Below, piece after piece: positions 1 through 64,000 of a stretch of DNA of 64,000 bases. A program made the position numbers and the translations under genes. The stretch is from an uncultured Gammaproteobacteria bacterium (lineage in GTDB: Bacteria; Pseudomonadota; Gammaproteobacteria; JAUZRS01). Below the pieces are notes generated by a model. That model worked only from the letters and a program-made list of their open reading frames with translations. It ran no database searches and was not told the origin of the DNA. The stretch is from NCBI GenBank assembly GCA_964615985.1, contig CAZTQX010000001.1, positions 18,978 to 82,977 of the forward strand, in the 5' to 3' direction. Each line of letters begins with the position of its first letter. The first letter of the stretch is position 1.

Positions 1-2
1 GT

Positions 3-131
3 TTGACCTTGCCGTTGATGAGTTACGGTGGCAGCAGTACCTTGGTGATGTGTTTGGTGATCGGTCTGTTGTTGCGGGTTTATCATGAATTGCCGATAGA
101 GAGTGTTAGGTCAGAGGAGCAACAGCTGTGA
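3..131 (+). CDS. ftsW: FtsW/RodA-family lipid II flippase, C-terminal fragment (gene starts upstream of window)
   Basis: In-frame translation ends ...GGSSTLVMCLVIGLLLRVYHELPIESVRSEEQQL*, a typical FtsW C-terminus. Its stop overlaps the murG start, as expected for dcw synteny. Confidence 0.55.
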   Translation: MTLPLMSYGGSSTLVMCLVIGLLLRVYHELPIESVRSEEQQL

Positions 132-1243
132 GTGAGACACCTTCCGCAAAAAAGAAGCAACCAATCCTGATTATGGCCGGTGGCACCGGTGGCCATGTTT
201 TTCCTGCTTTGGCGGTGGCGCTGCGCTTGTGTGAGCTGGGTCAAGATATTGTCTGGATGGGCACACATCACGGAATAGAAGCAAAAGTGATACCAAATGC
301 TGGTATTGAGATGGAGTGGATCAGCATCTCAGGTTTGCGTGGTCAGGGGCGATTGGCTTTGCTGTTGGCTCCGTTTCGTCTGCTTAAAGCGTGTTGGCAG
401 GCGGGGCAAATTTTGCGTCGTCGTCGGCCTTCGCTGGTGCTGGGCATGGGCGGTTTTGTCTCAGGGCCGGGTGGTTTGATGAGTTGGTTGTTGCGCAAAC
501 CGTTGCTGATTCATGAGCAAAATGCGGTGGTTGGTCTGACCAATACTCTGTTGGCACGTTTGGCAACTCAGCCTATTGAGGCCTTTCCAAAGGCGTTTCC
601 CGCCGCGCGTCAAGCGCTCTGTCTGGGCAATCCGCTGCGCTCTGAAGTGACCGTTTTGCCTGAACCGAAAGTACGTTTTCAAGGACGAGACGAATCGGTA
701 CGCCGTCTGTTTGTTGTCGGCGGCAGTCAGGGGGCGCTGATTTTCAATCGTGATTTGCCGGAGTTGTTGGCGGCTCTTTCGTTGCCTGAAGGGATTCGCT
801 TGGAGATTCGTCATCAAGCGGGACAGCGTGGCGTTGAGGTGGCCGAACAGGCTTATCAACAAAGTGGCTTGGATGTCACGGTGTTGCCTTTTATTGAAAA
901 TATGGCAGCAGAGTACGCTTGGGCGGATCTGGTTATTTGTCGTGCTGGTGCGATGACGGTGGCTGAAGTGGCGGCGGTGGGAGTGGCTTCGTTGTTGGTG
1001 CCGTTACCGTCGGCGGTGGACGATCATCAAACTTTGAATGCCCATTATCTCTCTGATGCGGGAGCGGCGTTGCTGGTGGCGCAGGTGGATCTGTTGAGCG
1101 GATCGTTTGGCGCGGATTTGAGTGATTTGTTGGCTGAGCCAGAGCGGTTGTTGCAGATGGCTGTTCGGGCGCGGACGCTGGCAAAATTAGAGGCCACCGA
1201 ATCGGTGGCTAAGGTGTGTTTGGCGTTGAGAGATGAGTCTTAA
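128..1243 (+). CDS. murG: UDP-N-acetylglucosamine:N-acetylmuramyl-(pentapeptide) pyrophosphoryl-undecaprenol GlcNAc transferase
   Basis: 371 aa. N-terminal ILIMAGGTGGHVFPALAVA is the MurG G-loop. GTG start. Sits between ftsW and murC. Confidence 0.93.
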   Translation: MSETPSAKKKQPILIMAGGTGGHVFPALAVALRLCELGQDIVWMGTHHGIEAKVIPNAGIEMEWISISGLRGQGRLALLLAPFRLLKACWQAGQILRRRRPSLVLGMGGFVSGPGGLMSWLLRKPLLIHEQNAVVGLTNTLLARLATQPIEAFPKAFPAARQALCLGNPLRSEVTVLPEPKVRFQGRDESVRRLFVVGGSQGALIFNRDLPELLAALSLPEGIRLEIRHQAGQRGVEVAEQAYQQSGLDVTVLPFIENMAAEYAWADLVICRAGAMTVAEVAAVGVASLLVPLPSAVDDHQTLNAHYLSDAGAALLVAQVDLLSGSFGADLSDLLAEPERLLQMAVRARTLAKLEATESVAKVCLALRDES

Positions 1244-1246
1244 ACT

Positions 1247-2674
1247 ATGAATGTGCAGATGGCCTTACCCCACAGTTTACGCCGCGTTAAACGCATCCAT
1301 TTTGTCGGTATCGGTGGTGTCGGTATGGGTGGCATTGCCGAGGTGTTGCTTAACTTGGGTTATGAGGTGAGCGGTTCCGATCAGGCGGAAAATGGCTTGA
1401 CCGAGCGTCTGGTCACGTTGGGTGCGACGGTGTTTGTTGGCCATGCGGCGGAGCAGATTGACGGCGTGGATGTGGTGGTGGCTTCCACCGCGATTCCGCG
1501 TCAAAACCCAGAGATTGCTGCGGCCAGACAGCAGCGTATTCCGCTGGTGCGTCGCGCTGAAATGCTGGCGGAGTTGATGCGTTTTCGTCACGGCATTGCG
1601 GTGGCTGGAACCCACGGCAAAACCACCGTCACCAGTTTGGTGGCCAGCTTGCTGGCAGAGGGGGGCTTGGATCCGACGTATGTGATCGGTGGTCGTCTGA
1701 ACAGTTCGGCCAGCAACGCTCGTTTGGGCAGTGGTGATTACTTGGTGGCTGAGGCGGATGAGAGCGATGCCTCTTTTTTGCATCTGCAGCCGATGATCTC
1801 CATTGTCACCAACATTGATGCGGATCACTTGGCCACTTACGAGGGGGATTTTTCGCGTCTGAAACACGCTTTTGTGGAGTTTTTGCACAATCTGCCTTTT
1901 TACGGTTTGGCGGTGCTGTGCATTGATGATCCGGTGGTGCTGGAGATCAGTAAGCGGGTTTCGCGCCCGATTCTCTCTTACGGCTTTTCTGCACAGGCGG
2001 ACGTGCGTGCGGTAAATCTCTCTCAGCGGGGAGGAGTAAGTTATTTTGATGTACGGTTGCCCAAGGGCAAAAAGATTGAGTCGCTGGCGTTGAATCTGCC
2101 TGGCAGACACAATGTTTTGAATGCACTGGCGGCGATTGCGGTGGCGCATGAGTTATCGGTCTCGGTGCAGGCGATGCATGCTGCGCTGTCGGGTTTTGAG
2201 GGGATTTCACGCCGTTTTCAGAGTTACGGTGAGCTGCAATCGGGGCAGGGTTCGGTGTTGTTGTTGGATGATTACGGCCATCATCCGACGGAGATTGCGG
2301 CGACTTTGGAGGCAGTGCAGGCGGGTTGGCCGGATCGGCGTTTGGTGTTGGCTTTTCAGCCGCATCGCTTCAGTCGTACTCGTGATCTGTTTGATGATTT
2401 TACCCAGGTGTTAAGTCAGAGTTCGGTGGCGGTGCTGCTGCTGTGTGAAGTTTACCCGGCGGGAGAGAAACCGATTGCGGGTGCTGATGGTCGAGCGCTT
2501 TGTCAGGCGGTGCGTTCCCGTGGGGTGGTTAATCCGATTTTTGTGGAGGAGCTGTTTTCTCTGCCGGAGGTGTTGCAAGGGGTGTTGCAGGAGAACGATC
2601 TGTTGCTGACTTTGGGCGCGGGCAATATCGGTGCCTTGTCGGCTTCGTTGAGCGATGCTTGGCAGATTCGCTGA
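1247..2674 (+). CDS. murC: UDP-N-acetylmuramate--L-alanine ligase
   Basis: 475 aa with the Mur ligase motifs [18 protein letters not shown] and [10 protein letters not shown]. Confidence 0.93.
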
Positions 2675-3594
2675 TGTCGGTTTGGATGCGGGATATTTGG
2701 CCAGCGGCAACCGAGAATTACGCTCTGCGAGGCAGTTTATTACTGAACGAACCGATGAGAAAACATATTTCGTGGCGTGTGGGTGGAGCGGCAGAACGTT
2801 ATTATCGACCGGCAGATGAAGAGGATCTACAGGCGTTTTTGGCCGCCTTGCCAGAGGATGAGCCGCTCTTTTTCTTAGGGTTGGGTAGTAATTTGTTGGT
2901 GCGCGATGGCGGCATCGCTGGAACCGTGATTGCGATGCAAGGCGTTTTAAATCGGATGGAATTGCTTTCAAATACGAAGGTGTTGCTGGGTGCGGGGGCA
3001 AGTTGTGCTAAAGTCGCGCGCTTTTGTGGCCAGCATGGTGTTCTAGGCGGTGAGTTTTTGGCCGGTATTCCCGGTACCGTGGGCGGTGCGCTGGCAATGA
3101 ATGCCGGTGCTTTTGGCTCTGAAACGTGGCAGTGGGTGGATAAAGTTTACACTCTGGATCGTGCCGGTGAGCGCCATTGTCGTCAGCCCGATGAGTATGA
3201 GATCGCCTATCGTCATGTCAAAGGGGCGGAGCAGGAGTGGTTTGTGGCCGTTGAGATGAATTTTCAGCATTCGACGGAGCTGCCGGTAACGCCAATAAAA
3301 ACCCTGTTGGCCAAACGTTCTGCCAGTCAGCCCATTGGCGAGGCCAGTTGCGGCTCGGTGTTTCGTAATCCTGTGGGGGATTATGCGGCACGTTTGATTG
3401 AGGTTTCAGGCTTGAAGGGTTTTGTCTTGGGTGGTGCGGTGGTTTCTGAAAAACACGCTAACTTTATTATTAACCGAGGGAATGCTCGTGCAGCGGAGAT
3501 TGAGGCGTTGATTGCTCATGTGCAGCGCGTGGTTTTAGAACAACAAGGGGTGCGGTTGCAGCCTGAAGTTCGCATGGTGGGAGTTGGGTTGTGA
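2659..3594 (+). CDS. murB: UDP-N-acetylenolpyruvoylglucosamine reductase
   Basis: 311 aa FAD-binding MurB ([26 protein letters not shown]). The start is ambiguous and overlaps the murC end by 16 nt. Confidence 0.88.
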
Positions 3595-4520
3595 AGCATA
3601 TTTTGCCAACAGCAGAGGAGATTCGGGCGCTGGGTAAGGTGGCGATTTTGATGGGCGGTTGGTCGGCAGAACGTGAGGTTTCACTGCGCAGTGGGGCGGC
3701 GGTGTTGGCGGCATTGCTGCGTTCGGGGGTTGATGCACATGCTGTGGACTTCCAACGTGATGGTCTCAATGAGTTGGCGCCGAGTGGCTTTGATCGGGTT
3801 TTTGTGATGATGCACGGGCGCGGCGGTGAAGACGGTCAGTTGCAGGGTGCATTGGAGATCATGCAGTTGCCTTACACCGGCAGTGGTATTTTGGGTTCAG
3901 CTCTTGGGATGGATAAGCAGCGTTGTAAGCAGATTTGGAAGGGTTTGGAGTTGCCAACACCTGATTGGATGGCCTTGCAGCATGAGGATGATTGTCCGGC
4001 GGTGATGGCTCAGCTGGGCTTGTCGTTGATGGTGAAACCGGCTCTGGAGGGGTCGAGCATTGGTATCAGCAAAGTACACTCGTTGCAGGAGTTGCTTGAC
4101 GGTTACAGAGTTGCTGCTGAATATGGTGAGGTGATGGCTGAGCAGTTTGTGGCTGGTGAAGAGTACACCGTGGCGATTTTGAACGGTGAAGCGTTGCCGG
4201 TGATTCGTCTACAGACACCTAACCAATTTTACGATTACGAGGCGAAATATTTATCAGAAGATACCTCGTATCACTGTCCAGCGGGTCTCTCTGCGGTGGC
4301 AGAGAAGGAGATGCAAACGTTGGCGTTGTTGGCGTTTGAGGGTATTGGTGCGGGTGGTTGGGGGCGAGTTGATTTTATGCGTGATGGCTTGGGTCAAGCG
4401 TGGTTGATTGAAGCCAATACTGTGCCTGGAATGACGGATCACAGTTTGGTGCCGATGGCGGCAAAGGCGTTTGGTTTGAGCTTTGATGAACTGGTTTTGT
4501 CTATATTGTGCGCTAAGTGA
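3591..4520 (+). CDS. ddl: D-alanine--D-alanine ligase
   Basis: 309 aa ATP-grasp protein ([36 protein letters not shown]). Confidence 0.92.
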
Positions 4521-4543
4521 GAAATATATGATTTGGGCGCGTT

Positions 4544-5305
4544 ATGATGTCGATTGATGTATTAAGTTCAAACAGTATGGATAGACGTGCGTTTTTTGCT
4601 ACTTTGTTGAAAACAGTGTTGCTGCTGGTGGTCGTGGCATTGGTGTTTTGGGCTGGGCGTGTGGCAGATGATGCACGGCGTTTTCCAGTTAACTCGGTAA
4701 AAGTGGAGGGGGAATTGAAGCATTTGAACCGAGAGGAGCTGCAGCGGGTGGTGGGTCGTTTTATGGATAGCAGCTTTTTTGTTTTGGATTTGAACGCTTT
4801 ACGAGGTGCATTGCAACGCATGTCATGGATTAAAACTGTTGCAGTGCGTAGAATTTGGCCTGATACGGTGCATCTTTATGTGACCGAGCATCGGCCAGTG
4901 GCTTATTGGAATGAGCATGAGTTATTGAGTGATGAAGGGGTTTTATTTGCACCTCGGTCACCGATAGATGAGGGTTTGTTGTTGGATACACTGCCTGTAT
5001 TGCAGGGGCCGGTGAATCATCAGCAGCAGGTCATGAGTCATTTTCATCGTTTTAATGCGGTTGTCGGCTTAATGGGTTTTGAAATTCGTCGAATTGTGCA
5101 AAATGAGCGTCGTTCATGGTTACTGGAATTGAACAACGGTATGAAAATTTATCTTGGTCGGACTCAAATGATACAACGTCTGCGGCGTTTGATTTGGGCT
5201 TATCAGGTATTAAAAACACGATTTTTAGGGGTTGTGAGTGTGGATTTACGTTATACAAACGGTTTTTCTGTGCAGTGGAAGCCTAAGCAGCTGGAGCCAT
5301 CTTAG
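4544..5305 (+). CDS. ftsQ: cell division protein FtsQ (POTRA domain)
   Basis: 253 aa with an N-terminal TM helix and a POTRA-like core. Located between ddl and ftsA. Confidence 0.85.
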   Translation: MMSIDVLSSNSMDRRAFFATLLKTVLLLVVVALVFWAGRVADDARRFPVNSVKVEGELKHLNREELQRVVGRFMDSSFFVLDLNALRGALQRMSWIKTVAVRRIWPDTVHLYVTEHRPVAYWNEHELLSDEGVLFAPRSPIDEGLLLDTLPVLQGPVNHQQQVMSHFHRFNAVVGLMGFEIRRIVQNERRSWLLELNNGMKIYLGRTQMIQRLRRLIWAYQVLKTRFLGVVSVDLRYTNGFSVQWKPKQLEPS

Positions 5306-5319
5306 GAGCATGTGTACAA

Positions 5320-6552
5320 ATGTCTAAAGTAGGTGAAAAACGCATTATAGTGGGTCTGGATATCGGTACCTCAAAGGTGAGTGCCATTGTGGGTGAGGCC
5401 GGTTATGAAGGTATTGAGATTATTGGTATCGGAACCCATCCCTCGCGAGGGCTGAAGAAAGGGGTGGTGGTCAACATTGAGGCGACGGTTCACTCCATTA
5501 AACGTGCAGTTGAAGAGGCTGAATTGATGGCTGGCTGTCAGGTGACCTCGGTGTTTACCGGCATTGCAGGCAGTCATATTAAGGGTTTGAATTCTCATGG
5601 GATTGTGGCCATTAAGGATCGTGAGGTAGGCACATTTGATGTGGGACGTGTGATTGAAGCCGCAAAGGCTGTGGCGATTCCTGCAGATCAACGCATTATT
5701 CATGTGTTGCCACAAGAATTTGTGATTGATAATCAAGATGGCATTCGTGAACCCGTTGGTATGTCTGGGGTGCGTTTAGAGGCTAAAGTGCATTTAGTGA
5801 CGGGAGCTGTCAGTGCAGCCCAAAATATTATTAAGTGTGTTCGGCGCTGTGGTTTAGAAGTGGATGACATCATTCTTGAGCAATTGGCTTCAAGTTATGC
5901 GGTCTTGACCGACGATGAAAAAGACTTAGGTGTCTGTTTGGTTGATATTGGTGGTGGTACGACGGACATTGCGGTTTTTAACGAAGGTGCGATTCGGCAT
6001 ACGGCGGTGATTCCCATTGCGGGTGATCAGGTGACCAATGACATTGCGGTGGCACTGCGTACACCGACGCAAAATGCAGAAGACATTAAAATTAAATACG
6101 CTTGTGCTCTAAGACAATTGGTTGGAGCAGATGAGAATATTGAGGTGTCAGGGGTGGGTGACCGTCCTTCGCGGCGTTTGGCTCGCCAGACTTTGGCTGA
6201 TGTTGTTGAACCCCGTTATGAAGAGTTGATGAATTTAGTGCAGGTGGAGTTGCGGCGCAGCGGTTTCGAGGATATTGTTGGAGCAGGCATTGTTTTGACG
6301 GGTGGAAGCTCCAAGATGGAAGGGGTTATTGAATTGGCGGAAGAGGTTTTTCATATGCCTGTGCGGTTGGGGTTACCACAGCAGGTTTCCGGTTTAACGG
6401 ATGTCGTCAGTAATCCAATTCATGCTACGGGTGTCGGGTTATTGCAATTTGGTTACCATAATCGGATGGATATTGGTTTAGAGTCTGATCAGGATGGCGA
6501 ATCGTCCACGATATGGAATCGAATGAAATCCTGGTTTAAAGGCAATTTTTAA
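5320..6552 (+). CDS. ftsA: cell division protein FtsA (actin-like ATPase)
   Basis: 410 aa. IVGLDIGTSKVSAIVGE and VDIGGGTTDIAVF are the actin-fold phosphate motifs. Confidence 0.94.
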   Translation: MSKVGEKRIIVGLDIGTSKVSAIVGEAGYEGIEIIGIGTHPSRGLKKGVVVNIEATVHSIKRAVEEAELMAGCQVTSVFTGIAGSHIKGLNSHGIVAIKDREVGTFDVGRVIEAAKAVAIPADQRIIHVLPQEFVIDNQDGIREPVGMSGVRLEAKVHLVTGAVSAAQNIIKCVRRCGLEVDDIILEQLASSYAVLTDDEKDLGVCLVDIGGGTTDIAVFNEGAIRHTAVIPIAGDQVTNDIAVALRTPTQNAEDIKIKYACALRQLVGADENIEVSGVGDRPSRRLARQTLADVVEPRYEELMNLVQVELRRSGFEDIVGAGIVLTGGSSKMEGVIELAEEVFHMPVRLGLPQQVSGLTDVVSNPIHATGVGLLQFGYHNRMDIGLESDQDGESSTIWNRMKSWFKGNF

Positions 6553-6614
6553 GCTAAATTTTATGAGTATAATTTCGCATTAAGCGATGTGCTAAACAGC
6601 ACGAGGAGAGAGAC

Positions 6615-7757
6615 ATGTTCGAATTAGAAGATTCCTACGTCCAGAACGCAGTGATTAAGGTGATCGGTGTTGGCGGTGGTGGTGGGAATGCGGTCGAGCA
6701 TATGGTTCGTTCTAATATTGAGGGCGTGGAGTTTATTTGTGTTAATACGGATGCTCAAGCACTGAAGAACTTATCAGCTAAAACCACGTTTCAGATCGGC
6801 TCAAGCATTACCAAAGGATTGGGTGCTGGGGCAAATTCGGAGACCGGTCGACAAGCAGCACATGAAGATCGAGAGCGTATTCAAGAGATTATTGAAGGCA
6901 CGGATATGCTTTTCATTACCGCTGGCATGGGCGGCGGAACCGGTACCGGAGCGGCTCCGGTTATCGCTCAGTTGGCCAAAGAGTTAGGTATTTTGACCGT
7001 GGCTGTCGTTACCAAACCCTTTCCTTTTGAAGGTAAAAAGCGGATGAAATCCGCTTCGATTGGTATTGAAGAGCTGGCACAGCATGTCGATTCTCTTATT
7101 ACAATTCCCAATGAAAAACTGCTGACGGTCTTAGGCGAAAACACCAGTCTTTTGGATGCTTTCAAGGCAGCCAATGACGTCTTGAAAGGTGCCGTTCAAG
7201 GTATTTCAGAGTTAATTACCAATCCAGGTTTGATTAATGTGGATTTTGCCGATGTAAAAACAGTGATGTCAGAGATGGGCATGGCAATGATGGGGTCAGG
7301 TTCGGCAACCGGTGATAATCGTGCCCAAGAAGCGGCGGAAAAAGCGGTATTGAGTCCTTTGTTGGAAGACATCAATCTGGCCGGAGCTAAAGGGATTTTG
7401 GTCAATGTGACCGCCGGTATGGATCTCACCATGAAAGAATTTGCCACGGTGGGTAATACGGTTAAAGAATTTGCTTCTGAGGACGCTGAAGTGGTTGTTG
7501 GTACTTCAATCGAACCTGAGTTGGAAGGTGAGTTGAGAGTCACCGTGGTGGCAACAGGACTAGGTGATGCTTCAGAAGCTGCGGTGCCGGCACGTTCTTT
7601 AAAGCCGGCCAGCAATGGTGAAATGGATTACGGTAAATACGATAAACCAACGGTCATTCGTCATCAAGCAACGGAGATGGGGCGGAAAAAAAGTTCGTCA
7701 GAAATTGATCTAGAGTACCTTGATATTCCTGCTTTTTTGCGTAGGCAAGCCGACTAG
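6615..7757 (+). CDS. ftsZ: cell division GTPase FtsZ
   Basis: 380 aa carrying the tubulin signature GGGTGTGAAPVIA and a conserved C-terminal peptide DIPAFLRRQAD. Confidence 0.96.
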   Translation: MFELEDSYVQNAVIKVIGVGGGGGNAVEHMVRSNIEGVEFICVNTDAQALKNLSAKTTFQIGSSITKGLGAGANSETGRQAAHEDRERIQEIIEGTDMLFITAGMGGGTGTGAAPVIAQLAKELGILTVAVVTKPFPFEGKKRMKSASIGIEELAQHVDSLITIPNEKLLTVLGENTSLLDAFKAANDVLKGAVQGISELITNPGLINVDFADVKTVMSEMGMAMMGSGSATGDNRAQEAAEKAVLSPLLEDINLAGAKGILVNVTAGMDLTMKEFATVGNTVKEFASEDAEVVVGTSIEPELEGELRVTVVATGLGDASEAAVPARSLKPASNGEMDYGKYDKPTVIRHQATEMGRKKSSSEIDLEYLDIPAFLRRQAD

Positions 7758-7930
7758 AAAGTCCTTACTTATTCATTATGTTGTTATTTTTATGGAGATG
7801 TCGGTTTGAATTGGATAGAATCGGCAGCCGCTGGCGTAGTCGTTGGTTCTAGAGAGAACTGTGGAATAGGGAGCAGAATGGAATTTAGGCGCCGCAATAA
7901 CGTGAAACATTGAGCGAGTGAGGTTATCCG

Positions 7931-8854
7931 TTGATTAGGCAACGCACATTAAAGAATAAAATTCATGCCACGGGCGTTGGGTTGCATACGGGAGACAAGG
8001 TCTATTTGACCCTCAGACCAGCGGCAATTGATACCGGTATTGTGTTTCGTCGGGTTGATTTGGAACAAAAAGTTGAGATTAAATCCCACCCATTAAACGT
8101 AGGTAGCACAGAGCTATCAACCACGTTGAGTAATAATGACGGTGTGGTGGTTTCCACTGTGGAGCACCTACTATCTGCCTTGGCGGGTTTAGGAATTGAT
8201 AATGCCTACATTGATCTGAGCGCAGCAGAAGTGCCTATTATGGATGGTAGCTCGGGTCCTTTTGTTTTTCTGATCCAATCGGCTGGCATTGTTGAGCAGG
8301 ATGCAGCAAAAAAATTCATTCGTATAAAAAAGACGATCATCGTTGAAGATGGTGAGAAATGGGCGAAATTAGAGCCATTTGATGGTTTTAAAGTCAGTTT
8401 CACTATCAATTTTAATCATCCGATTTTCAAGGATGTTGATCAAAAAGCCGAGATTGATTTTTCCACCACCTCTTTTGTCAAAGAGGTGAGTCGAGCGCGT
8501 ACCTTTGGTTTTGTAAAAGACATTGAAAAACTACGTCAAAATAATTTGGCTTTGGGTGGCAGTTTGGATAATGCCATTGTTGTGGATGATTGTCGTATTT
8601 TGAACGAAGATGGTCTGCGTTACGAAGATGAGTTCGTTAAGCATAAAATTCTTGATGCCATTGGTGATCTGTACTTACTGGGTTACAGTTTGATTGGCGC
8701 TTTTTCTGGCCATAAATCGGGACATGCCTTGAATAATCGTCTACTAAGATCGTTACTCGAAGACACATCTGCTTGGGAAGAGGTGGTGTTTGAGAATGAG
8801 GCTGATTTGCCCATCTCTTATATAGAGCCCCTTGCAGAGACAGAAACGACTTAA
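7931..8854 (+). CDS. lpxC: UDP-3-O-acyl-N-acetylglucosamine deacetylase
   Basis: 307 aa. [23 protein letters not shown] closely matches the LpxC N-terminus. TTG start. Confidence 0.94.
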
Positions 8855-9303
8855 AAAGGGTTTTTTCGCTTTTTTGTGGTGTTTTGTCCGACATGCGTTG
8901 CCAGTCGTTGCAGTGATTGGCTGAGCTTGGGGTCATTAATGTTATCGGCTAGGTGTTTTAGCGAAATAGCTGCTTGAGTTGACTTGATAGCAGAACGTTT
9001 TTTTGTCGCCGCTGGTGTTCGTAGGGCGGTTTTTTTTGCCCTGACATTGACCTTAATTGTCTGCAGGTGAATGGCCGCAATTTTGTTTAGGGTGTGGATG
9101 ATTTCTCGATGGTAAAAACGAATGCGTGTTGCCCAGGCAGATGAATCAGCCAGAATTTCTAAGTTTTTCCCGACCAGCTCAATGACTTGGCAGTGTGAAT
9201 GGCACTCTATGGGTAAGCAGTGATGTAGATGTCGGGTTAACATAGTGAGCCGAGATGCTTTTCGTCCTATGTTTTTAGGTACAAGGCGGTAAAGGTTTTG
9301 CAT
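8851..9303 (-). CDS. DUF721/DciA-like protein (putative replicative helicase operator)
   Basis: 150 aa basic protein on the opposite strand between lpxC and the M23 peptidase. Its position and size match the DUF721 gene found between lpxC and secA in Pseudomonas-like genomes. Confidence 0.5.
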
Positions 9304-9325
9304 AGCGTAGTTAATAGATTGATTT

Positions 9326-10321
9326 TTGTTTGAGTTTCATAATGAACAGAGTATCCCACAGAAGAAGGTGCTGGCAGTTACTATTTGTTATTGCAACCCT
9401 GTTATGAATATTATTATTTTTACCAAGTCGGGCGCTCGTTCGCGGCAAATCAACTCACCGTTGCAATTTCTCCTATTGGGTTTTCTGTTTTTATCCCTAT
9501 TTGTTACGCCGCTGTATTGGGGGTATCAACTGGGGGTGCATCAAAATCCGAATGAAATGCCTGAGTTGAGTTACGATGAGATTCATCAGCAGCGTGAAAG
9601 TCGCGAGCAGTTGCAGCAGGCGAAATCAGAAGTCACAGCATTGACACGCCATTTGGGGCAGATGCAAGCGTATCTGACCCGTTTGGATGCCTTGGGTGCA
9701 CGTTTGGTTCAAGTGGGGAAATTAGACGATCAAGAGTTTGATTTTAGTCAAGCTCCACCGCTGGGAGGTCCAGTATCTGACCTGATAATGCCTGCGTATA
9801 AAATTTCGGATCTTGCGCAGAGAGCGGCCGCTTTGCAGCAACAGATGCAGCAAAGTGAAGAGATGTTGAGCATTTTAGAAGTGGTGTTGTTGGATCGTCG
9901 TTTGCAAAATGAGATTTTACCCACAGGTCGGCCGATTAAAAAAGGTTGGATGTCATCTGCTTATGGGGTAAGAACCGATCCGTTTTCAGGTAAACCACAG
10001 ATGCACAAAGGCATTGATTTTGCTGGAAAAATGGGTAGTGGGATTTATGCGGTGGCCAGTGGCGTTGTCAGTTGGGCGGGCAAACGCCACGGTTATGGCA
10101 ACATGGTTGAAATTCGCCACGGAAACGGTTACAGCACTCGTTATGCGCACAGTGCTGAAGTGTTGGTGCAAAAAGGCGACCTTGTCAGCCAAGGAGATGA
10201 GGTTGCCAAAATGGGTTCCAGTGGGCGCTCCACAGGGCCTCATGTTCATTTTGAATTGCTGAAAAAAGGCCGTCAGGTTAATCCCGTTAAATTTGTCAAT
10301 GCGCGACGAAAATCTCGTTAA
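9326..10321 (+). CDS. M23 family murein endopeptidase (coiled-coil N-terminus, LytM domain)
   Basis: The C-terminus has the HKGIDFAG and HVHFE zinc-ligand motifs of M23 peptidases. The true start may be the internal Met at 9401 (MNIIIF...). Confidence 0.85.
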   Translation: MFEFHNEQSIPQKKVLAVTICYCNPVMNIIIFTKSGARSRQINSPLQFLLLGFLFLSLFVTPLYWGYQLGVHQNPNEMPELSYDEIHQQRESREQLQQAKSEVTALTRHLGQMQAYLTRLDALGARLVQVGKLDDQEFDFSQAPPLGGPVSDLIMPAYKISDLAQRAAALQQQMQQSEEMLSILEVVLLDRRLQNEILPTGRPIKKGWMSSAYGVRTDPFSGKPQMHKGIDFAGKMGSGIYAVASGVVSWAGKRHGYGNMVEIRHGNGYSTRYAHSAEVLVQKGDLVSQGDEVAKMGSSGRSTGPHVHFELLKKGRQVNPVKFVNARRKSR

Positions 10322-10402
10322 CATCACGATCTGTGCTTAATCCGGTTGGATTCAAGCGCCACAGGTATTACCATACTCCCCTTTTTACCAATGTAACGAT
10401 TT

Positions 10403-10431
10403 CCGTTCAGGCGAGACCCGAACGGTTTTTC
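10403..10431 (+). terminator. hairpin plus T-run between the M23 peptidase gene and secA (terminator or attenuator)
   Basis: CCGTTC-aggcgagaccc-GAACGG followed by TTTTT. It sits 30 nt before the secA ATG. Confidence 0.45.
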
Positions 10432-10461
10432 TATGCTTGAATCTTCACAGGCCGTAACCTC

Positions 10462-13191
10462 ATGATCAGTAATTTGTTTAAAAAAGTGTTTGGCAGTCGC
10501 AATGACCGAGTGATTAAGGAGCTATCGAAAGAGGTGGCCTCAATTTCGGTCTTAGAACCCGACTGTGAATCCTTGAGTGATGAAGAGTTAAGAGCCAAAA
10601 CCGAATCGTTTCGGCAGCGCTTGCAAGCAGGAGAGACCATAGAGGCTTTGTTGCCCGAAGCCTTTGCAGTCGTGCGCGAAGGGGGTAAACGGGCTTTGGG
10701 TATGCGTCATTTTGATGAGCAGTTGATCGGTGCAATGGTGCTGAACGATGGCAAAATTGCTGAAATGCGCACCGGTGAGGGTAAAACTTTGGTGGCGACC
10801 TTGGCGGTGTATCTGAATGCCTTGTCGGGCAAAGGCGTTCACGTGGTGACGGTCAATGATTATTTGGCTTACCGTGACTCCGATTGGATGGGCAAACTGT
10901 ATAATTTTTTGGATCTCAGTTACGGCGTGATTGTCGCGGGCATGGATCAAGAGAAACGTCGCGCCGCTTACGAGGCGGACATCACCTACGGTACCAATAA
11001 CGAGTTTGGTTTTGATTATCTGCGTGACAATATGGCCTTCTCATTGGAGGAGAAAGTGCAGCGTGAGTTGAACTTTGCCATTATCGATGAAGTGGATTCG
11101 ATCCTCATTGATGAAGCGCGTACCCCGCTGATTATTTCGGGGCCGGCCAATGACAACGCTGAGTTGTATCGGCGCATCAATACTTTGGTACCCAATTTGA
11201 CCTTGCAAGAGGAAGAAGAGGGCCCTGGCGATTACAGCATTGAAGAGAAGAGCAAACAGGTCTATCTCACCGAAGCCGGTCATGAAAAGGTAGAGCAGTT
11301 GCTGACCACCGAGGGGCTATTGCAAGAGGGCGAGAGCCTTTACGATGCCGCTCACATCAGCCTGATGCACCACATCAACGCTGGCGTAAGGGCGCATGTG
11401 ATCTATCAAAAAGATGTGGATTACATCGTCAAAGACGGTCAGATTGTGATTGTCGATGAATTTACCGGTCGCACAATGGAAGGGCGACGCTGGTCGGAAG
11501 GTCTGCATCAAGCGGTGGAGGCCAAAGAGGGTGTTGATGTTCAAAATGAAAATCAGACTCTGGCTTCTATTACCTTCCAAAATTATTTCCGCCTCTATGA
11601 AAAACTGTCGGGTATGACCGGTACTGCGGATACGGAAGCGTTTGAGTTCCAACAAATTTACGGGTTAGAAGTGGTGGTATTGCCAACTCATCTACCGATG
11701 CAGCGTAAAGATCTCTCCGACTTGGTTTTCTTGACCACAGAAGAGAAGTATCAGGCGATCATTGATGACATTGAAGAGTGTGTAAAACGTCAGCAACCAG
11801 TTTTGGTGGGTACCACCTCCATTGAAACATCAGAGTACCTCTCACAGTTGTTGAAGAAGAGAAAGCTCAAACATGAAGTATTGAACGCCAAACAGCATGA
11901 GCGTGAGGCGGGCATTGTCGCCAATGCGGGTTGTTCAGGTGCGGTCACCATTGCCACCAACATGGCGGGTCGTGGTACCGACATTGTTTTGGGTGGTAGC
12001 TTGGTAGTGGAGCTAAAAGAGTTGGGCGAGATCAGCGCAGATAAAAAAGCGCAGCGGGAAGCGGATTGGCAAGTGCGTCATGATGCGGTTTTAAAATCTG
12101 GTGGTCTGCACATCATCGGTACCGAGCGGCATGAATCGCGGCGAATTGATAACCAGTTACGTGGTCGTGCGGGTCGTCAAGGGGATGAGGGTTCCACTCG
12201 GTTTTATCTCTCTTTAGAAGATAATCTGATGCGTATTTTTGCTTCGGATCGAGTCTCTAATTTGATGCAGAAATTGGGCATGGAAGAGGGTGAAGCGATT
12301 GAACACCCGTGGGTTACCAAAGCGATTGAAAATGCCCAACGGAAGGTAGAAGCGCACAATTTCGATATGCGTAAAAATCTGTTGGAATACGACGATGTGG
12401 CCAACGATCAGCGCAAAGTGATCTACGAGCAACGCAACAGTCTGCTCTCCAGTGAAGATACCAGCGAGATCATTCAAGCGATTCGAGAGGATGTGGTCAA
12501 TGGCATTATTGATCAGTACATTCCGCCTGGCTCCTTGGATGAGCAGTGGGATGTGGCGGGTTGCGCCGAGTCTCTGGAGCATGAGCTGGGCGAGGCGATG
12601 GCGTTGCAGGAGTGGCTGAAAGCTGACGAGGATTTGCATGAAGAGGGTTTGAGAAGTCGTATTGTGCAGACCTTGGAAGAGCGTTACCAACTCAAAGAAG
12701 AGATGGCAGGTGCGGAATCACTGCGCCGCTTTGAAAAAGCCGTGATGTTGCAAGTGTTGGATACGCAGTGGAAAGACCATTTGGCGGCGATGGATTATTT
12801 GCGTCAAAGCATCGGCCTGCGGGGCTACGCGCAGAAAAACCCGAAACAAGAGTACAAACGCGAATCGTTTGAGATGTTCACCCAGTTGCTGGATCAGGTC
12901 AAACAAGAAGTTGTTGTGGTGCTGTCGCGGATTGAGGTGCAAAACGACGATGCGGAGCGGATGGAGGAGAGTCAGCGCCAGAGTGCGCCGATGAACTATC
13001 AACACGCTGCCACCGATGTGTTGGGACAAGTTGGGCCAGAGTCAGAGTCAGAGTCAGAGCCAGTCGCAGCGGAAGAGGGCGAAGAACAGCATACTCCGTA
13101 TGTGCGTGAGCAGCCAAAATTGGGTCGTAACGACCCTTGTTGGTGTGACTCTGGGAAGAAGTTCAAGCAGTGCCACGGTAAATTAACGTAA
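10462..13191 (+). CDS. secA: preprotein translocase ATPase SecA
   Basis: 909 aa with the DEAD-like motor ([13 protein letters not shown]) and the C-terminal zinc-binding [14 protein letters not shown] preceded by an acidic SESESE linker. Confidence 0.97.
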
Positions 13192-13211
13192 GTCAAAATC
13201 GGAATAAAATC

Positions 13212-14426
13212 ATGGCGGTAAAACCAGAAACAATGCTCAAACTGCACCCCGTATTGGGCGTGCGTTTGGCCAGTGTGGCTTGCGGGATTAAAAAAAGCGG
13301 CGCTGACGATCTGGTGGTGATGGAATTGACCGCCGGTTCCAGTACGGCAGCGGTCTTTACCCAGAATGCTTTTTGTGCAGCGCCAGTGACCTTGGCCAAG
13401 CAGTTTTTGGCCGAACAGGCACCGAGTTATTGGTTAATCAACTCGGGTAACGCCAATGCGGGTACCGGTCAAGCCGGATTGGCCGATGCGCGTCAAAGCT
13501 GTCAGTGGTTGGCCGAGGCCACAGGAGTGGCCACCGAACAAGTGTTGCCATTTTCTACGGGCGTGATAGGTGAGAGTCTGCCCATGAACTGCTTTCAGAT
13601 CGGTATTCCGCAAGCATTGGCGGCCTTGGGTGAGGATCATTGGTCAGAGGCTGCGGGGGGTATTATGACCACCGACACCTGCGCCAAAGGGTTCTCTAAG
13701 CAGATTGAGATTGGTGGCCAGATATTGACCATTACCGGTATCGCCAAAGGTTCAGGGATGATTCACCCCAATATGGCCACCATGCTGGCTTACTTGGCCA
13801 CCGATGCCAAAGTGAGTCAGGCCGACCTGCAAATGGCGCTGCAAGTGGCGGTAAAACCGTCCTTTAACAGCATCACCGTTGATGGCGACACCTCGACCAA
13901 TGATGCTTGCATGTTGGTGGCTACGGGCAAAAGTGGTTTGGAGTTAAATCAACACTCTGAACATTGGCCAGCGTTTCAAGACCTCATTAATGAGGCGTGC
14001 AAGGCGTTGGCGTTGGCCATTGTGCGCGATGCAGAAGGGGCGACCAAGTTCATCACCTTGCAGATTGAATCAGGACGGGACGAAGATGAGTGCCGTCAAG
14101 TGGCCTTTACCATCGCTCACTCGCCACTGGTGAAAACCGCCTTTTTTGCCAGTGATCCCAATTGGGGACGGATTTTGGCTGCCGTGGGGCGTTCGGGTCT
14201 GCCGGAGTTGGAGGTGGAAACGATCTCCATCTATCTGGATCAGGTCTGCATTGTCCGCGAGGGCAATCCCGCCAAAGAGTACCGTGAAGCTGCGGGTCAA
14301 GCGGTGATGGATCAAAAAGAGATCACGGTGCGGGTTGAACTGGGTCGTGGCGAAGCGCAGGCCACGGTTTGGAGCAGCGATCTCTCTTACGATTACGTTC
14401 GTATCAACGCCGAATACCGCAGTTAG
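13212..14426 (+). CDS. argJ: bifunctional glutamate N-acetyltransferase / amino-acid acetyltransferase
   Basis: 404 aa with ArgJ motifs, including the self-cleavage site region ATMLAYLATDA. Confidence 0.9.
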   Translation: MAVKPETMLKLHPVLGVRLASVACGIKKSGADDLVVMELTAGSSTAAVFTQNAFCAAPVTLAKQFLAEQAPSYWLINSGNANAGTGQAGLADARQSCQWLAEATGVATEQVLPFSTGVIGESLPMNCFQIGIPQALAALGEDHWSEAAGGIMTTDTCAKGFSKQIEIGGQILTITGIAKGSGMIHPNMATMLAYLATDAKVSQADLQMALQVAVKPSFNSITVDGDTSTNDACMLVATGKSGLELNQHSEHWPAFQDLINEACKALALAIVRDAEGATKFITLQIESGRDEDECRQVAFTIAHSPLVKTAFFASDPNWGRILAAVGRSGLPELEVETISIYLDQVCIVREGNPAKEYREAAGQAVMDQKEITVRVELGRGEAQATVWSSDLSYDYVRINAEYRS

Positions 14427-14435
14427 ATTTTTTCT

Positions 14436-15395
14436 GTGAGTGGCAAATCTCTGCAAGTGGTGGTGGCAGCGGTCTTCGATCTTGAAGGTCGTCTGCTGAT
14501 TACTCAGCGGGCGGAACAAGCGCATCAAGGTGGCTTGTGGGAGTTGCCCGGCGGTAAGCAAGAGTCTGGTGAGAGTTTTTTTGCGGCGTTGCAACGGGAG
14601 CTGCTGGAAGAGGTGGGGATTCGTATCACGGCCTCTGTGCCACTGATCCAAGTTACCCATCACTATCCCGATTTGAGTGTCTGTCTGCATCTGTGGCGGG
14701 TGACTGCTTTTGAAGGTAAGGCTATAGGGCATGAAGGCCAGCCATTGCGTTGGATTGCTTTATCCGAGTTGCCGAACTATCCCTTCCCCAAAGCCAATCG
14801 TGCCCTGTTTCAGGCACTGAGCCTACCCGATCTCTATCTGATTACCCCCGATCTTGAAAATAACGACATAAATGCTTTTTTAAAGGCTCTGGAGCAAAGT
14901 TTGGCAGCGGGAATCAAGCTGGTGCAGCTACGAGTTAAAAGTCTTGTGGGTGCCGAATATGAAGCTTTGGCGCAGCAGGTGGTGGAGCTGTCGCACCGCT
15001 GGGGAGCAAAAGTCTTGCTCAATGCTCATCCTGATATTTTATCGAGGGTGCAGGCCGATGGGGTTCATTTGAGTCAGGGTTTGGCCGCTTCGTTTTCACA
15101 ACGTCCTGTTGATGATGAGTTTCTATTGGCGGTTTCTTGCCATGATGAGGCCTCGCTACGGCAGGCGGAGTTAATCGGAGCCGATTTTGCCGTCTTGTCA
15201 CCAGTGCAGCAGACCCAGAGCCACCCTGAAGCTGAGGCCTTGGGTTGGTCGGAGTTTCAGCGCTTGGTTGTTGCGGCGGGTTTGCCGATCTACGCCTTGG
15301 GGGGGGTGGGTCGAGAAGATATTTTAACCGCTCAAAGGCAGGGTGCCCAAGGGGTGGCCGCCATTAGAGCATTATGGAGAGAGTGTGATGAATAA
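14436..15395 (+). CDS. mutT: NUDIX 8-oxo-dGTPase (MutT) fused to a thiamine-phosphate-synthase-like (ThiE/TenI fold) domain
   Basis: N-terminal Nudix box GGKQESGESFFAALQRELLEEVGI. The C-terminal ~200 aa forms a TIM-barrel ThiE-like domain. Same fusion and position as downstream of argJ in Pseudomonas. Confidence 0.85.
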   Translation: MSGKSLQVVVAAVFDLEGRLLITQRAEQAHQGGLWELPGGKQESGESFFAALQRELLEEVGIRITASVPLIQVTHHYPDLSVCLHLWRVTAFEGKAIGHEGQPLRWIALSELPNYPFPKANRALFQALSLPDLYLITPDLENNDINAFLKALEQSLAAGIKLVQLRVKSLVGAEYEALAQQVVELSHRWGAKVLLNAHPDILSRVQADGVHLSQGLAASFSQRPVDDEFLLAVSCHDEASLRQAELIGADFAVLSPVQQTQSHPEAEALGWSEFQRLVVAAGLPIYALGGVGREDILTAQRQGAQGVAAIRALWRECDE

Positions 15396-15843
15396 AATGA
15401 TGATTAAGAAAATATTTTTGCTGTGTTTGTTGAGTGGTTGGGTGATGCTCAGTGAGGCTGGTGTGCCTTTTAAGTTGATGTTGGACATAAATGAGTGTGC
15501 CAATCAGCAGGGAGAGTGCCGTTTACATGCTGCCCAGGGAGGCGCTGTTGTACTCTCTTTTGATCATAAGGTGGAAGCCTTGCGGCCTTTTACGGTAGAT
15601 CTCAAGCTTAGCGAATGGCCTACCGAGATTGAAGCCATAGAGCTTAATTTTAAAATGGCCTCGATGGATATGGGTAAAAATCGCTACCGTCTGCTGAAAC
15701 AGGATGACGGTCGTTGGCAGGGTCGGGTGGTTTTACCGGTCTGTGGTGCGGGTGGCAGCGAGTGGTTGGTGGAGATTCAGTTAAAGAGTTCGAACGGCAG
15801 TTGGCACGGTACGGTACCTTTTCGACTGCACGGTAAATCGTAA
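15388..15843 (+). CDS. small secreted protein of unknown function
   Basis: The internal Met MNKMMIKKIFLLCLLSGWVMLSEA reads as a signal peptide. Overlaps the preceding gene's end by 8 nt. I recognise no domain. Confidence 0.5.
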   Translation: MNKMMIKKIFLLCLLSGWVMLSEAGVPFKLMLDINECANQQGECRLHAAQGGAVVLSFDHKVEALRPFTVDLKLSEWPTEIEAIELNFKMASMDMGKNRYRLLKQDDGRWQGRVVLPVCGAGGSEWLVEIQLKSSNGSWHGTVPFRLHGKS

Positions 15844-15845
15844 TG

Positions 15846-16655
15846 TTAAAGGATGCAGCAGCCTAGCTGAAATTCAACGTCACTCTGTACCTGATCAGCC
15901 TTTTTCTCCGGTGCAGTCTGGGCAAAAAAGCGAATGGTAAAACGGTGTTTGCCAACGCTCATTTCAGGAAACAGACCCGGTGGTCCCGAGATGTAGATGC
16001 GGATCATCTGCAAGGGATGGGTGGGGTTGAGACTCAATTGAAAGAAGCCATTATGGGCTGTTTGCAGTGTGGTTTCGGGAGTTTCACGAATGGCATCGAG
16101 AATGGTATCAATGGCTATTTTTACTGTATCAAAGGGCTGTAACCAGGTTTTTATGGCACCGTGACGTTCCTGAGAGGGGCGTTTGAGCCAATGATGATAG
16201 GCAGGTAGATCAAAACTGCAGGTGTTGCCTGAGGCGGTGCGGCGACGTCGAATGGCGTTTAAAAATTCATTGTTCTGAAAATTTTGGTTAAGTTGACCTT
16301 TTTGGTTGTGCAGTTGTTCAATCAGAGGGGCTTGACACTCTAAGATAGGAATGAGTTGCAGTTGTTTAAGGTCTGAGTCGGGCGAGTTTTGAATGGCCGA
16401 TTTTTGCCGCTCCAGCTCCTTAATCACTTCACCCTTAAGATCGCCACGGGTGGTTAAATTGATGATTTCCAGCAGGGTGCTGATGGCAGCTTGGGTATCC
16501 CAAGCGGACTTGCGTTCCAGATGAAAGTCAATGCGTTGAAACAGTTGCTGCAAACGCAGAAAAGTTCGAATCCGTTCGGTAACAGGTTGCTCAAAAATTA
16601 GCTCATCTGACACAATTTGTTTACCCATTGGTAAATTAGAATAAAAGTGAGACAT
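15846..16655 (-). CDS. zapD: cell division protein ZapD
   Basis: 269 aa located next to coaE, as in E. coli yacF (zapD). Confidence 0.85.
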   Translation of the reverse strand: MSHFYSNLPMGKQIVSDELIFEQPVTERIRTFLRLQQLFQRIDFHLERKSAWDTQAAISTLLEIINLTTRGDLKGEVIKELERQKSAIQNSPDSDLKQLQLIPILECQAPLIEQLHNQKGQLNQNFQNNEFLNAIRRRRTASGNTCSFDLPAYHHWLKRPSQERHGAIKTWLQPFDTVKIAIDTILDAIRETPETTLQTAHNGFFQLSLNPTHPLQMIRIYISGPPGLFPEMSVGKHRFTIRFFAQTAPEKKADQVQSDVEFQLGCCIL

Positions 16656-16820
16656 TATGGCCTATGCTTGTTGATTACGTTTGCTTCCGTGCAGTTTACA
16701 GATGCCTGACTTTATTCAATTTTTTATAACGCAGTTCCCTTTCAGGGACTGTCTTTATAATAGCTTCTATTCTGGCTTCATTTTCCACAGTTTCGGTCAT
16801 TGAGACAAATCGCTAGATTC

Positions 16821-17477
16821 TCATGGCGGCGATTGTACACCGCTTTTGGCCTTTATGGTCGATTGTTGTTCTTGGTCTTGCTGCAAATAGCCTTGATGCA
16901 GCCGTTTGACCTGTTTTTTCAATGAGTCTAGATTGCCACTGTTGTCGATCACTTCGTCTGCTGCATGCAGACGTTGTTGACGGCTCACTTGTTGTTGAAT
17001 AATGCGTTCTACGTCTGTTTTGCTCTGCTGGTCTCGTTGTGTGACTCGTTGAATTTGCAGTTCCTCTGTCAGATCGACCACCAAAATACGATCCATAGAC
17101 AACTGTTGTTGGGTTTCGAGCAGCAGAGGAATCATCTGGATACAGTAGGGCGGTTCTGGATTTTGTTGCACGAGTTGTTGGCTCTGCTGCTGCATCTGCT
17201 GACGTATCAATGGATGTAGCAGAGCTTCTAACTGCTGTTTGGCCTGTTTATCAGTGAAGATCTTCTGTCGTAGAGCGCTGCGGTTGAGGCTGCCATTGGG
17301 GTGCAAAATGGTCTGGCCAAACCGTTGGCTGATTTGTGTCAGTGCCGGTTGTCCGACCTCTACCAACTCTTTGGCGATCTGATCGGCATCCAGAATGGGA
17401 ATGCCGTATTGAGAAAAGAGGCGTGCCACGCTGGATTTACCACTGCCGATGCCACCGGTAAGACCGATAATCAGCAC
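16821..17477 (-). CDS. coaE: dephospho-CoA kinase
   Basis: 218 aa with the P-loop IGLTGGIGSGKSSV. Confidence 0.92.
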   Translation of the reverse strand: MLIIGLTGGIGSGKSSVARLFSQYGIPILDADQIAKELVEVGQPALTQISQRFGQTILHPNGSLNRSALRQKIFTDKQAKQQLEALLHPLIRQQMQQQSQQLVQQNPEPPYCIQMIPLLLETQQQLSMDRILVVDLTEELQIQRVTQRDQQSKTDVERIIQQQVSRQQRLHAADEVIDNSGNLDSLKKQVKRLHQGYLQQDQEQQSTIKAKSGVQSPP

Positions 17478-17480
17478 GGT

Positions 17481-18350
17481 TTAGCTAAAGTTGAGGTAAT
17501 AATGGTTGATCTGTTCACCCCAGATTAAGCTGATCCAACCGGCAAAAGCGAGGTAAGGGCCGAATGGAATCGGCACATTACGATCTTGTTTTTTCAGCAG
17601 AATAAGTAAAATACCGACGCTGGCACCCAGTATCGAGGAGAGCATGATAATGCCTGGCAGTGCTTGCCAGCCGAGCCAAGCACCCAACATGGCCAGTAAT
17701 TTAAAATCGCCGTAACCCATGCCCTCCTTGCCGGTTAGCAGTTTAAACACCCAGTAGACCGACCAGAGCGCCAGATAACCTGCGATGGCACCCACCAGCG
17801 CCGTGGCAGTGTCGATGGGCGCAATGCTGCTGAGGCTGAGCAGCAGACCCAACCAGAGCAGGGGTTGGGTGATGCTGTCGGGCAGCAGGGTGTGTTGTAG
17901 GTCAATGACACTGAGAGCAATCAGACTCCAAGTAAAGATCAGGCCGGTAAGGGTGAGCCAACTGGCACCAAAATGAGCGGCAATGGCCATCGAGAGCAGG
18001 GCGGTGAGCAGCTCCACCAATGGATATTGCCAAGAGATGTGGGTTCCACAGTGGCGGCAGCGGCCTTTGAGAAACAGGTAGCTGAACAGCGGAATGTTTT
18101 CGATGGCCTTAATGGGCTTTTTGCAGCTGGGGCAGTGGGAGCGCGGACGACTGAGATTGAAGGTTTTGCTTTCAACAGGTTCTTTATCGGGGTCTAGGTA
18201 CTGCTCGCACTCGCTGCGCCATTGGCGCTGCATCATAATGGGAAGACGGGCAATTACGACGTTTAAAAAACTCCCCACCAGCAGGCTAAAGAGGCCGATG
18301 GCAATGATAAAAGCGGTTGGGTTGTGCAGCAGTGGGTCAAATAAGCCCAT
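17481..18350 (-). CDS. pilD: prepilin leader peptidase / N-methyltransferase
   Basis: 289 aa polytopic membrane protein with the Cys cluster CPSC...CRHC typical of PilD/A24 peptidases. Confidence 0.92.
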   Translation of the reverse strand: MGLFDPLLHNPTAFIIAIGLFSLLVGSFLNVVIARLPIMMQRQWRSECEQYLDPDKEPVESKTFNLSRPRSHCPSCKKPIKAIENIPLFSYLFLKGRCRHCGTHISWQYPLVELLTALLSMAIAAHFGASWLTLTGLIFTWSLIALSVIDLQHTLLPDSITQPLLWLGLLLSLSSIAPIDTATALVGAIAGYLALWSVYWVFKLLTGKEGMGYGDFKLLAMLGAWLGWQALPGIIMLSSILGASVGILLILLKKQDRNVPIPFGPYLAFAGWISLIWGEQINHYYLNFS

Positions 18351-18389
18351 GATAAAGTCTGTTCCGTTGGAAAGTGGGAGTGAGCGGCG

Positions 18390-19610
18390 TTAGAAGGCAT
18401 CGCCCATTTTGAAAATCGGCAGATACATGGCGATCACCAAACCACCGACCACCACGCCCAAAAAGGACATGATTAGCGGTTCAAGTAAGCTGGTGAGGGC
18501 ATCGACGGCGTTATCCACCTCTTCTTCATAGAGGTCGGCTACCTTGGCCAACATGCTGTCCAGTGCGCCGGACTCTTCCCCGATGGCCACCATCTGCACC
18601 ACCATATTGGGAAACAGAGCGGTTTGCTGCATGGAGACTTGCAGTTGCTGGCCGCTGGCGGCATCGTCTTTCATCTGCATAATGGCGTTGTAATAGACGC
18701 TGTTGCCAGAGGTGGTAGCCACCGCCTCCATTGCTTCCACCAGCGGCACACCAGCGGTGGACATGGTGGCGAGGGTACGGGCAAAACGAGCAATGGCGGC
18801 TTTTTCGAGCATGTCACCCACCACCGGCAGACGCAGCAGCAGGCGATCGATCATATCGGAGAAGGCTTTGTTATTGGCGCGCAGATAGCTGAACACTTTT
18901 AGGCCGCCAACAATGACCAAGACAATCAGCCACCACCACTTTTGAAAACCTTCGGAGAGCTGCATGACAAATTGGGTGAAGGTGGGCAGTTCACCGCCCA
19001 TGTTTTCAAACAGTTTTTGAAATTCGGGTACCACAAACACCAGCAAAATGGCGGTGACCACAAACGCCACCACCAGTACCGCCACTGGGTAGAAGAGGGC
19101 TTTTTTGATTTTGGCTTTGAGGGCTTCGGTCTTCTCTTTGTAGGTGGCGATTTTGGTCAGCAAAGATTCCAATGTGCCGGACTGTTCACCGGCATGCACC
19201 AGGCTGCAAAACAGATTATCGAACTGCGCGGGGTGTTTGCTCAGTGCGGTACCCATTGTGGAGCCGGATTCAATGTCGCTTTTGATGCTGAAAATCAACT
19301 CCTGCATAGCAGGGTTGTCATGGCCTTGGCCGACGATTTCAAACGACTGCACCAAGGGAACCCCAGCGGTCATCATGGTGGACATCTGCCGAGCAAAGAT
19401 GGAGATGTCTTTGCTGGTGATTTTTTTACTGCCGCTGCTAAACAGCGGTTTGGTTTTTTTACGCACCCGTAAAGGGGTGATGCCCTGGCGGCGCAGCTGC
19501 GCTTTGGCCAAGTCAGCATTGACGGCGTTGATTTGGCCTTTAACCTTATGGCCTTTATTGTCTTTGCCCTCCCAGTCAAAACTGGTCTTTGCACTATTTT
19601 TGCTCGCCAT
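18390..19610 (-). CDS. pilC: type IV pilus platform protein PilC (GspF family)
   Basis: 406 aa with two GspF repeats and TM segments. Confidence 0.93.
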   Translation of the reverse strand: MASKNSAKTSFDWEGKDNKGHKVKGQINAVNADLAKAQLRRQGITPLRVRKKTKPLFSSGSKKITSKDISIFARQMSTMMTAGVPLVQSFEIVGQGHDNPAMQELIFSIKSDIESGSTMGTALSKHPAQFDNLFCSLVHAGEQSGTLESLLTKIATYKEKTEALKAKIKKALFYPVAVLVVAFVVTAILLVFVVPEFQKLFENMGGELPTFTQFVMQLSEGFQKWWWLIVLVIVGGLKVFSYLRANNKAFSDMIDRLLLRLPVVGDMLEKAAIARFARTLATMSTAGVPLVEAMEAVATTSGNSVYYNAIMQMKDDAASGQQLQVSMQQTALFPNMVVQMVAIGEESGALDSMLAKVADLYEEEVDNAVDALTSLLEPLIMSFLGVVVGGLVIAMYLPIFKMGDAF

Positions 19611-19615
19611 GGCAG

Positions 19616-21331
19616 CTATTCCTTGGTGACTCGGTTGGCTTCTTCAAGGCTGATGTCTCCCATTTTAACCTTGTTAAGTGCTGCTCGACGTAGATCCATT
19701 ACGCCCTCTTGTTTGGCTTGGTCGGCAATTTCAATGGAATTGCCGCCCGCCATAATAATACGTCCCATTTCGTCGCTGATGGGCATCACTTGATAGATGC
19801 CCACTCGTCCTTTGCAGCCGTTGTTGCAGTAGTCACAGCCTGGTGCATTGTAGACTTTAATATTGCGTGCCTCTTTTTCATCGAAGCCTTCTTGAATCAG
19901 TGTTTTGCGTGGTACGTCTTCGATAATTTTGCATTTTGTGCAGAGTTTCCTGGCCAACCTTTGCGAAATAATCAACGACACCGAGGTGGCGATGTTAAAG
20001 GGAGCAACACCCATATTAGCCAGTCGCGAGAGGGTCTGCGGAGCATCGTTGGTGTGCAGCGTTGAGAGTACCAAATGGCCGGTCTGTGCTGCTTTGATGG
20101 CGATGTTTGCGGTCTCAATATCACGAATTTCACCGACCATAATGATATCGGGATCCTGACGCAAAAAGGCACGTAAAGCTTCAGCAAACGTTAGGCCAAC
20201 GCGGGTATTAACATTGACTTGGTTGATGCCTGGCAGATTGATTTCGGCAGGATCTTCGGCGGTGGAGATGTTGCGATCAATGGTATTGAGCATGTTCAGA
20301 CCGGTGTACAGCGAGACGGTTTTGCCGCTGCCGGTGGGGCCTGTGACCAAGATCATGCCGTAGGGTTGTAACAGGGCTTTTTGATAGACTTCTTGCTGCT
20401 CTTTTTCGAAACCGAGGCTCTCGATGCCCAACTTGGTGCTGCTGGGATCGAGAATCCGCATGACGATTTTTTCGCCAAACAGCGTTGGACAGGTGTTGAC
20501 GCGAAAGTCGATGGCGCGATTTTTCGACAGTTTCATCTTGATGCGGCCATCTTGAGGCACTCGTCGTTCGGAGATGTCCATGCGTGACATGACTTTAATC
20601 CGAGAAATGATGCGGGTGGACATCGCTTGGGGTGGGGTGGACATCTCTTGCAAAATGCCGTCAATGCGGTAGCGGATACGGAAGGTATTTTCGTAGGGTT
20701 CGACGTGAATGTCCGATGCGCTTTTATTGATGGCATCGAGCATGACTTTGTTAACAAAACGCACCACGGGGGTGTCGTCAATTTCGGAGCCTGGGTCGTT
20801 GTCGTTTTTTTCATCTTCGTCGGAGGCGATCTCTAAGTTATCGAGATCCGCGTCTAGGATGGTATCCATGCTGGCGGCGTGTTGGCTGCTCAGAAATTGT
20901 TGAATTTTTTTATTGAGTTTGTCTTCTTCCACCAAAATGGGGTCGGTGGAGATGCCAGTATGAAATTTAATCTCATCCAAGGCCGTGAGATTGGTGGGGT
21001 CGGAGATAGCGACAAACAGACGCGGCCCGCGTTTTAACAGCGGCAGGGCGTGGTTGGTTTCGATAAGATCGCCATCGACCAGGGTCGGTGGCAGTGAGTC
21101 CATCTCCATGGAGTCGAGATCCAGTAGGGCAAGGCCAAACTCTTGCGAGGCAGCAATGGCAACGGCGAGGCTGGAGGCGAGACCCTCTTCGACCAAGATG
21201 GTGACAATGGATTTTTTGCTTTTTTGGGCCTTGGCAACCGCTTGGATAATATTCTCTTCATCAACAATACCGTCTTGCACTAAGCGTCGAGGCAGTCCAC
21301 CCAGACTTAAGTTGGTATGTGTTTTCGCCAT
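19616..21331 (-). CDS. pilB: type IV pilus assembly ATPase PilB
   Basis: 571 aa with Walker A GPTGSGKT, a tetracysteine motif CxxC...CxxC, and a GspE N-terminal domain. Confidence 0.95.
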   Translation of the reverse strand: MAKTHTNLSLGGLPRRLVQDGIVDEENIIQAVAKAQKSKKSIVTILVEEGLASSLAVAIAASQEFGLALLDLDSMEMDSLPPTLVDGDLIETNHALPLLKRGPRLFVAISDPTNLTALDEIKFHTGISTDPILVEEDKLNKKIQQFLSSQHAASMDTILDADLDNLEIASDEDEKNDNDPGSEIDDTPVVRFVNKVMLDAINKSASDIHVEPYENTFRIRYRIDGILQEMSTPPQAMSTRIISRIKVMSRMDISERRVPQDGRIKMKLSKNRAIDFRVNTCPTLFGEKIVMRILDPSSTKLGIESLGFEKEQQEVYQKALLQPYGMILVTGPTGSGKTVSLYTGLNMLNTIDRNISTAEDPAEINLPGINQVNVNTRVGLTFAEALRAFLRQDPDIIMVGEIRDIETANIAIKAAQTGHLVLSTLHTNDAPQTLSRLANMGVAPFNIATSVSLIISQRLARKLCTKCKIIEDVPRKTLIQEGFDEKEARNIKVYNAPGCDYCNNGCKGRVGIYQVMPISDEMGRIIMAGGNSIEIADQAKQEGVMDLRRAALNKVKMGDISLEEANRVTKE

Positions 21332-21488
21332 TGATCGGGCTTCCTGTGGCTTGGATGAGAGAGGATTGCTTTAATGATCACGCAATTAAGGCATAAATTG
21401 CTGAATCTGTCCATATTGGCTTGCTGAAAAGGTGATGGGTGGTTTGTTCTGCTTGGATCGGCTGGGGTGAAAGTAGGTTTAGGAGGTA

Positions 21489-21517
21489 CGGAAATAACAA
21501 AGCCCCTGAATAGGGGC
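21489..21517 (-). terminator. rho-independent terminator after the second pilin gene
   Basis: GCCCCT-gaat-AGGGGC hairpin (6 bp perfect stem, 4-nt loop), followed on the minus strand by TTTGTTATTT. It lies 33 nt beyond the pilin stop. Confidence 0.6.
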
Positions 21518-21549
21518 GTTGTTGGTGGAGCTGTCGCTCGAGAGCTGTC

Positions 21550-22011
21550 TTAGCAGAGATTGATGTCTGCTGTTGCGCAGGAACCGCCTTTCGTCCAAGT
21601 AATGGAAGAGCTGCCAGGAGCCGTATTGGGAGTCAGGCTATAAGTAGTAGCAGCCGTTTGGCCAAAATCACCGGCGGTAGTGGTGGCAGTGATAACCCCT
21701 GCGACAATGGTCAGAGCCGCTAAGGTATTGGTGGTATCCAATGCCATCGGCAGGTTGGCTGGTATGGCTGGAATAGAACCGAGGTTGCCAAGATAACCAG
21801 GTATACATGCGGTTAGTACGCCACCGTTTTCTTGAGCACAAAGTTCCACGCCAAGCTTGTAGGGAGCGATAAGAGAGGTGACGGATTTAAACGCTGCGCG
21901 GTTGGTAAAGTTTTGATACTGAGGAATGGCGATGGCGGCCAAAATTCCGATAATCGCGACCACAATCATCAGTTCGATCAGAGTAAAACCTTGCTGTTTT
22001 TTATTTTGCAT
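21550..22011 (-). CDS. type IVa pilin (second, paralogous pilin)
   Basis: Leader MQNKKQQ followed by [21 protein letters not shown]. Alternative GTG start at 22017. Has a C-terminal Cys pair. Confidence 0.9.
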
Positions 22012-22051
22012 TTTCACGGTGTAGCTCCTAGTTTTAAAGTTGTTTGTTGCG

Positions 22052-22474
22052 TTAACAGAGACCACGATCTCTGCAATTTCCTGAAACTGTCCATGTGACT
22101 GAACTGCCATTGAAAGCTGGGGTTAAGATGTAGTAGGTGTGATCGGTTTGGCCAAAGCTGTCATCAATCGTTGTTACTTCAATTACACCGGCTGTGGTGC
22201 TGAGTTCATTAATCTTGCTTTGATCTTCAATTTTGCCTGGAATTCTTGCCAAGGTGCCAGGGTAGTCGTTACTGCATTGATCAAAGTTTCCTGCATTGTC
22301 TTGAGCACACATCTCGACCGCCATTTTAAACGGAGCCACCAAGGAGATTATCTCCTGAAATTCCGCTCGGTTGGTGAAGTTTTGGTACTGAGGAATCGCA
22401 ATGGCCGCCAAGATGCCAATAATGGCAACGACAATCATTAGTTCGATTAGAGTAAATCCGTTGGATCTCTTCAT
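22052..22474 (-). CDS. pilA: type IVa major pilin PilA
   Basis: Canonical 6-residue leader MKRSNG then [35 protein letters not shown] 6 nt upstream. C-terminal disulfide loop Cys residues present. Confidence 0.92.
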
Positions 22475-22520
22475 AGTCTGTCCCTGTTGGGGCATGCAAC
22501 TCCTTGGGTAGAAGAGTAAT

Positions 22521-22538
22521 AAGCAGATTGCAGGCCAA
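22521..22538 (-). promoter_or_regulatory. candidate sigma54 (-24/-12) promoter for pilA
   Basis: The minus strand reads TTGGCCTGCAATCTGCTT, giving GG-N10-GC spacing (TGGCCT...CTGCT against consensus TGGCAC-N5-TTGCW). It lies ~45 nt upstream of the pilA start and next to the pilR gene, whose product is a sigma54 enhancer-binding protein. Confidence 0.5.
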
Positions 22539-22665
22539 AAATTAATTACATCGTAAGCGATTGATAATATTTATAATTTTTGTTTTACCCGCTTGCTTGA
22601 TTTTTAAGATAACAGCCTTTGTTACTTATGGACAGGTTTTGTCTTTTTATGACAAACGTGATTGT

Positions 22666-24027
22666 TCATTCTATCCCCATTTTTTTCAGACGATAACGCA
22701 GTTGGCGATAACTGATGCCCAACGCCTCAGCTGCCGCGCTTTTTTTCCAGCGACTTTTTTCCAGTGCCTCCACCAGTGTCTCGCGCTCTTGCTGATTCAT
22801 AATACGATCTAAGGTCTGATTATTCTCATCGTTAGCGGGGGTTTTTTGGGGCTGACGTGCTGTTGCACTGTCTTCGAGTTGCAGATCTGAGCTGTGGATC
22901 TGATTGCCATCTTGCAGAGCCAATGCCCGCTCCAGAATGTTTTCCAGCTCACGAACATTGCCAGGGAAAGCGTAGTGGCTCAGCTTCAGCAAGGCCGACT
23001 GGCTGAGTTGTAGATGGGCCTCGGGGTAGTGACAAGCGAGGCGTTGCAAAATGGCCTGACACAGCTCATCAAGGTCTTCGGGGCGTTCTCTGAGTGGCGG
23101 TATTTTCAGCTCAATGACATTGAGACGGTAGTAGAGATCTTGGCGAAAATGTCCCTGCTCGACCTCTTCGCTGAGATCCTTGTGGCTGGCACTCAAAATA
23201 CGCACATCAATCGGCTCTTCGTGAGTGGCTCCAACGGGACGAATCTGTTTTTCTTGAATGCTACGCAGCAGTTTGACCTGCATCGGCAGAGGCAGATCGG
23301 CAATCTCATCCAGAAACAGCGTGCCACCCTCAGCGGCTTGAAACAGCCCCTCTTTGTTGGCCACCGCACCACTGAAACTGCCTTTGAGATGCCCAAAAAA
23401 CTCACTCTCCATCAATTCGCTGGGAATGGCACCGCAGTTGATGGCGATAAACGGGTTTTGAGCGCGAGGGCTTTGTTGATGAATTTGACGAGCCGCCAGC
23501 TCTTTACCAGTGCCCGACTCGCCACAGATGTAGACCGGTGCTTGATTGCGCGCTAATTTTTTGATGGTGTGGCGCAGCAGCTGCATCGGTTGTGATTGGC
23601 CGATCAGTGGTCGTGATGCTGTCTGTTTGTTTGGTTTAATGCTGGTTTCTGTTTTGTCGTTCAGCCGCAAGGCGGTGTTGATCAGAGTGCGTAGAACCTT
23701 GAGGTCAACGGGTTTGGAGATAAAATCAAACGCGCCTTTTTTTAACGCTTCGACGGCGGACTCCACATTGCCGTGAGCGGTGATCACCGCCACCGGAATT
23801 TGTGGGTACTGTTGCTGGATCAATTCAACCAATTGCAGACCGTTGCCATCGGGCAGGCGCATGTCGGTCAAACAGAGGTCGAACGGCTGTTGGCTCAGAG
23901 CGGTGCGCGCTTGCTGGAGGTCGATGGCGCTGTGGGTCTCAATGCCCATGCGCCCAAGGGTGATCTCCAACAGTTCGCGAATGTCGGCTTCATCGTCAAC
24001 GATCAAGGCAGTAGCGGTTTGGCTCAT
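22666..24027 (-). CDS. pilR: sigma54-dependent response regulator PilR (REC, AAA+, Fis-type HTH)
   Basis: 453 aa with a receiver domain, GESGTGKE Walker A, a GAFTGA-like loop (FSGA) and a C-terminal HTH. Confidence 0.92.
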   Translation of the reverse strand: MSQTATALIVDDEADIRELLEITLGRMGIETHSAIDLQQARTALSQQPFDLCLTDMRLPDGNGLQLVELIQQQYPQIPVAVITAHGNVESAVEALKKGAFDFISKPVDLKVLRTLINTALRLNDKTETSIKPNKQTASRPLIGQSQPMQLLRHTIKKLARNQAPVYICGESGTGKELAARQIHQQSPRAQNPFIAINCGAIPSELMESEFFGHLKGSFSGAVANKEGLFQAAEGGTLFLDEIADLPLPMQVKLLRSIQEKQIRPVGATHEEPIDVRILSASHKDLSEEVEQGHFRQDLYYRLNVIELKIPPLRERPEDLDELCQAILQRLACHYPEAHLQLSQSALLKLSHYAFPGNVRELENILERALALQDGNQIHSSDLQLEDSATARQPQKTPANDENNQTLDRIMNQQERETLVEALEKSRWKKSAAAEALGISYRQLRYRLKKMGIE

Positions 24028-25622
24028 GGGGTTGGGGTATCCAAAGTGTGGTTAAAAATAATACGAAAACAGCTGCCGTGATCGCTGGGGAGGTAACGTA
24101 AAGAGGCATTGTTAAAACGGCACAGTTCGCGTGCCATAAAAAGCCCTAAGCCGGTGCCGGTGTTGCTGGAGGTGTAAAAAGGCTCGAACAGTTTGTCCAG
24201 ATGCTGCTGGGGAATGCCGCTGCCGTTGTCGCTTAAATCCAGATAGGGGTGGCCGGTGGAGGGGGTTTGGCCACAGTGGATGCTGATCTGAATGTTCTCT
24301 TTTTGGCCGTGTTTGATGCTGTTACAGCAGAGGTTCCATAAAATCTGATTCAGGTGCAAAAATTCCATGTAAATGGGTTGGGCTTCGTTGCCAAAGTGCA
24401 GTTGCAGATTTTCTGCTGGCCACTTTTGCTGTTGGCAAAAATCAGCAGAAAATTGCAACAGGCTCTGTTGCAGGTCGATGGCGTGGCCGCTGAATTTTTG
24501 CAGTCGTGAGATCTGCATGACATCTTCGATTAGACGATTGATGCGTTGACCGTGATCGAGAATGATCTCCAACAAACGCCCATCTTCAACGCTGATGTGG
24601 GGTGATTCCGCCAACAGTTGTGAGGCGTGGCTGATGGCACCCAGAGGATTACGAATTTCATGGGCGATGTTGGCCGTCAGGTGGCCAAGGGAAGCGAGTT
24701 TGAGCTGCTGCACTTGTTCTTGAATGGCGGAGGTGTCTTGCAGCGAGATCAACCAGCCTTGGTCTTCCAAAGGAGTGAAGTGCGGTTGCAGTTCCGCTTG
24801 GCTGTTGGGTTCTTTGATTGAGCAGGGCAGCTGTTTTTTAGCCTGATGCCATTGATTCAGTGAGTAGTGCAAACGAGGCGCTTGTTGTTTGAGTGATGAT
24901 TTGTGCTGGAGGTTGGAGAGTTTGAGCAGTTCGCGAGCGCTTCGGTTGGCGAGGCGAATTCGCTGGCGGCTGTCCACCACCAAAATGGCTGCCTCCATTT
25001 TTTCGATGATCAGTTCATTCAACTGCGCCATATTTTTCAGGTCAATGCGACTCTGGGTGGCTTGCGCTTCACTCTCGCGGCTGCGCCGTGCCAGCAGCAT
25101 GGCCAGTAGGGCGGTGGCAAATAGGGTTGCGCCGAGAATGCCCGCTTGTGGGTAGTGGGTACTGCTCTGGCCGAGGCTGAGGTGGCTGTAGAGCTGTTCG
25201 GCCAAAATGGCCAAGCTGGCCAGTGCGGCAAACAGCAGTGCCAGACGTTCGGACATCAACACCCCAAAACCAGCGATGCTGATGATCAGCAGCATTCCCA
25301 AACCGCTGTTGATGCCACCGCTGCTGTGCATCAGCAGTAAAATAAAGCCAATGTCGATGCAGGAGCGGGGGATCAATTGCCTCTCAAAAGCCGGTTGTTG
25401 CAGACGTGCCAAGAGAATAAAAGCCAAACTGCTGAGCAAATAGAGAGTGATGATCAGCATAAACAACAGAGGTTGAGTGGAACCTAAAAAGGGCTTTCCC
25501 AGCTCGGAGAGGTAGGTGGCGATGAGGGTGATGCTGAGCAGCAGACGGTAGCCATCCAGCAGCAGCAGCAGCCGCCAGTTGGAGAGTTGGGTTTTTTGGG
25601 TTGGCGGAGGAGCGTTCAGCAT
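24024..25622 (-). CDS. pilS: sensor histidine kinase PilS
   Basis: 532 aa with six N-terminal TM helices, the H-box HEIRNPL and an HATPase domain. Overlaps pilR by 4 nt. Confidence 0.9.
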   Translation of the reverse strand: MLNAPPPTQKTQLSNWRLLLLLDGYRLLLSITLIATYLSELGKPFLGSTQPLLFMLIITLYLLSSLAFILLARLQQPAFERQLIPRSCIDIGFILLLMHSSGGINSGLGMLLIISIAGFGVLMSERLALLFAALASLAILAEQLYSHLSLGQSSTHYPQAGILGATLFATALLAMLLARRSRESEAQATQSRIDLKNMAQLNELIIEKMEAAILVVDSRQRIRLANRSARELLKLSNLQHKSSLKQQAPRLHYSLNQWHQAKKQLPCSIKEPNSQAELQPHFTPLEDQGWLISLQDTSAIQEQVQQLKLASLGHLTANIAHEIRNPLGAISHASQLLAESPHISVEDGRLLEIILDHGQRINRLIEDVMQISRLQKFSGHAIDLQQSLLQFSADFCQQQKWPAENLQLHFGNEAQPIYMEFLHLNQILWNLCCNSIKHGQKENIQISIHCGQTPSTGHPYLDLSDNGSGIPQQHLDKLFEPFYTSSNTGTGLGLFMARELCRFNNASLRYLPSDHGSCFRIIFNHTLDTPTP

Positions 25623-25667
25623 ATTAAAATCACGGCTCTTGTCCCTCTACGAGTACTGCTAAACATC

Positions 25668-27278
25668 ATGCGTATTGTCATTGCACAGATAAACCCGACG
25701 GTGGGTGATATTGTTGGAAACACCGAGCTGATTGTAACCACTGCGACTCAAGCGCGCCAACGCTGGCATGCAGATCTGGTGATCTTTCCCGAATTGACCT
25801 TGCTGGGCTATCCGCCAGAGGATTTGCTGCTGCGCCCAGGTCTGCAACGACGGATTGAAAAAGCCGTGGAGAGCCTTAAGCAGCAGCTGCAAGAGGGGGC
25901 GATTCTGTTTGGTCTGCCCAGCTTTTCGGAGCAGGGGTTGTACAACTCGGCGATGTTGCTCAGAGACGGAGAGGTGGTGGCGTTGTACCACAAACAGCAG
26001 TTGCCCAATTACGGTGTCTTTGATGAAAAACGCTACTTTATCGCCGCAGATCAGCCCTGTGTTGTGGAGCTGCACGGTGTGAAGCTGGGCATCACTCTGT
26101 GTGAAGACATCTGGACAGCGGCGGTGGCACAGCAGGCAAAAGCAGCGGGAGCGCAGTTGTTGTTGAATCTGAACGCTTCGCCGTTTCATTGGGGTAAGTC
26201 TGTTGAGCGTCGGCAGGTGTTGCAGGCGCGTTGTCGTGAGACCGGTTTGCCCTTGGTTTACGCCAATCAGGTGGGTGGCCAAGATGAGCTGGTGTTTGAT
26301 GGTGATTCGATGCTGCTGGACGGTTCGGGCAACGTGGTGTTGCAAAGTGGTGTGTTTGCAGAGGCGCTGCTGCCTTTTGAGGTGAATACTCAGGGCGTGG
26401 TTACGCCGTTGTCGGATGAGGCGGTGCCGGAGTTGGATGAGGCGGCGGCCACCTATCAAGCTTTGGTGCTGGGGGTGCGGGATTATGTACGCAAAAACGG
26501 TTTTAAAGGCGCGGTGATCGGCCTTTCTGGTGGCATTGATTCTGCGCTGACTCTGACCATCGCCGTGGATGCCTTGGGTGCCGATCAGGTTGAGGCGGTG
26601 ATGATGCCGTCTCGTTACACCGCCGATATGAGTTTGCATGATGCGGAACAAGAGGCGGAGTGTTTGGGGGTGTTGTATCGCTCGATCTCCATTGAACCGT
26701 TGTTCAAAAGTTTTTTGACTGCCTTGGAAGATGAGTTTGCTGGTCTGGAGGCGGACACCACCGAAGAGAACATTCAGGCGCGTTGTCGTGGCGTGATTTT
26801 GATGGCGATCTCGAATAAGAAGGGCAAAATTTTGCTCACCACTGGCAATAAAAGCGAGATGGCGGTGGGGTATGCGACCCTTTATGGTGACATGGCCGGT
26901 GGTTTTGCACCGCTCAAAGATGTACCAAAAACCTTGGTTTATCGACTGGCGCGTTATCGCAACCGTGAGCAGGAGGTGATTCCTGAACGGGTCATTGTGC
27001 GCCCCCCCTCAGCGGAGCTGGCTCCCGATCAGAAAGACGAAGACAGTCTGCCGCCCTACGATATTTTGGATGCCATTTTGGAGCGGTTTGTGGAGCGGGA
27101 TGAGTCGTTGCAGCAGATGGTGGCGGCGGGTTTTGAGCAGGAGACGGTGCAGCGGGTGATGCGGATGGTGGTGATCAATGAATACAAACGCCGTCAAGCT
27201 CCGCCTGGAATACGGGTGACGCGGCGGGCGTTTGGCCGTGATCGTCGTTATCCAATCACCTCGGCTTATCATCGTTGA
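25668..27278 (+). CDS. nadE: glutamine-dependent NAD+ synthetase (nitrilase-like plus NAD synthase domains)
   Basis: N-terminal CN-hydrolase (MRIVIAQINPTVGD...) and C-terminal PP-loop SGGIDS. The six-frame ORF extends further 5' to 25587. Confidence 0.93.
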   Translation: MRIVIAQINPTVGDIVGNTELIVTTATQARQRWHADLVIFPELTLLGYPPEDLLLRPGLQRRIEKAVESLKQQLQEGAILFGLPSFSEQGLYNSAMLLRDGEVVALYHKQQLPNYGVFDEKRYFIAADQPCVVELHGVKLGITLCEDIWTAAVAQQAKAAGAQLLLNLNASPFHWGKSVERRQVLQARCRETGLPLVYANQVGGQDELVFDGDSMLLDGSGNVVLQSGVFAEALLPFEVNTQGVVTPLSDEAVPELDEAAATYQALVLGVRDYVRKNGFKGAVIGLSGGIDSALTLTIAVDALGADQVEAVMMPSRYTADMSLHDAEQEAECLGVLYRSISIEPLFKSFLTALEDEFAGLEADTTEENIQARCRGVILMAISNKKGKILLTTGNKSEMAVGYATLYGDMAGGFAPLKDVPKTLVYRLARYRNREQEVIPERVIVRPPSAELAPDQKDEDSLPPYDILDAILERFVERDESLQQMVAAGFEQETVQRVMRMVVINEYKRRQAPPGIRVTRRAFGRDRRYPITSAYHR

Positions 27279-27305
27279 GGTGGAATGTGTTTATGGGGCG
27301 TTAAA

Positions 27306-28340
27306 TTAACGGTGATTTTTGACCGTGGCAGGAATCACCTCTCCCGATGCCTGCATCCCAATCGCCTCAGGGTGATTTTTATAATGATTCCTCACCACCT
27401 GCGCTAATTTCTCTTTAACCTCCGTATTGACCAAGCTCGGATTGCTTTCTGGCAGAGCTGCAATCAGTTGCGTCAGCAGTTGATTCTGCGGCGTGGGCAT
27501 TTTGGCAACCCAAGAACTGAGCAGCTGACGATCCACATAGGCGGGCAGCGACCCCATAATTCCCACATCGTTTTGATTGTGAATCAGCAGGCCGGTGGTG
27601 GTGCCGCGATCCAGCGTCAGCACTTGGAAAAAGTAGAGGCTGTGATAGGCCAGTTGTGCCGCTTGCTGCTCTGCGGTGGCCGCGATGGGGTCGGCAAAGT
27701 GGTTTGCCAGCAAGGCGAGATAGCCGTCGATAGCCGCTTCACCCACCGAGGTGGCTAAGGCGAGGTCGGCCTGCAAGTCACCGCTGCTGTGGTTCTCCAG
27801 ATAAAAATGTGCCACGCCGCGATGCCGACCCAAAACGGGAATATGAAAATAGCGCTCCCCTTGAACTACGCCGCTGTTGTACTGCTCAGGCGCGGCTTTT
27901 TTGAGGCTGGCTAAAAACTGCTCTCGATCCGCCTCAATTTCATTGGAGGGGTTGAGGTCGGCCATTAAGCGCCAGTAGCCGTTGCCGTCTTTCATCTCTG
28001 TCCAACTGATGTGGATGTGGATCGACGGTGCCAAGGGGTGTTGTGGGTGGATAATGGTGGAGATGGCGGTGGCGGAAGCGAGTTTTTTCTCAGGGTTGGC
28101 GTCGTAGTGAATCTGTGAGACGTTCACCGAACCTCGGCCAAACAGTGTGCCATCGGCGGTTTCATAACGCTCACCGCCGCCGTTCTTGCCCTCTTCGCGC
28201 AGCCAATTTACGGCCTTAAAATGTTGCTGCTGGCCTTTAAACGTAAGCTCTTGTAGGCCGCTGACAAAACGATTTTGCAGGGAAGTGACCAGGGTCAAAG
28301 CTTGGCCAGCGTGGGAAGAGGTGGCGTAGGTGCGAGTCAT
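27306..28340 (-). CDS. hemF: coproporphyrinogen III oxidase (HemF) family protein
   Basis: WLREEGKNGGGERYE...GSVNVSQIHYD and IHPQHPLAPSIHIH resemble HemF core motifs. The C-terminus is longer than E. coli HemF. The ORF could extend to 28448. Confidence 0.6.
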   Translation of the reverse strand: MTRTYATSSHAGQALTLVTSLQNRFVSGLQELTFKGQQQHFKAVNWLREEGKNGGGERYETADGTLFGRGSVNVSQIHYDANPEKKLASATAISTIIHPQHPLAPSIHIHISWTEMKDGNGYWRLMADLNPSNEIEADREQFLASLKKAAPEQYNSGVVQGERYFHIPVLGRHRGVAHFYLENHSSGDLQADLALATSVGEAAIDGYLALLANHFADPIAATAEQQAAQLAYHSLYFFQVLTLDRGTTTGLLIHNQNDVGIMGSLPAYVDRQLLSSWVAKMPTPQNQLLTQLIAALPESNPSLVNTEVKEKLAQVVRNHYKNHPEAIGMQASGEVIPATVKNHR

Positions 28341-28408
28341 ACTAAAGCCCTTTTTAAAAGTGGGGCTACTATGCCGAGCAATGGCTTGAGGTTCAAGCCT
28401 TTTTATCC

Positions 28409-29065
28409 CTATGGTTTTCGATACATCAACCAATAAACCAACCGACAACCAAAATAGACCGCAAACCCCGCCAGCACCACATCACTGAAAAAATGCCCCC
28501 CCTGCGCCATCCGCACCCAGCCGATGTAAGCCCCCATGCTCAAACCAAAGGCAAACCAAGCCTTGCGCCGCCAGCCCACAAACAGAAACGCCGGAGCCAT
28601 CAGCACAAACGCCGCCGAAGCGTGGCCGCTGACAAAAGAGCAGTTGTAGGGGCATTGATCGGTGATTTGCCACGCGCGGGTGAACTGCATTTTGCCGTTG
28701 AACTGTGTCACTTCAAAGGGACGCGCTCTCGCCCAATTCTCTTTGAACAGCGCGTTGACGATCAACCCCGGTCCGACGATAAGGCAGAAAAACAGAAACA
28801 GACTGGGTTTGCGCCAGTTATGCCAGTTGCGCAGAAAACTGAGGGCAAACGCAAGCAGCAACAGCAGCACAATGCCACGGCCAATTAGAGGAACCCATTC
28901 ATAAGGCCGCTCAACAATAGCCTGACCTTCCAGTGGAAATCTTCCCAAGACAGGATCATAAAACCAGCCGCTGCTGATCAGATCGATCTCAGGCAACAGC
29001 ACAAACAGCGCACTACAGATCAGTAGCGCCGTCAGTGGCCACTCTCGTTTGAAAAAAGTGAGCAA
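28409..29065 (-). CDS. PAP2-family membrane phosphatase
   Basis: 218 aa with 5-6 TM segments and the PAP2 motif CSFVSGHASAAF. Confidence 0.8.
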   Translation of the reverse strand: MLTFFKREWPLTALLICSALFVLLPEIDLISSGWFYDPVLGRFPLEGQAIVERPYEWVPLIGRGIVLLLLLAFALSFLRNWHNWRKPSLFLFFCLIVGPGLIVNALFKENWARARPFEVTQFNGKMQFTRAWQITDQCPYNCSFVSGHASAAFVLMAPAFLFVGWRRKAWFAFGLSMGAYIGWVRMAQGGHFFSDVVLAGFAVYFGCRLVYWLMYRKP

Positions 29066-29066
29066 A

Positions 29067-29918
29067 CTACTTGCGCATCACAGCGGCTTGCAAGGTGTTT
29101 TCCAACAACATGGCGCGGGTCATCGGCCCGACTCCACCGGGAACGGGGGTGATGTAAGCGGCACGTTCAGCGGCGATGTCGTACTCCACATCACCGACCA
29201 GGCGACCGTCGGCGGTGCGGTTGATGCCCACGTCGATCACCGTTGCGCCTTCCTTGATCCATTCACCTTTCACCAACCCCGGTTTACCGGCAGCGGCGAT
29301 GACGATGTCCGCTTGTTTGACGTGCTTGCGGGTGTCGTGGCTGAAACGGTGGCAGACGATGACGGTGGAACCGGCGATCAGCAGCTCCATCGCCATCGGA
29401 CGGCCAACGATGTTGGAGGCACCGACGATCACTGCATCACGGCCTTTGTACACTTCGCCAACACTGTCGAGCAGTTTGATAATGCCCCACGGAGTGCAGG
29501 GGCGCAGTTGCGGCATTCGCAGCGCCAGCAGGCCGATGTTGTGAGGGTGAAAACCATCGACATCTTTGTCGGGGTTGATTTGTTCGATGACACGATTGCC
29601 GTCGATGTGATCGGGCAGCGGCAGTTGTACCAAAATGCCATCGACGTTGTCGTCGTTGTTGAGCTGCCCGATCAGATCCAACAGTTCCCGTTGGCTGGTG
29701 CTTTGGGGCAGATCGTGAGAGAAGGAGTTGAAGCCCACCTCATCGCAGTCGCGGCGTTTGTGTTTGACGTAGACCTCAGAGGCCGGATCACTGCCGACCA
29801 ACACCACCGCCAGCCCTGGTGCTCTCATGCCAGCGGCCAGTCTATGGCTGACCTGTTCTTTAACGCCGTGGCGAACCTCTTGAGCAATCTGTTTGCCGTC
29901 GATGATCTGTGCAGTCAT
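29067..29918 (-). CDS. folD: bifunctional methylenetetrahydrofolate dehydrogenase / methenyl-THF cyclohydrolase
   Basis: [16 protein letters not shown] is the canonical FolD N-terminus. The six-frame ORF runs further to 29957. Confidence 0.93.
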
Positions 29919-30040
29919 TTCGTTAACCCCATTTTCAGTGGGGCGGAATTCTCTCATGTTGGCTTTGATGCTGACAAGCGTAGTGGCCTGTATTTTGCCG
30001 CTTCTCTTTCACACTCATCCAATTTAGGCGGGAAATCAGC

Positions 30041-31957
30041 ATGGCGTTAAAAAATATGGCTCGACATCAGCAGAGCGGTGGCGGTGAAAGTGGTGGTACG
30101 GATCGGTGGGTGAAATGCAACGCTGAAGATCAGCGTCGCCATGCGCGGACGATGGCCAAACAGCAGCAGGCGGCGGAGCGGATTGCCGCCGCCTCGACGC
30201 AGTTGGCCAGCGGCGTGACACAGGCGGCCAGCGCCCGTGATCAGCTTTCTGTAGCGGTGAATGAAATTTCAGCGGGTGCGGAACAGGCCAGCGGCGCTTG
30301 TGAGCAGAGCCTGTTTTCGATCACTAAAATCACCACGCAAATCAAGCAACAATCTGACTTAGCGGAAACCTCTTCGAGCAAAGCGGTGGCACTGCAAGTC
30401 TTGGTGGATCGTACCTCTGAGGCGATCAGTAACTTGGTGGATAACGTCAAAGTTGCTGCTGATCGTCAAGCGAGTTCGGTCAAAGTGATGGCGGAGGTGG
30501 AGCAGCAGGCGGCCAATATCAATGAATCGGTCAAACAGGTGATGCGGATTGCCGATCAAACCAACCTGCTGGCACTGAATGCCGCCATCGAAGCCGGGCG
30601 CGCTGGCAAACACGGCAAAGGTTTTGCGGTGGTGGCGGATACGGTGCGTACCTTGGCCGAGACCGCTGAAAAAAACGCCCTTGGCATCGCCAAACAGATT
30701 GAGGTGATTCAAGAGTTGGCGCGCAGCGTCGGGGATTCTGTCACCAAAGCGAGTAAAACCGCCTTGGATGAGGTGGAAAAAGGCCAAGTGATTACCCAGC
30801 AGTTGCAGAGTATCAAGGACGATGTTAACGAGGTTTATCAAGGTTCTCAACGGTTGGAGAGCGGTGCTGAAGATATTAACCGTTCGATCTTAGTGGTACA
30901 AAAAGGCGCGGATGTGATTGCCACCGCTGCCCAAGATCAAGCCAGTGCCGCCGAAGAGGTGGTGGCTTCACTGGATCAACAGGAGCAAGCACTGCGTGAA
31001 TCGGAGCAAGCGTCACAAGGGTTAGAGGTACTCTCAGATGAGTTGAAAAACAGTACCGACATCGCCAAAAGCGCCGAGGAGGTGGCGGCCAGCGCCGAAG
31101 AACTCTCTTCGTCCATCGAAGAAATCAATCGTTCAGCGACTCAAATTAGTTCCGCCATTGAGCAGGTCAGTCGCAGTGCCGAGCAGAGTGCCACCGCCAT
31201 TGAGCAAGCGGTCTCTGGGATTGCCGAAGTTGAAAAAGGCGTGGATCTGGCCACCGAAATCAGTGGCTCTGCATTGCAGCGTTGTAAAAACATTCGTGAG
31301 TTATTGAGTGTTAATAAAACCAGCGTTGATGAAATGATCACAGGCATTGGCGATGCGATGGAGTCAGGTCGTGCCAATCTGAAAAACATCGAAGAGGTGG
31401 AGCAGTTGGCGCGTTTGATTGACAAAGTCACCGATGCCATTGCCACCGTCTCGATTAAAACCGGCATGTTGGCGGTCAATGGAGCGGTGGAAGCGGCGCG
31501 AGCCGGTGAATACGGCAAAGGCTTTGCGGTGGTGTCGTCGGATATCCAAAGTTTGGCTGACGATGCGGCAGAAAATGTCGATCAGATTAAAGACCAAGTG
31601 AAAGCCATTCAGGATCAGGCTTCCAAGGTGCGGATTGATTTGACCGAGGTGGCCAACAGTGCCTTGCAAGAGGTTGAACGCACCAAACAGACCACCACCG
31701 ATCTGCTGGCCATCGAAGAGGATATGAGTGTGATTCAGGATGGCAGTGAGCAACTTGGTCAGGTTGCGACTGAAATATCGGCGGCCAGCAACGAGATCAA
31801 ACGCGGCATGGAGCAGATCGCTGCTGCTGCCGAGCAAGCCAGCAGCAATGCCGAAGAAGCATCCATCGCAGCACGACAACAGTCTCAAGGGGCTGAGGAG
31901 TTGGCGGTGGCCACCGAGGAGATCGCCTCCATTGCGGATGAATTGCAGAGTGCGTAA
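30041..31957 (+). CDS. cytoplasmic methyl-accepting chemotaxis protein with two tandem signalling (MA) domains (DosM-like)
   Basis: 638 aa with no TM segment. Two separate receptor-tip motifs are present, [38 protein letters not shown] and [33 protein letters not shown]. Confidence 0.85.
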
Positions 31958-31987
31958 CGGTCATCCAACAACATCAAGGAGAGTGGT

Positions 31988-33529
31988 ATGACGACGGCAT
32001 TAGCAATTGACAACGATCTGCAACAGCAGCCCGACGAGGATGAAGAGCGTGCAGAGGAGCAGAGTCAATACGTCACCTTTCAAGTGGAGGATGAGGTGTT
32101 TGGTTTCCCGATGGAGTCGGTGCTGGAGATCATCCGTCTGCCCACCACCGTCGAGGTGCCGCTGACCCCCAAAGCACTGCTGGGGCTGGCCAATTTGCGC
32201 GGCAGCGTCTTACCGATTTTGGATCTGCGCCAAGTGCTGCACCTGAACAAAACAACCTACAACGATGCCAGCCGCGTGATCGTCACCGATGTCGGCTCGC
32301 CGGTGGGGCTGGTGGTGGACAAGGTCGCACGGGTGATGCAGGTGGAGCCAGAGTGCATCGACCGCAATGAACAGGTGCAGAACAACATCGGCGCGGAGCT
32401 GCTGGAGGGCGTGATCAAAGGTGGCAGCGGCGAGGCGCTGATTCAACTGCTGAACGTGGAGCAGTTGATCAAAGAGGAGTTCAGCGTGGTGCTGGCGGTG
32501 GCGCAGTCGGAGAGTGCCGAGCGTGAGGTGGGGCTGCTGATGCAGCACGAGGTGGAAGACGACACCGATCAACTGGTCAGTTTTACCCTAGAGGATCAAG
32601 AGTACGCCTTCAACTTATTGGAGGTGGAAGAGATTGTGCGCTTGCCGGAGCAGATCTCCAGTGTGCCGCGCAGCGACGCGCATATTTTGGGCTTGATGGA
32701 CCTGCGTGGGCGATTGCTGCCGTTGGTGAGTCTGCGCTGTCTGCTGGAGTTTGAAGAGGCGCAGAGCATTGACGAAGAGAGCCGTATTTTGGTCGTGAGC
32801 GTGAAAAATGCGCAGGGCAAAAAAGAGTCGGTGGGGCTGGTGGTGGACGATGTGAAGGAGGTTTTGCGGGTGGAAAAAGCGCTGCAAAACACCATGCCGC
32901 CGTTGCTGAACCGCAACGAAGAGAGTGCCGAAATCAGCTCCATCTGTCGTCTGGAAGGGGGTCAACGCTTGGTCTCGGTATTGACTGCTGAATCGCTTTT
33001 CGCGTTGCCCAGCGTGCAGGCGGCGATTCAGACAAAAGAGAGCGAAGCGGAGGCAGAGAGTGAGGTGAACGAGATGAAAGAGGGTGATGACGAAACAGCG
33101 CAACTGGTGGTGTTTTTGTTGGGGCAGCAAGAGTACGGCGTGAGCATTGATGACATTCAGGAGATTACCCGAGTGCCAGAGACGTTGGATAAGGTGCCGA
33201 AAACAGCGGAGTCCATTGAGGGCATGGTCAATCTGCGCGGCACGGTGCTGCCGGTGTTGGACATGCGCAGCCGTTTTGATATGCAGAAGATGGCGCGCAA
33301 CGACCGGCAGCGGATCATTGTGTTTAATCTCAACGGTACGCGCACCGGTTTTATTGTCGATTCGGTGGCGGAGGTGCTGCGTTTACCACGGGATCAGATC
33401 CAAGTGGCACCGCAACTCTCGGACGATCAAGCACGGATTATGGGACGGGTGATCAACCTGAAAAAAGAGCAGCGCATGATTCAAGTGTTGGCGACCGATG
33501 AATTGTTAGCAGAAGAAGTTGATGCGTAG
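31988..33529 (+). CDS. scaffold protein with three tandem CheW domains
   Basis: 513 aa. The CheW-like block (...LGL.NLRG..LPI.DLR...) occurs three times, at roughly residues 30-170, 190-330 and 370-510. Confidence 0.85.
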   Translation: MTTALAIDNDLQQQPDEDEERAEEQSQYVTFQVEDEVFGFPMESVLEIIRLPTTVEVPLTPKALLGLANLRGSVLPILDLRQVLHLNKTTYNDASRVIVTDVGSPVGLVVDKVARVMQVEPECIDRNEQVQNNIGAELLEGVIKGGSGEALIQLLNVEQLIKEEFSVVLAVAQSESAEREVGLLMQHEVEDDTDQLVSFTLEDQEYAFNLLEVEEIVRLPEQISSVPRSDAHILGLMDLRGRLLPLVSLRCLLEFEEAQSIDEESRILVVSVKNAQGKKESVGLVVDDVKEVLRVEKALQNTMPPLLNRNEESAEISSICRLEGGQRLVSVLTAESLFALPSVQAAIQTKESEAEAESEVNEMKEGDDETAQLVVFLLGQQEYGVSIDDIQEITRVPETLDKVPKTAESIEGMVNLRGTVLPVLDMRSRFDMQKMARNDRQRIIVFNLNGTRTGFIVDSVAEVLRLPRDQIQVAPQLSDDQARIMGRVINLKKEQRMIQVLATDELLAEEVDA

Positions 33530-33591
33530 GTTGGTGCAAAGGAGCAAAGCGACGTGCCCAACATGATTGAGACGATAAAGAGGAGTTAACT

Positions 33592-34668
33592 ATGCGGAAG
33601 GTTTTGGTTGTTGATGACTCAGCATTGATGCGAAAACAGCTGAGTGACATTTTGATGCAGGGCGGTTACGAGGTACAGACCGCTCGTAACGGTGAGGAGG
33701 GGCTGAACAAGATCGCCTCGTTTGATCCGATGGTGGTGACGCTGGATCTGAACATGCCGGTGATGGACGGCATGACCTGTTTGAGTTTGATTATGCAGAA
33801 ATTTCCACGACCGGTGGTGATGGTCTCCTCGCTGACCGAAAAGGGCGCGTTGGCGACCTTTGAGGCCTTGGAGTTGGGGGCGATGGATTATGTCGCCAAA
33901 CCTGGTGGCACGGTTTCGGTCAACATTCGTGAGGTGGCCGAAGATCTGTTGGCCAAGGTCAATGCCGCTGCCTCAGCGCGGATCAGACCCCGTCGAAAAA
34001 TCGCTGTCAAACCAAGGGCGGTGACAAAGAAAAAACCGGTCAACCTTCAGTGTTCGGAGGGGGTGGTGATCATCGGGGTCTCAACCGGTGGGCCACGCAC
34101 TTTGGAAGGGGTGATTGCCGAGCTACCGCAGACGTTCCCCTTGCCGATTGTGGTGGTACAGCACATGCCCGCCAGTTTTACCGGTCTGTTTGCCGAGCGC
34201 TTGAATAAGTTATCGGCAGTGACGGTAATGGAGCTGGATAAGCCGACTTTTTTGGAGGCGGGCACGGTGTTGGTCGCCAAGGGCAATGCCGATGTGAAAT
34301 TGATCCGCCGCAGCGGTCGTTTGATGGCCTGTCTGACTCCCGAGTCAGGGAAGTTTCTTTGGCATCCCAGCGTGGAGCGGTTGGCAAAATCGGTGCAGCA
34401 GGTCTGTGATCCTGAGCGAGTAATTGCGGTGCAGTTGACCGGCATGGGCAGCGACGGCGCACAGACGATGGCAGAGCTGCATCAACAGGGAGCACGCACC
34501 ATCGCCGAGTCGGAGCAGACGGCGGTGGTTTATGGGATGCCGCGTGAATTGGTGGAGCGGGGGGGCGCTGAGAAAATCCTGCCCTGTGACGAGATCGCTG
34601 CGCAGTTGGTGCGCTGGACAAACGAGATGGCCAAAATGACTCAAGCGCGTCAGTTGGCGCACGCTTAG
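33592..34668 (+). CDS. cheB: chemotaxis methylesterase CheB (REC plus methylesterase)
   Basis: MRKVLVVDDSALMRKQL receiver followed by a C-terminal CheB esterase domain (GVSTGGP, GMP). Confidence 0.92.
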   Translation: MRKVLVVDDSALMRKQLSDILMQGGYEVQTARNGEEGLNKIASFDPMVVTLDLNMPVMDGMTCLSLIMQKFPRPVVMVSSLTEKGALATFEALELGAMDYVAKPGGTVSVNIREVAEDLLAKVNAAASARIRPRRKIAVKPRAVTKKKPVNLQCSEGVVIIGVSTGGPRTLEGVIAELPQTFPLPIVVVQHMPASFTGLFAERLNKLSAVTVMELDKPTFLEAGTVLVAKGNADVKLIRRSGRLMACLTPESGKFLWHPSVERLAKSVQQVCDPERVIAVQLTGMGSDGAQTMAELHQQGARTIAESEQTAVVYGMPRELVERGGAEKILPCDEIAAQLVRWTNEMAKMTQARQLAHA

Positions 34669-34677
34669 GAGGATTTA

Positions 34678-35295
34678 ATGGGTTTTAAAAAAGCAGTTAT
34701 TGAAGATGAGTTGGATACCGTGCTGCTGGAGCGTGATTACGTCACCTTGTTGGCGGAGTTGCAGAGCGAGTTGGTGGCCGAGCGCCGCGATGCGGTGCGG
34801 GAATTGGCAGATTATCCGCAGTCGGTGGTGGCGCTGCTGAATGTTTTGGATGAGGAGCCAGATCATCTGGTGCGCGAGGCGTTGCTGATGAGCTTGCAGC
34901 AGATCGGCGGCGAGACGGTGGTCTCGGGTCTGATTAACTTGCTGCGTTCCGAGGATGCGGTGCTGAGAAACGGTGCCATCGAAGTGTTGCAGAGTATGCC
35001 CGAAGGGGTGGCGCTGCACATGTTGGAGCTGCTGAACGATCAAGATTCTGATGTGCGTATTTTTGCCATCGACATTTTGCAGCAGTTGGCGCATCCGCAA
35101 GCACCGGAGTGGTTGCTGTCGGTGCTCAAAGATGAGACTCACATCAATGTCGTGACCACCGCTGTGGATCGGCTGGCGGAGGTGGGGCGACCGGAGATGG
35201 TGCCGGAGTTGGAGGCGATCAAAGCGCGTTTTCCTGATGAACCTTATTTGGCGTTTGCGGTGGATCTTGCCAGCCGCCGCATTGAGAAGGTTTGA
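34678..35295 (+). CDS. HEAT/PBS-lyase-type repeat protein
   Basis: 205 aa of 4-5 HEAT-like repeats (VRxxAxxxL...) sitting between cheB and cheR. Confidence 0.75.
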   Translation: MGFKKAVIEDELDTVLLERDYVTLLAELQSELVAERRDAVRELADYPQSVVALLNVLDEEPDHLVREALLMSLQQIGGETVVSGLINLLRSEDAVLRNGAIEVLQSMPEGVALHMLELLNDQDSDVRIFAIDILQQLAHPQAPEWLLSVLKDETHINVVTTAVDRLAEVGRPEMVPELEAIKARFPDEPYLAFAVDLASRRIEKV

Positions 35296-36158
35296 TTATG
35301 TTGGCCTCTCCTGTGGCACCTTCGCAGAGCTGCATCACCGATGTGGAGTTTGAGCGTTTTCGAGATTTTTTCTATCGTAAAACCGGGATTAAATTTGAGG
35401 GCAGCAAACGTTATTTTGTCGATAAACGTCTGCTGGAGCGGATGCAGCAGACGGGGCACAGCAGTTTTCGCAGCTATTTTACCTTTATGCGTTTTCAAGC
35501 CACGCGGGATGAGCTGCAAGAGCTGATCAACAGCATGACGGTCAATGAGACCTATTTCTTTCGTGAGGAGTATCAATTCAAGTGCATGGCGGAGGAGCTG
35601 CTGAACGAGGTGGTGCGCAACAAAGCCAAGGGTGAGGGGATTCGCATCTGGTCGATCCCTTCTAGCAGTGGCGAAGAGCCGTACTCCATCGCTCTCTATC
35701 TGTTGGAGCATTGGCCTTTGCTGAATAAAATTGATGTGGAGATCTGTTCCTCGGACATCGACAGCAAGATGTTGCAGAACTGTCGCAAGGGTATCTACAG
35801 CCAGCGGTCGGTGAAGCAGTTGCCCAAGGCATTGCTAAAACGCTACTTCAAAGAGCTGCCAGGCGAGCGATTTCAGATTGACCGCGAATTGCGGGAGTCG
35901 ATTCAGTTCACGCAGGTGAACCTCAGTGATCGGGCGCAAGCGCGGCGTTACAGAAACTTTGATCTGATTTTTTGCCGTAACTTATTGATCTACTTCGATG
36001 AAGCCTCACGCCGTCAGGCGGCGGAGCTGTTTTACGATGCGCTGAACCCTGGGGGATATATTTTTCTGGGGCATTCGGAGTCCATGAGTCGGATCTCGTC
36101 GCTGTTTTCGGTGCGTAAATTTTCTAAAGCGCTGGCCTACCAGAAACCGCTTCGATAG
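35292..36158 (+). CDS. cheR: chemotaxis receptor methyltransferase CheR
   Basis: 288 aa SAM-dependent MTase with CheR N- and C-domains (IWSIPSSSGEEPYSIA, FCRNLLIYFD). Confidence 0.92.
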   Translation: MIMLASPVAPSQSCITDVEFERFRDFFYRKTGIKFEGSKRYFVDKRLLERMQQTGHSSFRSYFTFMRFQATRDELQELINSMTVNETYFFREEYQFKCMAEELLNEVVRNKAKGEGIRIWSIPSSSGEEPYSIALYLLEHWPLLNKIDVEICSSDIDSKMLQNCRKGIYSQRSVKQLPKALLKRYFKELPGERFQIDRELRESIQFTQVNLSDRAQARRYRNFDLIFCRNLLIYFDEASRRQAAELFYDALNPGGYIFLGHSESMSRISSLFSVRKFSKALAYQKPLR

Positions 36159-36166
36159 GAGTTGAA

Positions 36167-36541
36167 TTGAGTATGAAAAAAATTCTAATTGTGGACGATG
36201 CGTTAACAGTTCGTCTTTATCACCGTCAGTTGATGGAGGGTTTGGGCTTTGAAGTGGGTGAGGCAGAGAACGGCATCGAGGCGTTGGAAAAGGGTTTGAG
36301 CGAGCCGTTTGATCTCTTTTTGGTGGATGTGAACATGCCGAAAATGGACGGTTATCGACTGGTGGAAGAGATGCGCCAAGATCCGAGTTTGGCCGCTGTG
36401 CCGGTGATTATGATCAGCACCGAGGAGTCAGAGCAGGATCGCGAGAAAGCCTATCTGAGCGGGGCTAATTTTTATGTGGTGAAACCGGCGGATGTGTCGG
36501 AGTTGCAGACCTACGCTACGTTGCTGGCCGGAGGAGTCTAG
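36167..36541 (+). CDS. cheY: single-domain response regulator CheY
   Basis: 124 aa receiver with KKILIVDD, D57-equivalent LFLVDVNMP and K109-equivalent VVKP. Confidence 0.9.
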   Translation: MSMKKILIVDDALTVRLYHRQLMEGLGFEVGEAENGIEALEKGLSEPFDLFLVDVNMPKMDGYRLVEEMRQDPSLAAVPVIMISTEESEQDREKAYLSGANFYVVKPADVSELQTYATLLAGGV

Positions 36542-36543
36542 TT

Positions 36544-39171
36544 ATGGATCCTATATTGGCCTATTTTCTATCGGAATCACGAGAGAATCTGGAGAGTGCA
36601 GGCCGCTGTTTTTTGGAGCTGGAGCAGACTCCTGACGGCAGCGAGTTATTGGATGATCTGTTTCGTGCCATTCACACCATGAAAGGCTCTTCGGGGCTGT
36701 TTGATATTCCGCCGTTTACCAAAACGGTGCATGCCGCTGAGGATCTGTTGGATCAGGTGCGCAGCGGCGAGGTGATCTTGAGCGCGGAACACATCGACTT
36801 GCTGTTGGAGGTGATGGATCAGATCTCACTCTGGTTGGATGAGCTGGAGTCGCAGGGCTGTTTACCCAGCAATGCGCTGGATGCTGGCGAAGGCTTGAGT
36901 GCCGAGTTACGCGCCATCTACCGTTCAGAGTTAGAGCAAGAGTTGCCTGTGGCAGAGGTGACTCCGACTGCGGTTTCTCAAGAGGCCCTTTCAGAAGCGC
37001 CAACATGGTTGCAGCGGGTGGATGACGGCGAGCGTATGGTGCTGTTTGAGATGCTGCAAACACCTGATAAAGAGTTGACGGCGATTGAGTATCGACCCGC
37101 TGCGGGCTGTTTTTTCAGTGGCGATGATCCGTTACACGTCATGCGTAATCTGCCCGATCTCTGCTGGTTGGCGGTGACTTCTGAGAATGAGTGGCCTGTA
37201 GCAGAAGAGAGGGATCTTTATCAGTGTAATCTGCGTTTTTACGCTCTGAGCTGGGCGAGCAAAACGGAGTTGCAGCACTGTTTTCGTTATCAGATTGAGC
37301 GGGTGACGTTGACATCGTTACAGTCTTCGCAGTTGGTGTTTGCTGAGGGTGTTTGGGGTGACGAGGAGCCGTTTGAGCTGTTTTTACAGCAGGTTCCTGA
37401 ATGGGTGGTGGGGCAAGATTGGTCGCGGTTGGCGGTCTTGATTAAGCCGCTGCTGGAGCTGAGCGGCGCTGAGTTACAGCAGACCTCGGTGCTGCGTTGG
37501 CTGCGCCTGTTGTTGCAGCACGACTGCCAAGATGCAGAATTGTTCCGCTCTCTGTTGGAGGTGATGACCGAGGGCATCTTGCTCTGGCCAGAGCAAGATG
37601 AGGCGGTTGCTGTGGCGGTTTCGACAGAGCAGCGCCAAGCGGCACAGCAGGCGTTGCAGACACAGCGGCAGATTTTGAGTATGCCTTGTGGCGAGGGTGC
37701 GATGCAGGGACGCATCGCCTCGGTCTCGATGGTGATGAGCAACATGATGCAGTTGCTGGGAATGTCGGTGGAGCCGTTGTTGGCGGCACGAGATGCCGCA
37801 AGGCAGAGCGATTGTTTAGATCCGCTGTTGCAGTTTTTGCACGGGTTGGATTTTGTTGCGGTGGCCGAGCCAGTTGCAGAATCTAAGCCACGGCAGTCCG
37901 CTTTGGCACCCTTGTCGCTGTTGCCGCCTGCGGTTGAGCGGCGTAAGTCAGAGCGACGGCTGGACAGTCGTCGTCAAGAGCTTGAAATCCCAGCGATAAA
38001 GACCCTGAAGGTGGATCAACAGCGCATCGACAGTCTGATGGATCTGGTGGGTGAGCTGGTGGTGGCGAAAAATGCGCTGCCTTTTTTGGCTAAACGCGCC
38101 GAAGAGCATTTTGGTGTGCGCCAACTGGCCAAGGAGATCAAAAGTCAATACACAGTGATCAATCGCCTTTCGGAAGAGCTGCAAGGGGCGATGATGCAGA
38201 TCCGTATGGTGCCGATCTCCACCGTTTTTCAGCGTTTTCCGCGTTTGGTGCGGGATCTGTCGCGCAAGCTGGATAAACAGGTGGAGCTGAAATTGGAGGG
38301 TGAGGAGACCGAAGCGGATAAAAACGTGGTGGAAAACTTGGCCGATCCGCTGATTCACTTGGTGAGAAACAGCTTGGATCACGGTTTGGAGAGTGTTGAA
38401 GAGCGCCTCAAGGCGGGTAAACCGGCCAACGGCACCATTACTCTACGCGCCATTGGTCAGGATGATCAGGTGGTGATTGAGATTTGCGATGATGGTCGTG
38501 GCATCGATCCTGGAAAAATCAAACACAAAGCCTATCAAAAGGGTCTGTTGGATGAGCAGCGGCTTGACAGCATCAGCGATCATGAGGCATTGCAGTTTAT
38601 TTTTGCCGCTGGTCTTACCACTGCTGAGACGGTTTCTGATCTGTCGGGGCGCGGGGTGGGGATGGATGTGGTGCGCTCGGTGATTCAGGCGGCGGGTGGC
38701 ACGGTGGAGGTGAGCAGCGAATTGGGGCAAGGCAGCACGGTGCGTTTAAGCCTGCCGCTGTCGATGGCGGTCAGTCGCGTGATGATGATTGAGGTGGCGG
38801 AGCAGAGTTACGGCATTTCCATGGAAAACATCATTGAGACGGTACGCATTCCTCGTGCGGCGGTGCAGCGCATCAAGCAGAGCGAGGCGTTGGTGCTGCG
38901 TGAACGCTTGATTCCGCTGTTTTCCTTGCGGATGTTGCTGGGGCTAGCGCCGATGCAGCAGCAGCCAGAAGAGATTGCGGTGTTGGTGATGATGTTGGGC
39001 AAGGAGGAGGTGGCGTTGGTGATTGATGAGTTTCACGAAGGGATTGATATTATTCAAAAACCGTTGGAGGGGGTAATGGCCAATTATCCGTTCTATTCGG
39101 GCGCGACCTTGCTGGGGGATGGGCGGGTGTTGTTGGTGTTGAATACTCCGGAGTTGTTGGCATGTCGATAA
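36544..39171 (+). CDS. cheA: chemotaxis histidine kinase CheA (Hpt, dimerisation, HATPase, CheW-like)
   Basis: 875 aa with Hpt AIHTMKGSSGLFDI, the G-boxes DDGRGID and GRGVGMDVV, and a C-terminal CheW-like domain. A long ~450 aa insert lies between Hpt and the dimerisation domain. Confidence 0.92.
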   Translation: MDPILAYFLSESRENLESAGRCFLELEQTPDGSELLDDLFRAIHTMKGSSGLFDIPPFTKTVHAAEDLLDQVRSGEVILSAEHIDLLLEVMDQISLWLDELESQGCLPSNALDAGEGLSAELRAIYRSELEQELPVAEVTPTAVSQEALSEAPTWLQRVDDGERMVLFEMLQTPDKELTAIEYRPAAGCFFSGDDPLHVMRNLPDLCWLAVTSENEWPVAEERDLYQCNLRFYALSWASKTELQHCFRYQIERVTLTSLQSSQLVFAEGVWGDEEPFELFLQQVPEWVVGQDWSRLAVLIKPLLELSGAELQQTSVLRWLRLLLQHDCQDAELFRSLLEVMTEGILLWPEQDEAVAVAVSTEQRQAAQQALQTQRQILSMPCGEGAMQGRIASVSMVMSNMMQLLGMSVEPLLAARDAARQSDCLDPLLQFLHGLDFVAVAEPVAESKPRQSALAPLSLLPPAVERRKSERRLDSRRQELEIPAIKTLKVDQQRIDSLMDLVGELVVAKNALPFLAKRAEEHFGVRQLAKEIKSQYTVINRLSEELQGAMMQIRMVPISTVFQRFPRLVRDLSRKLDKQVELKLEGEETEADKNVVENLADPLIHLVRNSLDHGLESVEERLKAGKPANGTITLRAIGQDDQVVIEICDDGRGIDPGKIKHKAYQKGLLDEQRLDSISDHEALQFIFAAGLTTAETVSDLSGRGVGMDVVRSVIQAAGGTVEVSSELGQGSTVRLSLPLSMAVSRVMMIEVAEQSYGISMENIIETVRIPRAAVQRIKQSEALVLRERLIPLFSLRMLLGLAPMQQQPEEIAVLVMMLGKEEVALVIDEFHEGIDIIQKPLEGVMANYPFYSGATLLGDGRVLLVLNTPELLACR

Positions 39172-39401
39172 GTTACAAAAAAACCGTGGCCAAGTTGAGT
39201 GATTTTTGCACCATCGAAGAGGCAGAGCCGTTGTGGGAGTGGCTGTTGGCCAACCCCAACGGCAAGCTGAATCTCAAAACCTTGCAGCATCCGCACAGCG
39301 CGGTGTTGCAGGTGATGATGGCCAATCGGATTTCGGTCTCGGTCTGGCCTGACGATGCTCAGATGACTTTTTGGTTGCAGGCGGCGCTGCGGGATGGCTG
39401 A
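39162..39401 (+). CDS. small conserved-position hypothetical protein (79 aa)
   Basis: Overlaps the cheA end by 10 nt and the ParA-like start by 8 nt, which suggests translational coupling. I recognise no motif; a STAS-like fold is speculative. Confidence 0.45.
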   Translation: MSISYKKTVAKLSDFCTIEEAEPLWEWLLANPNGKLNLKTLQHPHSAVLQVMMANRISVSVWPDDAQMTFWLQAALRDG

Positions 39402-40173
39402 GTGGCAACAGCCGTTGACGCTGGCGATCAGCAATCGTAAAGGCGGCTCGGGTAAAACCACCACGGCGGTGAACTTGGCGGCTGAGTGGGGGCGGCAGGG
39501 GCATCGTGTGCTGTTGATTGATCTGGACAGCCAAGGTCATGCCGCCATCGGTGTGGGCTGTCGAGCGGCGCGGCGTTCGGAGGAGCATGTGCATCAACTG
39601 CTGCATCGACCGGAGTTGGCTTTGATGGACTTGGTGCAGTTAACGCCGATTCGTAACGTCTGCTTGGCTCCGGCCAACACTGATTTTTGTGCGCAAGAGC
39701 TGCCGGTGTTGATCTTAAAGCAGGCGTTGCAGAGCGAGGCGGTGGCGGTGGCCTTTGATCGGGTGGTGTTGGATACCCCGCCGACGATGGATTCGTTGTT
39801 GATCAGTGCGTTGGTGGCGGCGCATTCGGTGTTGGTGCCGTTTGTGCCGCACCATTTATCTGCGGTGGGCGTGCGCCAACTGGCGAAGCTGTTTTATAAG
39901 GTGGCGACGCTGCACAATTCTGACTTGAGGTTGTTGGGTCTGCTGCCGATCATGATGGATCGGAAGTTGAAATTGCAGCAGCGGGTGATGGCGGATTTGG
40001 GGCAGCAGTTCGGACGTGAACGAATCTTGCGAGGCATTCGCAGCAACATCAAATTGGCTGAGGCTTTCGAAGCAGGTGAGCCGATTTTTTCCTACGCTCC
40101 GCGCAGTTCAGGGGCGATGGATTATCAGCTAATGGCTGAGGAGTTGGAGCTTTTTTTTAATCGTAAAGAGTGA
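39394..40173 (+). CDS. ParA/MinD-family P-loop ATPase (chemosensory-array partitioning candidate, ParC/PpfA-like)
   Basis: Deviant Walker A ISNRKGGSGKTTTAVNLAA, 259 aa, embedded in the che operon. Confidence 0.85.
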   Translation: MAEWQQPLTLAISNRKGGSGKTTTAVNLAAEWGRQGHRVLLIDLDSQGHAAIGVGCRAARRSEEHVHQLLHRPELALMDLVQLTPIRNVCLAPANTDFCAQELPVLILKQALQSEAVAVAFDRVVLDTPPTMDSLLISALVAAHSVLVPFVPHHLSAVGVRQLAKLFYKVATLHNSDLRLLGLLPIMMDRKLKLQQRVMADLGQQFGRERILRGIRSNIKLAEAFEAGEPIFSYAPRSSGAMDYQLMAEELELFFNRKE

Positions 40174-40176
40174 GGT

Positions 40177-40551
40177 GTGATGATGAAAAAAATCATGTTG
40201 GTGGATGATTCTATGACCCTGTTGATGAGTATGCAGGGCGTTTTGAAACGTGCGGGTTTTGAGGTGGCCACCGCCAGCAGCGGTCATCAGGCGCTGCGAG
40301 ATATGGGGGCGTTTGCTCCGGATATGGTGATCACCGATCTGAATATGCCGGGGATGGATGGCATTGAGTTTATTAGGGAGACGAAAAAATTGGCGGCCAT
40401 GCGTTTTAAACCGATGTTGATGTTGACCACCGAGTCGCAGCAGGGCAAACGCGATGAGGCCAAGCGGGCGGGGGCGATGGGCTGGTTGGTGAAACCGGTG
40501 GCTCCAGAGCAGTTGACTCAGGTGGTGCGGCAGGTGCTGCCAGGAGCGTGA
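40177..40551 (+). CDS. cheY: single-domain response regulator (CheY-like)
   Basis: 124 aa receiver with MKKIMLVDDS, VITDLNMPGMDG and LVKP. Confidence 0.88.
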   Translation: MMMKKIMLVDDSMTLLMSMQGVLKRAGFEVATASSGHQALRDMGAFAPDMVITDLNMPGMDGIEFIRETKKLAAMRFKPMLMLTTESQQGKRDEAKRAGAMGWLVKPVAPEQLTQVVRQVLPGA

Positions 40552-40575
40552 GGCGGTGATTTTTATGAAGAATTT

Positions 40576-40584
40576 TGTTTCCCC
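40576..40584 (+). repeat. C9 homopolymeric tract in the promoter/5' region of the terminal MCP gene
   Basis: ...gttt CCCCCCCCC gagtaaaagtgag... lies 52-60 nt upstream of the ATG at 40636. Confidence 0.9.
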
Positions 40585-40635
40585 CCCCCGAGTAAAAGTG
40601 AGTTTAATTCTTTTGAATGTCAACTGGAAAATAAG

Positions 40636-42345
40636 ATGAGTTCGATTACAGCCTCTCCGATACGCCATCTCATCGTTGTTATTACGGTTGGTTTTGTGGC
40701 GGTTTTTCTGTTGGTGTGGCTGTTATCTGCACCCTTATTTTTATTGTTGCTGGATTTTGATCTCCTCTATCAGCAATCATTGTTGGCGGCGGTCAGCGCC
40801 AGCATGGTCTTCTGGGTTCTTTTTTCATTTGAGTTGAAAACATCGCGGCACAGACAGGTGATCAATGCGAACCTGCATCGGCGGCAACTTTCGACTCAAA
40901 CGAAAAGCGTCTGTCAAAAAAGTGAAATGGGTTCTGCTTTGTTGTTAAGTCATCTGAACCGCTGTCAACAGCAGGTGGCGGACTTTCACAGCGAGATGCA
41001 GCAGCCGTTGTTGGAGCTGTTGGGTGAGTTAAACAGCCGCCAACAGCAGCAACGGCTGTTGGCGTTGCAAGGCGATTGTGAGCAGCGTATCGAGACACTG
41101 CGCGAGACGTTGGAGCAGGATTCTGAGGCGATGTTGCTGGCGCTGGCTGATGATGAGGTGGTTTTGTCAACGGAGCTGTTGCTGCAACAGAGTCGCACGG
41201 TGGAGAAAATCAGTGGGTTTGCGTTGCAGGGTGCGCTGGCCAGTCAGAATGCTTTGCAGTTGTGGGTTCGTTTGACCCTACCGGATGCGGAGTTGGCGCG
41301 GGAAAGTGACGTGAGTCAGCAGGTGGAAGCGATTCGAGAACAGGGTTTGGAGTACGCTCTGGATGTGGTGGAGCAGATGTTGTTGACGTACAAACAGGTG
41401 GAGGAGTTTCATCATATTCTGGATTCGCAATTGGATGGCGTTGAGCAGTTGACCGAAGAGGCATCGATGGATCTGATGCAGAACATTCAGCAGATTGAGT
41501 CGGCGGCTGAGGATTCAATGCATCAGGTGCGTAAAGCGATTACAGACTCTGCCAGCTTGAGTCAGTGCGGTCAGAGCCGTGTCAGTTCCATTCAGAACAG
41601 CATTGATGATCTGCGCGCTTATGTGGATGAGCGTAAAAGTGACAATATCAATCACTCACAGCAGATTGAGCAGGTCTTACAGGAGGTTGGTAAGTTGAGC
41701 GGTTTGGCTGAGATGGTGAAAAACATCGCCTTTCAGACCAATATTTTGGCGCTTAATGCATCAATTGAAGCGGCACGAGCTGGGCAAGCGGGCAAAGGGT
41801 TTTCGGTGGTGGCCGGTGAGGTACGCCGTTTATCGGAGCAGTCAGAAGAGGCCGCCAATCACATCGGCGAGGGGATTGAAAAAGCGATTGGTTCGGCGCA
41901 TCAACAGATGGATTATCTGTTGGATGAGGAACGTATGGCCAATGAAAATCGGCGTTTAACGGCTTTTGTGACAGATTTGAGTCAGATGGCGGGTATGTAC
42001 GCGGAGTTAGAGAACTTGAATCAGACACTCTTTGATCAGACTTCAAGCAATGTGGAGAAAATTACCAGCTTGACCGTGGAGACTTTCGCGCGGATTCAAT
42101 TTCAGGATATCACGCGCCAACGGTTGGAACAGATCAAGACAGCCCATGAGATGATTGATCGCCATATTATGGCGTTACCGGCGGCGATTTTGGAAAAGAG
42201 TGCGTTTTACGCTCTGGACGGTTTGGAGCTGGATGCGCTTTATGAGGGCTACTACATGGAAGATCAGCGCCAAATTCATCAGCAAGCCACCGGCATGGCT
42301 TGCCCAACCCCGCAGCCAGAGCTGCCTAAGATTGAGCTGTTTTAA
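40636..42345 (+). CDS. transmembrane methyl-accepting chemotaxis protein
   Basis: 569 aa with two N-terminal TM helices and the tip motif [38 protein letters not shown]. Confidence 0.88.
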
Positions 42346-42998
42346 ACGCTGACCTTGGCAGGCCACAATTCCTCGATTTTTTCCGGAGCCAAGTAGACCA
42401 GCAGATAAACTTCTGTCTGCCCACCATCAAAGACCTGCACCTCAAGGGCGTAATTACGATCATCACTCATCAGTAAATAGTAGCTAAAGGCGGTGCCTTC
42501 GTCGGCATCTTCGGGTAGTGACAGACCGCGATAATCTTGCTCATAAAAATAAGCGTTATGCCCCTGTTCTTGACGATAGACCGGCGCAACCCAGCCGTCG
42601 AACTCTTCTGCTTCCGCGATGCGTTCCAAAACGTGATGAGTGCCTGTTTCGGGATCAAGCAAGTCGATAAAAGCATCCATATCGAAAATTTGCTGCACAT
42701 CGTCCGGCAGCAGTGGAATGGCAACCTCCAAGCGTTCTTGCTGGCGCTCTTTAACCACCGCCAAACGCAGCAGGCAACCATCGCTGTTTTCAGTGGTGAA
42801 GACGGTTTTGCGCTTCTGCTCACCGCCCAGATCGTAGCTGTGAACGTCCTCAATAACAAAAGATTGGTTGCTGATGGCGGCTTGGGCGGCAAAGCCGAAT
42901 TTGGCGATGTCGCCCACTTGCAGGTTTTTGGGGTGCTCCAGCCGCCGAGCCGGAGGTTCGTCCGTTTCGGAGCTGAAGATACTTTTGAAAAAACTCAT
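42342..42998 (-). CDS. YjfK-like protein (DUF2491)
   Basis: 218 aa, the same size as E. coli YjfK, and directly downstream of a PspA/IM30-family gene. Confidence 0.5.
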
Positions 42999-43697
42999 CT
43001 AGCCACCGGCCTGCTGTTTGGCTTTCAGGCGTTCCAAAATGGAGTTGCCGGAAGCCGCGCCGCTGACGATGCCCGCTTCTTTGAGTTTGGCGCTCAGATC
43101 GGCACCGCTGCCTTCGTTTTGCAGCTCCATCGCCGCCTGCATCTGATCTTGGCGTTTCTGCTGTTTGGCTTTGATCCGTTCCAGCGAGTCAGTGGCCGAA
43201 CGCATGGAGGAGTTGCTGCCAGAGAATTTGGCTGCTGCTGCTGAATTGGCTTTGTTGACCGCTTCGGTGGTTTTCACCACGGATACTTCCCGCTCCATCG
43301 CTCGCACGTTGCGCTCGGTCTCATTGATGGTCTTTTTCAACTGACTGACGTTGTTGTTGTAGCCGTCGAGTAGTTTTTGTTGGGCATCCAACTCTTCGCT
43401 GATCTCAGCGATTTTGTTCGCTACTTCCAGAGCCAGAGCATCGTTGCCGGATTCCATCGCTTTGATGGCGTAACCTTCGTGTTCGGTGACGGAAGCAGAC
43501 AGTTGTTTGACCTTGCGATCCACGCCCATTTTTTCCGCCATCACACCGGTGAGACTCTGTTTGGCTTGATTCAGGTGGGTGCGTGCATCGCGCATCTCTT
43601 GATCGAGAATTCGCAGGGCTTGGGTGTCCACAATCGCTTCACCCACTTCGGTGGCTCCGCCACGGACGGCAGTCAATAATTTGTTCCAAATGCTCAT
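42999..43697 (-). CDS. PspA/IM30 (Vipp1/ESCRT-III-like) family protein, YjfJ-like
   Basis: 232 aa coiled-coil protein whose N-terminus MSIWNKLLTAVRG...QALRILDQEMRDA is typical of PspA/YjfJ. Confidence 0.8.
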   Translation of the reverse strand: MSIWNKLLTAVRGGATEVGEAIVDTQALRILDQEMRDARTHLNQAKQSLTGVMAEKMGVDRKVKQLSASVTEHEGYAIKAMESGNDALALEVANKIAEISEELDAQQKLLDGYNNNVSQLKKTINETERNVRAMEREVSVVKTTEAVNKANSAAAAKFSGSNSSMRSATDSLERIKAKQQKRQDQMQAAMELQNEGSGADLSAKLKEAGIVSGAASGNSILERLKAKQQAGG

Positions 43698-43706
43698 AAT
43701 GAACTC

Positions 43707-44126
43707 CTAGTTCAGATAGTCTTGCAGGGTTTCGATGGCGCTTAAGCTGTTGTCGCTCAGCACACAAATTTCATCAATCAGATCATCCAGTGAGGGGTTG
43801 GCGCTCATGGCTCCAAAGATCAGGTATTGATCGCCGACTTTGCCAAACGAAGAGAGCGGCATGGGTAGGTTCATGGTGGTCATGGCATCCAACATGGCGC
43901 AGCGCTGTTCGGCTTTGACCTCTTTTTCAGCCCAAAGATAGCTGGTGCAGAGCAGTTGCTCAGCGTCGAGGCTGATAAAAATAGGGAACTCTTCGCGGTC
44001 TTCAATCTCCACTTGGATCACTTTTGATCCGTCGTGATCCATCATGGTGGCGGAGAGTTTCATCCCTTCTTCGGTCTGGTGACCGTTCAACTCTGTGGCG
44101 AAATTGGCCAGTGCATCGTTGCTCAT
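43707..44126 (-). CDS. YjfI-like protein (DUF2170)
   Basis: ~139 aa acidic protein immediately upstream of the PspA-like gene, matching the yjfI-yjfJ-yjfK order of E. coli. Confidence 0.5.
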   Translation of the reverse strand: MSNDALANFATELNGHQTEEGMKLSATMMDHDGSKVIQVEIEDREEFPIFISLDAEQLLCTSYLWAEKEVKAEQRCAMLDAMTTMNLPMPLSSFGKVGDQYLIFGAMSANPSLDDLIDEICVLSDNSLSAIETLQDYLN

Positions 44127-44244
44127 AATAACTCCTGATTGAAAAAAGACCTTGTTGCCAAGGAGATGTAAACGATATGGGGGGTGTGACACGCATTTCA
44201 AGAATAAATTTCAGAGGCTTGGAAAAAAGCCCCTGTTGGAGGTT

Positions 44245-44829
44245 TTAGAAACGCTGGTTATAGAACAGGCCGAGGCTGCTGCCATCAATGGTGCCACCGA
44301 CATTGAAGCTCGTGCCATTGAGGGAGACTGAATTAATGGTGTAGTCAATAGCGGTGAAACGCAGACCAAGGGAGCTCTGTTTTGAAAGGCCGTAAGCACC
44401 CTGAATGACAAAACCAATAGCGTTATCGAAGTCTAGGGTTAAGGAAGCGATACCTGGGCTGGTTTCATCGTAGCTGGGAGCAAGATGGTAGGTGATGCCT
44501 GCTGCCAGTTTGATTTTTTCGTTGAGGGTGCTTTGAATAAGCATCTCCAATGGAAAACGAACAATGCTGGCATCACCATCGCTGGCGGTGAGAGAGCCGT
44601 ATTTCCAGCCAAGGCTGGCCAGAACAGAGAGGTTTGACATGCTGGGAATGGTGGATTCATAACCCAGAGCGAGATAAAAATCGCCCCCAGCAGTGAGTTC
44701 GGTGCCGTCAGTGAGAGAGGCTAAAGTATCTCCACCGGCTTCAATTGCAGCGCTAAAAAAGGGGGCATTTGCAAAGGCAGAGGCAGATGAGAGAAGCAGA
44801 GCGAGAGATAAGGCAGTCTGTTTTTTCAT
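44245..44829 (-). CDS. small outer-membrane beta-barrel protein (paralog A)
   Basis: Signal peptide MKKQTALSLALLLSSASAFA, alternating amphipathic strands and a C-terminal aromatic residue (…YNQRF). Confidence 0.7.
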   Translation of the reverse strand: MKKQTALSLALLLSSASAFANAPFFSAAIEAGGDTLASLTDGTELTAGGDFYLALGYESTIPSMSNLSVLASLGWKYGSLTASDGDASIVRFPLEMLIQSTLNEKIKLAAGITYHLAPSYDETSPGIASLTLDFDNAIGFVIQGAYGLSKQSSLGLRFTAIDYTINSVSLNGTSFNVGGTIDGSSLGLFYNQRF

Positions 44830-44953
44830 GTGAAAATTCCAACAGTAATTACGATAGAGGTGGGGTTCACCGTGATAAAGGGTCGTAAACATGTTGGCAA
44901 TATATCGAAATTTTGGGGCGAAAGTCCACTTTTGTGCTAGGTGTGGAGTTTTT

Positions 44954-45580
44954 TTACCAGTTAAGCCCGATAAACAGCCCCAAGCTGTCGCCGTTGATGG
45001 TCTTGCTGAGGTCGGGAGATTCATAGTCGATAAAGGTGTAGCGCAATCCCATATCGAAACCAAGTGTGGCCACAACTTCTCTTCCCTCTAAATCTTCGGC
45101 GCGTTCGCCGTTTATACCGATATGGTAGTTGGCTTGCAGGACAACGCCAAGTGCATTATCAAAGTCGATGATAAATTTATTGAAACTGGAAGGGTTCAAT
45201 GGGTCGGGAAAATTATCTCGGTAATCAGGGGCGACGTGGTAACTGACTCCACCGCCGATGGAGAGGCGTTGGCTGACGTTGGCTTGCAGAATCAGCTCCA
45301 GAGGAAAGCGGGTGAAATCTGCCTCGCCGTTGTTGGCGATCAGACTGTCGTTTTTAAAGCCGATGCTGCCAGAGAGGCTGAGTGGTCGCAGAAGCGGGAT
45401 ACGATAACCGGCGGCGAAGTAGGCAAATCCACCTGCTTTGAGTTTGGAGCTGTAGAGGGCATTGTCTTCGGCTAATGTGTCGCCGCCGTATTCGATGGCC
45501 ATTGTGATAAAGGGGCTGCCTGCGTGAGCCGTAGGGGTGAGTAGTAAGCAGGTGAGGGCAAACAGGAGTGATCGATTCAC
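44954..45580 (-). CDS. small outer-membrane beta-barrel protein (paralog B)
   Basis: Signal peptide MNRSLLFALTCLLLTPTAHA and a C-terminal ...GLFIGLNW. Shares IEYGGDTLA and FPLE motifs with paralog A. Confidence 0.7.
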   Translation of the reverse strand: MNRSLLFALTCLLLTPTAHAGSPFITMAIEYGGDTLAEDNALYSSKLKAGGFAYFAAGYRIPLLRPLSLSGSIGFKNDSLIANNGEADFTRFPLELILQANVSQRLSIGGGVSYHVAPDYRDNFPDPLNPSSFNKFIIDFDNALGVVLQANYHIGINGERAEDLEGREVVATLGFDMGLRYTFIDYESPDLSKTINGDSLGLFIGLNW

Positions 45581-45606
45581 GGAGATATTCCTAAAATAGG
45601 GGGGCG

Positions 45607-45765
45607 TTAAAAGGTTCGGCGGCCGCTGTTTTTAGGGGTGGATTGATGATCGCCGCCATAACCACCACCGTAACCGTGATCATGGCCATGATTGGGTTCA
45701 CCGAAAAAGCAGCCACTGAGTAACAAAGTGGTGATGAGGAGCGTAAGCAGGGCAGTGATTTTCAT
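45607..45765 (-). CDS. His/Gly-rich mini-lipoprotein (52 aa)
   Basis: Hand-translated as MKITALLTLLITTLLLSGCFFGEPNHGHDHGYGGGYGGDHQSTPKNSGRRTF. It has a lipobox LSGC. Too short for the ORF track. Confidence 0.45.
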   Translation of the reverse strand: MKITALLTLLITTLLLSGCFFGEPNHGHDHGYGGGYGGDHQSTPKNSGRRTF

Positions 45766-45888
45766 AGTGTTGATAAATTCCGTTGAGAGAAAATGATTCT
45801 ACCCAAGCTCCTTGGTTATCTCAATCCCACAATGCTGTCCTCGTTGGAATGTCGCCTAAAACTAGCAGGGAAAATATGGAATTTGCCC

Positions 45889-47613
45889 CTACAAATCGGA
45901 GCTGTTCAGGTGGTAAATACCCTGTTCCTGTTGCCAATCCTGTTGATGGTATTGGTAGGCTTGCATTGTGCCAAGGCGATTGACCTTGATGCTGTCGATG
46001 CCGTGAAAGAAGTCGCGGCCAAATTCAAAGGCGGCCAAAAGGTTGCTGGGCGTACTCCAACCATCGTCGATGGGTAGCTCTCGGAGCTGCTGAATGCGTT
46101 GTTTTGGGGAGCTGCCTTCACGGGTGGCAATGCTCCAGCCCCACTCTCCAAAAGAGGGGACGTTGTGATGATACTGCTGAACATGCTTGAAACCGGCCTG
46201 CTTGAGGGTTTTGCCGATGCTCAAAAAGGTGCGCCGAGCATGGTAGGGCGAGGTGGATTGCACCACCAGCGCACCGTCTCCTGCCAGCAGCAGTTTCAGT
46301 TTGGCGTAGAAACGACTGGAGTAGAGTTTGTTCAGATCGGGGTGGCTGGGGTCGGGCAGATCGACGATGATGCTGTCAAAATAGCGCTGCTGGGCGATCA
46401 ACTCATCGACGCCGAGAAAGGCATCACCAAACTGAGGCTGCACGCGAGGATCGGCAAAAGCGTGTTGGTTCAGCTCCAGCAATCGTTGATTGACCGTTTC
46501 TCCTTGAATATTTAAGGGTTCGGCAAACAGCCGTACCAGAGCGGGATCCAGATCCAATAGCAGTACTTCTTGTGGGTTCCAGCGCAGCACGTCACGCAGT
46601 GCCAAACCATCACCGCCGCCAATAATTAGAATCTTGTCATGTCGAGCGGATGCCGCCAGCGCCGGTGCGGTGAGCAGGGCGTGGTAGAGGTGTTCGTCGT
46701 TGCTGGCAAACTGGGTACGGCCATTGATGTAAAAGGTCAGCACAGAAGGTTGTTCGGCGCTGATGAGCCGTTCGGTGACGGTGAGGCGTTGGTAATGGGT
46801 ATTGAGTCGATAGACCACTTTGTCTTGATAGAGCAGGTCTTCCATCTGGGCATCCCAATCGCTGCCAAAAAGGGCGATGCTCAGCACCAGCAGAGCGGTG
46901 ATGCCGTGTGCCAGTAGCAGTGGAATACGGGAGGCGATGCGCTGTCGAAACAGCAGCAGAAACAGCAGTCCCATGATTAAGTTGGCGCTGGCGGTCAGGG
47001 CGGCGGCGTACGAGACTTCCAGAGTGAGCATAAAACCGACCCAAAGCGCTGCGCCAATGCCCGCACCAAGATAATCCATGCCGTAGATGGAGCCGGTGTT
47101 GTGGGTCAGGTGCTGGCTGTAGAGGGCTTGGCGCACGCGCGCCATCAAGGGGATCTCCATGCCGATCAAAAAACCCAGCAGAGCGGCCATGAGATAGGGG
47201 CTGATGGCGGCGACCTGTTCGACTTGCTGTAGAAAGCCGCCGTTGGGCAGCAGATCCGGTGGTAGGGCAAAGGTCTCCATCAAGACTTGTGGCAGTCGAG
47301 TGCTGAAGGCGAACAGCAGAGCGATGAGCAAGACCGCCGAGGAGCCGAGCAGTGCCACCACCAGCTCCAGCCAAGCAAAACCGCTGAAGGGGTTTTTGAC
47401 CAGCCGCGCAGCGAATGCACCCAGACCCATCGAGACGATCATGATGCCGATAATGGTGTAGATGACACTTTCCATGCTGCCCAGCACTCGCCCAGCGTAG
47501 TGGGAGAGTAGGTATTCGTAAATCAAGCCACAGCCTGCCAACACCATCATAATGGAGAAGATGGCTAGATCGTAGAGCAGCAGAGAGCGGGGTTTGGTTT
47601 CGGCGGTGGTCAA
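45889..47613 (-). CDS. membrane-anchored spermidine synthase-like aminopropyltransferase
   Basis: 574 aa with ~8 N-terminal TM helices and a C-terminal SpeE fold (ILIIGGGDGLALRDVLRW, LLLDLDP). Confidence 0.75.
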   Translation of the reverse strand: MTTAETKPRSLLLYDLAIFSIMMVLAGCGLIYEYLLSHYAGRVLGSMESVIYTIIGIMIVSMGLGAFAARLVKNPFSGFAWLELVVALLGSSAVLLIALLFAFSTRLPQVLMETFALPPDLLPNGGFLQQVEQVAAISPYLMAALLGFLIGMEIPLMARVRQALYSQHLTHNTGSIYGMDYLGAGIGAALWVGFMLTLEVSYAAALTASANLIMGLLFLLLFRQRIASRIPLLLAHGITALLVLSIALFGSDWDAQMEDLLYQDKVVYRLNTHYQRLTVTERLISAEQPSVLTFYINGRTQFASNDEHLYHALLTAPALAASARHDKILIIGGGDGLALRDVLRWNPQEVLLLDLDPALVRLFAEPLNIQGETVNQRLLELNQHAFADPRVQPQFGDAFLGVDELIAQQRYFDSIIVDLPDPSHPDLNKLYSSRFYAKLKLLLAGDGALVVQSTSPYHARRTFLSIGKTLKQAGFKHVQQYHHNVPSFGEWGWSIATREGSSPKQRIQQLRELPIDDGWSTPSNLLAAFEFGRDFFHGIDSIKVNRLGTMQAYQYHQQDWQQEQGIYHLNSSDL

Positions 47614-48275
47614 GATTGCAGCCGTTGATCTAAGTCATGTAAGCGTTCAGGGGTGCCGATGTCGAGCCACTCGCCTTGATGGTGTTGGCCGCTGATCTGA
47701 TTGTGCTGCATGGCGTTTCTCAACAGCGGTGCTAATGGCGCGGAGCCAGTGGGGAGAGGCTGAAACAGCTTTGGGTGGTAGAGGCCGATGCCGCTGAAGG
47801 TCAGCTTTTGGCCTCCGTTCGGCTCTGAATGCAGCAGAGCATCGTGCAGATAAAAATCGCCCTCAGGGTTGTGAGCAGGATTATCGACCATGACGAGGTG
47901 GGCAAGTTTTCCGCCTGCCAAAGTTGAAGGCAGCGCTGCATCGCACCAGATGTCGCCATTGATGACCAAAAAAGGCTCGCTGCCCAGCAGTGGCAAGGCG
48001 TTTTTGATACCGCCTGCGGTCTCCAGAGCGCGATCACCTTCGTTGCTGTAGTCGATTTTGAGGCCGTAAGCGGAGCCGTCACCCAGCGCCGTTTGGATCT
48101 GTGCGCCGAGATAAGAGAGATTGATGACCACCTCACGAATGCCCGCGCGATGGACTCTCTGTAGGTGGTATTCGATCAAGGCTTGGCCGCCGACTTTGAG
48201 CAGCGGTTTGGGGCAGTGATCGGTGAGAGGACGCATCCGCTCTCCTCGCCCTGCGGCCAGAATCATTGCTCTCAT
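47610..48275 (-). CDS. murU: N-acetylmuramate alpha-1-phosphate uridylyltransferase
   Basis: MRAMILAAGRGERMRPLTDHCPKPLL is a nucleotidyltransferase N-terminus. Paired with an AmgK-like kinase gene. Confidence 0.8.
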   Translation of the reverse strand: MRAMILAAGRGERMRPLTDHCPKPLLKVGGQALIEYHLQRVHRAGIREVVINLSYLGAQIQTALGDGSAYGLKIDYSNEGDRALETAGGIKNALPLLGSEPFLVINGDIWCDAALPSTLAGGKLAHLVMVDNPAHNPEGDFYLHDALLHSEPNGGQKLTFSGIGLYHPKLFQPLPTGSAPLAPLLRNAMQHNQISGQHHQGEWLDIGTPERLHDLDQRLQS

Positions 48276-49345
48276 TTAGAGAGCTTCTCTTCGATTTTTA
48301 ATTCGTGCATCAGCTGGGCAAAACTTTGCAGTTCGGGGTAGATTTCACAGACCTCAAGGATGTAGGCAAAGGTGCGTGGAATGTCTTTCAGATAACCCGA
48401 TTTGCCATCACGATGATTGAGGCGCGCAAAGATGCCGATGGCTTTCAGGTGGCGCTGCATCCCCATCAGATCAAACCAGCGCAGATACTGTTCTCGTGGC
48501 ACTTCGATGCCGCTGCTGTGAAACCACTGTTTCTGGAAATTTTTCACCCACTCAATGACCTGATCCCGTGGCCAGCGGATATAACAATCTTTCAGCAGTG
48601 AAACCAGATCGTAGGTGATCGGCCCGCTGACCGCGTCCTGAAAGTCGATGATGCCGGGATTGTGCTCGGTGTTGAACATCAGATTACGAGAATGAAAGTC
48701 ACGATGGACAAAACAGCGTGGCTGTTGCAGTGCGGCTTCGCTGAGCTGATCGAAGCTGTTTTGGATGATTTTTTTGGCACCCTGATCTAGGCTGATAGCG
48801 AGTTCTTTTGCCAAGAACCAGTCGCTGAAGAGCTGCATTTCCCGTTGTAACAACTGGGCATCGTAAACCGGCAGTTGTTCATGAGGTGTGCAGATCTGCA
48901 ATACCTGTAACGCTTCCATCGCATCGCCGTAGAGTCGATCAACCCTTTCAGAGTTGAGTTTGTCCAGATAAGATTCAGTGCCTAAATCACTGAGTAGGAT
49001 AAAACCCTGTTGTAGGTCGTGAGCCAGAATGTGCGGTACAGGCAGACCTTCGCTCTCTAGCAGAGTGCCGATCTCCACAAAGGGCTGGCTGTTCTCTTTT
49101 TCCGGTGGCGCGTCCATCACAATGAGGCTGTCAGTGTTGGTCTGAAGGCGAAAATAGCGTCGGAAGCTGGCATCGCTGGAGGCGGGGGTTAGCTCGCCTT
49201 GTTGATCGGGATAAACTTCGTTGATCCACTGTTGCAGTTGTTCTAGGCGACGGTCGGTTGGCATGAGACTCTTCTGTGTTGAATGAGAGGGGGCGTGTTG
49301 TGCCGATGAATGCGGAATAGTAGCGGTCTGTCGCAAAAAATCCAA
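48272..49345 (-). CDS. amgK: anomeric MurNAc/GlcNAc kinase (aminoglycoside-phosphotransferase fold)
   Basis: APH-family motifs (FVHRDFHSRNLM, IIDFQDA). The start is either TTG at 49345 or ATG at 49264. Confidence 0.78.
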   Translation of the reverse strand: MDFLRQTATIPHSSAQHAPSHSTQKSLMPTDRRLEQLQQWINEVYPDQQGELTPASSDASFRRYFRLQTNTDSLIVMDAPPEKENSQPFVEIGTLLESEGLPVPHILAHDLQQGFILLSDLGTESYLDKLNSERVDRLYGDAMEALQVLQICTPHEQLPVYDAQLLQREMQLFSDWFLAKELAISLDQGAKKIIQNSFDQLSEAALQQPRCFVHRDFHSRNLMFNTEHNPGIIDFQDAVSGPITYDLVSLLKDCYIRWPRDQVIEWVKNFQKQWFHSSGIEVPREQYLRWFDLMGMQRHLKAIGIFARLNHRDGKSGYLKDIPRTFAYILEVCEIYPELQSFAQLMHELKIEEKLSK

Positions 49346-49388
49346 GGTTTGTGGCTTGCGTCATGCCTTCGGCTGGGTCTAAGCTTGC

Positions 49389-49991
49389 GTGCAATTTTAT
49401 CTGTTTAGGAGCAGTTGCGTGTTAAAACCTTTTTTGTTCGGTCTCTCTCTCTCTCTGTTGGCCAGCAGCGTTGTCAGCGCTTCCAGTTTGGACATCAGTC
49501 TCAGTAGCAAAACCGCTAATTTTACCTTTTTGAGTGATGCCAGTGCCTTGGGCAGTGGTGGCGCGGACATTGGTGTGGGGGTCTTTTACGATGACTCCAG
49601 TAACTACATGGCCAATGCTAATATTTTGGTTTTAGGCCATCCCGCCAGCGAAGCACTGCCGGTGCAGTTGGGCGTGGGTGCTAAGGCCTATGTGGCCAGT
49701 TTGGAGGGAACCGATGAGAGTGTGGCGGCTGTGGGTCTGGGTGGCATTGCCCGTTACATCGTTCCGGCTGAGATTCCCATTGGTCTGACTCTGGAAGCCT
49801 ATTACGCTCCCGCCATCACCAGCTTTGCGGATACCGAAGAGGTGGCGCAAGTGGAAGCGCGGGTTGAAGTGAACGTGATGCCAGCAGCACGGGCGTATTT
49901 GGGTTATCGCTATCTAAAAACACGCCTCAAATTGGGTGGGGATGTGGTGCTGGATGACCGTTTGCATCTGGGCATCCGTTTGAGCTTCTAA
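49389..49991 (+). CDS. outer-membrane beta-barrel protein (YfaZ/OmpW-like size)
   Basis: Signal peptide ...LFGLSLSLLASSVVSA, C-terminal ...LGIRLSF. The true start is probably GTG at 49419, 7 nt after AGGAG. Confidence 0.65.
   Translation: MQFYLFRSSCVLKPFLFGLSLSLLASSVVSASSLDISLSSKTANFTFLSDASALGSGGADIGVGVFYDDSSNYMANANILVLGHPASEALPVQLGVGAKAYVASLEGTDESVAAVGLGGIARYIVPAEIPIGLTLEAYYAPAITSFADTEEVAQVEARVEVNVMPAARAYLGYRYLKTRLKLGGDVVLDDRLHLGIRLSF
49442..49456 (+). repeat. (TC)7 dinucleotide repeat inside the signal-peptide coding region of an OMP gene
   Basis: tctctctctctctct, which encodes LSLSLL. Confidence 0.9.
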
Positions 49992-50503
49992 GCTTTTGGC
50001 TCTTGTTGGCAAATTTTGATCACCAGCTGACGAACGCAGCCTAAATATTTCTGTTCGTCGGCGGCCTGCTGGTAGCGTTGCGCTTGCCAGAGTGATTCTG
50101 CTAGGCATTCCAGCAGTTGATGTTCCACCTCGTGACCGTCTTTGAGTGTGACCAGCAGTTGGCGGGTCAAGGTGGCGATGCCTGCAGGTCGATTGGTGCT
50201 GAGTTGTTCGCGTAGGGCGATGTGCAGCCCCATGTGCAAAAAGGGATTACTCTCGCCACTTTCGGGCAGATACTCCTTTTCCAGTTGTTGCAGTTGCTGG
50301 TGGTATTCAGGATGTTCGGCAATCACTCCAGCGATGATCTCTTCCATCGGCTCTAAGGGCTGTTTTTGCTGGTATTTTTGCCACGCTTGCAGGTAGGTGT
50401 TGCGCAGCGAGTGACGATCTTTGCTAAAAAACATAACGGAATTCTTGCTGGGTTGTGAAGTGGGGTGGGTGGGTTTAGTCAAGGCGTTTTTGGTCAAATT
50501 CAC
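49988..50503 (-). CDS. DUF1841-family protein
   Basis: 171 aa. I recall DUF1841 genes lying downstream of nth in Pseudomonas-type genomes. Confidence 0.5.
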   Translation of the reverse strand: MNLTKNALTKPTHPTSQPSKNSVMFFSKDRHSLRNTYLQAWQKYQQKQPLEPMEEIIAGVIAEHPEYHQQLQQLEKEYLPESGESNPFLHMGLHIALREQLSTNRPAGIATLTRQLLVTLKDGHEVEHQLLECLAESLWQAQRYQQAADEQKYLGCVRQLVIKICQQEPKA

Positions 50504-51110
50504 ACAGATCTTCCACTAGGCAGGCTCCGCAACGGGGTTTGCGTGCCACGCAGGTGTAACGTCCATGCAGAATCAGCCAATGGTGCGCGTCTTGTTTGAA
50601 CTCCGTTGGCACCCAACGCATCAGTTTTTCTTCCACTTCGACGACGTTTTTTCCTGGAGCCAGTTTCATGCGGTTGGAGACCCGAAAGATGTGGGTGTCC
50701 ACAGCGATGGTAGGAATACCAAAGGCGGTGTTGCGTACCACGTTGGCGGTTTTTCGCCCGACTCCTGGTAGCGCTTCCAGCTCTTTTTGCCCTTGGGGGA
50801 CTTCGCCTTGGTGCTGTTCCAGCAGTAATTTGCAGGTTTTGATGATGTTACTGGCTTTGCCGTTGTAGAGGCCGATGGTTTTGATGTAGCTCTTTAACTG
50901 CTCTTCGCCCAGCTCAAAAATCTGCTGGGGGGTGTTGGCGATGGGATAAAGTTTGGCGGTGGCTTTGTTGACCCCGATGTCGGTGGCTTGGGCGCTGAGA
51001 ATGACCGAAATCAGCAGCTCAAAGGGGCTTTGGTAGTTCAGCTCGGTTTTGGGGCTGGGATTGGCCTTTCGTAGGCGGCTGAAAATTTGATGGCGTTTGA
51101 CGGCGTTCAC
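50475..51110 (-). CDS. nth: endonuclease III (DNA glycosylase/AP lyase)
   Basis: 211 aa with HhH-GPD ([12 protein letters not shown]) and a C-terminal 4Fe-4S cluster [17 protein letters not shown]. Confidence 0.93.
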
Positions 51111-51820
51111 GGTGATGAAGGAGTCTGTAACGGTTCCACCACCACATTGATTTTCGAAAGGCTGCTGAGTTTATCTTTACGGCGTTGATCGATGAGGTTT
51201 TTGATCACGATTAAAATCCCCATGCCAAAGAAGGCTCCAGGAGGCAAAATGGCCAGCAGAAAACCGCGATAGTCTGCGCCCATCAGATGCAAGGTCATGC
51301 CGCGAGCCGCTTCGCCAAACATCAGGTGAGCTTGGGAAAAGAGTGTCCCCATGCCGATTAACTCACGCATTCCCCCCAGCACCACCAGCAGCAAGGTGAA
51401 ACCCAAACCCATGGCAAAGCCATCCAGAGCGGCTTGTCTAACGTTGTTTTTGGAGGCGAAGGCTTCGGCGCGGCCAATGATGGCGCAGTTGGTGACGATC
51501 AGCGGAATAAAGATGCCGAGAATGGTATAGAGACCGTGCAGCCACGCGCTCATCATCAGCTCGATGCTGGTGACGATGGCGGCGATCACTAGCACAAAAA
51601 CAGGAATTCGGATTTCGGGGCGCACCACATGGCGAATCATCGAGACCACGCTGTTGGAGAGGATCAGGGTGGCCATCGTGGCCAGCCCCAAGCCGAGGCC
51701 GTTGATGACGGTGGAGGTGACGGCCAACAGGGGGCAGAGTCCCAGCAGTTGCACCAAACCGGCGTTGTTGTTCCACAGGCCTTCGCGGAAAATTGTTGCA
51801 TTGTCACTCATGGTCTTCAC
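51107..51820 (-). CDS. rnfE: Rnf electron transport complex subunit E
   Basis: 237 aa polytopic protein, a paralog of RnfA ([18 protein letters not shown]). Confidence 0.9.
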
Positions 51821-52448
51821 CTGTCACAGCCGTGGGAGTGCTGAAGAGCACCTCTTGATGTTCTTTAAAATAGAGCAGGCTTCGATAGACCGCGTTCACC
51901 ACCGCTCTGGGGGTGATGGTGGCACCGGTAAATTGATCAAACTGGCCACGGTCACGTTTGACCGCCCACTCTTTCTTGCTGAGATTTTGCAGTGATTTGC
52001 CGTTAAAGTCGAGAATCCAGTCGCTGCGTTGCGCTTCGATGGCATCGCCTAAGCCTGGTGTTTCTCGATGTGAGCTGACCCGTACCCCAGCCAAGGTGCC
52101 ATCCAAGTAGATCCCCACCAGCAGTTTGATGCTGCCGCTGTAACCGTCAGGGGCGGTGGGGGAGAGAATAACCGCCACCGGTTTACCTTCTTTACGGACT
52201 CGATAGACGGGGATGGTGTTTTTGCTCAGTGCGGGAGCAGTGATGAGGATTTGATCTTGATAAGGATCGTTGTCCATCTTTTCGGCTGGCACTAAGGTGT
52301 GCAGGCTTTTGAGTAACAGTTGACGATGATTTGCGGCAATGCGGTCGTGAGTGATCGCTTCGGTACCGGCAATCAGCAGCGTACCAATAAAGCCGAAGCT
52401 GGCCAAGACCAACGAGGTCCATGAAATGTGGCGAAAAGCTCGTTGCAT
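51804..52448 (-). CDS. rnfG: Rnf complex subunit G (FMN-binding)
   Basis: Begins at internal Met [18 protein letters not shown]. The six-frame ORF extends artificially to 52787 and overlaps rnfD. Confidence 0.85.
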
Positions 52449-52450
52449 GA

Positions 52451-53482
52451 TTACTCCTTGGCATGACCGAAAGCAGTGGGTTGGATGTAGTGGTCGATGG
52501 TGGGCACGACCATGTTCATCAGCAGCACGGCGAAGGCGATGCCGTCGGGATAACCACCCCATTGACGAATAATGACGATGAATAAGGCGATGCCACAGCC
52601 GTAGATCAGGCGACCGCGATTGCTGGAAGGGGCGCTGACCGGATCGGTGGCGATAAAAAAGGCCGCTAAGATTAACCCGCCACTGAAAAGATGAAACAGC
52701 GGGCCTGCTTGAGCGTCGGGAGCGCTGGCGTAGGTCAGGGTGGTGGCAATCAAGAGGGTGGCAATCAGACTGAAAGGAATGCGCCAATCAATCACTTTGA
52801 TTTTGATCAGATAGAGTCCGCCGAGAAAAAACCAGTTGCCGATCCATTCCCAACCGTAACCGCCAAAGGTGCCGAACAGGGGGCTGTCGTGAATTTCCGA
52901 CAACATCATATTTTGCCCCAGTTGGGTACGGGTGATGTCCAGTGGCGTGGCCATAGTGATGGCATCCCAGCTGAGTTCAGCGGGCAGACCGGTAAAAATA
53001 ATCTGTAAGCTCTGCCAGAAGCTCACGCTCTGTTGGGCTAATTCGTGCGGTGTAGGCCAGAGGGTCATTTCACGCGGGAACGAGATCATCAAGACCACAT
53101 AACCGACCATTGCGGGGTTGAAGGGGTTGTAGCCAAGGCCGCCGTAGAGCTGTTTGGCGACGATAATGGCAAACCCGACCCCAATGGCGATCATCCACCA
53201 CGGGGTCAGCGGCGGCAGTGCCAGCACCAGCAGCCAAGCGGTGACCACCGCACTGCCGTCATTGAGTGTGGTTTTGATCGGGAGTTTGCGCAGTTTAAGC
53301 ACCAGTGCTTCGAAACTGAGCGCCAGCGTGATGGCCAGAACAAGATTGATAAAAATACCCGAGCCAAAGTACCAAGCGTAAGCCAAGGTGCCGGGAATCA
53401 AGGCGTAGATCACATGGCGCATAATGCGCGCGATGTTGTTGTCGCCGTTGTTGTGTGGCGAGGCGGATGTTTCAAACTGCAT
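52451..53482 (-). CDS. rnfD: Rnf complex subunit D
   Basis: 343 aa NqrB/RnfD-family membrane protein. Confidence 0.9.
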   Translation of the reverse strand: MQFETSASPHNNGDNNIARIMRHVIYALIPGTLAYAWYFGSGIFINLVLAITLALSFEALVLKLRKLPIKTTLNDGSAVVTAWLLVLALPPLTPWWMIAIGVGFAIIVAKQLYGGLGYNPFNPAMVGYVVLMISFPREMTLWPTPHELAQQSVSFWQSLQIIFTGLPAELSWDAITMATPLDITRTQLGQNMMLSEIHDSPLFGTFGGYGWEWIGNWFFLGGLYLIKIKVIDWRIPFSLIATLLIATTLTYASAPDAQAGPLFHLFSGGLILAAFFIATDPVSAPSSNRGRLIYGCGIALFIVIIRQWGGYPDGIAFAVLLMNMVVPTIDHYIQPTAFGHAKE

Positions 53483-53487
53483 GAGGG

Positions 53488-55071
53488 TTAACCTTGTGTA
53501 CCTTCGGTTTTAGCGGCGCTGGTGCTGCTTTTCTTTGCTTGGACTCGTGCTAGGGCGGCTTTGATGGCGTCTTGTTTGGCGTCTTTGCTGCTGTCACCGG
53601 CTTTTTTGGCTTTTAGCGCGGCACGACGTTTGGCCATTTTGGCCTCTTTTTCCTGTTTGGCCAGCTCAATGCGCTGCTCACGGAATTGGTGCCGTTCGCG
53701 GGCTTTATCGGCTTTTTGGCGTTCCTGTTCGGCGTTCCAAATTTGGGTTTTGGCGTAACGATAGAAGCTGACGAGAGGAATGTGGCTGGGACAGACGTGG
53801 TCGCAACAGCCACACTCGATGCAGTCAAACAGGTTGTTGTCTTGGGCTTTGTCAAAATCTTTGGCGCGACTGTGCCAATAGAGCTGTTGTGGTAATAAAT
53901 TAGCGGGGCAGACTTCCACGCAAGCCCCGCAGCGGATGCAGGGGTTCACCGTTCCCATTGTGGGTAGTTCTTTGTGGCTAAGCGCTAAAATACAGTTGCT
54001 GGCTTTGCTGATCGGCAACTCGTCACTGTGCAGTGCTGACCCCATCATCGGGCCGCCCATAATCAGACGTTGCACGTCGTCGCGGTAGCCACCACAGGCG
54101 CGGACGAGCTGGTCGATGGGGGTGCCGATCAAGACCTCCCAGTTGCCGGGCTTCTGAATGCCTGCACCGGTGACGGTGACGATGCGCGAAATAAGCGGCT
54201 GAGCTTCGTAAATGGCACGGTAGATGGCGTAGGTGGTACCGATGTTTTGGCAGATAATGCCCAGCTGCCCAGGGAAACCACCACTGGGTACCTCTTGGTC
54301 GGTGAGGACTTTAATCAGCTGCTTTTCACCACCGGTTGGGTAGACCGTGGGGATGGCAATAATTTTGATCGGAACCGATGCGGGTGTTTGATCGTCTTTA
54401 ACGGCGTTGTTTAAGGCCTCTATGGCGGCGGGTTTATTGTCTTCGACACCGATCAGGCATTGACGTGGGTTCAGGCTGTAAATCAGTACCTGAATGCCTT
54501 GGATGATCTCAGCGGCACGCTCCTCCATCAGCTTTTGGTCGCAGGTGATGTAGGGTTCGCATTCGGCTCCGTTAATGATCAGGGTCTTAATTTTACTGCG
54601 TGCCGCGAGACAGAGTTTGGTGGCGGTGGGAAAAACCGCGCCTCCTAAGCCGACAATGCCTGCTTGGCGTAGTTGTTCGTATAATTTTTGTTTGCTCAAC
54701 TGCCGATAATTTTCACCCAGTGGCTGCTGTTGCAGAAGTTCATCCAGACCATCGCTTTTTAGCGTAATGCAAAGTGCCGGTAGTCTGGAAATATGAGCAA
54801 TGGCTTGTTGATCGATGGCGCTGATGGTGCCGGAAGTGGGGGCATGAATGGTGGCGCTGATGGAGCCTTGGGCTTGAGCGATGATTTGCCCTTTGAGCAC
54901 TCGTTCATCGATGCTGACAATGGCCTCGGCGGGTTCACCGATGTGTTGTTGCAGTGGTAGGCGGTACTCTGGCAGCAGCGCCATTGTCTGAATGGGGGTG
55001 GTTGCCGAGAGTGTTTTAAAACCGGATAGAGTAAGACCACCGTGGAACTTAGCCAATTGTTCGATGGGCAT
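53488..55071 (-). CDS. rnfC: Rnf complex subunit C (NADH-binding, 2x[4Fe-4S])
   Basis: 527 aa with CIRCGACVEVCP and CIECGCCDHVCP ferredoxin motifs and a Lys/Ala-rich C-terminal tail. Confidence 0.92.
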   Translation of the reverse strand: MPIEQLAKFHGGLTLSGFKTLSATTPIQTMALLPEYRLPLQQHIGEPAEAIVSIDERVLKGQIIAQAQGSISATIHAPTSGTISAIDQQAIAHISRLPALCITLKSDGLDELLQQQPLGENYRQLSKQKLYEQLRQAGIVGLGGAVFPTATKLCLAARSKIKTLIINGAECEPYITCDQKLMEERAAEIIQGIQVLIYSLNPRQCLIGVEDNKPAAIEALNNAVKDDQTPASVPIKIIAIPTVYPTGGEKQLIKVLTDQEVPSGGFPGQLGIICQNIGTTYAIYRAIYEAQPLISRIVTVTGAGIQKPGNWEVLIGTPIDQLVRACGGYRDDVQRLIMGGPMMGSALHSDELPISKASNCILALSHKELPTMGTVNPCIRCGACVEVCPANLLPQQLYWHSRAKDFDKAQDNNLFDCIECGCCDHVCPSHIPLVSFYRYAKTQIWNAEQERQKADKARERHQFREQRIELAKQEKEAKMAKRRAALKAKKAGDSSKDAKQDAIKAALARVQAKKSSTSAAKTEGTQG

Positions 55072-55640
55072 CAGGAAACCGTCTTATTTTGAGTTGAGGG
55101 TTGTTCCGTGGCTGGGTAGGGCCACTTCCAGCTGTTCAAACTCTCTTTAGTGGGAATCATCAGAATGCAGTCCACCGGACAAGGGTCGAGACAGAGTTTG
55201 CAACCGGTGCATTCGCTTTCGATCACTGTGTGCATCTGTTTTGCCGCGCCCAAAATGGCATCCACCGGACAAGCTTGGATGCAGAGTGTGCAACCGATGC
55301 AGGCTTGTTCATCAATAATCGCCAGTTCAACAACGTCACTCTCTTCTCCTGCTTCTAGATCAAGAGGGATCACTTCTCGTCCGAGCAGATCCGCTAATGC
55401 TTGAATGCCCGCTTCGCCTCCAGGGGGGCAACGGTTGATCTCCTCGTTGCCTTCGGCCAGCGCTTTGGCGTAGGGACGACAACCAGGGTAACCACACTGA
55501 CCGCACTGGGTTTGTGGCAGCAGGGCATCAATTTGGTCTACGACCGGATCGCCCTCAACTTTAAAGCGGATGGCGGAAAAACCGAGCAGCAGGCCGAATG
55601 CCAAACTCAGTAGGGTGAGGATAATAAGCGCACTGAACAT
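55071..55640 (-). CDS. rnfB: Rnf complex subunit B (ferredoxin)
   Basis: 189 aa with an N-terminal TM helix and multiple CxxCxxCxxxCP motifs. Confidence 0.9.
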
Positions 55641-55643
55641 GGG

Positions 55644-56225
55644 TTATACCTTGATCAGGCCTGAAAAGCCCATAAAGGCCAATGACATCAGACCGGCGGT
55701 GATCAGGGCGATGGCGTTGCCTTTGAAGGGCTTTGGCACATCGGCCACATCGACCCGTTCACGTACCGCCGCGAACAGCACCAGCACCATTGAAAAGCCG
55801 ATGGCGGCACCAAAACCATAGAGGGCGGATTCGATAAAGGTGTGATCTTCTTGAATGTTGAGCAGTGCTACTCCCAATACCGCGCAGTTGGTGGTGATCA
55901 AGGGCAGAAAAATACCCAAAATATTGTAGAGCATGGGGCTGGTTTTATGCACCACCATCTCGGTGAACTGCACCACTACAGCAATAATAAGAATAAAGGT
56001 GATGGTGCGCAGGAACTCTAACTCGAAGGGAATCAGTAGGTATTGATTGGCCAAATAGCTGCATACCGAGGAGAGGGTGAGTACGAAGGTGGTAGCGAAA
56101 CCCATTCCTAGGGCGGTCTCTAGTTTACGGGAGACGCCCATAAAAGGGCAGAGGCCGAGAAACTTCACCAAGACGAAGTTGTTGACCAAAATGGTGCTGA
56201 TGAGAATTAGCGCGTATTCGCTCAT
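55644..56225 (-). CDS. rnfA: Rnf complex subunit A
   Basis: 193 aa polytopic protein ([32 protein letters not shown]). Confidence 0.92.
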
Positions 56226-56469
56226 GGTCTTTCAGATGTTCCGTTGCTCGGCGTACGTCGGCTGGGGAGTTTAACAAATTCTTATCTTCTTTGCGGCCAG
56301 AATTGATTTTATTGCTTGGCTGGGCAGCAGAGCGCATGGCAATGAAAATTTGGATAAGGTGACGTTTTAGCCCTTAAAAAGTGAGTTTGTTCGCTTTAAA
56401 CTGGGAAAATGAGTTCAGGCATGGTAGAAAGCGGGAGCATTTTTCATTTGTAACGAGAACGGTTGAGCG

Positions 56470-59400
56470 ATGAACGACAATAAAATCACCACGCCCAGTA
56501 AATTTGAACGTCCCGCCGTTGAGTCTCAGCGCTTTTTGTTTCGCCCGCGTTTGATTGAGCGTTTGACAAAACGCGCCACCCATCGTCAGGTGGCGGTGTT
56601 TGAAGGCCAGGCAGGACAAGGTAAGTCGGTACTGGTTTCACAGTATTTGGAGCATTTAGACAGTGCTTATGCGTGGTGTCGACTGGATGAGAACGATGCT
56701 GATCTCGCCAGTTTATTGCTCTCGTTGGTGAAAGCGTGCCATACCGGTTTGCTGGGGTTTTCTTGCCCGGTGTTGGAGTCGACGACGGTTGATTTGACGA
56801 ACGAAACGGTGTTATTGGCAGCGTTTCAACAGGCATTGAACGTCTGCGTCAAATTAAACCATAAGTCGCAAAAAAGCGTTCATATTGTTCTGGATGGTTT
56901 GCACGTGCTGGAAGAGAGTCCTGAGGCTCTGGCTCTGTTGCAACGTTTGATTGAAATGACACCGATGGATGTCACCTTTTTAATCACTTCCCGTACTCCG
57001 GTTGCCATTTTGTTGAGTGACATTCACACCACGCAGTCGTGGTGCATCATCGATAACGCTCAATTGGCTTTCAGTCGTGATGAAGTGATTTCACTGTTGG
57101 CACAGCTCTCCAGAGGGGCGTCACAAAGTCGAGCTGCGGAACTGTTTCGCCGTTCTTTGGGCTGGCCGGTGGGTTTGAGCTGCCTGTTTCCCGAGTCAAA
57201 ATCAGCCGTCAGTATGGCTTCTTTGAGCGACTATTTTCAGCGTGAGCTATTGGAGGGTCTTCCCAGTGATGTGCGCGATTTTCTGATGCGGGTGGCACTG
57301 TTGGAGTCGATCTCATTGCCTCTGGTTTTGACAGTCAGTGGTCGTGAGGATGCGGCGGCACTGCTGCAACAGATGGTGGAGCAGCACGGCTTTATCTATC
57401 AACGACTCGGGCAGGCGGTGTTTGAGATGCACCCTTTGTTGCGTTCGGTGCTGCGGCGGCAAGTGAGCGCCTATTTAGGGAATGATAACCTTAAAGAAAT
57501 TTTGCAACGGGTGATGGAACATCTGATCTCTCAGAAACAGCCGCGTCAGGCGGTGGTTTATGCTTTGAGAGCGGGGGACCTGCGCAGCGTGGATCAGCTG
57601 TTGCGTTTGATGGGGGCGACTCTGCTGGAGATTGTTTGCCATATTGAGCCAAAAGATGTATTGCAGCTGTTGGCTCGCAAACAGTCGAACTCAGCTTGGT
57701 TGCTGTTATTGCAAGCGACCGCAGCGATGGAGTGTGATCCTGCGGCGGCGCGTGAGCCATTGCATCTTGCCCTAAATAAATTGAAAGCGGAGGGAGATCA
57801 GCAGGGAGAGCTGTTGGCGCTGTCACTCTCGATCTTGTTTCATACCTTGGTCAGTGGCCAAGTTGAAGAGGTACAAAATCTTTATCAGCGCGCCGTACGG
57901 CTGTATGACGAATTGCAGAGTGGTTTGAATCACTACGCCAAGGCTTATATCAGTGCCTGTTTGGGAGCGGCTCAATTGGTCGTGCACGACAATGCTGAGC
58001 TGGGGCGTAATTCGCTGGAGTATGCGTTGCGATTGGCCAGTGAACACCGTTTTGAACGCTTGGCGCTGCGCATTCGTTTGATGCGCCTGTTTGACCTTAT
58101 CTCCTCCGGCCAGCTGTTGGAAGCCAAGGGTGATATGGAGGCGCTGCACGGTGTGATTGGTGAGTCTTGGTGTGATGCCTTGGAACAAGGTTATATCTAT
58201 GCTGCGATGGCTTATTGGTTTTATCGCTCTGGTGAACTGCAAGAGTTAAAACGTCATTTGCGCCTCTCCAAACTCTATCTGCCACGTTCCATTTTAGAGC
58301 AGAATTTAGCCGGTGCCCTGCTGCTTGTGTGGGAGATGCAAGCGGCCTTGGCCGAGGGCGATTTTTTAACCGCCAAACACCTTTTGCAGCAAAGTTTAAG
58401 TCTGCCTGCTTGTGGTCGGCATTTGGCAATAAGTCAATATTTACGACCTTATCATCCTCTGTTAGATCTGTTGCTGGATCAATTTAGCGCGCCACATAAA
58501 AAAGCTTTGGCGCAATTGGCGTTGGTGGCTAAAGGCGATATGCACAGTTTGCATGCGTTGTTGGTTTTGGGTGCGGCTTATTTGCAGTTGGGTGATCACC
58601 ATGAGGCGAAAGTCTTTTTGGATGAGGCTTATAAACGGGCTGGTTTGCGCAAAGATTATTTTACTCTGTCGGCGGTGTTATTGCATCGAGCGAGCCTGTT
58701 CCATGCGCTGGGAGAAGAGGAGCAAGCCAAAGAGGATACTCAAGAATTTGTTACCGTAATGCCACAACACAACGGTCGTTATTGCGACATGTGGTTGCCT
58801 GATGTGGCGATGCAGTTCTATTTGACTGGGATAAAAAATGGCGTTGAGTCGCGTTTTTTACGTCAGTTGGCGGTGCAGTGTCTGGATGTGAGTGTGGACG
58901 ATAAGGGGCAAGTTTTACCCATGGTGCATGTGCAAAGTTTGGGTGACATTGCTTTCAAATTGTCGGGTGAATCTTGTTTGCAACAGAGTGATTTAACCCC
59001 CGCACAACGTTCTTTGTTGTCGTTGCTGATCACCGCTTCTGACCTTTGTCTAGATCAAGCGTCGGTGCAGTTGATGTTGTGGCCAGACAGCCCGCAAGAG
59101 AAGGCGAGGGCCAATTTTGATGCTTTGTTATCTCGGGTCAGAAGTACGCTGAATAAAGCCTTGAAACCTTGGAAGGCAAAATCCTATTTTGTCCTAAAAC
59201 GGGGTGTGCTCTGCCTGAGTAATTGTGAGGTTGATCTGCACCATTTTCGCAGCCAAAGCGAAGAGGGGTTGCGTCTCTACAAGGAGGGTAAACATTGGGA
59301 GGCGGGTTTCTGTCTGCGCAAGGCGGTTAATTATTGGCAAGGACCGCTCTGTCCCGAAGAGAAAAGTTTGTCGGTCATTGATGATCTGCGTGAGCAGCTT

Positions 59401-59688
59401 AACGAGCAGCATGCACAGTGCAGTCGTGCTTTGGCGCAACTGGTCGAACGGGAAGGGGAATATCAGGAGGCGGTTGATTTGCTGAAGTTCTTTTTCCAGC
59501 AAGAGCCAAGTGATGAGAGTTTGGTGCGTCGACTCTACAGTCTCTACAAACAGCTGGGGCAGCGTGACCAAGCTGCCTTGGTTTTGACCACCTATCATAA
59601 TGCCTTGATCGACGCGGGTACCTCGTTGGAAGACACCATTGCGATGGTGGTAAAAACGTATAACGGTACGAAGCCGTTTACTTTTTAA
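56470..59688 (+). CDS. large MalT-like STAND NTPase with a C-terminal SARP-type output (OmpR winged helix plus BTAD)
   Basis: 1072 aa. The N-terminus TTPSKFERPAV...VAVFEGQAGQGKSVLVSQYL...YAWCRLDENDADLASLL aligns with the MalT N-terminal ATPase. The middle is a helical/TPR-like region. The C-terminus has a trans_reg_C-like LMLWPDSPQEKARANFDALLSRVRSTLNK followed by a BTAD-like block (GLRLYKEGKHWEA...AVNYWQGPLC...). Confidence 0.8.
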   Translation: MNDNKITTPSKFERPAVESQRFLFRPRLIERLTKRATHRQVAVFEGQAGQGKSVLVSQYLEHLDSAYAWCRLDENDADLASLLLSLVKACHTGLLGFSCPVLESTTVDLTNETVLLAAFQQALNVCVKLNHKSQKSVHIVLDGLHVLEESPEALALLQRLIEMTPMDVTFLITSRTPVAILLSDIHTTQSWCIIDNAQLAFSRDEVISLLAQLSRGASQSRAAELFRRSLGWPVGLSCLFPESKSAVSMASLSDYFQRELLEGLPSDVRDFLMRVALLESISLPLVLTVSGREDAAALLQQMVEQHGFIYQRLGQAVFEMHPLLRSVLRRQVSAYLGNDNLKEILQRVMEHLISQKQPRQAVVYALRAGDLRSVDQLLRLMGATLLEIVCHIEPKDVLQLLARKQSNSAWLLLLQATAAMECDPAAAREPLHLALNKLKAEGDQQGELLALSLSILFHTLVSGQVEEVQNLYQRAVRLYDELQSGLNHYAKAYISACLGAAQLVVHDNAELGRNSLEYALRLASEHRFERLALRIRLMRLFDLISSGQLLEAKGDMEALHGVIGESWCDALEQGYIYAAMAYWFYRSGELQELKRHLRLSKLYLPRSILEQNLAGALLLVWEMQAALAEGDFLTAKHLLQQSLSLPACGRHLAISQYLRPYHPLLDLLLDQFSAPHKKALAQLALVAKGDMHSLHALLVLGAAYLQLGDHHEAKVFLDEAYKRAGLRKDYFTLSAVLLHRASLFHALGEEEQAKEDTQEFVTVMPQHNGRYCDMWLPDVAMQFYLTGIKNGVESRFLRQLAVQCLDVSVDDKGQVLPMVHVQSLGDIAFKLSGESCLQQSDLTPAQRSLLSLLITASDLCLDQASVQLMLWPDSPQEKARANFDALLSRVRSTLNKALKPWKAKSYFVLKRGVLCLSNCEVDLHHFRSQSEEGLRLYKEGKHWEAGFCLRKAVNYWQGPLCPEEKSLSVIDDLREQLNEQHAQCSRALAQLVEREGEYQEAVDLLKFFFQQEPSDESLVRRLYSLYKQLGQRDQAALVLTTYHNALIDAGTSLEDTIAMVVKTYNGTKPFTF

Positions 59689-59712
59689 ATCAACTTCACC
59701 GATGGCCGCTGT

Positions 59713-62700
59713 TTATGGCTCGGCATTGAGCAGCTGCTGTTTCAGGCTGGTGTAGAGTTCGACCACAATCTCATTGGCCTCTTTGCTCTCCATGCCTTCT
59801 TCGATTAAGGAGCTGCGGTACATGCGTAGAATCTTAATACTTTTTTCCCGTTGATCGATTTTTCGGTGCAGCAGATAGAGAGTACTGACCAGATTTTCAT
59901 CGCTGGGATCGGCACGGAACGGTTCCGTTAGCAGCTGTATTGCCTCGTGTGGGCGATTGGCAGCGGCGGCAATGTTGGCCAGTGTTTTACAGCATTGCAC
60001 ATATTGACTGCCGAGGTGATCCCGCAAGTCACGGACAGAGTAGGCCAGATCGACACCGGTACAGAACTCTCCCTGCCATTTTTCCAGAGCGGTGTAAAGT
60101 GACAGGCTGGCTTCCCAGGCCTTACCACTTTTGAACAGACGCAGCCCCTTTTGTCCCTCTTGGGCAAACAGCAGCAAATCCGCTTGGCAATTAATCAAAT
60201 AGAGTTCGCCCCTCTTGAGTAATATGTAGGATTTTGCTGAATGTGGCGTGAGGGATTTGTTAAAGGTGCTACGCAGGCGTGATAACAGAGCATCGAAGGT
60301 GGCACGGGCTTTTTCCAACGGGCTGTTGGGCCACAGCGCTTGTTGAATGTCCGCTTGATTCATGTGCAGCTCGGGGGTGGTCAACAGCAGGGCGATGAGC
60401 GCGCGTTGCGCAGGAGTGAGATCCGCTTGCGAGAGACGTGTTTCGGTGTGTACCAAGAAATCCAGACGACCGAGGCTTTCGATGTGCAGTACCGGTATGG
60501 AGTTGCCCTTGGGGTCGATGCCGATGTCGAGTCGTGTATTGGCGATCTCTCGCATGTATTCGGCATCGATATTTTGGGTGACAGCATAGCGAAACACCTC
60601 TTCGCTGATGCGCGGCAACCAGAGATCAAAATGAGGGTATTGAACCTGTTTCATTAAGGAGACGAAGTGATTGATGTCAGCGGCAGCGGTGGCGGTCTCT
60701 TGGCGTTGAATTTGGACAAAAACACGGTGCAGCAAGGCTCCGGCAATGGCCTGTTGGTTGCCGTAAATTTTACCCCAATGGATCGCCTGATCGAGATGGC
60801 GCTTAGCCTCTCCCCAATTGGTGAGCATCATGTAGATGGTGCCGATCAAGGTGTGATCGTGGATCGCCAAGGGGCCTTCGCTGGTAATGCGCTGCTCCAA
60901 TTCGTTTAGGATTTGGGCTGCCTGAGTGGATTCACCGCTCATCGCTTCCAACAGACCTTGATAGAGCATCAGGCGATTGTGCAGTGGCCGATGGTCGTTG
61001 ATGTAGGCCATGCTGCGGGTACGTCGAACCAGACTGCGAGCTTGGGCGTAGTGACCTTCGGCGATGGACATCTGTACTTGCAGAACTTGGATCACCGAAG
61101 CGAGCAGTGTTTGATTCAGTAGTTTTTCGTCGAGCAGTTCTTTTTTCTGGGTTAGATGACGTTTCAGGGCGCTAAAATTGGCTGTTTTATAGAGCCAATA
61201 ACTGAAGACGGTAAAGGTCAGGCAGCGTTCCAATTGGTTTAATTGGTTTTGATGCAGTGCTTGATGCAGTACTTCCAGATCCTCTTTGGCCGCATTGAGC
61301 TGGCCGGTGAGGACGCGATGAAAGGCTTGCAACAAACGAATATGAATCATCAAGTCGCGGTATTTTGCCTGTTCGGCAATGCGCAGGGTATCGTTTAGCG
61401 CGCGCGGGCCTTGCTGTTGATGCACAAATAGGCTGGCGGCACTGAGCGAGCTGTTGATGTAGATGGTCGAGTAGGGGTCAATCTGCTGATGCAGGCTTTG
61501 ATAGAGAGGCTCTGCTTCACTGAGCAGGGCCGCACAGCATTCATGCCGACCGTCGATCAGAGCGTGAAAGAGCAACTCTTGGGTGATCAGCAGCAGCAAG
61601 CCTTTTTGATCACCTGTGTCGTTGAACAGCGCTCTGGCGCGTTCAAAGTGTGCACTGGCTTCAAGAGGAGCTATTTCCATCTGGATGGCGGCCAGCAGCA
61701 GCGATAACCAGCCTGAATTGTCACTGATCTTTTTTGGTAAGAGTTGTTGTAACTCTTCTAGGTCAGTGCTGTGCTGAGGTATTTTCAGCAGACGCGCGTT
61801 CATCTGTTGCAGCAAACTTTCGGTGTGTTCGTAATCACCGGCTTTGAGAAAATAGTAGACCGCTTTATGGGTCTGATCTTGTTCCTGAAAGTGGTTGCCA
61901 ATGCGGCGCAGATATTGGTTGAGGGCTTCTTTGCTGAGTTGCTTTTGCGACTCTTCGCGCAAATGGGTTCGCAGCAAGGGGTGTAATGCGTAATGTGTAC
62001 GTGACAGGCGGTAGAGAAAACCGTGGCGTTCGAGCAGTTGCCACAACAATTTTTGTGTGTCTTCTCGTTGGGTTACCGCACTGGCCAAGGGTGTGCTGAT
62101 CTCTTCCAATAGGGCAATTTGGGCGAGGAAACTGCGCTGTTCGGGAGGCAGTTTTTCCAGCAGTTCGTATTTGAAGTAGGAGCCAATGTCACTGAGTAAC
62201 AGCGCACTTTTGGCATCGGTAATAATGCCGCTGGGGGAGGGCAGAGTGTCATCTTGATTGTGCCCCATAGAGATCAGCCCGACCGGCCAACCTTGGGTGT
62301 TTTTATACAGCTCTTGGTAGGCTTCCTCGGTGAGAGTATTGCCAAAGACTTCACTGGAGAGGCGGTGCATCTCGTCGTGATTGAAGGCCAAACGCTGATT
62401 GCCGAGGGTGAGCCACTCTTGTGGGGAGCTGCGTTTGCCCAACAACAAGGTGACCGGCAGACGAGAGATTAGGATGAATTTGAGCTGTTTGGGCGCTTGA
62501 TCCAATAACATCTGGATGATTTTAATGGATTTTTTATGCCCTTCCAGCAGTTGGAAGTTATCCAGAATCAGGTAACGTTCATTGCCGATGTAGCGTTCCA
62601 GGGTGGAAACTAGGCTGTTGACCGCAGTCTCTAGTTTATCATCGGTGGTTTCGCCCCACTCGACCAGGCGTTCTAAAAAAGGTGATTCAAAATCTGAGAA

Positions 62701-62994
62701 ATTGTGGTAACAGAGCGACAGCAGGCCAGCCAACAGGTGGATGGGCTGGTTGTCGTTTTCATCTAGCTGATACCAGAGGTTAGGGCATTGATATTCGCGT
62801 AAAAACTGCGAAACCAGCGTGGTTTTGCCTTGTCCGGCCTGACCTTCGATGGCAAAAATACGTCGATTGGCACCACCATCGTGCAGATACTCCATTACAC
62901 GAGGACGTTTTAGGGTGCGAACGACGGCAGCAGCAGAGGGAGCTAACTTTTGAGTCGAGATTTGATAGTCGTGGACTTGAATGGATTTATCCAT
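59713..62994 (-). CDS. paralogous MalT-like STAND NTPase with a SARP-type (wHTH plus BTAD) C-terminus
   Basis: 1093 aa with the same architecture: IFAIEGQAGQGKTTLVSQFL...LWYQLDENDNQ, then LTPAQRALIALLLTT...ALWPNSPLEKARATFDALLSRLRSTFNK...GLRLFKSGKAWEA...ALEKWQGEFC. Convergent with the previous gene, with stops 24 bp apart. Confidence 0.8.
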   Translation of the reverse strand: MDKSIQVHDYQISTQKLAPSAAAVVRTLKRPRVMEYLHDGGANRRIFAIEGQAGQGKTTLVSQFLREYQCPNLWYQLDENDNQPIHLLAGLLSLCYHNFSDFESPFLERLVEWGETTDDKLETAVNSLVSTLERYIGNERYLILDNFQLLEGHKKSIKIIQMLLDQAPKQLKFILISRLPVTLLLGKRSSPQEWLTLGNQRLAFNHDEMHRLSSEVFGNTLTEEAYQELYKNTQGWPVGLISMGHNQDDTLPSPSGIITDAKSALLLSDIGSYFKYELLEKLPPEQRSFLAQIALLEEISTPLASAVTQREDTQKLLWQLLERHGFLYRLSRTHYALHPLLRTHLREESQKQLSKEALNQYLRRIGNHFQEQDQTHKAVYYFLKAGDYEHTESLLQQMNARLLKIPQHSTDLEELQQLLPKKISDNSGWLSLLLAAIQMEIAPLEASAHFERARALFNDTGDQKGLLLLITQELLFHALIDGRHECCAALLSEAEPLYQSLHQQIDPYSTIYINSSLSAASLFVHQQQGPRALNDTLRIAEQAKYRDLMIHIRLLQAFHRVLTGQLNAAKEDLEVLHQALHQNQLNQLERCLTFTVFSYWLYKTANFSALKRHLTQKKELLDEKLLNQTLLASVIQVLQVQMSIAEGHYAQARSLVRRTRSMAYINDHRPLHNRLMLYQGLLEAMSGESTQAAQILNELEQRITSEGPLAIHDHTLIGTIYMMLTNWGEAKRHLDQAIHWGKIYGNQQAIAGALLHRVFVQIQRQETATAAADINHFVSLMKQVQYPHFDLWLPRISEEVFRYAVTQNIDAEYMREIANTRLDIGIDPKGNSIPVLHIESLGRLDFLVHTETRLSQADLTPAQRALIALLLTTPELHMNQADIQQALWPNSPLEKARATFDALLSRLRSTFNKSLTPHSAKSYILLKRGELYLINCQADLLLFAQEGQKGLRLFKSGKAWEASLSLYTALEKWQGEFCTGVDLAYSVRDLRDHLGSQYVQCCKTLANIAAAANRPHEAIQLLTEPFRADPSDENLVSTLYLLHRKIDQREKSIKILRMYRSSLIEEGMESKEANEIVVELYTSLKQQLLNAEP

Positions 62995-63149
62995 AAATGG
63001 GGTAATCAGGGCAGTTGTGGTTGGTGGTCGGATGTTTTTTTGATTTTATTCTGACGCTGGAGCAAAGATAGCAGATATAGGCTTTGGATTGCAGGTTTTA
63101 TCGAAAAAAGCTCTGTCCACACTCATGTTTTTGAGTGCGGAAAGAGTCT

Positions 63150-64000
63150 TTATTTAACCTTCATGCCCGCTTTTGCACCACTGTCTGGCTGTAAAATAAA
63201 CAGCTCGTCGCCACCAGAACCGGCGGCCAAAACCATGCCTTCGGAGAGACCGAAACGCATTTTACGCGGTGCTAAATTGGCGACCATGACGGTCAAACGT
63301 CCTTCTAAATCTTCCGGCTTGTAAGCGGACTTGATTCCAGCAAAGACATTTTTGCTGACTCCATCCAGATTCAGGGTCAGTTGCAGCAGTTTGTCTGCGC
63401 CTTTGACGTGCTCGGCTTTATCGATGCGGGCGATGCGCAGATCCAGTTTGGCAAAATCCTCAAAGCTGATCTCTGGCGCGAGTGGTTCTTTGTCCAGTTC
63501 GGTTTCGATTTTTTTGGGTTGACTGGCCTGTGTCAGGGCGTGTTCTTGAGCCAATTCGGTTTGCGTCTGTTCTAACATGGCTGCGACTTTCTCTTTGTCG
63601 ATGCGGGTCATCAAGGGTTTAAATTTATTGATCTGATGATTCAGCAGCGGGGTACTGAGATCTGTCCAGTTGAGCGGCTCGATATTGAGGAAGGTTTCGG
63701 CTTTTGCTGCCAATATCGGCAGCACCGGCTTGAGATAACCGATCAGGACTCGGAACAGATTGATGCCCATGCTACAGACGTCGTGTACTTGTTGGTCGAG
63801 AGTCTCGTTTTTGGCCATGATCCACGGTTTTTTCTCGTCGATGTACTGATTGGCTCGATCTGCCAGCGCCATGATGTCGCGCATCGCCTTGCCAAATTCA
63901 CGTCGTTCGTAAAGTTCGGCCAGTTTAGGAGCTGCGGCGTTAAAGTCGGCCAGCAGCTCAGGGTTGTTGATACGGTCGCAGAGCTGGTTTTGGTGGCGTT
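63150..64000 (-). CDS. metG: methionyl-tRNA synthetase, C-terminal part (anticodon-binding plus EMAP/tRNA-binding domain); the 5' end lies beyond the window
   Basis: C-terminal ...[28 protein letters not shown]...[25 protein letters not shown]... is the Myf/EMAPII-like tRNA-binding domain of MetRS. The ORF stays open to the window edge. Confidence 0.85.

Follow-up and report, generated by a model that had tools for sequence, protein, structure and literature searches.

F9 chemosensory clusters build receptor arrays that lie free of the membrane, in the cell interior. Cluster I of Vibrio cholerae (VC1394-VC1403) belongs to this class, with VC1403 as DosM, VC1402 as the triple-CheW protein CheW3 and VC1397 as the kinase CheA1. 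The architecture signatures that define the class are a DosM receptor with tandem signalling domains and CheW3, and the published gene order in V. cholerae is DosM-W3-B-.-R-Y-A-.-Y-M (Mo et al. 2022, PMC9321776).

We analysed a 64,000-nucleotide stretch of DNA (the window) from an uncultured marine gammaproteobacterium and conclude with high confidence that its positions 30041-42345 are a complete class-F9 chemosensory operon. As to class, it is an ordinary member of an already known kind. Eleven co-directional + strand ORFs were verified at these coordinates, and the order given in a preliminary description of the sequence (DosM-like MCP, triple-CheW protein, CheB, HEAT-repeat protein, CheR, CheY, CheA, 79-aa protein, ParA-like ATPase, second CheY and TM MCP) agrees with the ORFs and with their Pfam and NCBIfam domains. 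The features are as follows.

29067-29957, - strand, folD, divergent from the first che gene
29958-30040, no strand, intergenic stretch of 83 bp separating the divergent folD and DosM-like genes, presumed from its position in the gene layout to hold the promoter
30041-31957, + strand, DosM-like soluble chemoreceptor with two signalling hairpin tips, 638 aa (MCPsignal x2, no TM segment)
31988-33529, + strand, CheW3, three concatenated CheW domains, 513 aa (PF01584 x3, E 4.7e-90)
33592-34668, + strand, CheB methylesterase with N-terminal receiver domain, 358 aa (PF00072 and PF01339)
34678-35295, + strand, HEAT-repeat protein, 205 aa (HEAT_2, E 2.2e-20)
35292-36158, + strand, CheR methyltransferase, 288 aa (CheR_N and CheR; first 4 nt lie within the HEAT gene)
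36167-36541, + strand, CheY-type single-domain response regulator 1, 124 aa (PF00072, E 1.5e-26)
36544-39171, + strand, CheA histidine kinase with P1 (H44), long P1-P3 region, P3, P4 and P5, 875 aa (Hpt 4-95, H-kinase_dim 486-553, HATPase_c 601-740, CheW 746-872)
37348-37596, + strand, four-helix insert module of CheA, residues ~269-351, ~80 aa, conserved motif QxSxLRWL (locus comparison and AF2)
39162-39401, + strand, small conserved F9 protein with predicted mini-STAS fold, 79 aa (AF2 model; 10-nt overlap with the end of cheA)
39394-40173, + strand, Soj/ParA-type deviant Walker A ATPase, 259 aa (AAA_31/CbiA/ParA; AAA_31 E 8.9e-33)
40177-40551, + strand, CheY-type single-domain response regulator 2, 124 aa (PF00072, E 4.3e-26)
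40636-42345, + strand, membrane-anchored MCP with one signalling tip at ~386, 569 aa (MCPsignal 339-458)

The spacers between the genes measure, in order, 30, 62, 9, -4, 8, 2, -10, -8, 3 and 84 nt, a range of -10 to +84 nt that replaces the 0-50 nt first claimed, and a Shine-Dalgarno-like GGAG or AGGAG lies upstream of most starts. A sigma-70 consensus scan of 29958-30040 found no + strand site, and counts of such sites across the operon show no excess over shuffled expectation. Because the identical gene string occurs in dozens of unrelated genomes, the operon is far beyond chance. The closest relative (CheA 70% identical) has it between the same flanking genes, so its inheritance in this lineage is vertical. 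Directly downstream lies a PspA stress gene cluster, an arrangement kept in that relative.

The F9 assignment is based on architecture, synteny and context-anchored similarity. Both architecture signatures were found in the operon with Pfam, together with the order M-W-B...R-Y-A, and the whole fits the published F9 order, written as DosM-W3-B-.-R-Y-A-.(.)-Y-M. The same order is present in V. nitrifigilis, Litorivicinus, Magnetococcales, Vreelandella aquamarina and ~60 GTDB genomes, and CheW3 has at least 571 relatives among GTDB species representatives. Furthermore, every CheA homologue scoring 369-1198 bits adjoins a CheW3 gene (60+ loci), the sole non-F9 CheA in those loci scoring 161 bits. 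The tandem domains and CheW3, the gene order and this CheW3-anchored similarity of CheA bear out the earlier reading of an F9-like operon of the cytoplasmic-array type. Nor is the kinase of the ChpA/Tfp type, one of the classes that the preliminary description had set against that reading: Pfam gives it a single Hpt and finds no receiver domain, and ChpA-type Tfp kinases match it at ~265 bits or less.

The two tips of the DosM-like receptor (one ending in GKGF at 175-195, the other with GKGF at 492) are exactly 300 aa apart, and its halves (55-272 and 355-572) form an internal repeat of 28% identity, with arms of ~148-154 aa, or 21-22 heptads, and three methylation-type motifs at 302, 350 and 385. 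A hydropathy scan of the protein found no TM-like segment (maximum 19-residue Kyte-Doolittle mean 1.08), in agreement with the initial view that this double-domain MCP is soluble and not membrane anchored. The terminal MCP has two adjacent TM-like segments, ~10-38 and 47-66 (within 3-45 and 47-67), which make an N-terminal TM hairpin, and no periplasmic domain. It belongs to the conserved family of 'M' genes that close F9 clusters. Most proteins of this family have 400-445 aa and a TM hairpin; in the window protein and one homologue, TM2 and the signalling domain are set apart by ~135 additional residues.

Among the other products, CheB scores 344.7 bits against NF001965 (cut-off 293), and both CheYs keep DD10-11, D54, T85 and K106. 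The HEAT protein, with a homologue in 62 of the 62 comparison loci having CheA, is the conserved product of the gene left unnamed between cheB and cheR by the published F9 order. The 79-aa protein has no match in Pfam or NCBIfam; of its 104 homologues, mostly 77-86 aa long, one has PF13466 and a few bear the source annotation anti-anti-sigma factor. Its AF2 model (pLDDT 94) has RsbV, SpoIIAA and MlaB as top Foldseek PDB matches (E 5e-3, probability 0.99-1.0, TMq 0.5-0.68). It corresponds to the unnamed gene after cheA in published F9 orders, and its fold is predicted to be a mini-STAS.

If the operon works as its V. cholerae cluster I homologue does, the soluble double-tip DosM would span two opposed baseplates of CheA and triple-CheW scaffold, yielding a sandwich-like, membrane-free receptor array in the cytoplasm. 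Since DosM has no sensor domain, signals would enter via other, co-assembling receptors. CheA would phosphorylate both CheYs and CheB, and CheR and CheB would adapt the array through receptor methylation; DosM carries methylation-type motifs. The HEAT-repeat and predicted STAS-fold proteins are two conserved accessory components of the system.

As for the output of such an array, flagella are present in 97% of the species that have F9, which stands alone in only 3 of 72 (PMC9321776), and this speaks for a link to motility. Flagellar modulation, or cross-talk between this and another chemotaxis system, is a plausible output that we hold short of probable, and it is somewhat likelier than a function outside motility. 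No flagellar genes were found within the 64-kb window, which has little bearing on the whole genome. This absence, and the presence of pilS, pilR, pilA, pilB, pilC and pilD at 17481-25622 on the - strand, speak for control of type IV pilus-based twitching, which the preliminary description had raised on noting a pilus locus ~5 kb away. The pil genes do lie close (~4.4 kb from the operon), but their proximity is uninformative: they are the housekeeping pilSR-pilA-pilBCD-coaE-zapD block in the dcw-lpxC-secA core region, and four unrelated mixed-strand genes (nadE, coproporphyrinogen-oxidase-like, PAP2 and folD) stand between this block and the operon. F9 loci elsewhere have unrelated neighbours, and the PilG/H/I/J-type gene order is absent. 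Given the housekeeping nature of the block, these unrelated neighbours and a CheA architecture unlike that of ChpA-type kinases, we regard pilus control as highly improbable.

The function outside motility would be an 'alternative cellular function', in which the array monitors metabolism, redox state or stress, and the CheYs act on targets such as stress physiology, biofilm or gene expression instead of motility. Indeed, V. cholerae F9 genes are expressed in starvation, low oxygen and stationary phase, and deletion of cheA1 has no detectable phenotype, chemotaxis included, under standard conditions (PMC7534058, PMC9321776). A predicted STAS-fold protein conserved in the system, of a fold typical of partner-switching stress modules, may point the same way, as does the adjoining PspA cluster, although that neighbourhood was not found at the other F9 loci compared. 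However, none of the eleven genes encodes an output domain such as GGDEF or HTH, each of the two regulators is a simple CheY-like receiver, and F9 occurs, in its largely flagellated hosts, nearly always alongside another F class (PMC9321776). We consider this function doubtful.

The claimed match to V. cholerae cluster I holds for 10 of the 11 genes, in order, and fails for the ParA-like gene, which is extra to the single unnamed gene found there between CheA and CheY2; V. cholerae is represented in this comparison by its gene order as published and by the congener V. nitrifigilis. ParA is not in the published V. cholerae cluster I gene list, and V. nitrifigilis has the small protein alone between CheA and the second CheY; on these grounds we take the ParA-like gene to be an addition. 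Its product carries the motifs KGGSGKT (16-22, an intact deviant Walker A), DLDSQG (43-48) and VLDTPP (125-130), and its closest solved structure is Thermus thermophilus Soj (1wcv, E 4e-38). Orthologous genes, a coherent group of 41-92% identity, occur in 27 of 63 F9 loci (the window and 26 others), placed directly between the STAS-like gene and CheY2 in about half of them and after the terminal MCP in the other half. A homologue in Thiorhodospira (45% identical) has no adjoining che genes, which blurs the limits of the family.

The P2-P3 insertion reported for CheA-F9 (bioRxiv 10.64898/2026.05.11.724241) is present in the window CheA, and AF2 folds it confidently. In the model, residues 96-485 (mean pLDDT 84) comprise an alpha/beta domain, the four-helix module and a second helical module; the helices of the insert (model residues 180-248) exceed pLDDT 90, and a search of the PDB gave no significant fold match for it. 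Comparison of the 63 F9 loci showed the insert in 27 of the 27 with ParA, whereas the 36 without ParA keep it in 16 and have it cleanly deleted in 20. ParA was thus found in none of the 20 insert-less loci, a co-occurrence with a Fisher p of 8e-7 that is not phylogenetically corrected; the insert-less state falls in at least eight separate places of a neighbour-joining tree. Since the 16 loci that have the insert but no operon-encoded ParA conserve it to a similar degree, the coupling is one-way, and it could instead reflect shared ancestry.

We lean towards a role for the ParA-like ATPase in positioning and partitioning the cytoplasmic array over the nucleoid, by analogy with PpfA in R. sphaeroides, and the four-helix module of CheA would be its best candidate contact on the array. 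The grounds are an orthologue group internal to F9, the Soj type with its intact Walker A, the presence of the CheA module in every compared locus that has ParA, and the precedents of PpfA/TlpT (PMC3964821) and of ParC/ParP with the CheA LID domain (PMC7534058, PMC11407121). The ATPase might not be a nucleoid-based motor at all. ParC, also encoded in a che operon, sends arrays to the pole and is not seen on the nucleoid (PMC11407121), and the window protein might be a polar-targeting factor of this kind; or it might be a signalling target or regulator, for example via the adjacent CheY, as would be allowed by its position in roughly half of the loci with ParA, where it is flanked by the STAS-like gene and CheY2. 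That adjacency, however, is not conserved, and a ParP-like gene (single CheW-like AIF domain) was found neither among the operon genes nor in the flanking ORFs scanned. The array is also of the cytoplasmic type, where the PpfA precedent holds (PMC3964821), and among solved structures the closest to the window protein are DNA-segregation ATPases of the Soj/ParA type, not MinD/FlhG membrane binders. We judge these alternatives rather unlikely. The link between ParA and the CheA insert offers a testable side lead on the positioning of cytoplasmic arrays.

V. cholerae cluster I and the window operon share the double-signalling-domain soluble receptor, the triple CheW, the order DosM-W3-B-(HEAT)-R-Y-A-(small protein)-Y-M(TM) and a CheA insertion between P2 and P3. 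They differ in the ParA-like gene between the small STAS-like gene and CheY2, and the terminal MCP of the window has its ~135 extra residues over the V. cholerae-type cluster; the CheA of 875 aa compares with 758 aa in V. nitrifigilis, owing to the ~80-aa four-helix module. The 11-gene order of Vreelandella aquamarina CP085232 and, by its published gene string, that of Salinimonas lutimaris ([DosMW3B.RYA..YM], where cheA is followed by two unnamed genes; Mo et al. 2022, Table S6) are identical to that of the window, although host lineage and flanking genes differ. The ParA-like proteins of V. aquamarina and the window share 54% identity, and the V. aquamarina CheA and small protein have 957 aa and 83 aa, respectively. 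R. sphaeroides CheOp3 (PpfA/TlpT) builds a double-baseplate array in the cytoplasm, as predicted for the window operon, and likewise includes a gene for a ParA-like ATPase (PMC3964821), but its kinase is split into CheA3/CheA4, TlpT has a single tip, and DosM and CheW3 are absent. PpfA is stimulated by the TlpT N-terminus, and its likeness to the window ATPase lies in the ParA-like type and the che-operon position. Contrary to the first account, CheOp3 does have a behavioural output, being essential for normal chemotaxis (PMC3964821, PMC6829392). ParC/ParP of F6 clusters (Vibrio, Pseudomonas, Halothiobacillus) also include a che-operon ParA-like ATPase, and the F6 kinase has between P2 and P3 a LID domain tied to ParC/ParP positioning (PMC7534058), a place where the window CheA likewise has an extra domain; unlike the window system, they act on polar membrane arrays, need ParP, which the window operon lacks, and depend on HubP. 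The window operon has an ATPase of the ParA positioning type that is without counterpart in V. cholerae cluster I, the model system.

The operon consists of eleven co-directional open reading frames on the + strand, with exactly the coordinates assigned to them in the preliminary description. Their spacers, announced there as 0-50 nt, range in fact from -10 to +84 nt; two exceed 50 nt and four neighbouring pairs overlap. Spacing of this kind is compatible with a single operon. A scan of the operon for sigma-70 promoters and terminators yielded counts at or below shuffled expectation, and an Rfam scan of the window gave zero matches. An upstream ORF (29049-30050, +, 333 aa) was rejected as a further gene: it is antisense to folD, overlaps the start of the first receptor gene and has no Pfam match, and is most likely a shadow ORF.

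Genes of the chemosensory operon, with the source of each assignment
30041-31957, + strand: MCP with two MCPsignal stretches, DosM-like (Pfam/NCBIfam)
31988-33529, + strand: CheW3, 513 aa, three CheW domains (PF01584, three times; Pfam)
33592-34668, + strand: CheB, receiver and methylesterase (Pfam; NCBIfam NF001965 above its cut-off)
34678-35295, + strand: HEAT_2 protein, between cheB and cheR (Pfam)
35292-36158, + strand: CheR (Pfam/NCBIfam)
36167-36541, + strand: first CheY, single receiver domain (Pfam/NCBIfam)
36544-39171, + strand: CheA, with Hpt (4-95), dimerisation domain (486-553), HATPase_c and CheW-like P5 (Pfam/NCBIfam)
39162-39401, + strand: 79-aa protein, no family (Pfam/NCBIfam)
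39394-40173, + strand: ParA/MinD-type ATPase (Pfam/NCBIfam)
40177-40551, + strand: second CheY, single receiver domain (Pfam/NCBIfam)
40636-42345, + strand: MCP with one signalling domain (Pfam/NCBIfam)

Class F9 (Wuichet and Zhulin 2010; Mo et al. 2022) had been proposed for this operon. In the open literature the class is recognised by two uncommon architectures, the tandem-signalling-domain receptor DosM and the three-CheW adaptor CheW3, accompanied by genes in the order M-W-B...R-Y-A and by 44H-class receptors (PMC9321776; PMC7534058). The window has a soluble DosM with tandem signalling domains, CheW3 and the order M-W-B...R-Y-A, all as in published F9 systems (compared with PMC9321776 Tables S1 and S6). 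In full, its order is DosM W3 B (HEAT) R Y A (79 aa) (ParA-like) Y M. The pattern is that of Salinimonas lutimaris (DosM W3 B. R Y A.. Y M), and exceeds by one gene that of Vibrio cholerae cluster I (DosM W3 B. R Y A. Y M; both from PMC9321776 Table S6). The proposed match to V. cholerae is thus good for all ten of its positions, the ParA-like gene being the extra one in the window. As a proxy for the MiST class HMMs, we judged the class of CheA by bit score and CheW3 adjacency. In the comparison loci, all CheAs scoring 369-1198 bits against that of the window adjoin a CheW3 gene, and the sole non-F9 CheA scores 161 bits; a distant 644-aa match also lies within an F9 cluster, of alpha-proteobacterial type. 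The Tfp class, which the preliminary description had set against F9, is excluded by architecture: its ChpA-type kinases carry several Hpt domains and a C-terminal receiver, and go with genes of the pilG/H/I/J/K type, whereas the window CheA has one Hpt and lacks a receiver (Response_reg) domain. ChpA-like proteins are weak matches to this CheA (at most 265 bits). Taken together, architecture, gene order and the CheA proxy support the assignment of the operon to class F9.

To place the operon among its relatives, GTDB species representatives were scanned with a CheW3 alignment. This gave at least 571 relatives, of which the best 80 loci were taken (the V. cholerae locus is not among these 80). 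Loci from Vibrio nitrifigilis, Litorivicinus, an Enterobacterales MAG, Magnetococcales, a metagenome contig and Vreelandella aquamarina were added, ORFs were called in all loci, and the eleven proteins of the window were BLASTed against them. The core gene order is nearly invariant across the F9 loci surveyed. The CheA sequence has exact matches in JGI and Logan metagenome contigs. Among assembled genomes, a Gammaproteobacteria MAG (GCA_030949385.1) comes closest, with a 70% identical CheA and the same 11 genes. Its flanks are also those of the window: PAP2 and folD precede the operon, and a 220-aa gene, pspA and DUF2170 come after it. This points to vertical inheritance of the operon in this lineage. 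Two other loci showed departures of their own. In the Enterobacterales MAG GCA_030949565.1 (locus L004, 7004-8093), CheB is split into a receiver ORF of 132 aa and a methylesterase ORF of 189 aa in an otherwise identical F9 cluster with ParA; the split may stem from a frameshift or from faulty assembly, or may mark a pseudogene. Three features are unusual in the F9 cluster of the Magnetococcales MAG GCA_015228775.1 (locus L005, 5689-6621, 12667-13158 and 16540-22667): an additional CheV-like gene (CheW and receiver), a small protein after cheA that reaches 163 aa through a low-complexity tail and, directly after the F9 cluster, another che cluster, outside class F9, that contains a CheA-receiver hybrid.

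The survey also bears on the two genes left unnamed in the canonical F9 order. A homologue of the HEAT-repeat protein is present in 62 of 62 loci having CheA, and we provisionally identify it, from sequence, as the unnamed gene between cheB and cheR. The 79-aa protein, which had no significant match in Pfam or among PDB sequences, has 104 homologues, mostly of 77-86 aa. The source annotation names a few of these anti-anti-sigma factor, and one bears PF13466. Its AlphaFold model (54-sequence alignment, pLDDT 94) has RsbV, SpoIIAA, MlaB and SLC26 STAS as best PDB structure matches, with probabilities of 0.99-1.0 but E-values of only ~5e-3 and TMq of 0.5-0.68. The position analogous to the phosphorylated serine, Ser/Thr 46, is not invariant among the homologues. 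On the strength of the model, we read the protein provisionally as a minimal STAS-fold protein. It was also considered as a ParA-specific partner, and rejected as such: at least 50 of 62 loci have it behind cheA, whether ParA is present or not.

The first receptor had been described as soluble, and indeed a hydropathy scan (maximum 1.08) revealed no transmembrane (TM) segment. Its two hairpin tip motifs lie exactly 300 residues apart and it contains an internal repeat (55-272 versus 355-572, 28% identity). The arms of ~148-154 residues amount to 21-22 heptads each, a length that would fit class 44H. The N-terminus of DosM (30041-30166, residues 1-42) shows a strongly conserved, basic pattern across essentially all F9 loci, MALVKK...QRKRARTLAKQQ, in which MALVKK is followed by a low-complexity linker and (R)EAEAQRKRARTLAKQQ; the window variant starts with MALKNM. 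It is reminiscent of the short basic N-terminal peptides of ParA/MinD partner proteins. The idea, modelled on TlpT, that this peptide is specific to ParA was discarded, the motif being equally conserved with and without ParA (no correlation). The terminal MCP has, by hydropathy scan, an N-terminal TM hairpin and no periplasmic domain. Across loci L001-L086 it belongs to a conserved family of ~400-445 aa with this same architecture, and the proteins of the window and its closest relative (L002) carry ~135 additional residues, without Pfam match, between TM2 and the signalling domain. VC1394, its V. cholerae counterpart, has been assigned to class 24H (PMC7534058).

The surroundings of the operon are those of a core chromosome. 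The left end of the window carries murG-murC-murB-ddl-ftsQAZ-lpxC (the end of the dcw cluster), an M23 peptidase gene, secA and argJ, followed by a mutT (NUDIX)/thiE fusion, zapD, coaE, pilD, pilC, pilB, pilA, pilR and pilS (through 25622). Between pilS and the operon lie nadE, a coproporphyrinogen-oxidase-like gene, PAP2 and folD, the last divergent and immediately upstream. The proximity of the pilus genes had suggested that the operon could drive type IV pilus twitching. With the left half of the window annotated, the pil genes turn out to be a housekeeping set, near the operon because of core-genome synteny, and F9 loci in other genomes have unrelated neighbours; we therefore give the twitching output very low weight. 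Downstream and convergent, a block on the - strand (42342-44201) encodes a 218-aa protein without Pfam family, PspA/IM30 (42999-43697) and DUF2170 (43707-44201); it occupies the same position in the closest MAG and is not found in the other F9 loci. A likely Rnf-type electron transport cluster follows (49988-55640, -), of which two ORFs were scanned, an RnfC-like protein (53488-55071, -) and an FMN_bind protein (51804-52787, -). Further on, two convergent genes (56470-59688, +, and 59713-62994, -) encode paralogous-looking proteins of 1072 and 1093 aa. Each carries a STAND/AAA_16-NPHP3_N NTPase at the N-terminus, TPR repeats, and a BTAD (SARP-type) domain at the C-terminus; in one of them there is also a weak, sub-threshold Trans_reg_C match.

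As to the output of the system, each CheY is a plain receiver in which every catalytic residue is present, and the operon lacks any gene with an output domain. F9 species are flagellated in 97% of cases and F9 rarely occurs alone (PMC9321776); in V. cholerae, mutants in cheA1 show no phenotype and expression is tied to stress (PMC7534058). Flagellar modulation or cross-talk seems to us slightly more probable than a non-motility role. The preliminary description was mistaken in stating that R. sphaeroides CheOp3 lacks a known behavioural output, since it is essential for chemotaxis (PMC3964821).

We then turned to the ParA-like ATPase. Its deviant Walker A motif, with the signature lysine (KGGxxK[ST]), is intact (K16-GGSG-K21-T) and its nearest solved structure is Thermus thermophilus Soj (1wcv; E 4e-38, residues 10-251), which classes it as Soj type. 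Counting the window, 27 of the 63 non-redundant F9 loci with CheA have such a gene, 41-92% identical to that of the window (2 loci were too short for judging). It lies right after the small gene in 13 of them, after the terminal MCP in 12 and elsewhere in the cluster in 2. The same 11 genes stand in the same order in the cultured Vreelandella aquamarina, whose ATPase is 54% identical. The gene list of V. cholerae cluster I includes no ParA-like gene, with a single unnamed gene between cheA and cheY (PMC9321776 Table S6), and in Vibrio nitrifigilis and Litorivicinus the small protein is alone at this position. From these comparisons, we infer that F9 clusters frequently carry this ATPase as an orthologous accessory. 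A limited search found no literature linking DosM or F9 with a ParA-like protein, which is not proof of novelty. We also noted, in Thiorhodospira sibirica (locus L090, 9001-9798), a ParA-family protein 45% identical to the window ATPase that is not near che genes; the boundary of the family is therefore not sharp.

An insertion between P2 and P3 has been reported in the CheA-F9 of Vibrionales (bioRxiv 10.64898/2026.05.11.724241). The window CheA has ~390 residues between P1 and P3. In the AlphaFold model of residues 96-485 (mean pLDDT 84), an alpha/beta domain covers ~175-265, a four-helix module ~275-343 and a second helical module ~361-433; the model had no PDB match at E <= 0.001, the best hits being generic ferredoxin-like folds. 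In an alignment of the 63 CheAs, every one of the 27 loci with ParA has the four-helix module (window residues ~269-351, with the motif QxSxLRWL). Of the loci that lack ParA, 16 have the module and 20 show a clean deletion of it (Fisher p 8e-7, uncorrected for phylogeny). A neighbour-joining tree of P3-P5 places the module-less state at 8 or more separate points, and ParA is absent from each. Among them are Litorivicinus, which falls within the clade of the window itself, Falsiroseomonas next to Methylobacterium, Vibrio, Allochromatium and Thiorhodococcus within Chromatiaceae, and Pseudomonas and Halomonas. The association is one-way. Where the module occurs without a local ParA, the latter could be encoded elsewhere in the genome, or the module could have another role; F9-type ParA genes that are sometimes unlinked may account for such loci. 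Constraint on the module is not clearly relaxed in the absence of ParA: pairwise identity is 0.35 without and 0.33 with ParA, so that conservation is about the same in both groups.

To our knowledge, F9 arrays are the only purely cytoplasmic, double-layered chemoreceptor arrays known, and their one model organism gives no phenotype. The operon adds no new kind of system, sequenced examples with the identical 11-gene order already belonging to the class. Its added value lies in what we infer from comparison with ~60 relatives: provisional HEAT and mini-STAS names for two unnamed genes of the canonical order, the ParA orthologue group and its one-way link to the discrete CheA module. Jointly these would offer a handle on the positioning and inheritance of cytoplasmic arrays, testable in cultured carriers of the same 11-gene order such as Vreelandella aquamarina and Marinomonas ostreistagni. 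We tentatively propose, as a serious possibility rather than the expected outcome, that in about 40% of F9 clusters, that of the window among them, a dedicated Soj-type ParA acts with the CheA module, perhaps joined by the STAS-like protein and/or the basic DosM N-terminus, and that the two would place and partition the membrane-free chemoreceptor arrays. Such a system would have been missed so far because the V. cholerae model lacks the ParA-like gene. It would be a third, so far undescribed array-positioning system, besides PpfA/TlpT of R. sphaeroides CheOp3 and ParC/ParP, which places F6 arrays at the pole. In ParC/ParP the ATPase is accompanied by ParP, with its CheW-like AIF domain, whereas no ParP-like gene is present among the operon genes and the scanned flanking ORFs, where the only CheW-domain proteins are CheW3 and CheA (P5). 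For a module tied to a positioning ATPase there is an analogue in the LID domain, which lies between P2 and P3 of the Vibrio F6 CheA and occurs only in species with ParC/ParP (PMC7534058).

Follow-up and report, generated by a model that had tools for sequence, protein, structure and literature searches.

The 638-aa protein encoded at 30041..31957 (+) is, by homology and gene order, an ordinary DosM orthologue, and its gene is the first of a complete F9-class chemosensory operon. It lies in a 64,000-nucleotide stretch of DNA from an uncultured gammaproteobacterium, referred to below as the window. By analogy with Vibrio cholerae, we consider it likely (probability roughly 85%) that this protein, in its F9 operon context, forms a rod with a signalling tip at each end that ties two baseplates into a membrane-free sandwich array. 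The sandwich-array step is taken from cryo-tomography of the orthologous V. cholerae system and not from the window.

Two receptor hairpins in one soluble chain

The open reading frame begins with ATG and encodes 638 amino acids, and the identical protein is present on an independently assembled Logan contig. The features of the receptor that are used throughout this analysis are as follows.

30041..31957 (+): dosM orthologue encoding a soluble receptor (638 aa) with its two signalling domains in tandem (ORF, MCPsignal matches, homology)
30476..30895 (+): MCPsignal match 1, residues 146-285 (N-terminal half scanned alone: 97.8 bits, E 8.5e-28)
30536..30673 (+): hairpin tip 1, residues 166-211, turn G189/K190 (35 of 46 positions invariant in 38 homologues)
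31052..31060 (+): central junction S338-T339-D340 between the hairpins (internal AF2 helix break)
31379..31837 (+): MCPsignal match 2, residues 447-599 (C-terminal half scanned alone: 86.0 bits, E 3.5e-24)
31436..31573 (+): hairpin tip 2, residues 466-511, turn G489/E490 (25 of 46 positions invariant in 38 homologues)

Against Pfam MCPsignal (PF00015), the full 638-aa protein scores 168.5 bits (E 1.6e-49) in three stretches. When the halves are scanned separately, both lie far above the curated Pfam cutoff of 34.6 bits (97.8 and 86.0 bits), yielding the two hits that had been predicted from the letters of the sequence. The hairpins in their full extent occupy approximately residues 40-337 and 341-638, and an alignment of the two halves of the protein covers 291 residues at 29% identity, interrupted by a single gap of 3 residues (E 2e-48). 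The protein is composed of two full-length MCP hairpins of ~300 residues joined head to tail, and in this it departs from the canonical single-domain soluble MCP, which has one hairpin per chain. The two hairpin-tip motifs that the sequence-only reading had recognised are both present (GKGFAVV at residues 192 and 492), although the spacing of ~280 residues given for them has to be corrected to 300.

That the protein lacks a transmembrane segment, as was also proposed from the letters of the sequence, is borne out by a maximum of only 1.08 in a 19-residue Kyte-Doolittle window. Searches of Pfam and NCBIfam revealed no further domain in the 638-aa protein, and specifically no sensor domain. NCBIfam holds no DosM-specific model, and its MCP matches to the protein fall far under their cutoffs. 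Only ~39 N-terminal residues lie outside the hairpins, of which residues 1-19 are modelled by AF2 with pLDDT below 50.

The AF2 model, built on the homologue alignment, is all helical with a mean pLDDT of 89. Its helices span residues 20-187, 189-337 and 341-637, interrupted only at residue 188 (tip 1) and residues 338-340, and with a dip in pLDDT at residues 481-500 (tip 2). Among solved structures, the best sequence match to the protein is the cytoplasmic domain of a Thermotoga maritima receptor (2ch7), chain A of which (2ch7_A) superposes on one hairpin of the model with a TM score of 0.86 and 2.6 Å (298 columns, of 309 residues). However, 2ch7 comes from a membrane receptor and comprises just one hairpin, whereas the 638-aa protein carries two hairpins in one chain, an arrangement that was found in none of the solved structures. 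Alignments of the full-length model by Foldseek gave very large rmsd values and are not decisive on the overall shape. Each hairpin arm comprises ~150 residues, corresponding to ~43 heptads per hairpin. The V. cholerae DosM, VC1403 (WP_001185438.1), is classed 44H (PMC9321776 S1 Table), with which arms of ~150 residues are compatible in length.

Membership in the DosM family and the F9 gene cluster

The signature of the F9 chemosensory class is the combination of DosM, which carries two tandem signalling domains, and CheW3, which carries three CheW domains (PMC7534058, PMC9321776). In V. cholerae, this pair consists of VC1403 (DosM) and VC1402 (triple CheW) (PMC7534058). Among DosM homologues, 98% are soluble and without a sensory domain, and the full F9 cluster occurs in ~2% of complete genomes (PMC9321776). 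In the window, dosM is the first gene of a co-directional, tightly packed che cluster whose remaining genes are listed here.

31988..33529 (+): cheW3, 513 aa, three CheW domains (Pfam CheW 298.8 bits, three stretches)
33592..34668 (+): cheB, receiver domain plus methylesterase (Pfam CheB_methylest, Response_reg)
34678..35295 (+): HEAT-repeat protein, 205 aa (Pfam HEAT_2, 73.2 bits)
35292..36158 (+): cheR methyltransferase (Pfam CheR, CheR_N)
36167..36541 (+): cheY-type single-domain response regulator (Pfam Response_reg, 93.1 bits)
36544..39171 (+): cheA histidine kinase, 875 aa (Pfam Hpt, H-kinase_dim, HATPase_c, CheW)
39162..39401 (+): conserved 79-aa ORF (gene call on Logan contig; homologous ORFs at the same position)
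39394..40173 (+): ParA/MinD-family ATPase (Pfam AAA_31, CbiA, ParA, MipZ; NCBIfam ParA_partition under cutoff)
40177..40551 (+): second cheY-type response regulator (Pfam Response_reg, 91.7 bits)
40636..42345 (+): membrane-anchored MCP, 569 aa, with one signalling domain, at the end of the cluster (MCPsignal 92 bits, residues 339-458)

F9 gene orders have been tabulated for 72 species (PMC9321776 S6 Table), including V. cholerae ([DosMW3B.RYA.YM]) and Salinimonas lutimaris ([DosMW3B.RYA..YM]). The order in the window (dosM, cheW3, cheB, the HEAT gene, cheR, cheY, cheA, the 79-aa ORF, the ParA-like gene, cheY and the MCP gene) equals the Salinimonas string gene for gene, as established with the retrieved Salinimonas locus. 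The locus of S. lutimaris DPSR-4 shares with the window both the small ORF and the ParA-like ATPase, and it likewise lies near dcw, lpxC and secA genes. The two loci differ in genus, in flanking genes and in the length of the terminal MCP (428 aa in Salinimonas versus 569 aa in the window). Cluster I of V. cholerae is near-identical, with dosM followed by the triple CheW VC1402, CheB, an unnamed gene, CheR, CheY, CheA, CheY and an MCP, and VC1403 has the same tandem MCP domains without a transmembrane segment or sensor. After cheA and before the second cheY, the window has two genes (the 79-aa ORF and the ParA-like gene) but the V. cholerae order string has one.

Homology to catalogued DosM proteins extends over the full length of the chain. 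The protein listed as DosM of S. lutimaris DPSR-4 (WP_137166147.1; PMC9321776 S6 Table), retrieved here as P0016, is 53% identical to the 638-aa protein at 100% coverage (E 7.7e-173). The protein listed as DosM of Thermoanaerobacter wiegelii (WP_014063478.1; PMC9321776 S6 Table), retrieved as P0127, is 45% identical (E 1e-129) and collinear over residues 26-637. Other relatives include a protein from a Gammaproteobacteria MAG (76% identity) and one from Glaciecola (58%). Together with the synteny shared with Salinimonas, these identities hint that the source organism is probably related to Alteromonadaceae. The protein search yielded thousands of matches, the best 120 of which are all 634-682 aa in length, and hundreds of homologues across phyla retain both domains and the same length. 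The protein in the window thus presents two tandem MCP domains, solubility, no sensor, an adjacent CheW3, the F9 gene order and full-length homology, and the link to V. cholerae VC1403 runs through the catalogued homologues and the gene order.

The resemblance to DosM-type receptors that had been noticed from the letters of the sequence therefore stands, carried by the adjacent triple CheW, the F9 gene order and the 53% and 45% full-length identities. Its description as a rare double-MA architecture applies only in relation to all MCPs: an exhaustive search of representatives gave 311 clusters at E<=1e-30, compared with 207,110 at E<=1e-3, but the architecture is well catalogued. The unusualness of the protein was overrated, since it is a routine orthologue in a described family and not a new architecture. 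A 2016 study reportedly already described the double-tipped architecture, the CheW3 partner, the gene order and the role in sandwich arrays. These features were also surveyed across 2,781 genomes in 2022. The window adds one more F9 cluster, in which a further representative of a known family occupies its usual setting, and as a discovery the dosM locus matters little. The function of the F9 system is still called elusive in reviews up to 2025 (PMC11940527). The dosM locus alone makes the physiological output of F9 no more testable.

Several genes of the cluster merit separate comment. The HEAT gene between cheB and cheR is also present in the F9 loci of Salinimonas and Glaciecola, and corresponds to the unnamed '.' gene of the published F9 orders (VC1400, 'hypothetical', in V. 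cholerae). CheA carries a long insert of ~390 residues between its Hpt and dimerisation domains. The 79-aa ORF shares 10 nt with the end of cheA and 8 nt with the start of the ParA-like gene, and counterparts conserved in both sequence and location occur in the F9 clusters of Salinimonas (87 aa; locus L003, 19082-19345) and Glaciecola (79 aa; locus L004, 19286-19525). As it gave no match to Pfam or NCBIfam, its product may be a small protein of F9 systems that has so far escaped description. The ParA-like gene is present in the Salinimonas locus and absent from that of Glaciecola. In Rhodobacter sphaeroides, the ParA-like ATPase PpfA segregates a cytoplasmic array, and by analogy with PpfA the ATPase encoded in the window might position or segregate such an array.

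The terminal MCP has two N-terminal hydrophobic segments (residues ~12-30 and ~49-67). Upstream of its ORF, at ~40565-40636, the window differs from the otherwise identical Logan contig L002 by a 1-base indel near 40580, in a run of C. On L002 the MCP gene begins 25 codons earlier; in the window this reading frame is disrupted, and the start of the ORF falls at 40636.

Conservation and the proposed rod and array

Conservation was assessed in an alignment of 38 homologues that are 49-76% identical and come from gamma-, beta- and alpha-proteobacteria as well as a Geoalkalibacter species. In this alignment, each tip has a signature of its own that is conserved separately. Tip 1 is marked by K190 and H191, the latter invariant, and tip 2 by AG-E-F/Y-GKGF-V/A-VV, with E490 invariant and F or Y at position 491. 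By this measure, strong purifying selection acts on each of the kinase-control tips. Conservation peaks in five places, namely at the two tips, at residues 31-45, at the midpoint (residues 331-360) and in the last 23 residues, and the junction and both termini match the tips in this respect. At the junction itself, no homologue departs from S338, and conservation of D340 reaches at least 90%. The flank from K343 to R364 is highly conserved, and the invariant residues of the midpoint are K343, S344, E346, V348, A349, E353, E354, L355, E361 and R364.

Insertions and deletions in the 38-homologue alignment are confined to about the first 23-24 residues. Of all retrieved proteins with two recognisable tips (n=202), 185 have them exactly 300 residues apart, including relatives with as little as ~30% identity. 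A fixed spacing combined with an indel-free body is the behaviour expected of a strut of fixed length. These family-wide features (tips 300 residues apart, a lack of indels, a separate signature for each tip and conservation at the junction) may aid the modelling of F9 arrays. Four DosM relatives of ~745 aa (P0192, P0193, P0201 and P0223) have 402-403 residues between their tips instead of 300. The ~102 extra residues in these proteins probably constitute a domain inserted centrally rather than a longer rod, because the outer arms are not correspondingly longer.

In V. cholerae, the F9 proteins assemble into a double-layered array that is 35 nm high and lies entirely in the cytoplasm, and for which DosM is essential (PMC7534058). 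DosM is described there as a rod in extended form, both ends of which carry a signalling domain; it reaches across the two CheA/CheW layers, inserts into both baseplates and is present in every second trimer of dimers (PMC7534058). In the arrangement that we propose for the window, two DosM chains would pair to form a long four-helix rod with one tip at each end. Each tip would enter trimers of dimers and bind the CheW3/CheA lattice, such that two hexagonal baseplates, facing each other, would be held together by the rod as a membrane-free, double-layered cytoplasmic array. Because DosM is without a sensor, signals would enter via other receptors that co-assemble with it. Adaptation of the array would be carried out by CheR and CheB, and its output would be carried by the two CheY proteins.

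The MCP of the cluster is membrane-anchored, like the 24H receptor VC1394, which has been suggested to join possibly a different array in V. cholerae (PMC7534058). For both of these reasons, the true partner receptors of DosM may be encoded outside the cluster. Membrane-free, double-layered arrays between two CheA/CheW baseplates have also been reported in R. sphaeroides and Methanoregula (PMC7534058). The sandwiched baseplates of those arrays can be likened to the ones proposed here. To our knowledge, the soluble receptors of R. sphaeroides (TlpT and TlpC) and of Methanoregula have a single domain, and no double-tipped receptor is known from either.

An extended rod would measure ~44 nm from tip to tip (300 residues x 0.148 nm), longer than the 35 nm given for the height of the V. 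cholerae array. The gap may stem from the way in which the height is measured, from bending of the rod or from a VC1403 of lesser length, but the discrepancy also lends something to a different geometry. The chain could make a U-turn at S338-D340 that places the hairpins side by side as a single-chain four-helix bundle with both tips at one end. One tip could then serve trimer contacts and the other CheW/CheA, and the protein would be an ordinary soluble receptor in a single-layer array. The AF2 model has its 3-residue helix break exactly at the midpoint of the chain, the two tips have distinct and separately conserved signatures, equal arm lengths would be needed in this form too, and the large full-length Foldseek rmsd values leave the shape of the model unsettled. 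However, a fold-back in a monomer AF2 run would be weak evidence, as such runs would tend to bury dimer interfaces within the chain, and tomography of V. cholerae revealed an extended rod across both baseplates in every other trimer of dimers (PMC7534058). The folded-back form would also leave the conserved N-terminal residues 28-47 and the C-terminus without an obvious partner. Only in the extended form do the conserved termini meet the conserved junction, and on this and the published tomography we regard the U-turn as improbable. We find it scarcely credible that the double domain arose from mis-assembly or from a recent tandem duplication with a non-functional second copy, even though the two halves are plainly paralogues. 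The occurrence of the same protein on an independent contig, together with hundreds of homologues from different phyla that keep both domains and the length, excludes an assembly artefact. An identity of no more than 29% between the halves indicates that the duplication is ancient. A non-functional second copy is refuted by the conservation data, with 25 of the 46 positions of tip 2 invariant; the second motif is therefore not the degenerate remnant that the sequence-only reading had allowed for.

The extended, double-tipped rod might also do more than hold two baseplates together. In the 38-homologue alignment, E and Q interchange at positions 82, 88, 89, 305, 306, 381, 389 and 606, and E353 and E354 are invariant within a consensus methylation motif. 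These conserved E/Q pairs in both halves and the invariant E353/E354 make methylation of DosM a candidate, and suggest that DosM itself may be methylated, with the CheR and CheB of the operon acting on it. On this basis, DosM could be an active signalling element and not a passive strut, one that senses or transmits a cue via its coiled coil and methylation and couples the kinases of both baseplates. The interchange is of the CheR/CheB type and occurs in both halves, cheR and cheB lie within the operon, and the junction is highly conserved. We nevertheless hold an active role to be rather doubtful: the protein has no sensor domain, methylation of DosM is not reported in the literature examined, and the motifs are short and easily matched in a coiled coil rich in Ala, Glu and Ser. 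The fixed 300-residue spacing, the conserved junction and the E/Q sites in both halves are likewise the grounds for a reading, which we consider unlikely, of DosM as a mechanical coupler, tunable by methylation, that would pass the signalling state of one baseplate to the opposite one.

Upstream region and chromosomal surroundings

The gene upstream of dosM is folD, on the opposite strand, with a gap of 83 bp between the two. A motif resembling a sigma-54-type -24/-12 element (TGGCCTGTATTTTGC, 29984-29998 (+), 42 nt upstream of the dosM start) was considered and dropped. The sigma-54 pattern has 3 matches in the window versus 5.9 expected, and is thus not enriched, and no GG-N10-GC site was found upstream of dosM in Salinimonas or Glaciecola. 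A sigma-70 scan of the 83-bp folD-dosM gap gave no plus-strand promoter, and an Rfam scan of the whole window gave no match.

The remainder of the window is ordinary chromosome, with dcw genes, lpxC, secA, argJ, pil genes, nadE and hemF upstream and psp, rnf, nth and metG downstream. Two tandem type IV pilin genes (N_methyl and Pilin domains) at 21550-22495 (-) sit between pilB/C/D (17481-21331) and pilS/pilR (22666-25622). Adjoining the rnf operon is a pair of convergent genes, at 56470-59688 (+) and 59713-62994 (-), that encode proteins of ~1,080 aa with the same set of Pfam domains, comprising an AAA/NPHP3-type NTPase, TPR repeats and BTAD, as in STAND-like regulators.

Follow-up and report, generated by a model that had tools for sequence, protein, structure and literature searches.

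Why does one chemoreceptor adaptor protein carry three CheW domains in a single chain? The question is posed by a gene, cheW3, in a 64,000-nucleotide stretch of DNA from an uncultured gammaproteobacterium (contig CAZTQX010000001.1, positions 18,978 to 82,977; the whole stretch is called the window here). We consider it probable, at roughly 0.8, that CheW3 is the adaptor of an F9 chemosensory system, in which it would serve as a multivalent, stoichiometry-fixing scaffold in the baseplates of a membrane-free, two-layer array. The evidence comes from the gene and its operon, from the conservation of each domain among homologues, and from the lengths of the tethers and of the neighboring receptor.

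The triple-CheW gene and its operon

An earlier note on this DNA had described a polypeptide of three CheW modules, and the description holds: Pfam CheW (PF01584) matches the protein in three stretches, with a whole-protein E value of 4.7e-90 and a score of 298.8 bits against a cutoff of 23.5 bits. The open reading frame starts with ATG, and both of its ends fall exactly where the note had placed them. Domain envelopes were set with an HMM built from the repeats (Table 1). Compared in pairs, the repeats are 31 to 34% identical (BLASTP E values of 6e-20 to 1e-24), far above chance, and D3 is the nearest of the three to Escherichia coli CheW, with a mean identity of 34%. The note had also suggested an AlphaFold prediction; in the AF2 model of the CheW3 chain alone, D1, D2, and D3 all fold as CheW (domain pLDDT mostly >90, chain mean 85), and Foldseek matches the domains to solved CheWs at TM scores of 0.81 to 0.84. 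Sequence and fold searches of the PDB with CheW3 returned single-domain CheW and CheA-P5 and no multi-CheW structure.

We considered a misassembly or a frameshift fusion of three cheW genes and ruled it out. Exactly three domains were found in 200/200 full-length homologues examined, and an identical protein is encoded on eight independent metagenome contigs (JGI 3300009408 and 3300023500; SRR5189950 and SRR5189953); cheW3 is therefore a real gene.

Table 1. Coordinates of cheW3, its parts, and the other genes of the operon
Feature	Coordinates	Strand	Description	Basis
DosM-type soluble receptor	30041..31957	+	638 aa, two MCP signalling hairpins	Pfam, hydropathy
Shine-Dalgarno AAGGAG	31976..31981	+	6 nt 5' of cheW3 ATG	sequence
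cheW3	31988..33529	+	513 aa, three CheW domains (CheW3 / CheW.III architecture)	ORF, Pfam, 100% identical public protein
CheW domain D1	32060..32485	+	aa 25-166; interface-2 positions variable	repeat HMM, conservation
Linker 1	32486..32563	+	aa 167-192; net charge -6, 0 Pro	sequence, AF2
CheW domain D2	32564..33013	+	aa 193-342; ~6-aa insertion present	repeat HMM, conservation
Linker 2	33014..33094	+	aa 343-369; net charge -8, 0 Pro, partly helical in model	sequence, AF2
CheW domain D3	33095..33523	+	aa 370-512; most conserved of the three domains	repeat HMM, conservation
cheB	33592..34668	+	receiver + methylesterase	Pfam
HEAT-repeat protein	34678..35295	+	205 aa, between cheB and cheR	Pfam
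cheR	35292..36158	+		
cheY (first)	36167..36541	+		
cheA	36544..39171	+	875 aa: Hpt, long variable insert, dimerisation, ATPase, P5/CheW-like	
ParA-like ATPase	39394..40173	+	ParA/MinD-type, between cheA and second cheY	
cheY (second)	40177..40551	+		
Membrane-anchored MCP	40636..42345	+	single signalling domain, last gene of cluster	

The genes of the operon stand in the order DosM-CheW3-CheB-HEAT-CheR-CheY-CheA-ParA-CheY-MCP. A 333-aa open reading frame (29049-30050, + strand) was examined as a further member and rejected; it has no Pfam or NCBIfam match and overlaps folD (29067-29957, opposite strand) almost completely, as a shadow ORF rather than a gene, so the operon begins at the double-domain receptor. 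A scan of the operon for promoters and terminators gave no signal, with promoters at or below the shuffled expectation and terminators within about 1.5 standard deviations of it. In CheA, ∼390 residues without a Pfam family lie between Hpt (residues 4 to 95) and the dimerisation domain (residues 486 to 553); we regard this insert as variable because tblastn against other F9 loci splits there. A long insert at the same place has been reported for CheA-F9 (10.64898/2026.05.11.724241), and the window CheA shares it. For the HEAT-repeat gene, VC1400 in Vibrio cholerae, a literature search gave no described function.

The last gene of the operon encodes an MCP that is membrane-anchored, since its N-terminal segments are strongly hydrophobic (KD19 maximum of 3.08 near residue 12). 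A membrane-anchored receptor is thus encoded inside the operon of a cytoplasmic array; a review of V. cholerae poses the same puzzle for the TM-containing MCP VC1394 (PMC7534058).

We assign the locus to F9 because its architecture and gene set show each F9 feature tested. The three concatenated CheW domains are found by Pfam and by HMM envelopes; a DosM with tandem signalling domains and no TM or sensor domain lies in the same cluster; and CheA, CheY, CheB, CheR, DosM, and CheW3 are encoded together. A CheW-family feature, the conserved receptor groove with its invariant Arg, is present in each of the three domains. Judged by these sequence features, the locus is a canonical F9 operon, and the uncultured bacterium carries a complete gene set for an F9 cytoplasmic array.

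The best-known relative is VC1402 of V. cholerae, a "concatenated triple CheW" that builds baseplates with the CheA VC1397 (PMC7534058). In V. cholerae, whose F9 array is cytoplasmic, both baseplates have been reported to contain the triple CheW together with CheA (PMC7534058, PMC9321776), and DosM (VC1403), which has two signalling domains, spans both layers (PMC7534058). DosM and CheW3 have been called the "signature components" of F9; full F9 clusters were counted in 64 of 2,781 species, and partial sets with DosM and CheW3 without CheA exist (PMC9321776). As in the window, the three-domain chain of V. cholerae is coded beside DosM, and its cluster I, or F9, includes CheA (VC1397) and a TM-containing MCP (VC1394). 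The organisms differ; we see no difference in function or structure. CheW3 of the window is probably the orthologue of VC1402, as judged from architecture, synteny, and what has been published.

These parallels bear on several claims of the earlier note. Its proposal of a two-layer cytoplasmic array agrees both with the position of cheW3 directly downstream of a TM-less, double-hairpin MCP and with the baseplates built by VC1402 (PMC7534058, PMC9321776). Its view that multi-domain CheWs are unusual is borne out by a preprint from the Bourret laboratory, in which they are ∼1 to 3% as abundant as single-domain CheW (bioRxiv 10.1101/2022.05.07.491037). The same preprint names the three-domain architecture CheW.III and cites the V. 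cholerae study as the only experimental work on it. The novelty that the note implied does not stand: according to the preprint, CheW.III was linked to F9 by Wuichet and Zhulin as early as 2010 (10.1101/2022.05.07.491037). The architecture, name, class, and baseplate location of CheW3 are already published, and the window locus is a textbook member of F9.

Covalent multiplication of CheW-like nodes is likewise seen in CheW.II, which has two domains, and in CheA with two CheW domains. CheW.II belongs to F8/ACF and two-CheW CheA mostly to F5; unlike CheW3, neither has a DosM partner. Another cytoplasmic system, that of Rhodobacter sphaeroides, is a double-layered array with TlpT, CheW4, CheA3/CheA4, and the ParA-like PpfA, which, like the ATPase of the window, is encoded with che genes; it uses a single-domain CheW and ordinary soluble receptors and is not known to contain DosM or CheW3. 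We take the ParA-like ATPase of the window to resemble PpfA, the partitioning ATPase of that cluster. PMC7534058 mentions cryo-ET of the R. sphaeroides array. Among 52 loci related to that of the window, only 18 have a ParA-like gene, and its position varies.

Conservation of the three domains

A database search with CheW3 returned 3,516 proteins at an E value of ≤1e-10, and the best 120 of these were all 470 to 573 aa long. The closest named relative among the matches listed comes from a gammaproteobacterial metagenome-assembled genome and is 74% identical. In a scan of GTDB species representatives, at least 557 species carried CheW3 matches; 80 loci were kept for synteny and come from Alpha-, Beta-, and Gammaproteobacteria, Desulfobacterota, Myxococcota, Actinomycetota (Actinoplanes and Dactylosporangium), and WOR-3. 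DosM lies immediately 5' of cheW3 in 69/69 loci, and CheB lies 3' in 71/74. HEAT, CheR, CheY, and CheA are present in the same order in all 58 loci with enough flanking DNA. VC1402 of V. cholerae was neither one of the best 120 matches listed nor part of the 80 loci kept.

Every CheW3 domain (600/600) had as its nearest relative its positional counterpart in the protein of another species, with identities of 52 to 59% at the same position and 29 to 34% across positions. Thus, each position has an identity of its own, and the triplication predates the spread of F9; as dated by these comparisons, it is ancient.

To compare binding surfaces, E. coli CheW contact residues (PMC13098124) were mapped onto the CheW3 family by an alignment at 28 to 34% identity, the E. 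coli reference sequence having been verified. The MCP-contact set is enriched in positions at which D1, D2, and D3 share a residue that is ≥80% conserved in each class (8/15 versus 11/114; odds ratio of 10.7, P = 1.7e-4). Among these shared positions are the equivalents of V36, E38, I39, R62, V105, and V108. The V36, E38, I39, V105, and V108 equivalents are ≥92% conserved in D1, D2, and D3, and R71, R240, and R417, the equivalents of E. coli R62, are invariant in 119 to 200 homologues. By this mapping, the receptor-binding residues are kept in all three domains.

A different picture emerged for interface 1, the surface that in E. coli docks CheA-P5 or the next CheW in the ring (PMC13098124). 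The residue sets are small, 15 positions for interface 1 and 6 for interface 2, and entropy was compared, domain by domain, with that of positions outside every interface set. By homology mapping of the 15 positions, interface 1 is constrained in D1 (entropy of 0.73 versus 1.79 for the background, P = 3e-4) and in D3 (0.79 versus 1.39, P = 0.04), whereas in D2 it is no more conserved than the background (1.67 versus 1.54, P = 0.73), and the equivalents of N60 and G63 vary. Ring interfaces were not significantly richer in class-specific positions (P = 0.11). Comparisons of interface 2 across the three domains, underpowered at 6 positions, were nonsignificant as well.

Relative to the single-domain CheW of E. 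coli (PDB 2HO9, 6S1K, and 8C5V), CheW3 thus has the same fold (TM scores of 0.81 to 0.83 at 31 to 33% identity) and, in every domain, equivalents of the receptor-groove residues V36, E38, I39, R62, V105, and V108. The E. coli protein has one domain and works in a membrane array; CheW3 has three copies per chain, each with a distinct conserved identity, and belongs to a cytoplasmic two-layer array. In D2, constraint on the CheA-P5 docking surface has been lost, the N60 and G63 equivalents included.

Tethers, receptor rods, and placement in a baseplate

The linkers of the window CheW3 are 26 to 27 aa long, and the family median is 30 aa for both. Across homologues, linker length has an interquartile range of 28 to 31 aa, with 24 to 32% Asp plus Glu and ∼1% Pro. 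The earlier note had called the linkers acidic or Gln-rich. They are acidic, with net charges of -6 and -8, but not rich in Gln: each has two, and the Gln-rich segment is confined to the N-terminal tail (residues 1 to 24; net charge of -8), which contains QQQ. AF2 models the first stretch of each linker as a continuation of the C-terminal helix of CheW; pLDDT then falls below 50 at residues 178 to 188, and confidence also collapses at residues 361 to 367. Fully extended, a linker would reach at most ∼10 nm.

We found no confident packing between domains in AF2, either in the full-length protein (119-sequence alignment; pTM of 0.46) or in D2-D3 alone (20 sequences only; pTM of 0.49, against ∼0.45, which we estimate for a pair of independent domains); both runs are monomer models, which cannot report lattice contacts. 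A fixed geometry, which the note had raised as a possibility for the covalent trimer, is therefore not supported by these models. Since no fixed packing is predicted, CheW3 looks in these models like three independent beads on short acidic tethers, and the covalent link would fix stoichiometry and maximum separation rather than a rigid shape.

Three beads without predicted contacts are also what would be expected had three cheW paralogues been joined by chance, the link itself having no function, and each domain is a complete Class-1-type CheW (10.1101/2022.05.07.491037). Such a neutral fusion is very improbable, however. Fusion, domain order, and linker length are kept in 200/200 homologues, and among these 200, drawn from a family that spans Proteobacteria, Desulfobacterota, Myxococcota, Actinomycetota, and WOR-3, no split version was found.

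The receptor encoded next to cheW3 gives the scale against which the tethers can be read. The window DosM has two MCPsignal stretches and no further Pfam domain, lacks a TM segment (maximum KD19 of 1.08), and carries canonical tips near residues 168 to 210 and 468 to 510. Counted by alignment across 69 orthologues from several phyla, the tips are exactly 300 aa apart in 68 and 299 aa apart in one. An α-helix rises ∼0.15 nm per residue, and 300 residues of DosM helix would place the tips tens of nanometers apart. Tips 1 and 2 differ at 14 positions, each ≥80% conserved within its own tip; presumably, several of these positions align with Tsr contact residues, including I377 and L380. The strict spacing and the differing tips together suggest that DosM is a ruler with two nonequivalent ends, and the tip differences fit the idea that separate CheW3 domains, or P5, read separate tips.

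The one point in favor of CheW3 as a strut whose domains bridge the two opposing baseplates is that a scaffold of several domains occurs together with an array of two layers. Geometry effectively refutes this arrangement: the linkers extend to ∼10 nm at most, the DosM tips are 300 helix residues apart in 68/69 loci, and the spanning role has been given to DosM (PMC7534058). With a tether reach so far below the separation of the tips, CheW3 must act within one baseplate.

We therefore return to CheW3 as a multivalent scaffold within a baseplate. The proposal builds on observations made here (how the domains are arranged, which operon the gene belongs to, what is conserved, and how long the tethers are), and it takes from V. 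cholerae, by analogy, the location of CheW3 in baseplates and the formation of arrays independently of CheA; in that organism, DosM is essential for array formation and CheA is not (PMC7534058). DosM dimers would form rods that end in a signalling tip on both sides, and each tip would insert into one of two baseplates composed of CheA and CheW3. Every CheW3 domain may be a node of the lattice, with the tip of one receptor dimer bound in the canonical CheW groove, and D1 and D3 would also keep a surface for CheA-P5 or a neighboring CheW in rings, where D2 seems unconstrained. Tethers of ∼26 to 30 aa, ∼15 to 20 of them apparently flexible, would hold the three nodes within a few nanometers; with tethers so short, the three domains must occupy neighboring lattice positions of the same baseplate. 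With three linked sites, a chain would bind with greater avidity and keep the three specialised CheW types at 1:1:1; the lattice would thereby be able to nucleate and stay together where there is no membrane, and even if CheA is missing.

How the three nodes are laid out is less certain. They may all lie in one hexameric baseplate ring and so set its composition, either at three consecutive positions, two chains then making a CheW-only ring, or alternating with three CheA-P5 domains. The arithmetic suits hexameric rings (3 or 2 × 3), linker length is tightly constrained, and E. coli rings run head to tail, the interface-1 side of one domain meeting the interface-2 side of the next (PMC13098124). 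A D1-D2-D3 half ring is compatible with the conservation pattern: the tethered D1/D2 junction would be relaxed, because D1 interface 2 and D2 interface 1 are both unconstrained, and the outer ends are conserved. We nevertheless think the ring layout possible but rather unlikely. AF2 gives neither D2-D3 nor overall packing, an alternating ring needs both interfaces in every domain although interface 1 of D2 is unconstrained, and ∼15 to 20 flexible residues look short for i,i+2 spacing, which we estimate at roughly 7 nm.

Alternatively, one CheW3 might wrap one receptor trimer of dimers, one domain per dimer, with each domain in a different ring. Three domains equal the three dimers of a trimer, and the receptor grooves are conserved in all three. 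DosM occupies only every other trimer in V. cholerae (PMC7534058), and this, together with tips that differ at conserved contact positions, fits partner-specialised domains. Against it, a CheA-P5 on a receptor site, as in E. coli, would bring four CheW-like domains to three dimers, and the strong conservation of interface 1 in D1 and D3 suggests that ring contacts matter too; we consider the arrangement unlikely. Also doubtful, and to the same degree, is its corollary that CheW3 templates the receptor trimer and so makes CheA dispensable for assembly, with which the nonessential CheA of V. cholerae F9 arrays and the DosM-CheW3 sets that have no CheA (PMC9321776) would agree.

The general scaffold reading can be extended to a division of labor, which we offer tentatively and which, taken whole, is improbable. 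D1 and D3 would be CheA-P5 or ring nodes and D2 a receptor-only node, specialised before the spread of F9 and reading the two DosM tips and the partner receptor differently; the single chain would then be a local wiring rule for a membrane-free, CheA-independent lattice whose thickness is set by the 300-residue ruler. The literature searched gave no description of either a domain division of labor in CheW3 or a tip asymmetry in DosM.

What the comparison adds to F9 is a set of modest refinements of a known system rather than a new system: position-specific domain identities, three grooves, a relaxed interface 1 in D2, tethers of 28 to 31 aa, a 300-aa DosM spacing, and unequal tips. These CheW3 and DosM results offer concrete starting points for work on V. 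cholerae by cryo-ET, cross-linking, and mutagenesis.

The rest of the window

Outside the operon, the window is ordinary chromosomal DNA, with secA, pilSR/pilBC, hemF, folD, pspA, and rnf. On the minus strand upstream of the operon (18390-25622) is a block of type IV pilus genes that comprises pilC, pilB, a pilin with an N-methylation motif, pilR, and pilS. Downstream, pspA and a DUF2170 gene are found at 42999-44201, also on the minus strand. Two large paralogues, of 1,072 and 1,093 aa, are encoded convergently at 56470-59688 (+) and 59713-62994 (-); in both, a STAND/NPHP3-type NTPase at the N terminus is joined to a BTAD transcriptional-activator domain at the C terminus.

Follow-up and report, generated by a model that had tools for sequence, protein, structure and literature searches.

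A small CheA-coupled protein with a predicted minimal STAS fold and an optional ParA-like ATPase, both encoded distally in an F9-class chemosensory cluster

Chemosensory systems of the F9 class build the double-layered cytoplasmic arrays of Vibrio cholerae cluster I, and the input, output and purpose of F9 systems, including this one, are not known. DosM and a CheW protein with three domains are regarded as the signature components of the class (PMC9321776, PMC7534058). Published gene orders are of the type [DosMW3B.RYA..Y] (S6 Table, PMC9321776), and the genes located 3' of cheA are drawn in such surveys only as unnamed dots. A small STAS-only protein, CheS, was described for the alphaproteobacterial F5 systems, where it binds CheA and alters the way in which the kinase deals with the two CheYs, according to the part of PMC12654446 that cites Dogra 2012. 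PpfA homologues in che operons have been linked to cytoplasmic arrays (PMC2829493, PMC3964821). [quoted passage not shown] The ParA-like ATPase ParC of the F6 systems of Vibrio and Pseudomonas governs array placement and works with the CheW-like protein ParP at the cell pole, on membrane arrays.

The window analyzed here is the entire stretch of 64,000 nucleotides from an uncultured Gammaproteobacteria bacterium (GCA_964615985.1, CAZTQX010000001.1:18978-82977). It contains an F9-class chemosensory cluster, and the region under study is its distal part. All genes of the cluster are encoded on the plus strand, in the order DosM, CheW3, CheB, HEAT protein, CheR, CheY, CheA, 79-aa protein, ParA, CheY and MCP. 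The first gene (30041..31957) encodes a DosM-type soluble chemoreceptor of 638 aa with two MCP signalling domains (Pfam MCPsignal 1.6e-49, two stretches) and is followed by the gene for CheW3, a triple CheW-domain scaffold (31988..33529; Pfam CheW 4.7e-90, three stretches). Next are the genes for the methylesterase CheB (33592..34668; Pfam CheB_methylest and Response_reg), a HEAT-repeat protein (34678..35295; Pfam HEAT_2 2.2e-20), the methyltransferase CheR (35292..36158; Pfam CheR and CheR_N) and the first of two CheY-like receivers (36167..36541; Pfam Response_reg 1.5e-26). The HEAT-repeat protein is an F9 accessory whose position between cheB and cheR is kept across the compared loci. The F9 CheA histidine kinase (36544..39171) contains Hpt, dimerisation, HATPase_c and CheW-like domains, and a Pfam scan matched no family in its residues ~96-485. 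Beyond the 79-aa gene and the ParA-like gene, which are detailed below, the second CheY-like receiver is encoded at 40177..40551 (Pfam Response_reg 4.3e-26). It is located 3' of ParA or, in compared loci where ParA is missing, directly 3' of the small gene. The closing gene encodes a membrane-anchored MCP (40636..42345; NCBIfam MCP matches) and its position is likewise conserved. A promoter and terminator scan gave no signal exceeding chance.

The assignment to the F9 class is based on the two MCPsignal stretches of DosM, the three concatenated CheW domains and the gene order DosM-W3-B-x-R-Y-A-x(-x)-Y-M, which matches the published orders and was found identically, with the DosM gene first, in about 60 genome loci. 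Cluster I of V. cholerae shares the DosM and CheW3 signature with the gene order [DosMW3B.RYA.YM], but contains one unnamed gene after cheA where the window cluster contains two.

These two genes were identified in the ORF listing as a frame of 79 codons (39162..39401, plus strand) and a frame of 259 codons (39394..40173, plus strand), both starting with ATG. On the basis of homology, linkage and fold, the first encodes a core F9 accessory protein that is coupled to CheA and has a predicted minimal STAS fold. The cheA stop and the start of the 79-aa gene overlap by 10 nt (ATGTCGATAA, 39162..39171) and form a translational-coupling junction, and the sequence contains a second overlap of 8 nt (ATGGCTGA, 39394..39401) between the stop of the 79-aa gene and the start of the ParA-like gene. 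The original prediction had described the 79-aa frame as overlapping both neighbors, and its coordinates match exactly. It had also placed the ParA-like gene directly after cheA, which has to be corrected as the 79-aa gene intervenes between the two.

The 79-aa ORF is a genuine gene. An exhaustive HMM search with the 79-aa family retrieved 148 cluster representatives when E<=1e-10 was required, and 572 when the cut-off was relaxed to E<=1e-3. The representatives are nearly all 75-100 aa in length, and the matches span the full length. The frame had been described beforehand as translationally coupled, with non-conservation in related genomes named as the outcome that would speak against it, and it proved to be both conserved and coupled. 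Homologues were detected at the equivalent position in 68 genome loci (E 1e-19 to 7e-37), the arrangement was identical in 80 metagenome loci for which the family served as the seed (scanned with an alignment of 25 sequences as the query), and the position is kept, with 30-60% identity between the proteins, in loci of alpha-, beta-, gamma- and deltaproteobacteria. A Pfam family is assigned to none of the 572 representatives and all named members are annotated as "hypothetical protein". Two residues are practically invariant, H45 (152 of 153 sequences) and Q50 (151 of 153), and L24, W27, A47 and P63 are almost invariant. Unusually long members (134-180 aa) owe their extra length to disordered tails only, in which a Pfam scan revealed no domain. 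In high-GC loci, long ORFs that extend over cheA together with the small gene were considered as candidate fusions and proved to be open frames. Neither of two homology searches returned a Vibrio member of the family, and VC1396 is named in the corresponding paper solely as part of the V. cholerae operon. We infer that the unnamed V. cholerae gene after cheA encodes a STAS homologue.

In an AlphaFold2 model (pLDDT 95.0), the 79-aa protein is predicted to adopt a minimal STAS fold with the alternating beta-alpha arrangement of SpoIIAA, and MlaB-MlaF structures were among the fold-search matches. The model and these matches favor the STAS-like regulator that had initially been offered as the alternative role of this protein. 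The window copy has no Pfam match at E<=0.1, so that no STAS threshold is reached, and it has no NCBIfam match. Matches to STAS_2 (PF13466) at E<=1 were obtained for 64 of 110 family members (best 8.1e-6), and two members that were rescanned singly reached ~17-18 bits with a cut-off of 29.2. The shortness of the frame, the lack of a Pfam or NCBIfam match and an initial word-index search that gave only two matches could suggest a non-coding chance ORF of the cheA-parA junction. Given the number of representatives, the conserved position, the confidently modelled and recognised fold and the invariant H45 and Q50, the probability of this explanation is vanishingly small.

A STAS fold also raises the question of a partner-switching output, in which the small protein would act as an anti-sigma-factor-antagonist-type STAS protein and, through its phosphorylation state or its binding partner, link F9 signalling to transcription. 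A link of this kind has been suggested for the STAS genes of ancestral F7 clusters. A manual alignment places S46 of the window copy, at the start of helix 2, at the phospho-Ser position of SpoIIAA. The residues found at this position in the family are T (71), S (21), A (43), P (5), G (5) and C (4). Ser or Thr is present in ~60% of the members and Ala, Pro, Gly or Cys in ~40%, and a classical phosphorylation switch is therefore not general; the invariant residue is the preceding one, H45. Sequence identity to SpoIIAA and RsbV amounts to 11-19%. Apart from the fold and the Ser or Thr residues, a link to transcription would agree with the presence of anti-sigma antagonists and a serine phosphatase in ancestral F7 clusters (PMC7184735), and the F9 output is not known in the literature. 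Nevertheless, we consider it unlikely, since the conserved cluster contains no gene for an anti-sigma kinase or other anti-sigma factor, a PP2C phosphatase or a sigma factor, position 46 is variable, and the stop-start coupling to cheA, being universal, is what would be expected of a stoichiometric partner of CheA.

Among the known STAS proteins, CheS of Sinorhizobium meliloti and Agrobacterium resembles the 79-aa protein in being small, STAS-only and encoded in a che operon with two CheY genes. CheS is characterised by CheA binding and by an enhanced binding of CheY1. The CheS gene is located upstream of cheY1-cheA in F5 systems, whereas the 79-aa gene is found directly downstream of cheA in F9, and the 79-aa protein, with invariant residues of its own (H45 and Q50), is shorter than CheS by ~20-30 residues. 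An hhalign comparison of the family profile with a single Shinella CheS-like ORF aligned the segments in equal order, with E=0.1 only, and the family is thus not demonstrably CheS. The Shinella protein is a sub-threshold STAS_2 match, as are members of the 79-aa family.

The comparison of loci ties the small gene to cheA. In all 142 testable loci (66/66 and 76/76), cheA is located directly 5' of the small gene, and in ~150 loci the stop and start codons at this junction overlap or abut, and the gap is almost always -10, -4, -1 or +2 nt. The ParA-like gene forms a module of its own, which is optional in F9 clusters. Only 13 of the 45 testable loci that were seeded on the small protein contain a ParA gene, which is displaced in two of them, and in the remaining 32, at least the first 3 kb downstream are free of ParA. 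Eleftheria terrae and locus L167 provide examples of F9 clusters that contain the small gene but no ParA. ParA is displaced from the small gene in 22 of 68 ParA-seeded genome loci. In 24 loci, a distance of about 0.5-6.8 kb, in most cases 1.4-6.8 kb, separates the small gene from ParA downstream, and CheY and MCP are encoded in between in all of them except L077. At five loci (L009, L037, L039, L056 and L059), close ParA relatives have no copy of the small gene within 10 kb.

These data bear on the role that the original prediction had put first, in which the 79-aa protein is a dedicated partner or adaptor that links ParA to the array or stimulates its ATPase activity, analogous to ParP for ParC or the TlpT N-terminus for PpfA. 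The two genes are indeed neighbors in the window, as well as in 46 genome and 11 metagenome loci, and their stop and start codons often overlap. STAS proteins are able to bind P-loop ATPases, as exemplified by the MlaB-MlaF structures, and a few family members carry disordered C-terminal tails that are basic. These points are outweighed by the frequent absence or displacement of ParA from loci in which the small gene is always joined to cheA, by a long-tailed member that is located in a ParA-free cluster and by the ParA relatives that lack the small gene. As the small gene is tied to cheA and ParA is optional, the adaptor role is unsupported and quite improbable, and a function as a kinase partner is probable.

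GHKL-type ATPases, to which the P4 domain of CheA belongs, are bound by the STAS proteins SpoIIAA and RsbV. Together with the binding of CheA by CheS, this makes an interaction of the small protein with CheA plausible. The overall explanation that we favor, and regard as reasonably probable, is that the STAS protein is a core F9 CheA partner and that ParA is an optional array-positioning module. The 79-aa protein would be translated in step with CheA via the overlapping stop and start codons and, most likely as a CheS-like or SpoIIAA-like partner, would bind CheA and tune either its kinase activity or the phosphotransfer to both CheY proteins of the cluster. Gene order and analogy indicate that such binding and an effect on signalling are most probable. 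One of the unnamed dots behind cheA stands for a STAS protein that is universally conserved and coupled to CheA, and this protein provides a concrete, testable component of F9 signalling. A more specific and tentative proposal, for which we see some possibility but which is rather doubtful, is that the 79-aa protein defines a hitherto unrecognised STAS family, which docks on the GHKL (P4) domain of F9 CheA, as SpoIIAA does on SpoIIAB. His45 and Gln50 at the start of helix 2 would then be located beside the kinase active site. If true, such docking would introduce a partner switch into a chemosensory array, or indeed an alternative phospho-acceptor, and could provide the missing handle on what F9 systems do, V. 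cholerae cluster I among them.

The ParA-like gene (39394..40173, plus strand) encodes a ParA/Soj-like deviant Walker A ATPase. The ParA/MinD-type ATPase that had been predicted inside the che operon was recovered with the motif NRKGGSGKTT at residues 14-23 and a Pfam AAA_31 match (8.9e-33, 114 bits with a cut-off of 27); CbiA also scored above threshold. The protein contains the deviant Walker A pattern KGGxGK[ST] with the signature lysine and the Walker A' and Walker B aspartates, and K16, K21, D43, D45 and D127 are unchanged in each of 27 homologues; R216 is likewise invariant. Its best solved relative is Thermus Soj (4e-38). In the alignment to this protein, K220 corresponds to R211, the invariant R216 is placed one residue before R208, and R237 aligns with S228 and, in Helicobacter pylori Soj, with a Lys ('ydiKsngs'). 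We take the Soj counterparts of K220, R216 and R237 to be positions of non-specific DNA binding. The ATPase is a member of a separate Soj-like group that is specific to F9 clusters. The best 80 genome matches are almost all encoded within such clusters or next to them. A plasmid or chromosome partition ParA was considered and rejected, since no parB adjoins the gene, its neighbors being the STAS gene and cheY, and since the protein shares no more than 36% identity with true plasmid ParAs, compared with 43-67% for other F9-cluster ParAs. Among 72,556 plasmids, the only matches above 36% identity were F9-cluster ParAs on Methylosinus and Methylobacterium plasmids, and the NCBIfam ParA_partition model scored 90.8 with a cut-off of 180.

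Most probably, the ParA-like ATPase serves to position the cytoplasmic F9 array or to segregate it, for which PpfA provides the precedent. Both are che-operon ParA-like ATPases of cytoplasmic-array operons, and both are small, Soj-like and without a ParB partner. R. rubrum and Halorhodospira, which carry the F9 type of ParA, have already been counted under 'PpfA homologues in che operons'. As an independent optional unit, ParA would thus place or segregate the F9 array in the manner of PpfA in Rhodobacter. ParC is likewise encoded inside a che cluster, but the window cluster belongs to the F9 class and is without a ParP-like gene, and no single-domain CheW/ParP gene was detected beside ParA in the window cluster or the compared loci. 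A different role, in which ParA is the target or effector of the adjoining CheY receiver and part of the F9 output instead of a positioning factor, could be suggested by gene order. ParA is almost always found beside a CheY gene (STAS-ParA-CheY, or CheY-ParA when displaced), and five CheY-ParA pairs are located apart from any F9 genes (L056, L059, L062, L073 and L080). However, the adjacent arrangement corresponds to an insertion of ParA before a CheY gene that clusters without ParA also contain, the papers searched offered no precedent, and the catalytic residues agree with a Soj-like nucleoid-binding ATPase, as do the basic K220 and R237. With PpfA as the direct precedent for the positioning of cytoplasmic arrays, a CheY effector seems a poor prospect. 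V. cholerae apparently lacks the F9 ParA yet forms F9 arrays, which, like the one-residue shift of R216, speaks against a positioning role. Of the five ParA/MinD ATPases that a review lists for this organism, all are counted as studied. A comparison of species with and without ParA could reveal how cytoplasmic arrays are inherited.

The conserved MALVKK and the basic RKARTxAKQQ motifs of the DosM N-terminus were considered as a ParA partner; they are present in clusters with and without ParA and are therefore not ParA-specific. In tblastn searches of plasmids with ParA, the CheA C-terminus and E. coli CheZ, and at a Vibrio chromosome-2 locus, all clusters encountered were of the F9, F7, F5 or E. 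coli type.

Eleven plus-strand genes separated by tiny or negative intergenic gaps occupy positions 30041-42345. They encode, in order, a soluble MCP carrying two signalling domains (DosM), a CheW of three domains, CheB, a 205-aa HEAT-repeat protein (34678-35295), CheR, a first CheY, CheA, a 79-aa protein, a ParA-like ATPase, a second CheY and a membrane-anchored MCP, with which the cluster ends. A consensus scan identified no promoter or terminator signals above chance inside the cluster. The ORF list reproduced the originally predicted coordinates of the small ORF (39162-39401) and the 259-aa ParA-like ORF (39394-40173), which follow an 875-aa ORF ending at 39171. As had been predicted, the small ORF overlaps both neighbors, sharing 10 nt with the cheA end (ATGTCGATAA) and 8 nt with the ParA start (ATGGCTGA) in the window sequence. 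Pfam matches to Hpt, H-kinase_dim, HATPase_c and CheW-like domains identified the 875-aa protein as CheA. Between its Hpt and dimerisation domains, approximately 390 residues (about 96-485; window 36829-37998) have no Pfam match; a P2 domain is the expected occupant of this stretch, and the region is a candidate docking site for the small protein. Outside the operon, an ORF of approximately 460 aa on the minus strand (22669-24051) matched a CheB query in phmmer (E<=1e-5, domain unspecified).

According to the literature, the F9 class of chemosensory clusters is recognised by a receptor with two signalling domains together with a triple CheW; it includes V. cholerae cluster I, a source of purely cytoplasmic double-layer arrays whose function is unknown (PMC7534058, PMC9321776). 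The published F9 gene orders, [DosMW3B.RYA.YM] for V. cholerae and [DosMW3B.RYA..Y] for Rhodospirillum rubrum, draw unnamed genes as dots at exactly these positions (PMC9321776). The other unnamed dot is the HEAT-repeat gene, which keeps its place between cheB and cheR in almost every F9 locus inspected; a divergent soil subgroup (loci L123, L126, L134, L136, L137, L139 and L140) lacks it.

The small ORF had no match in Pfam or NCBIfam, and a word-index search returned only two relatives (94% and 56% identity), the more distant of which sits in a matching context of cheA end, 80-aa gene, ParA and CheY. An exhaustive profile search detected 572 cluster representatives at E<=1e-3 (148 at E<=1e-10), and the frame keeps its locus position in related genomes. 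Almost all of these matches are end-to-end and 75-100 aa long, and public sources list all members that bear a name as "hypothetical protein". In an alignment of 153 sequences H45 (152/153) and Q50 (151/153) are near-invariant, and P63, L24, A47, W27 and A21 are nearly so. AlphaFold2 with 110 homologues produced a model of alternating beta and alpha elements (pLDDT 95.0, pTM 0.84). Among proteins of the STAS kind it represents a new variant that lacks annotation. A SpoIIAA stretch, which we take to read 'VLNLGQLTFMDSSGLGVIL', was aligned by hand without gaps to 'KLNLKTLQHPHSAVLQVMM' of the small protein; S46, directly preceded by the invariant H45, would thus occupy the SpoIIAA phospho-Ser position. 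Across the family, residue 46 is T or S in approximately 60% and Ala in 28% of members. Semi-conserved C16 (85/153), C41 (109/153) and H43 (122/153) lie beside H45 and may form a metal or redox site, which would not be universal given L41 in the window copy. Seven family members (P0168, P0210, P0220, P0225, P0230, P0246 and P0266) carry disordered C-terminal tails of 60-100 aa without any Pfam domain, several with Arg/Lys-rich patches. P0210 (L167 6001-6483), the one member looked up, sits in a ParA-free F9 cluster.

Linkage was analyzed in 80 genome loci seeded with the best ParA matches and in 80 metagenome loci seeded with the small protein. The small gene was present in 68/80 ParA-seeded loci, with cheA directly upstream in all 66 that were testable; in the metagenome set this held for 76/76. 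The distance from cheA stop to small-gene start was -10, -4, -1 or +2 nt across about 150 loci. ParA directly followed the small gene in 46 of the 68 genome loci and was displaced in 22, in all but one of these (L077) behind CheY and MCP in the order CheA-STAS-CheY-MCP-(CheY)-ParA. In the metagenome loci ParA was adjacent in 11, displaced in 2 and, in 32, missing over a downstream stretch of at least 3 kb. Examples of F9 clusters that have the small gene but no ParA come from an annotated Eleftheria terrae plasmid and locus L167, and close ParA relatives occur without the small gene within 10 kb (L009, L037, L039, L056 and L059). These counts identify the small protein as a core, CheA-coupled F9 component and ParA as an optional module, which argues against the favored part of the original prediction, a dedicated ParA adaptor analogous to TlpT-N or ParP. 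In L088, a short ORF that weakly resembles ParA (10261-10593, 67 bits) between the small gene and cheY may be the remnant of a lost ParA gene. As homology searches retrieved no Vibrio family members, it is from gene order that we infer the small-gene counterpart in V. cholerae to be the unnamed gene that follows cheA1. A review counts five ParA/MinD ATPases in V. cholerae, all of them as studied (PMC11407121), a tally that points to the absence of this ParA from the F9 cluster of this species.

The alternative in the original prediction fared better: by analogy, the small protein is most likely a STAS-like regulator. GHKL ATPases are the binding targets of SpoIIAA and RsbV, and the CheA P4 domain is a GHKL ATPase, recognised in the window CheA as HATPase_c. 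Universal stop-start coupling would lead to co-production with CheA, and thereby suggests that the two are physical partners. In S. meliloti and Agrobacterium, the STAS-only protein CheS binds CheA and alters its handling of two CheYs, according to a passage in PMC12654446 citing Dogra 2012; the F9 cluster likewise has two CheYs. The family profile aligned with the CheS-like ORF of a Shinella F5 cluster, the one CheS-side sequence compared, at E=0.1 only. STAS genes are also present in ancestral F7 clusters (PMC7184735). Through the small protein, the so far unexplained F9 systems become open to experimental tests.

The ParA-like ATPase carries the predicted KGGSGKTT motif (NRKGGSGKTT, residues 14-23) and matched AAA_31 (8.9e-33) and CbiA in Pfam. 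An active ATPase is expected since K16, K21, D43, D45, D127 and R216 are invariant among 27 homologues. Among proteins of solved structure, Thermus Soj (4e-38) and further Soj/ParA members are its closest relatives; MinD and McdA follow at a large distance. Aligned to Soj, K220 pairs with a basic residue and R237 with a Lys of the H. pylori protein, and R216 is offset by one position, falling just ahead of Soj R208; these basic residues would be compatible with DNA binding. Homologues of 45-67% identity occur in alpha-, beta-, gamma- and deltaproteobacteria, nearly all in or beside F9 genes. Across all PLSDB plasmids, matches above 36% identity were confined to ParAs of F9 clusters, carried by plasmids of Methylosinus and Methylobacterium. 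PLSDB includes whole or second chromosomes (e.g., NZ_AP026896.1, NZ_CP069303.1 and NZ_CP045351.1), most of them unannotated, with chromosome-sized records from Aeromonas caviae (4.9 Mb), Shinella (4.6 Mb) and Vibrio (1.3-1.8 Mb). Because of this distribution and because no parB lies next to it in the window, the protein is not a DNA-partition ParA. A minor alternative ties it to CheY signalling, as a CheY gene almost always adjoins ParA and isolated CheY-ParA pairs exist. The ATPase is of a known kind, the che-operon ParA, within an uncharacterised F9-specific group. The connection between such homologues and cytoplasmic arrays dates back to 2010, and the published species list includes R. rubrum and Halorhodospira (PMC2829493), whose ParAs are of the same type as that of the window. 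PpfA, which positions cytoplasmic arrays on the nucleoid, provides the experimental precedent (PMC3964821, PMC11407121). Among the loci compared, including their DosM N-termini, no F9 feature peculiar to ParA-containing clusters was found, and the conserved motifs at the DosM N-terminus are shared by clusters that have ParA and clusters that lack it. These N-termini (window 30041-30170; L006-L166) read MAL(V/K)KK, followed by about 25 variable residues and a basic motif.

Where ParA is displaced, it comes immediately after an additional CheY. Close relatives of the F9 ParA form CheY-ParA pairs in L056, L059, L062, L073 and L080, at about 9600-10750 in the first two, and the 10 kb upstream of these pairs contain no further F9 genes. 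The F5-type che cluster of Shinella sp. PSBB067 (L164) ends with a ParA-like gene after cheB (14948-15655), encoding a VirC1/MipZ-like protein of 235 aa, which is another, unrelated che-associated ParA. The F9 cluster on plasmid pOB3b1 of Methylosinus trichosporium OB3b (L162, NZ_CP023738.1) is split into many short ORFs; as CheA is intact in a second assembly of this strain (NZ_CP119870.1), sequencing errors are a likelier cause than decay.
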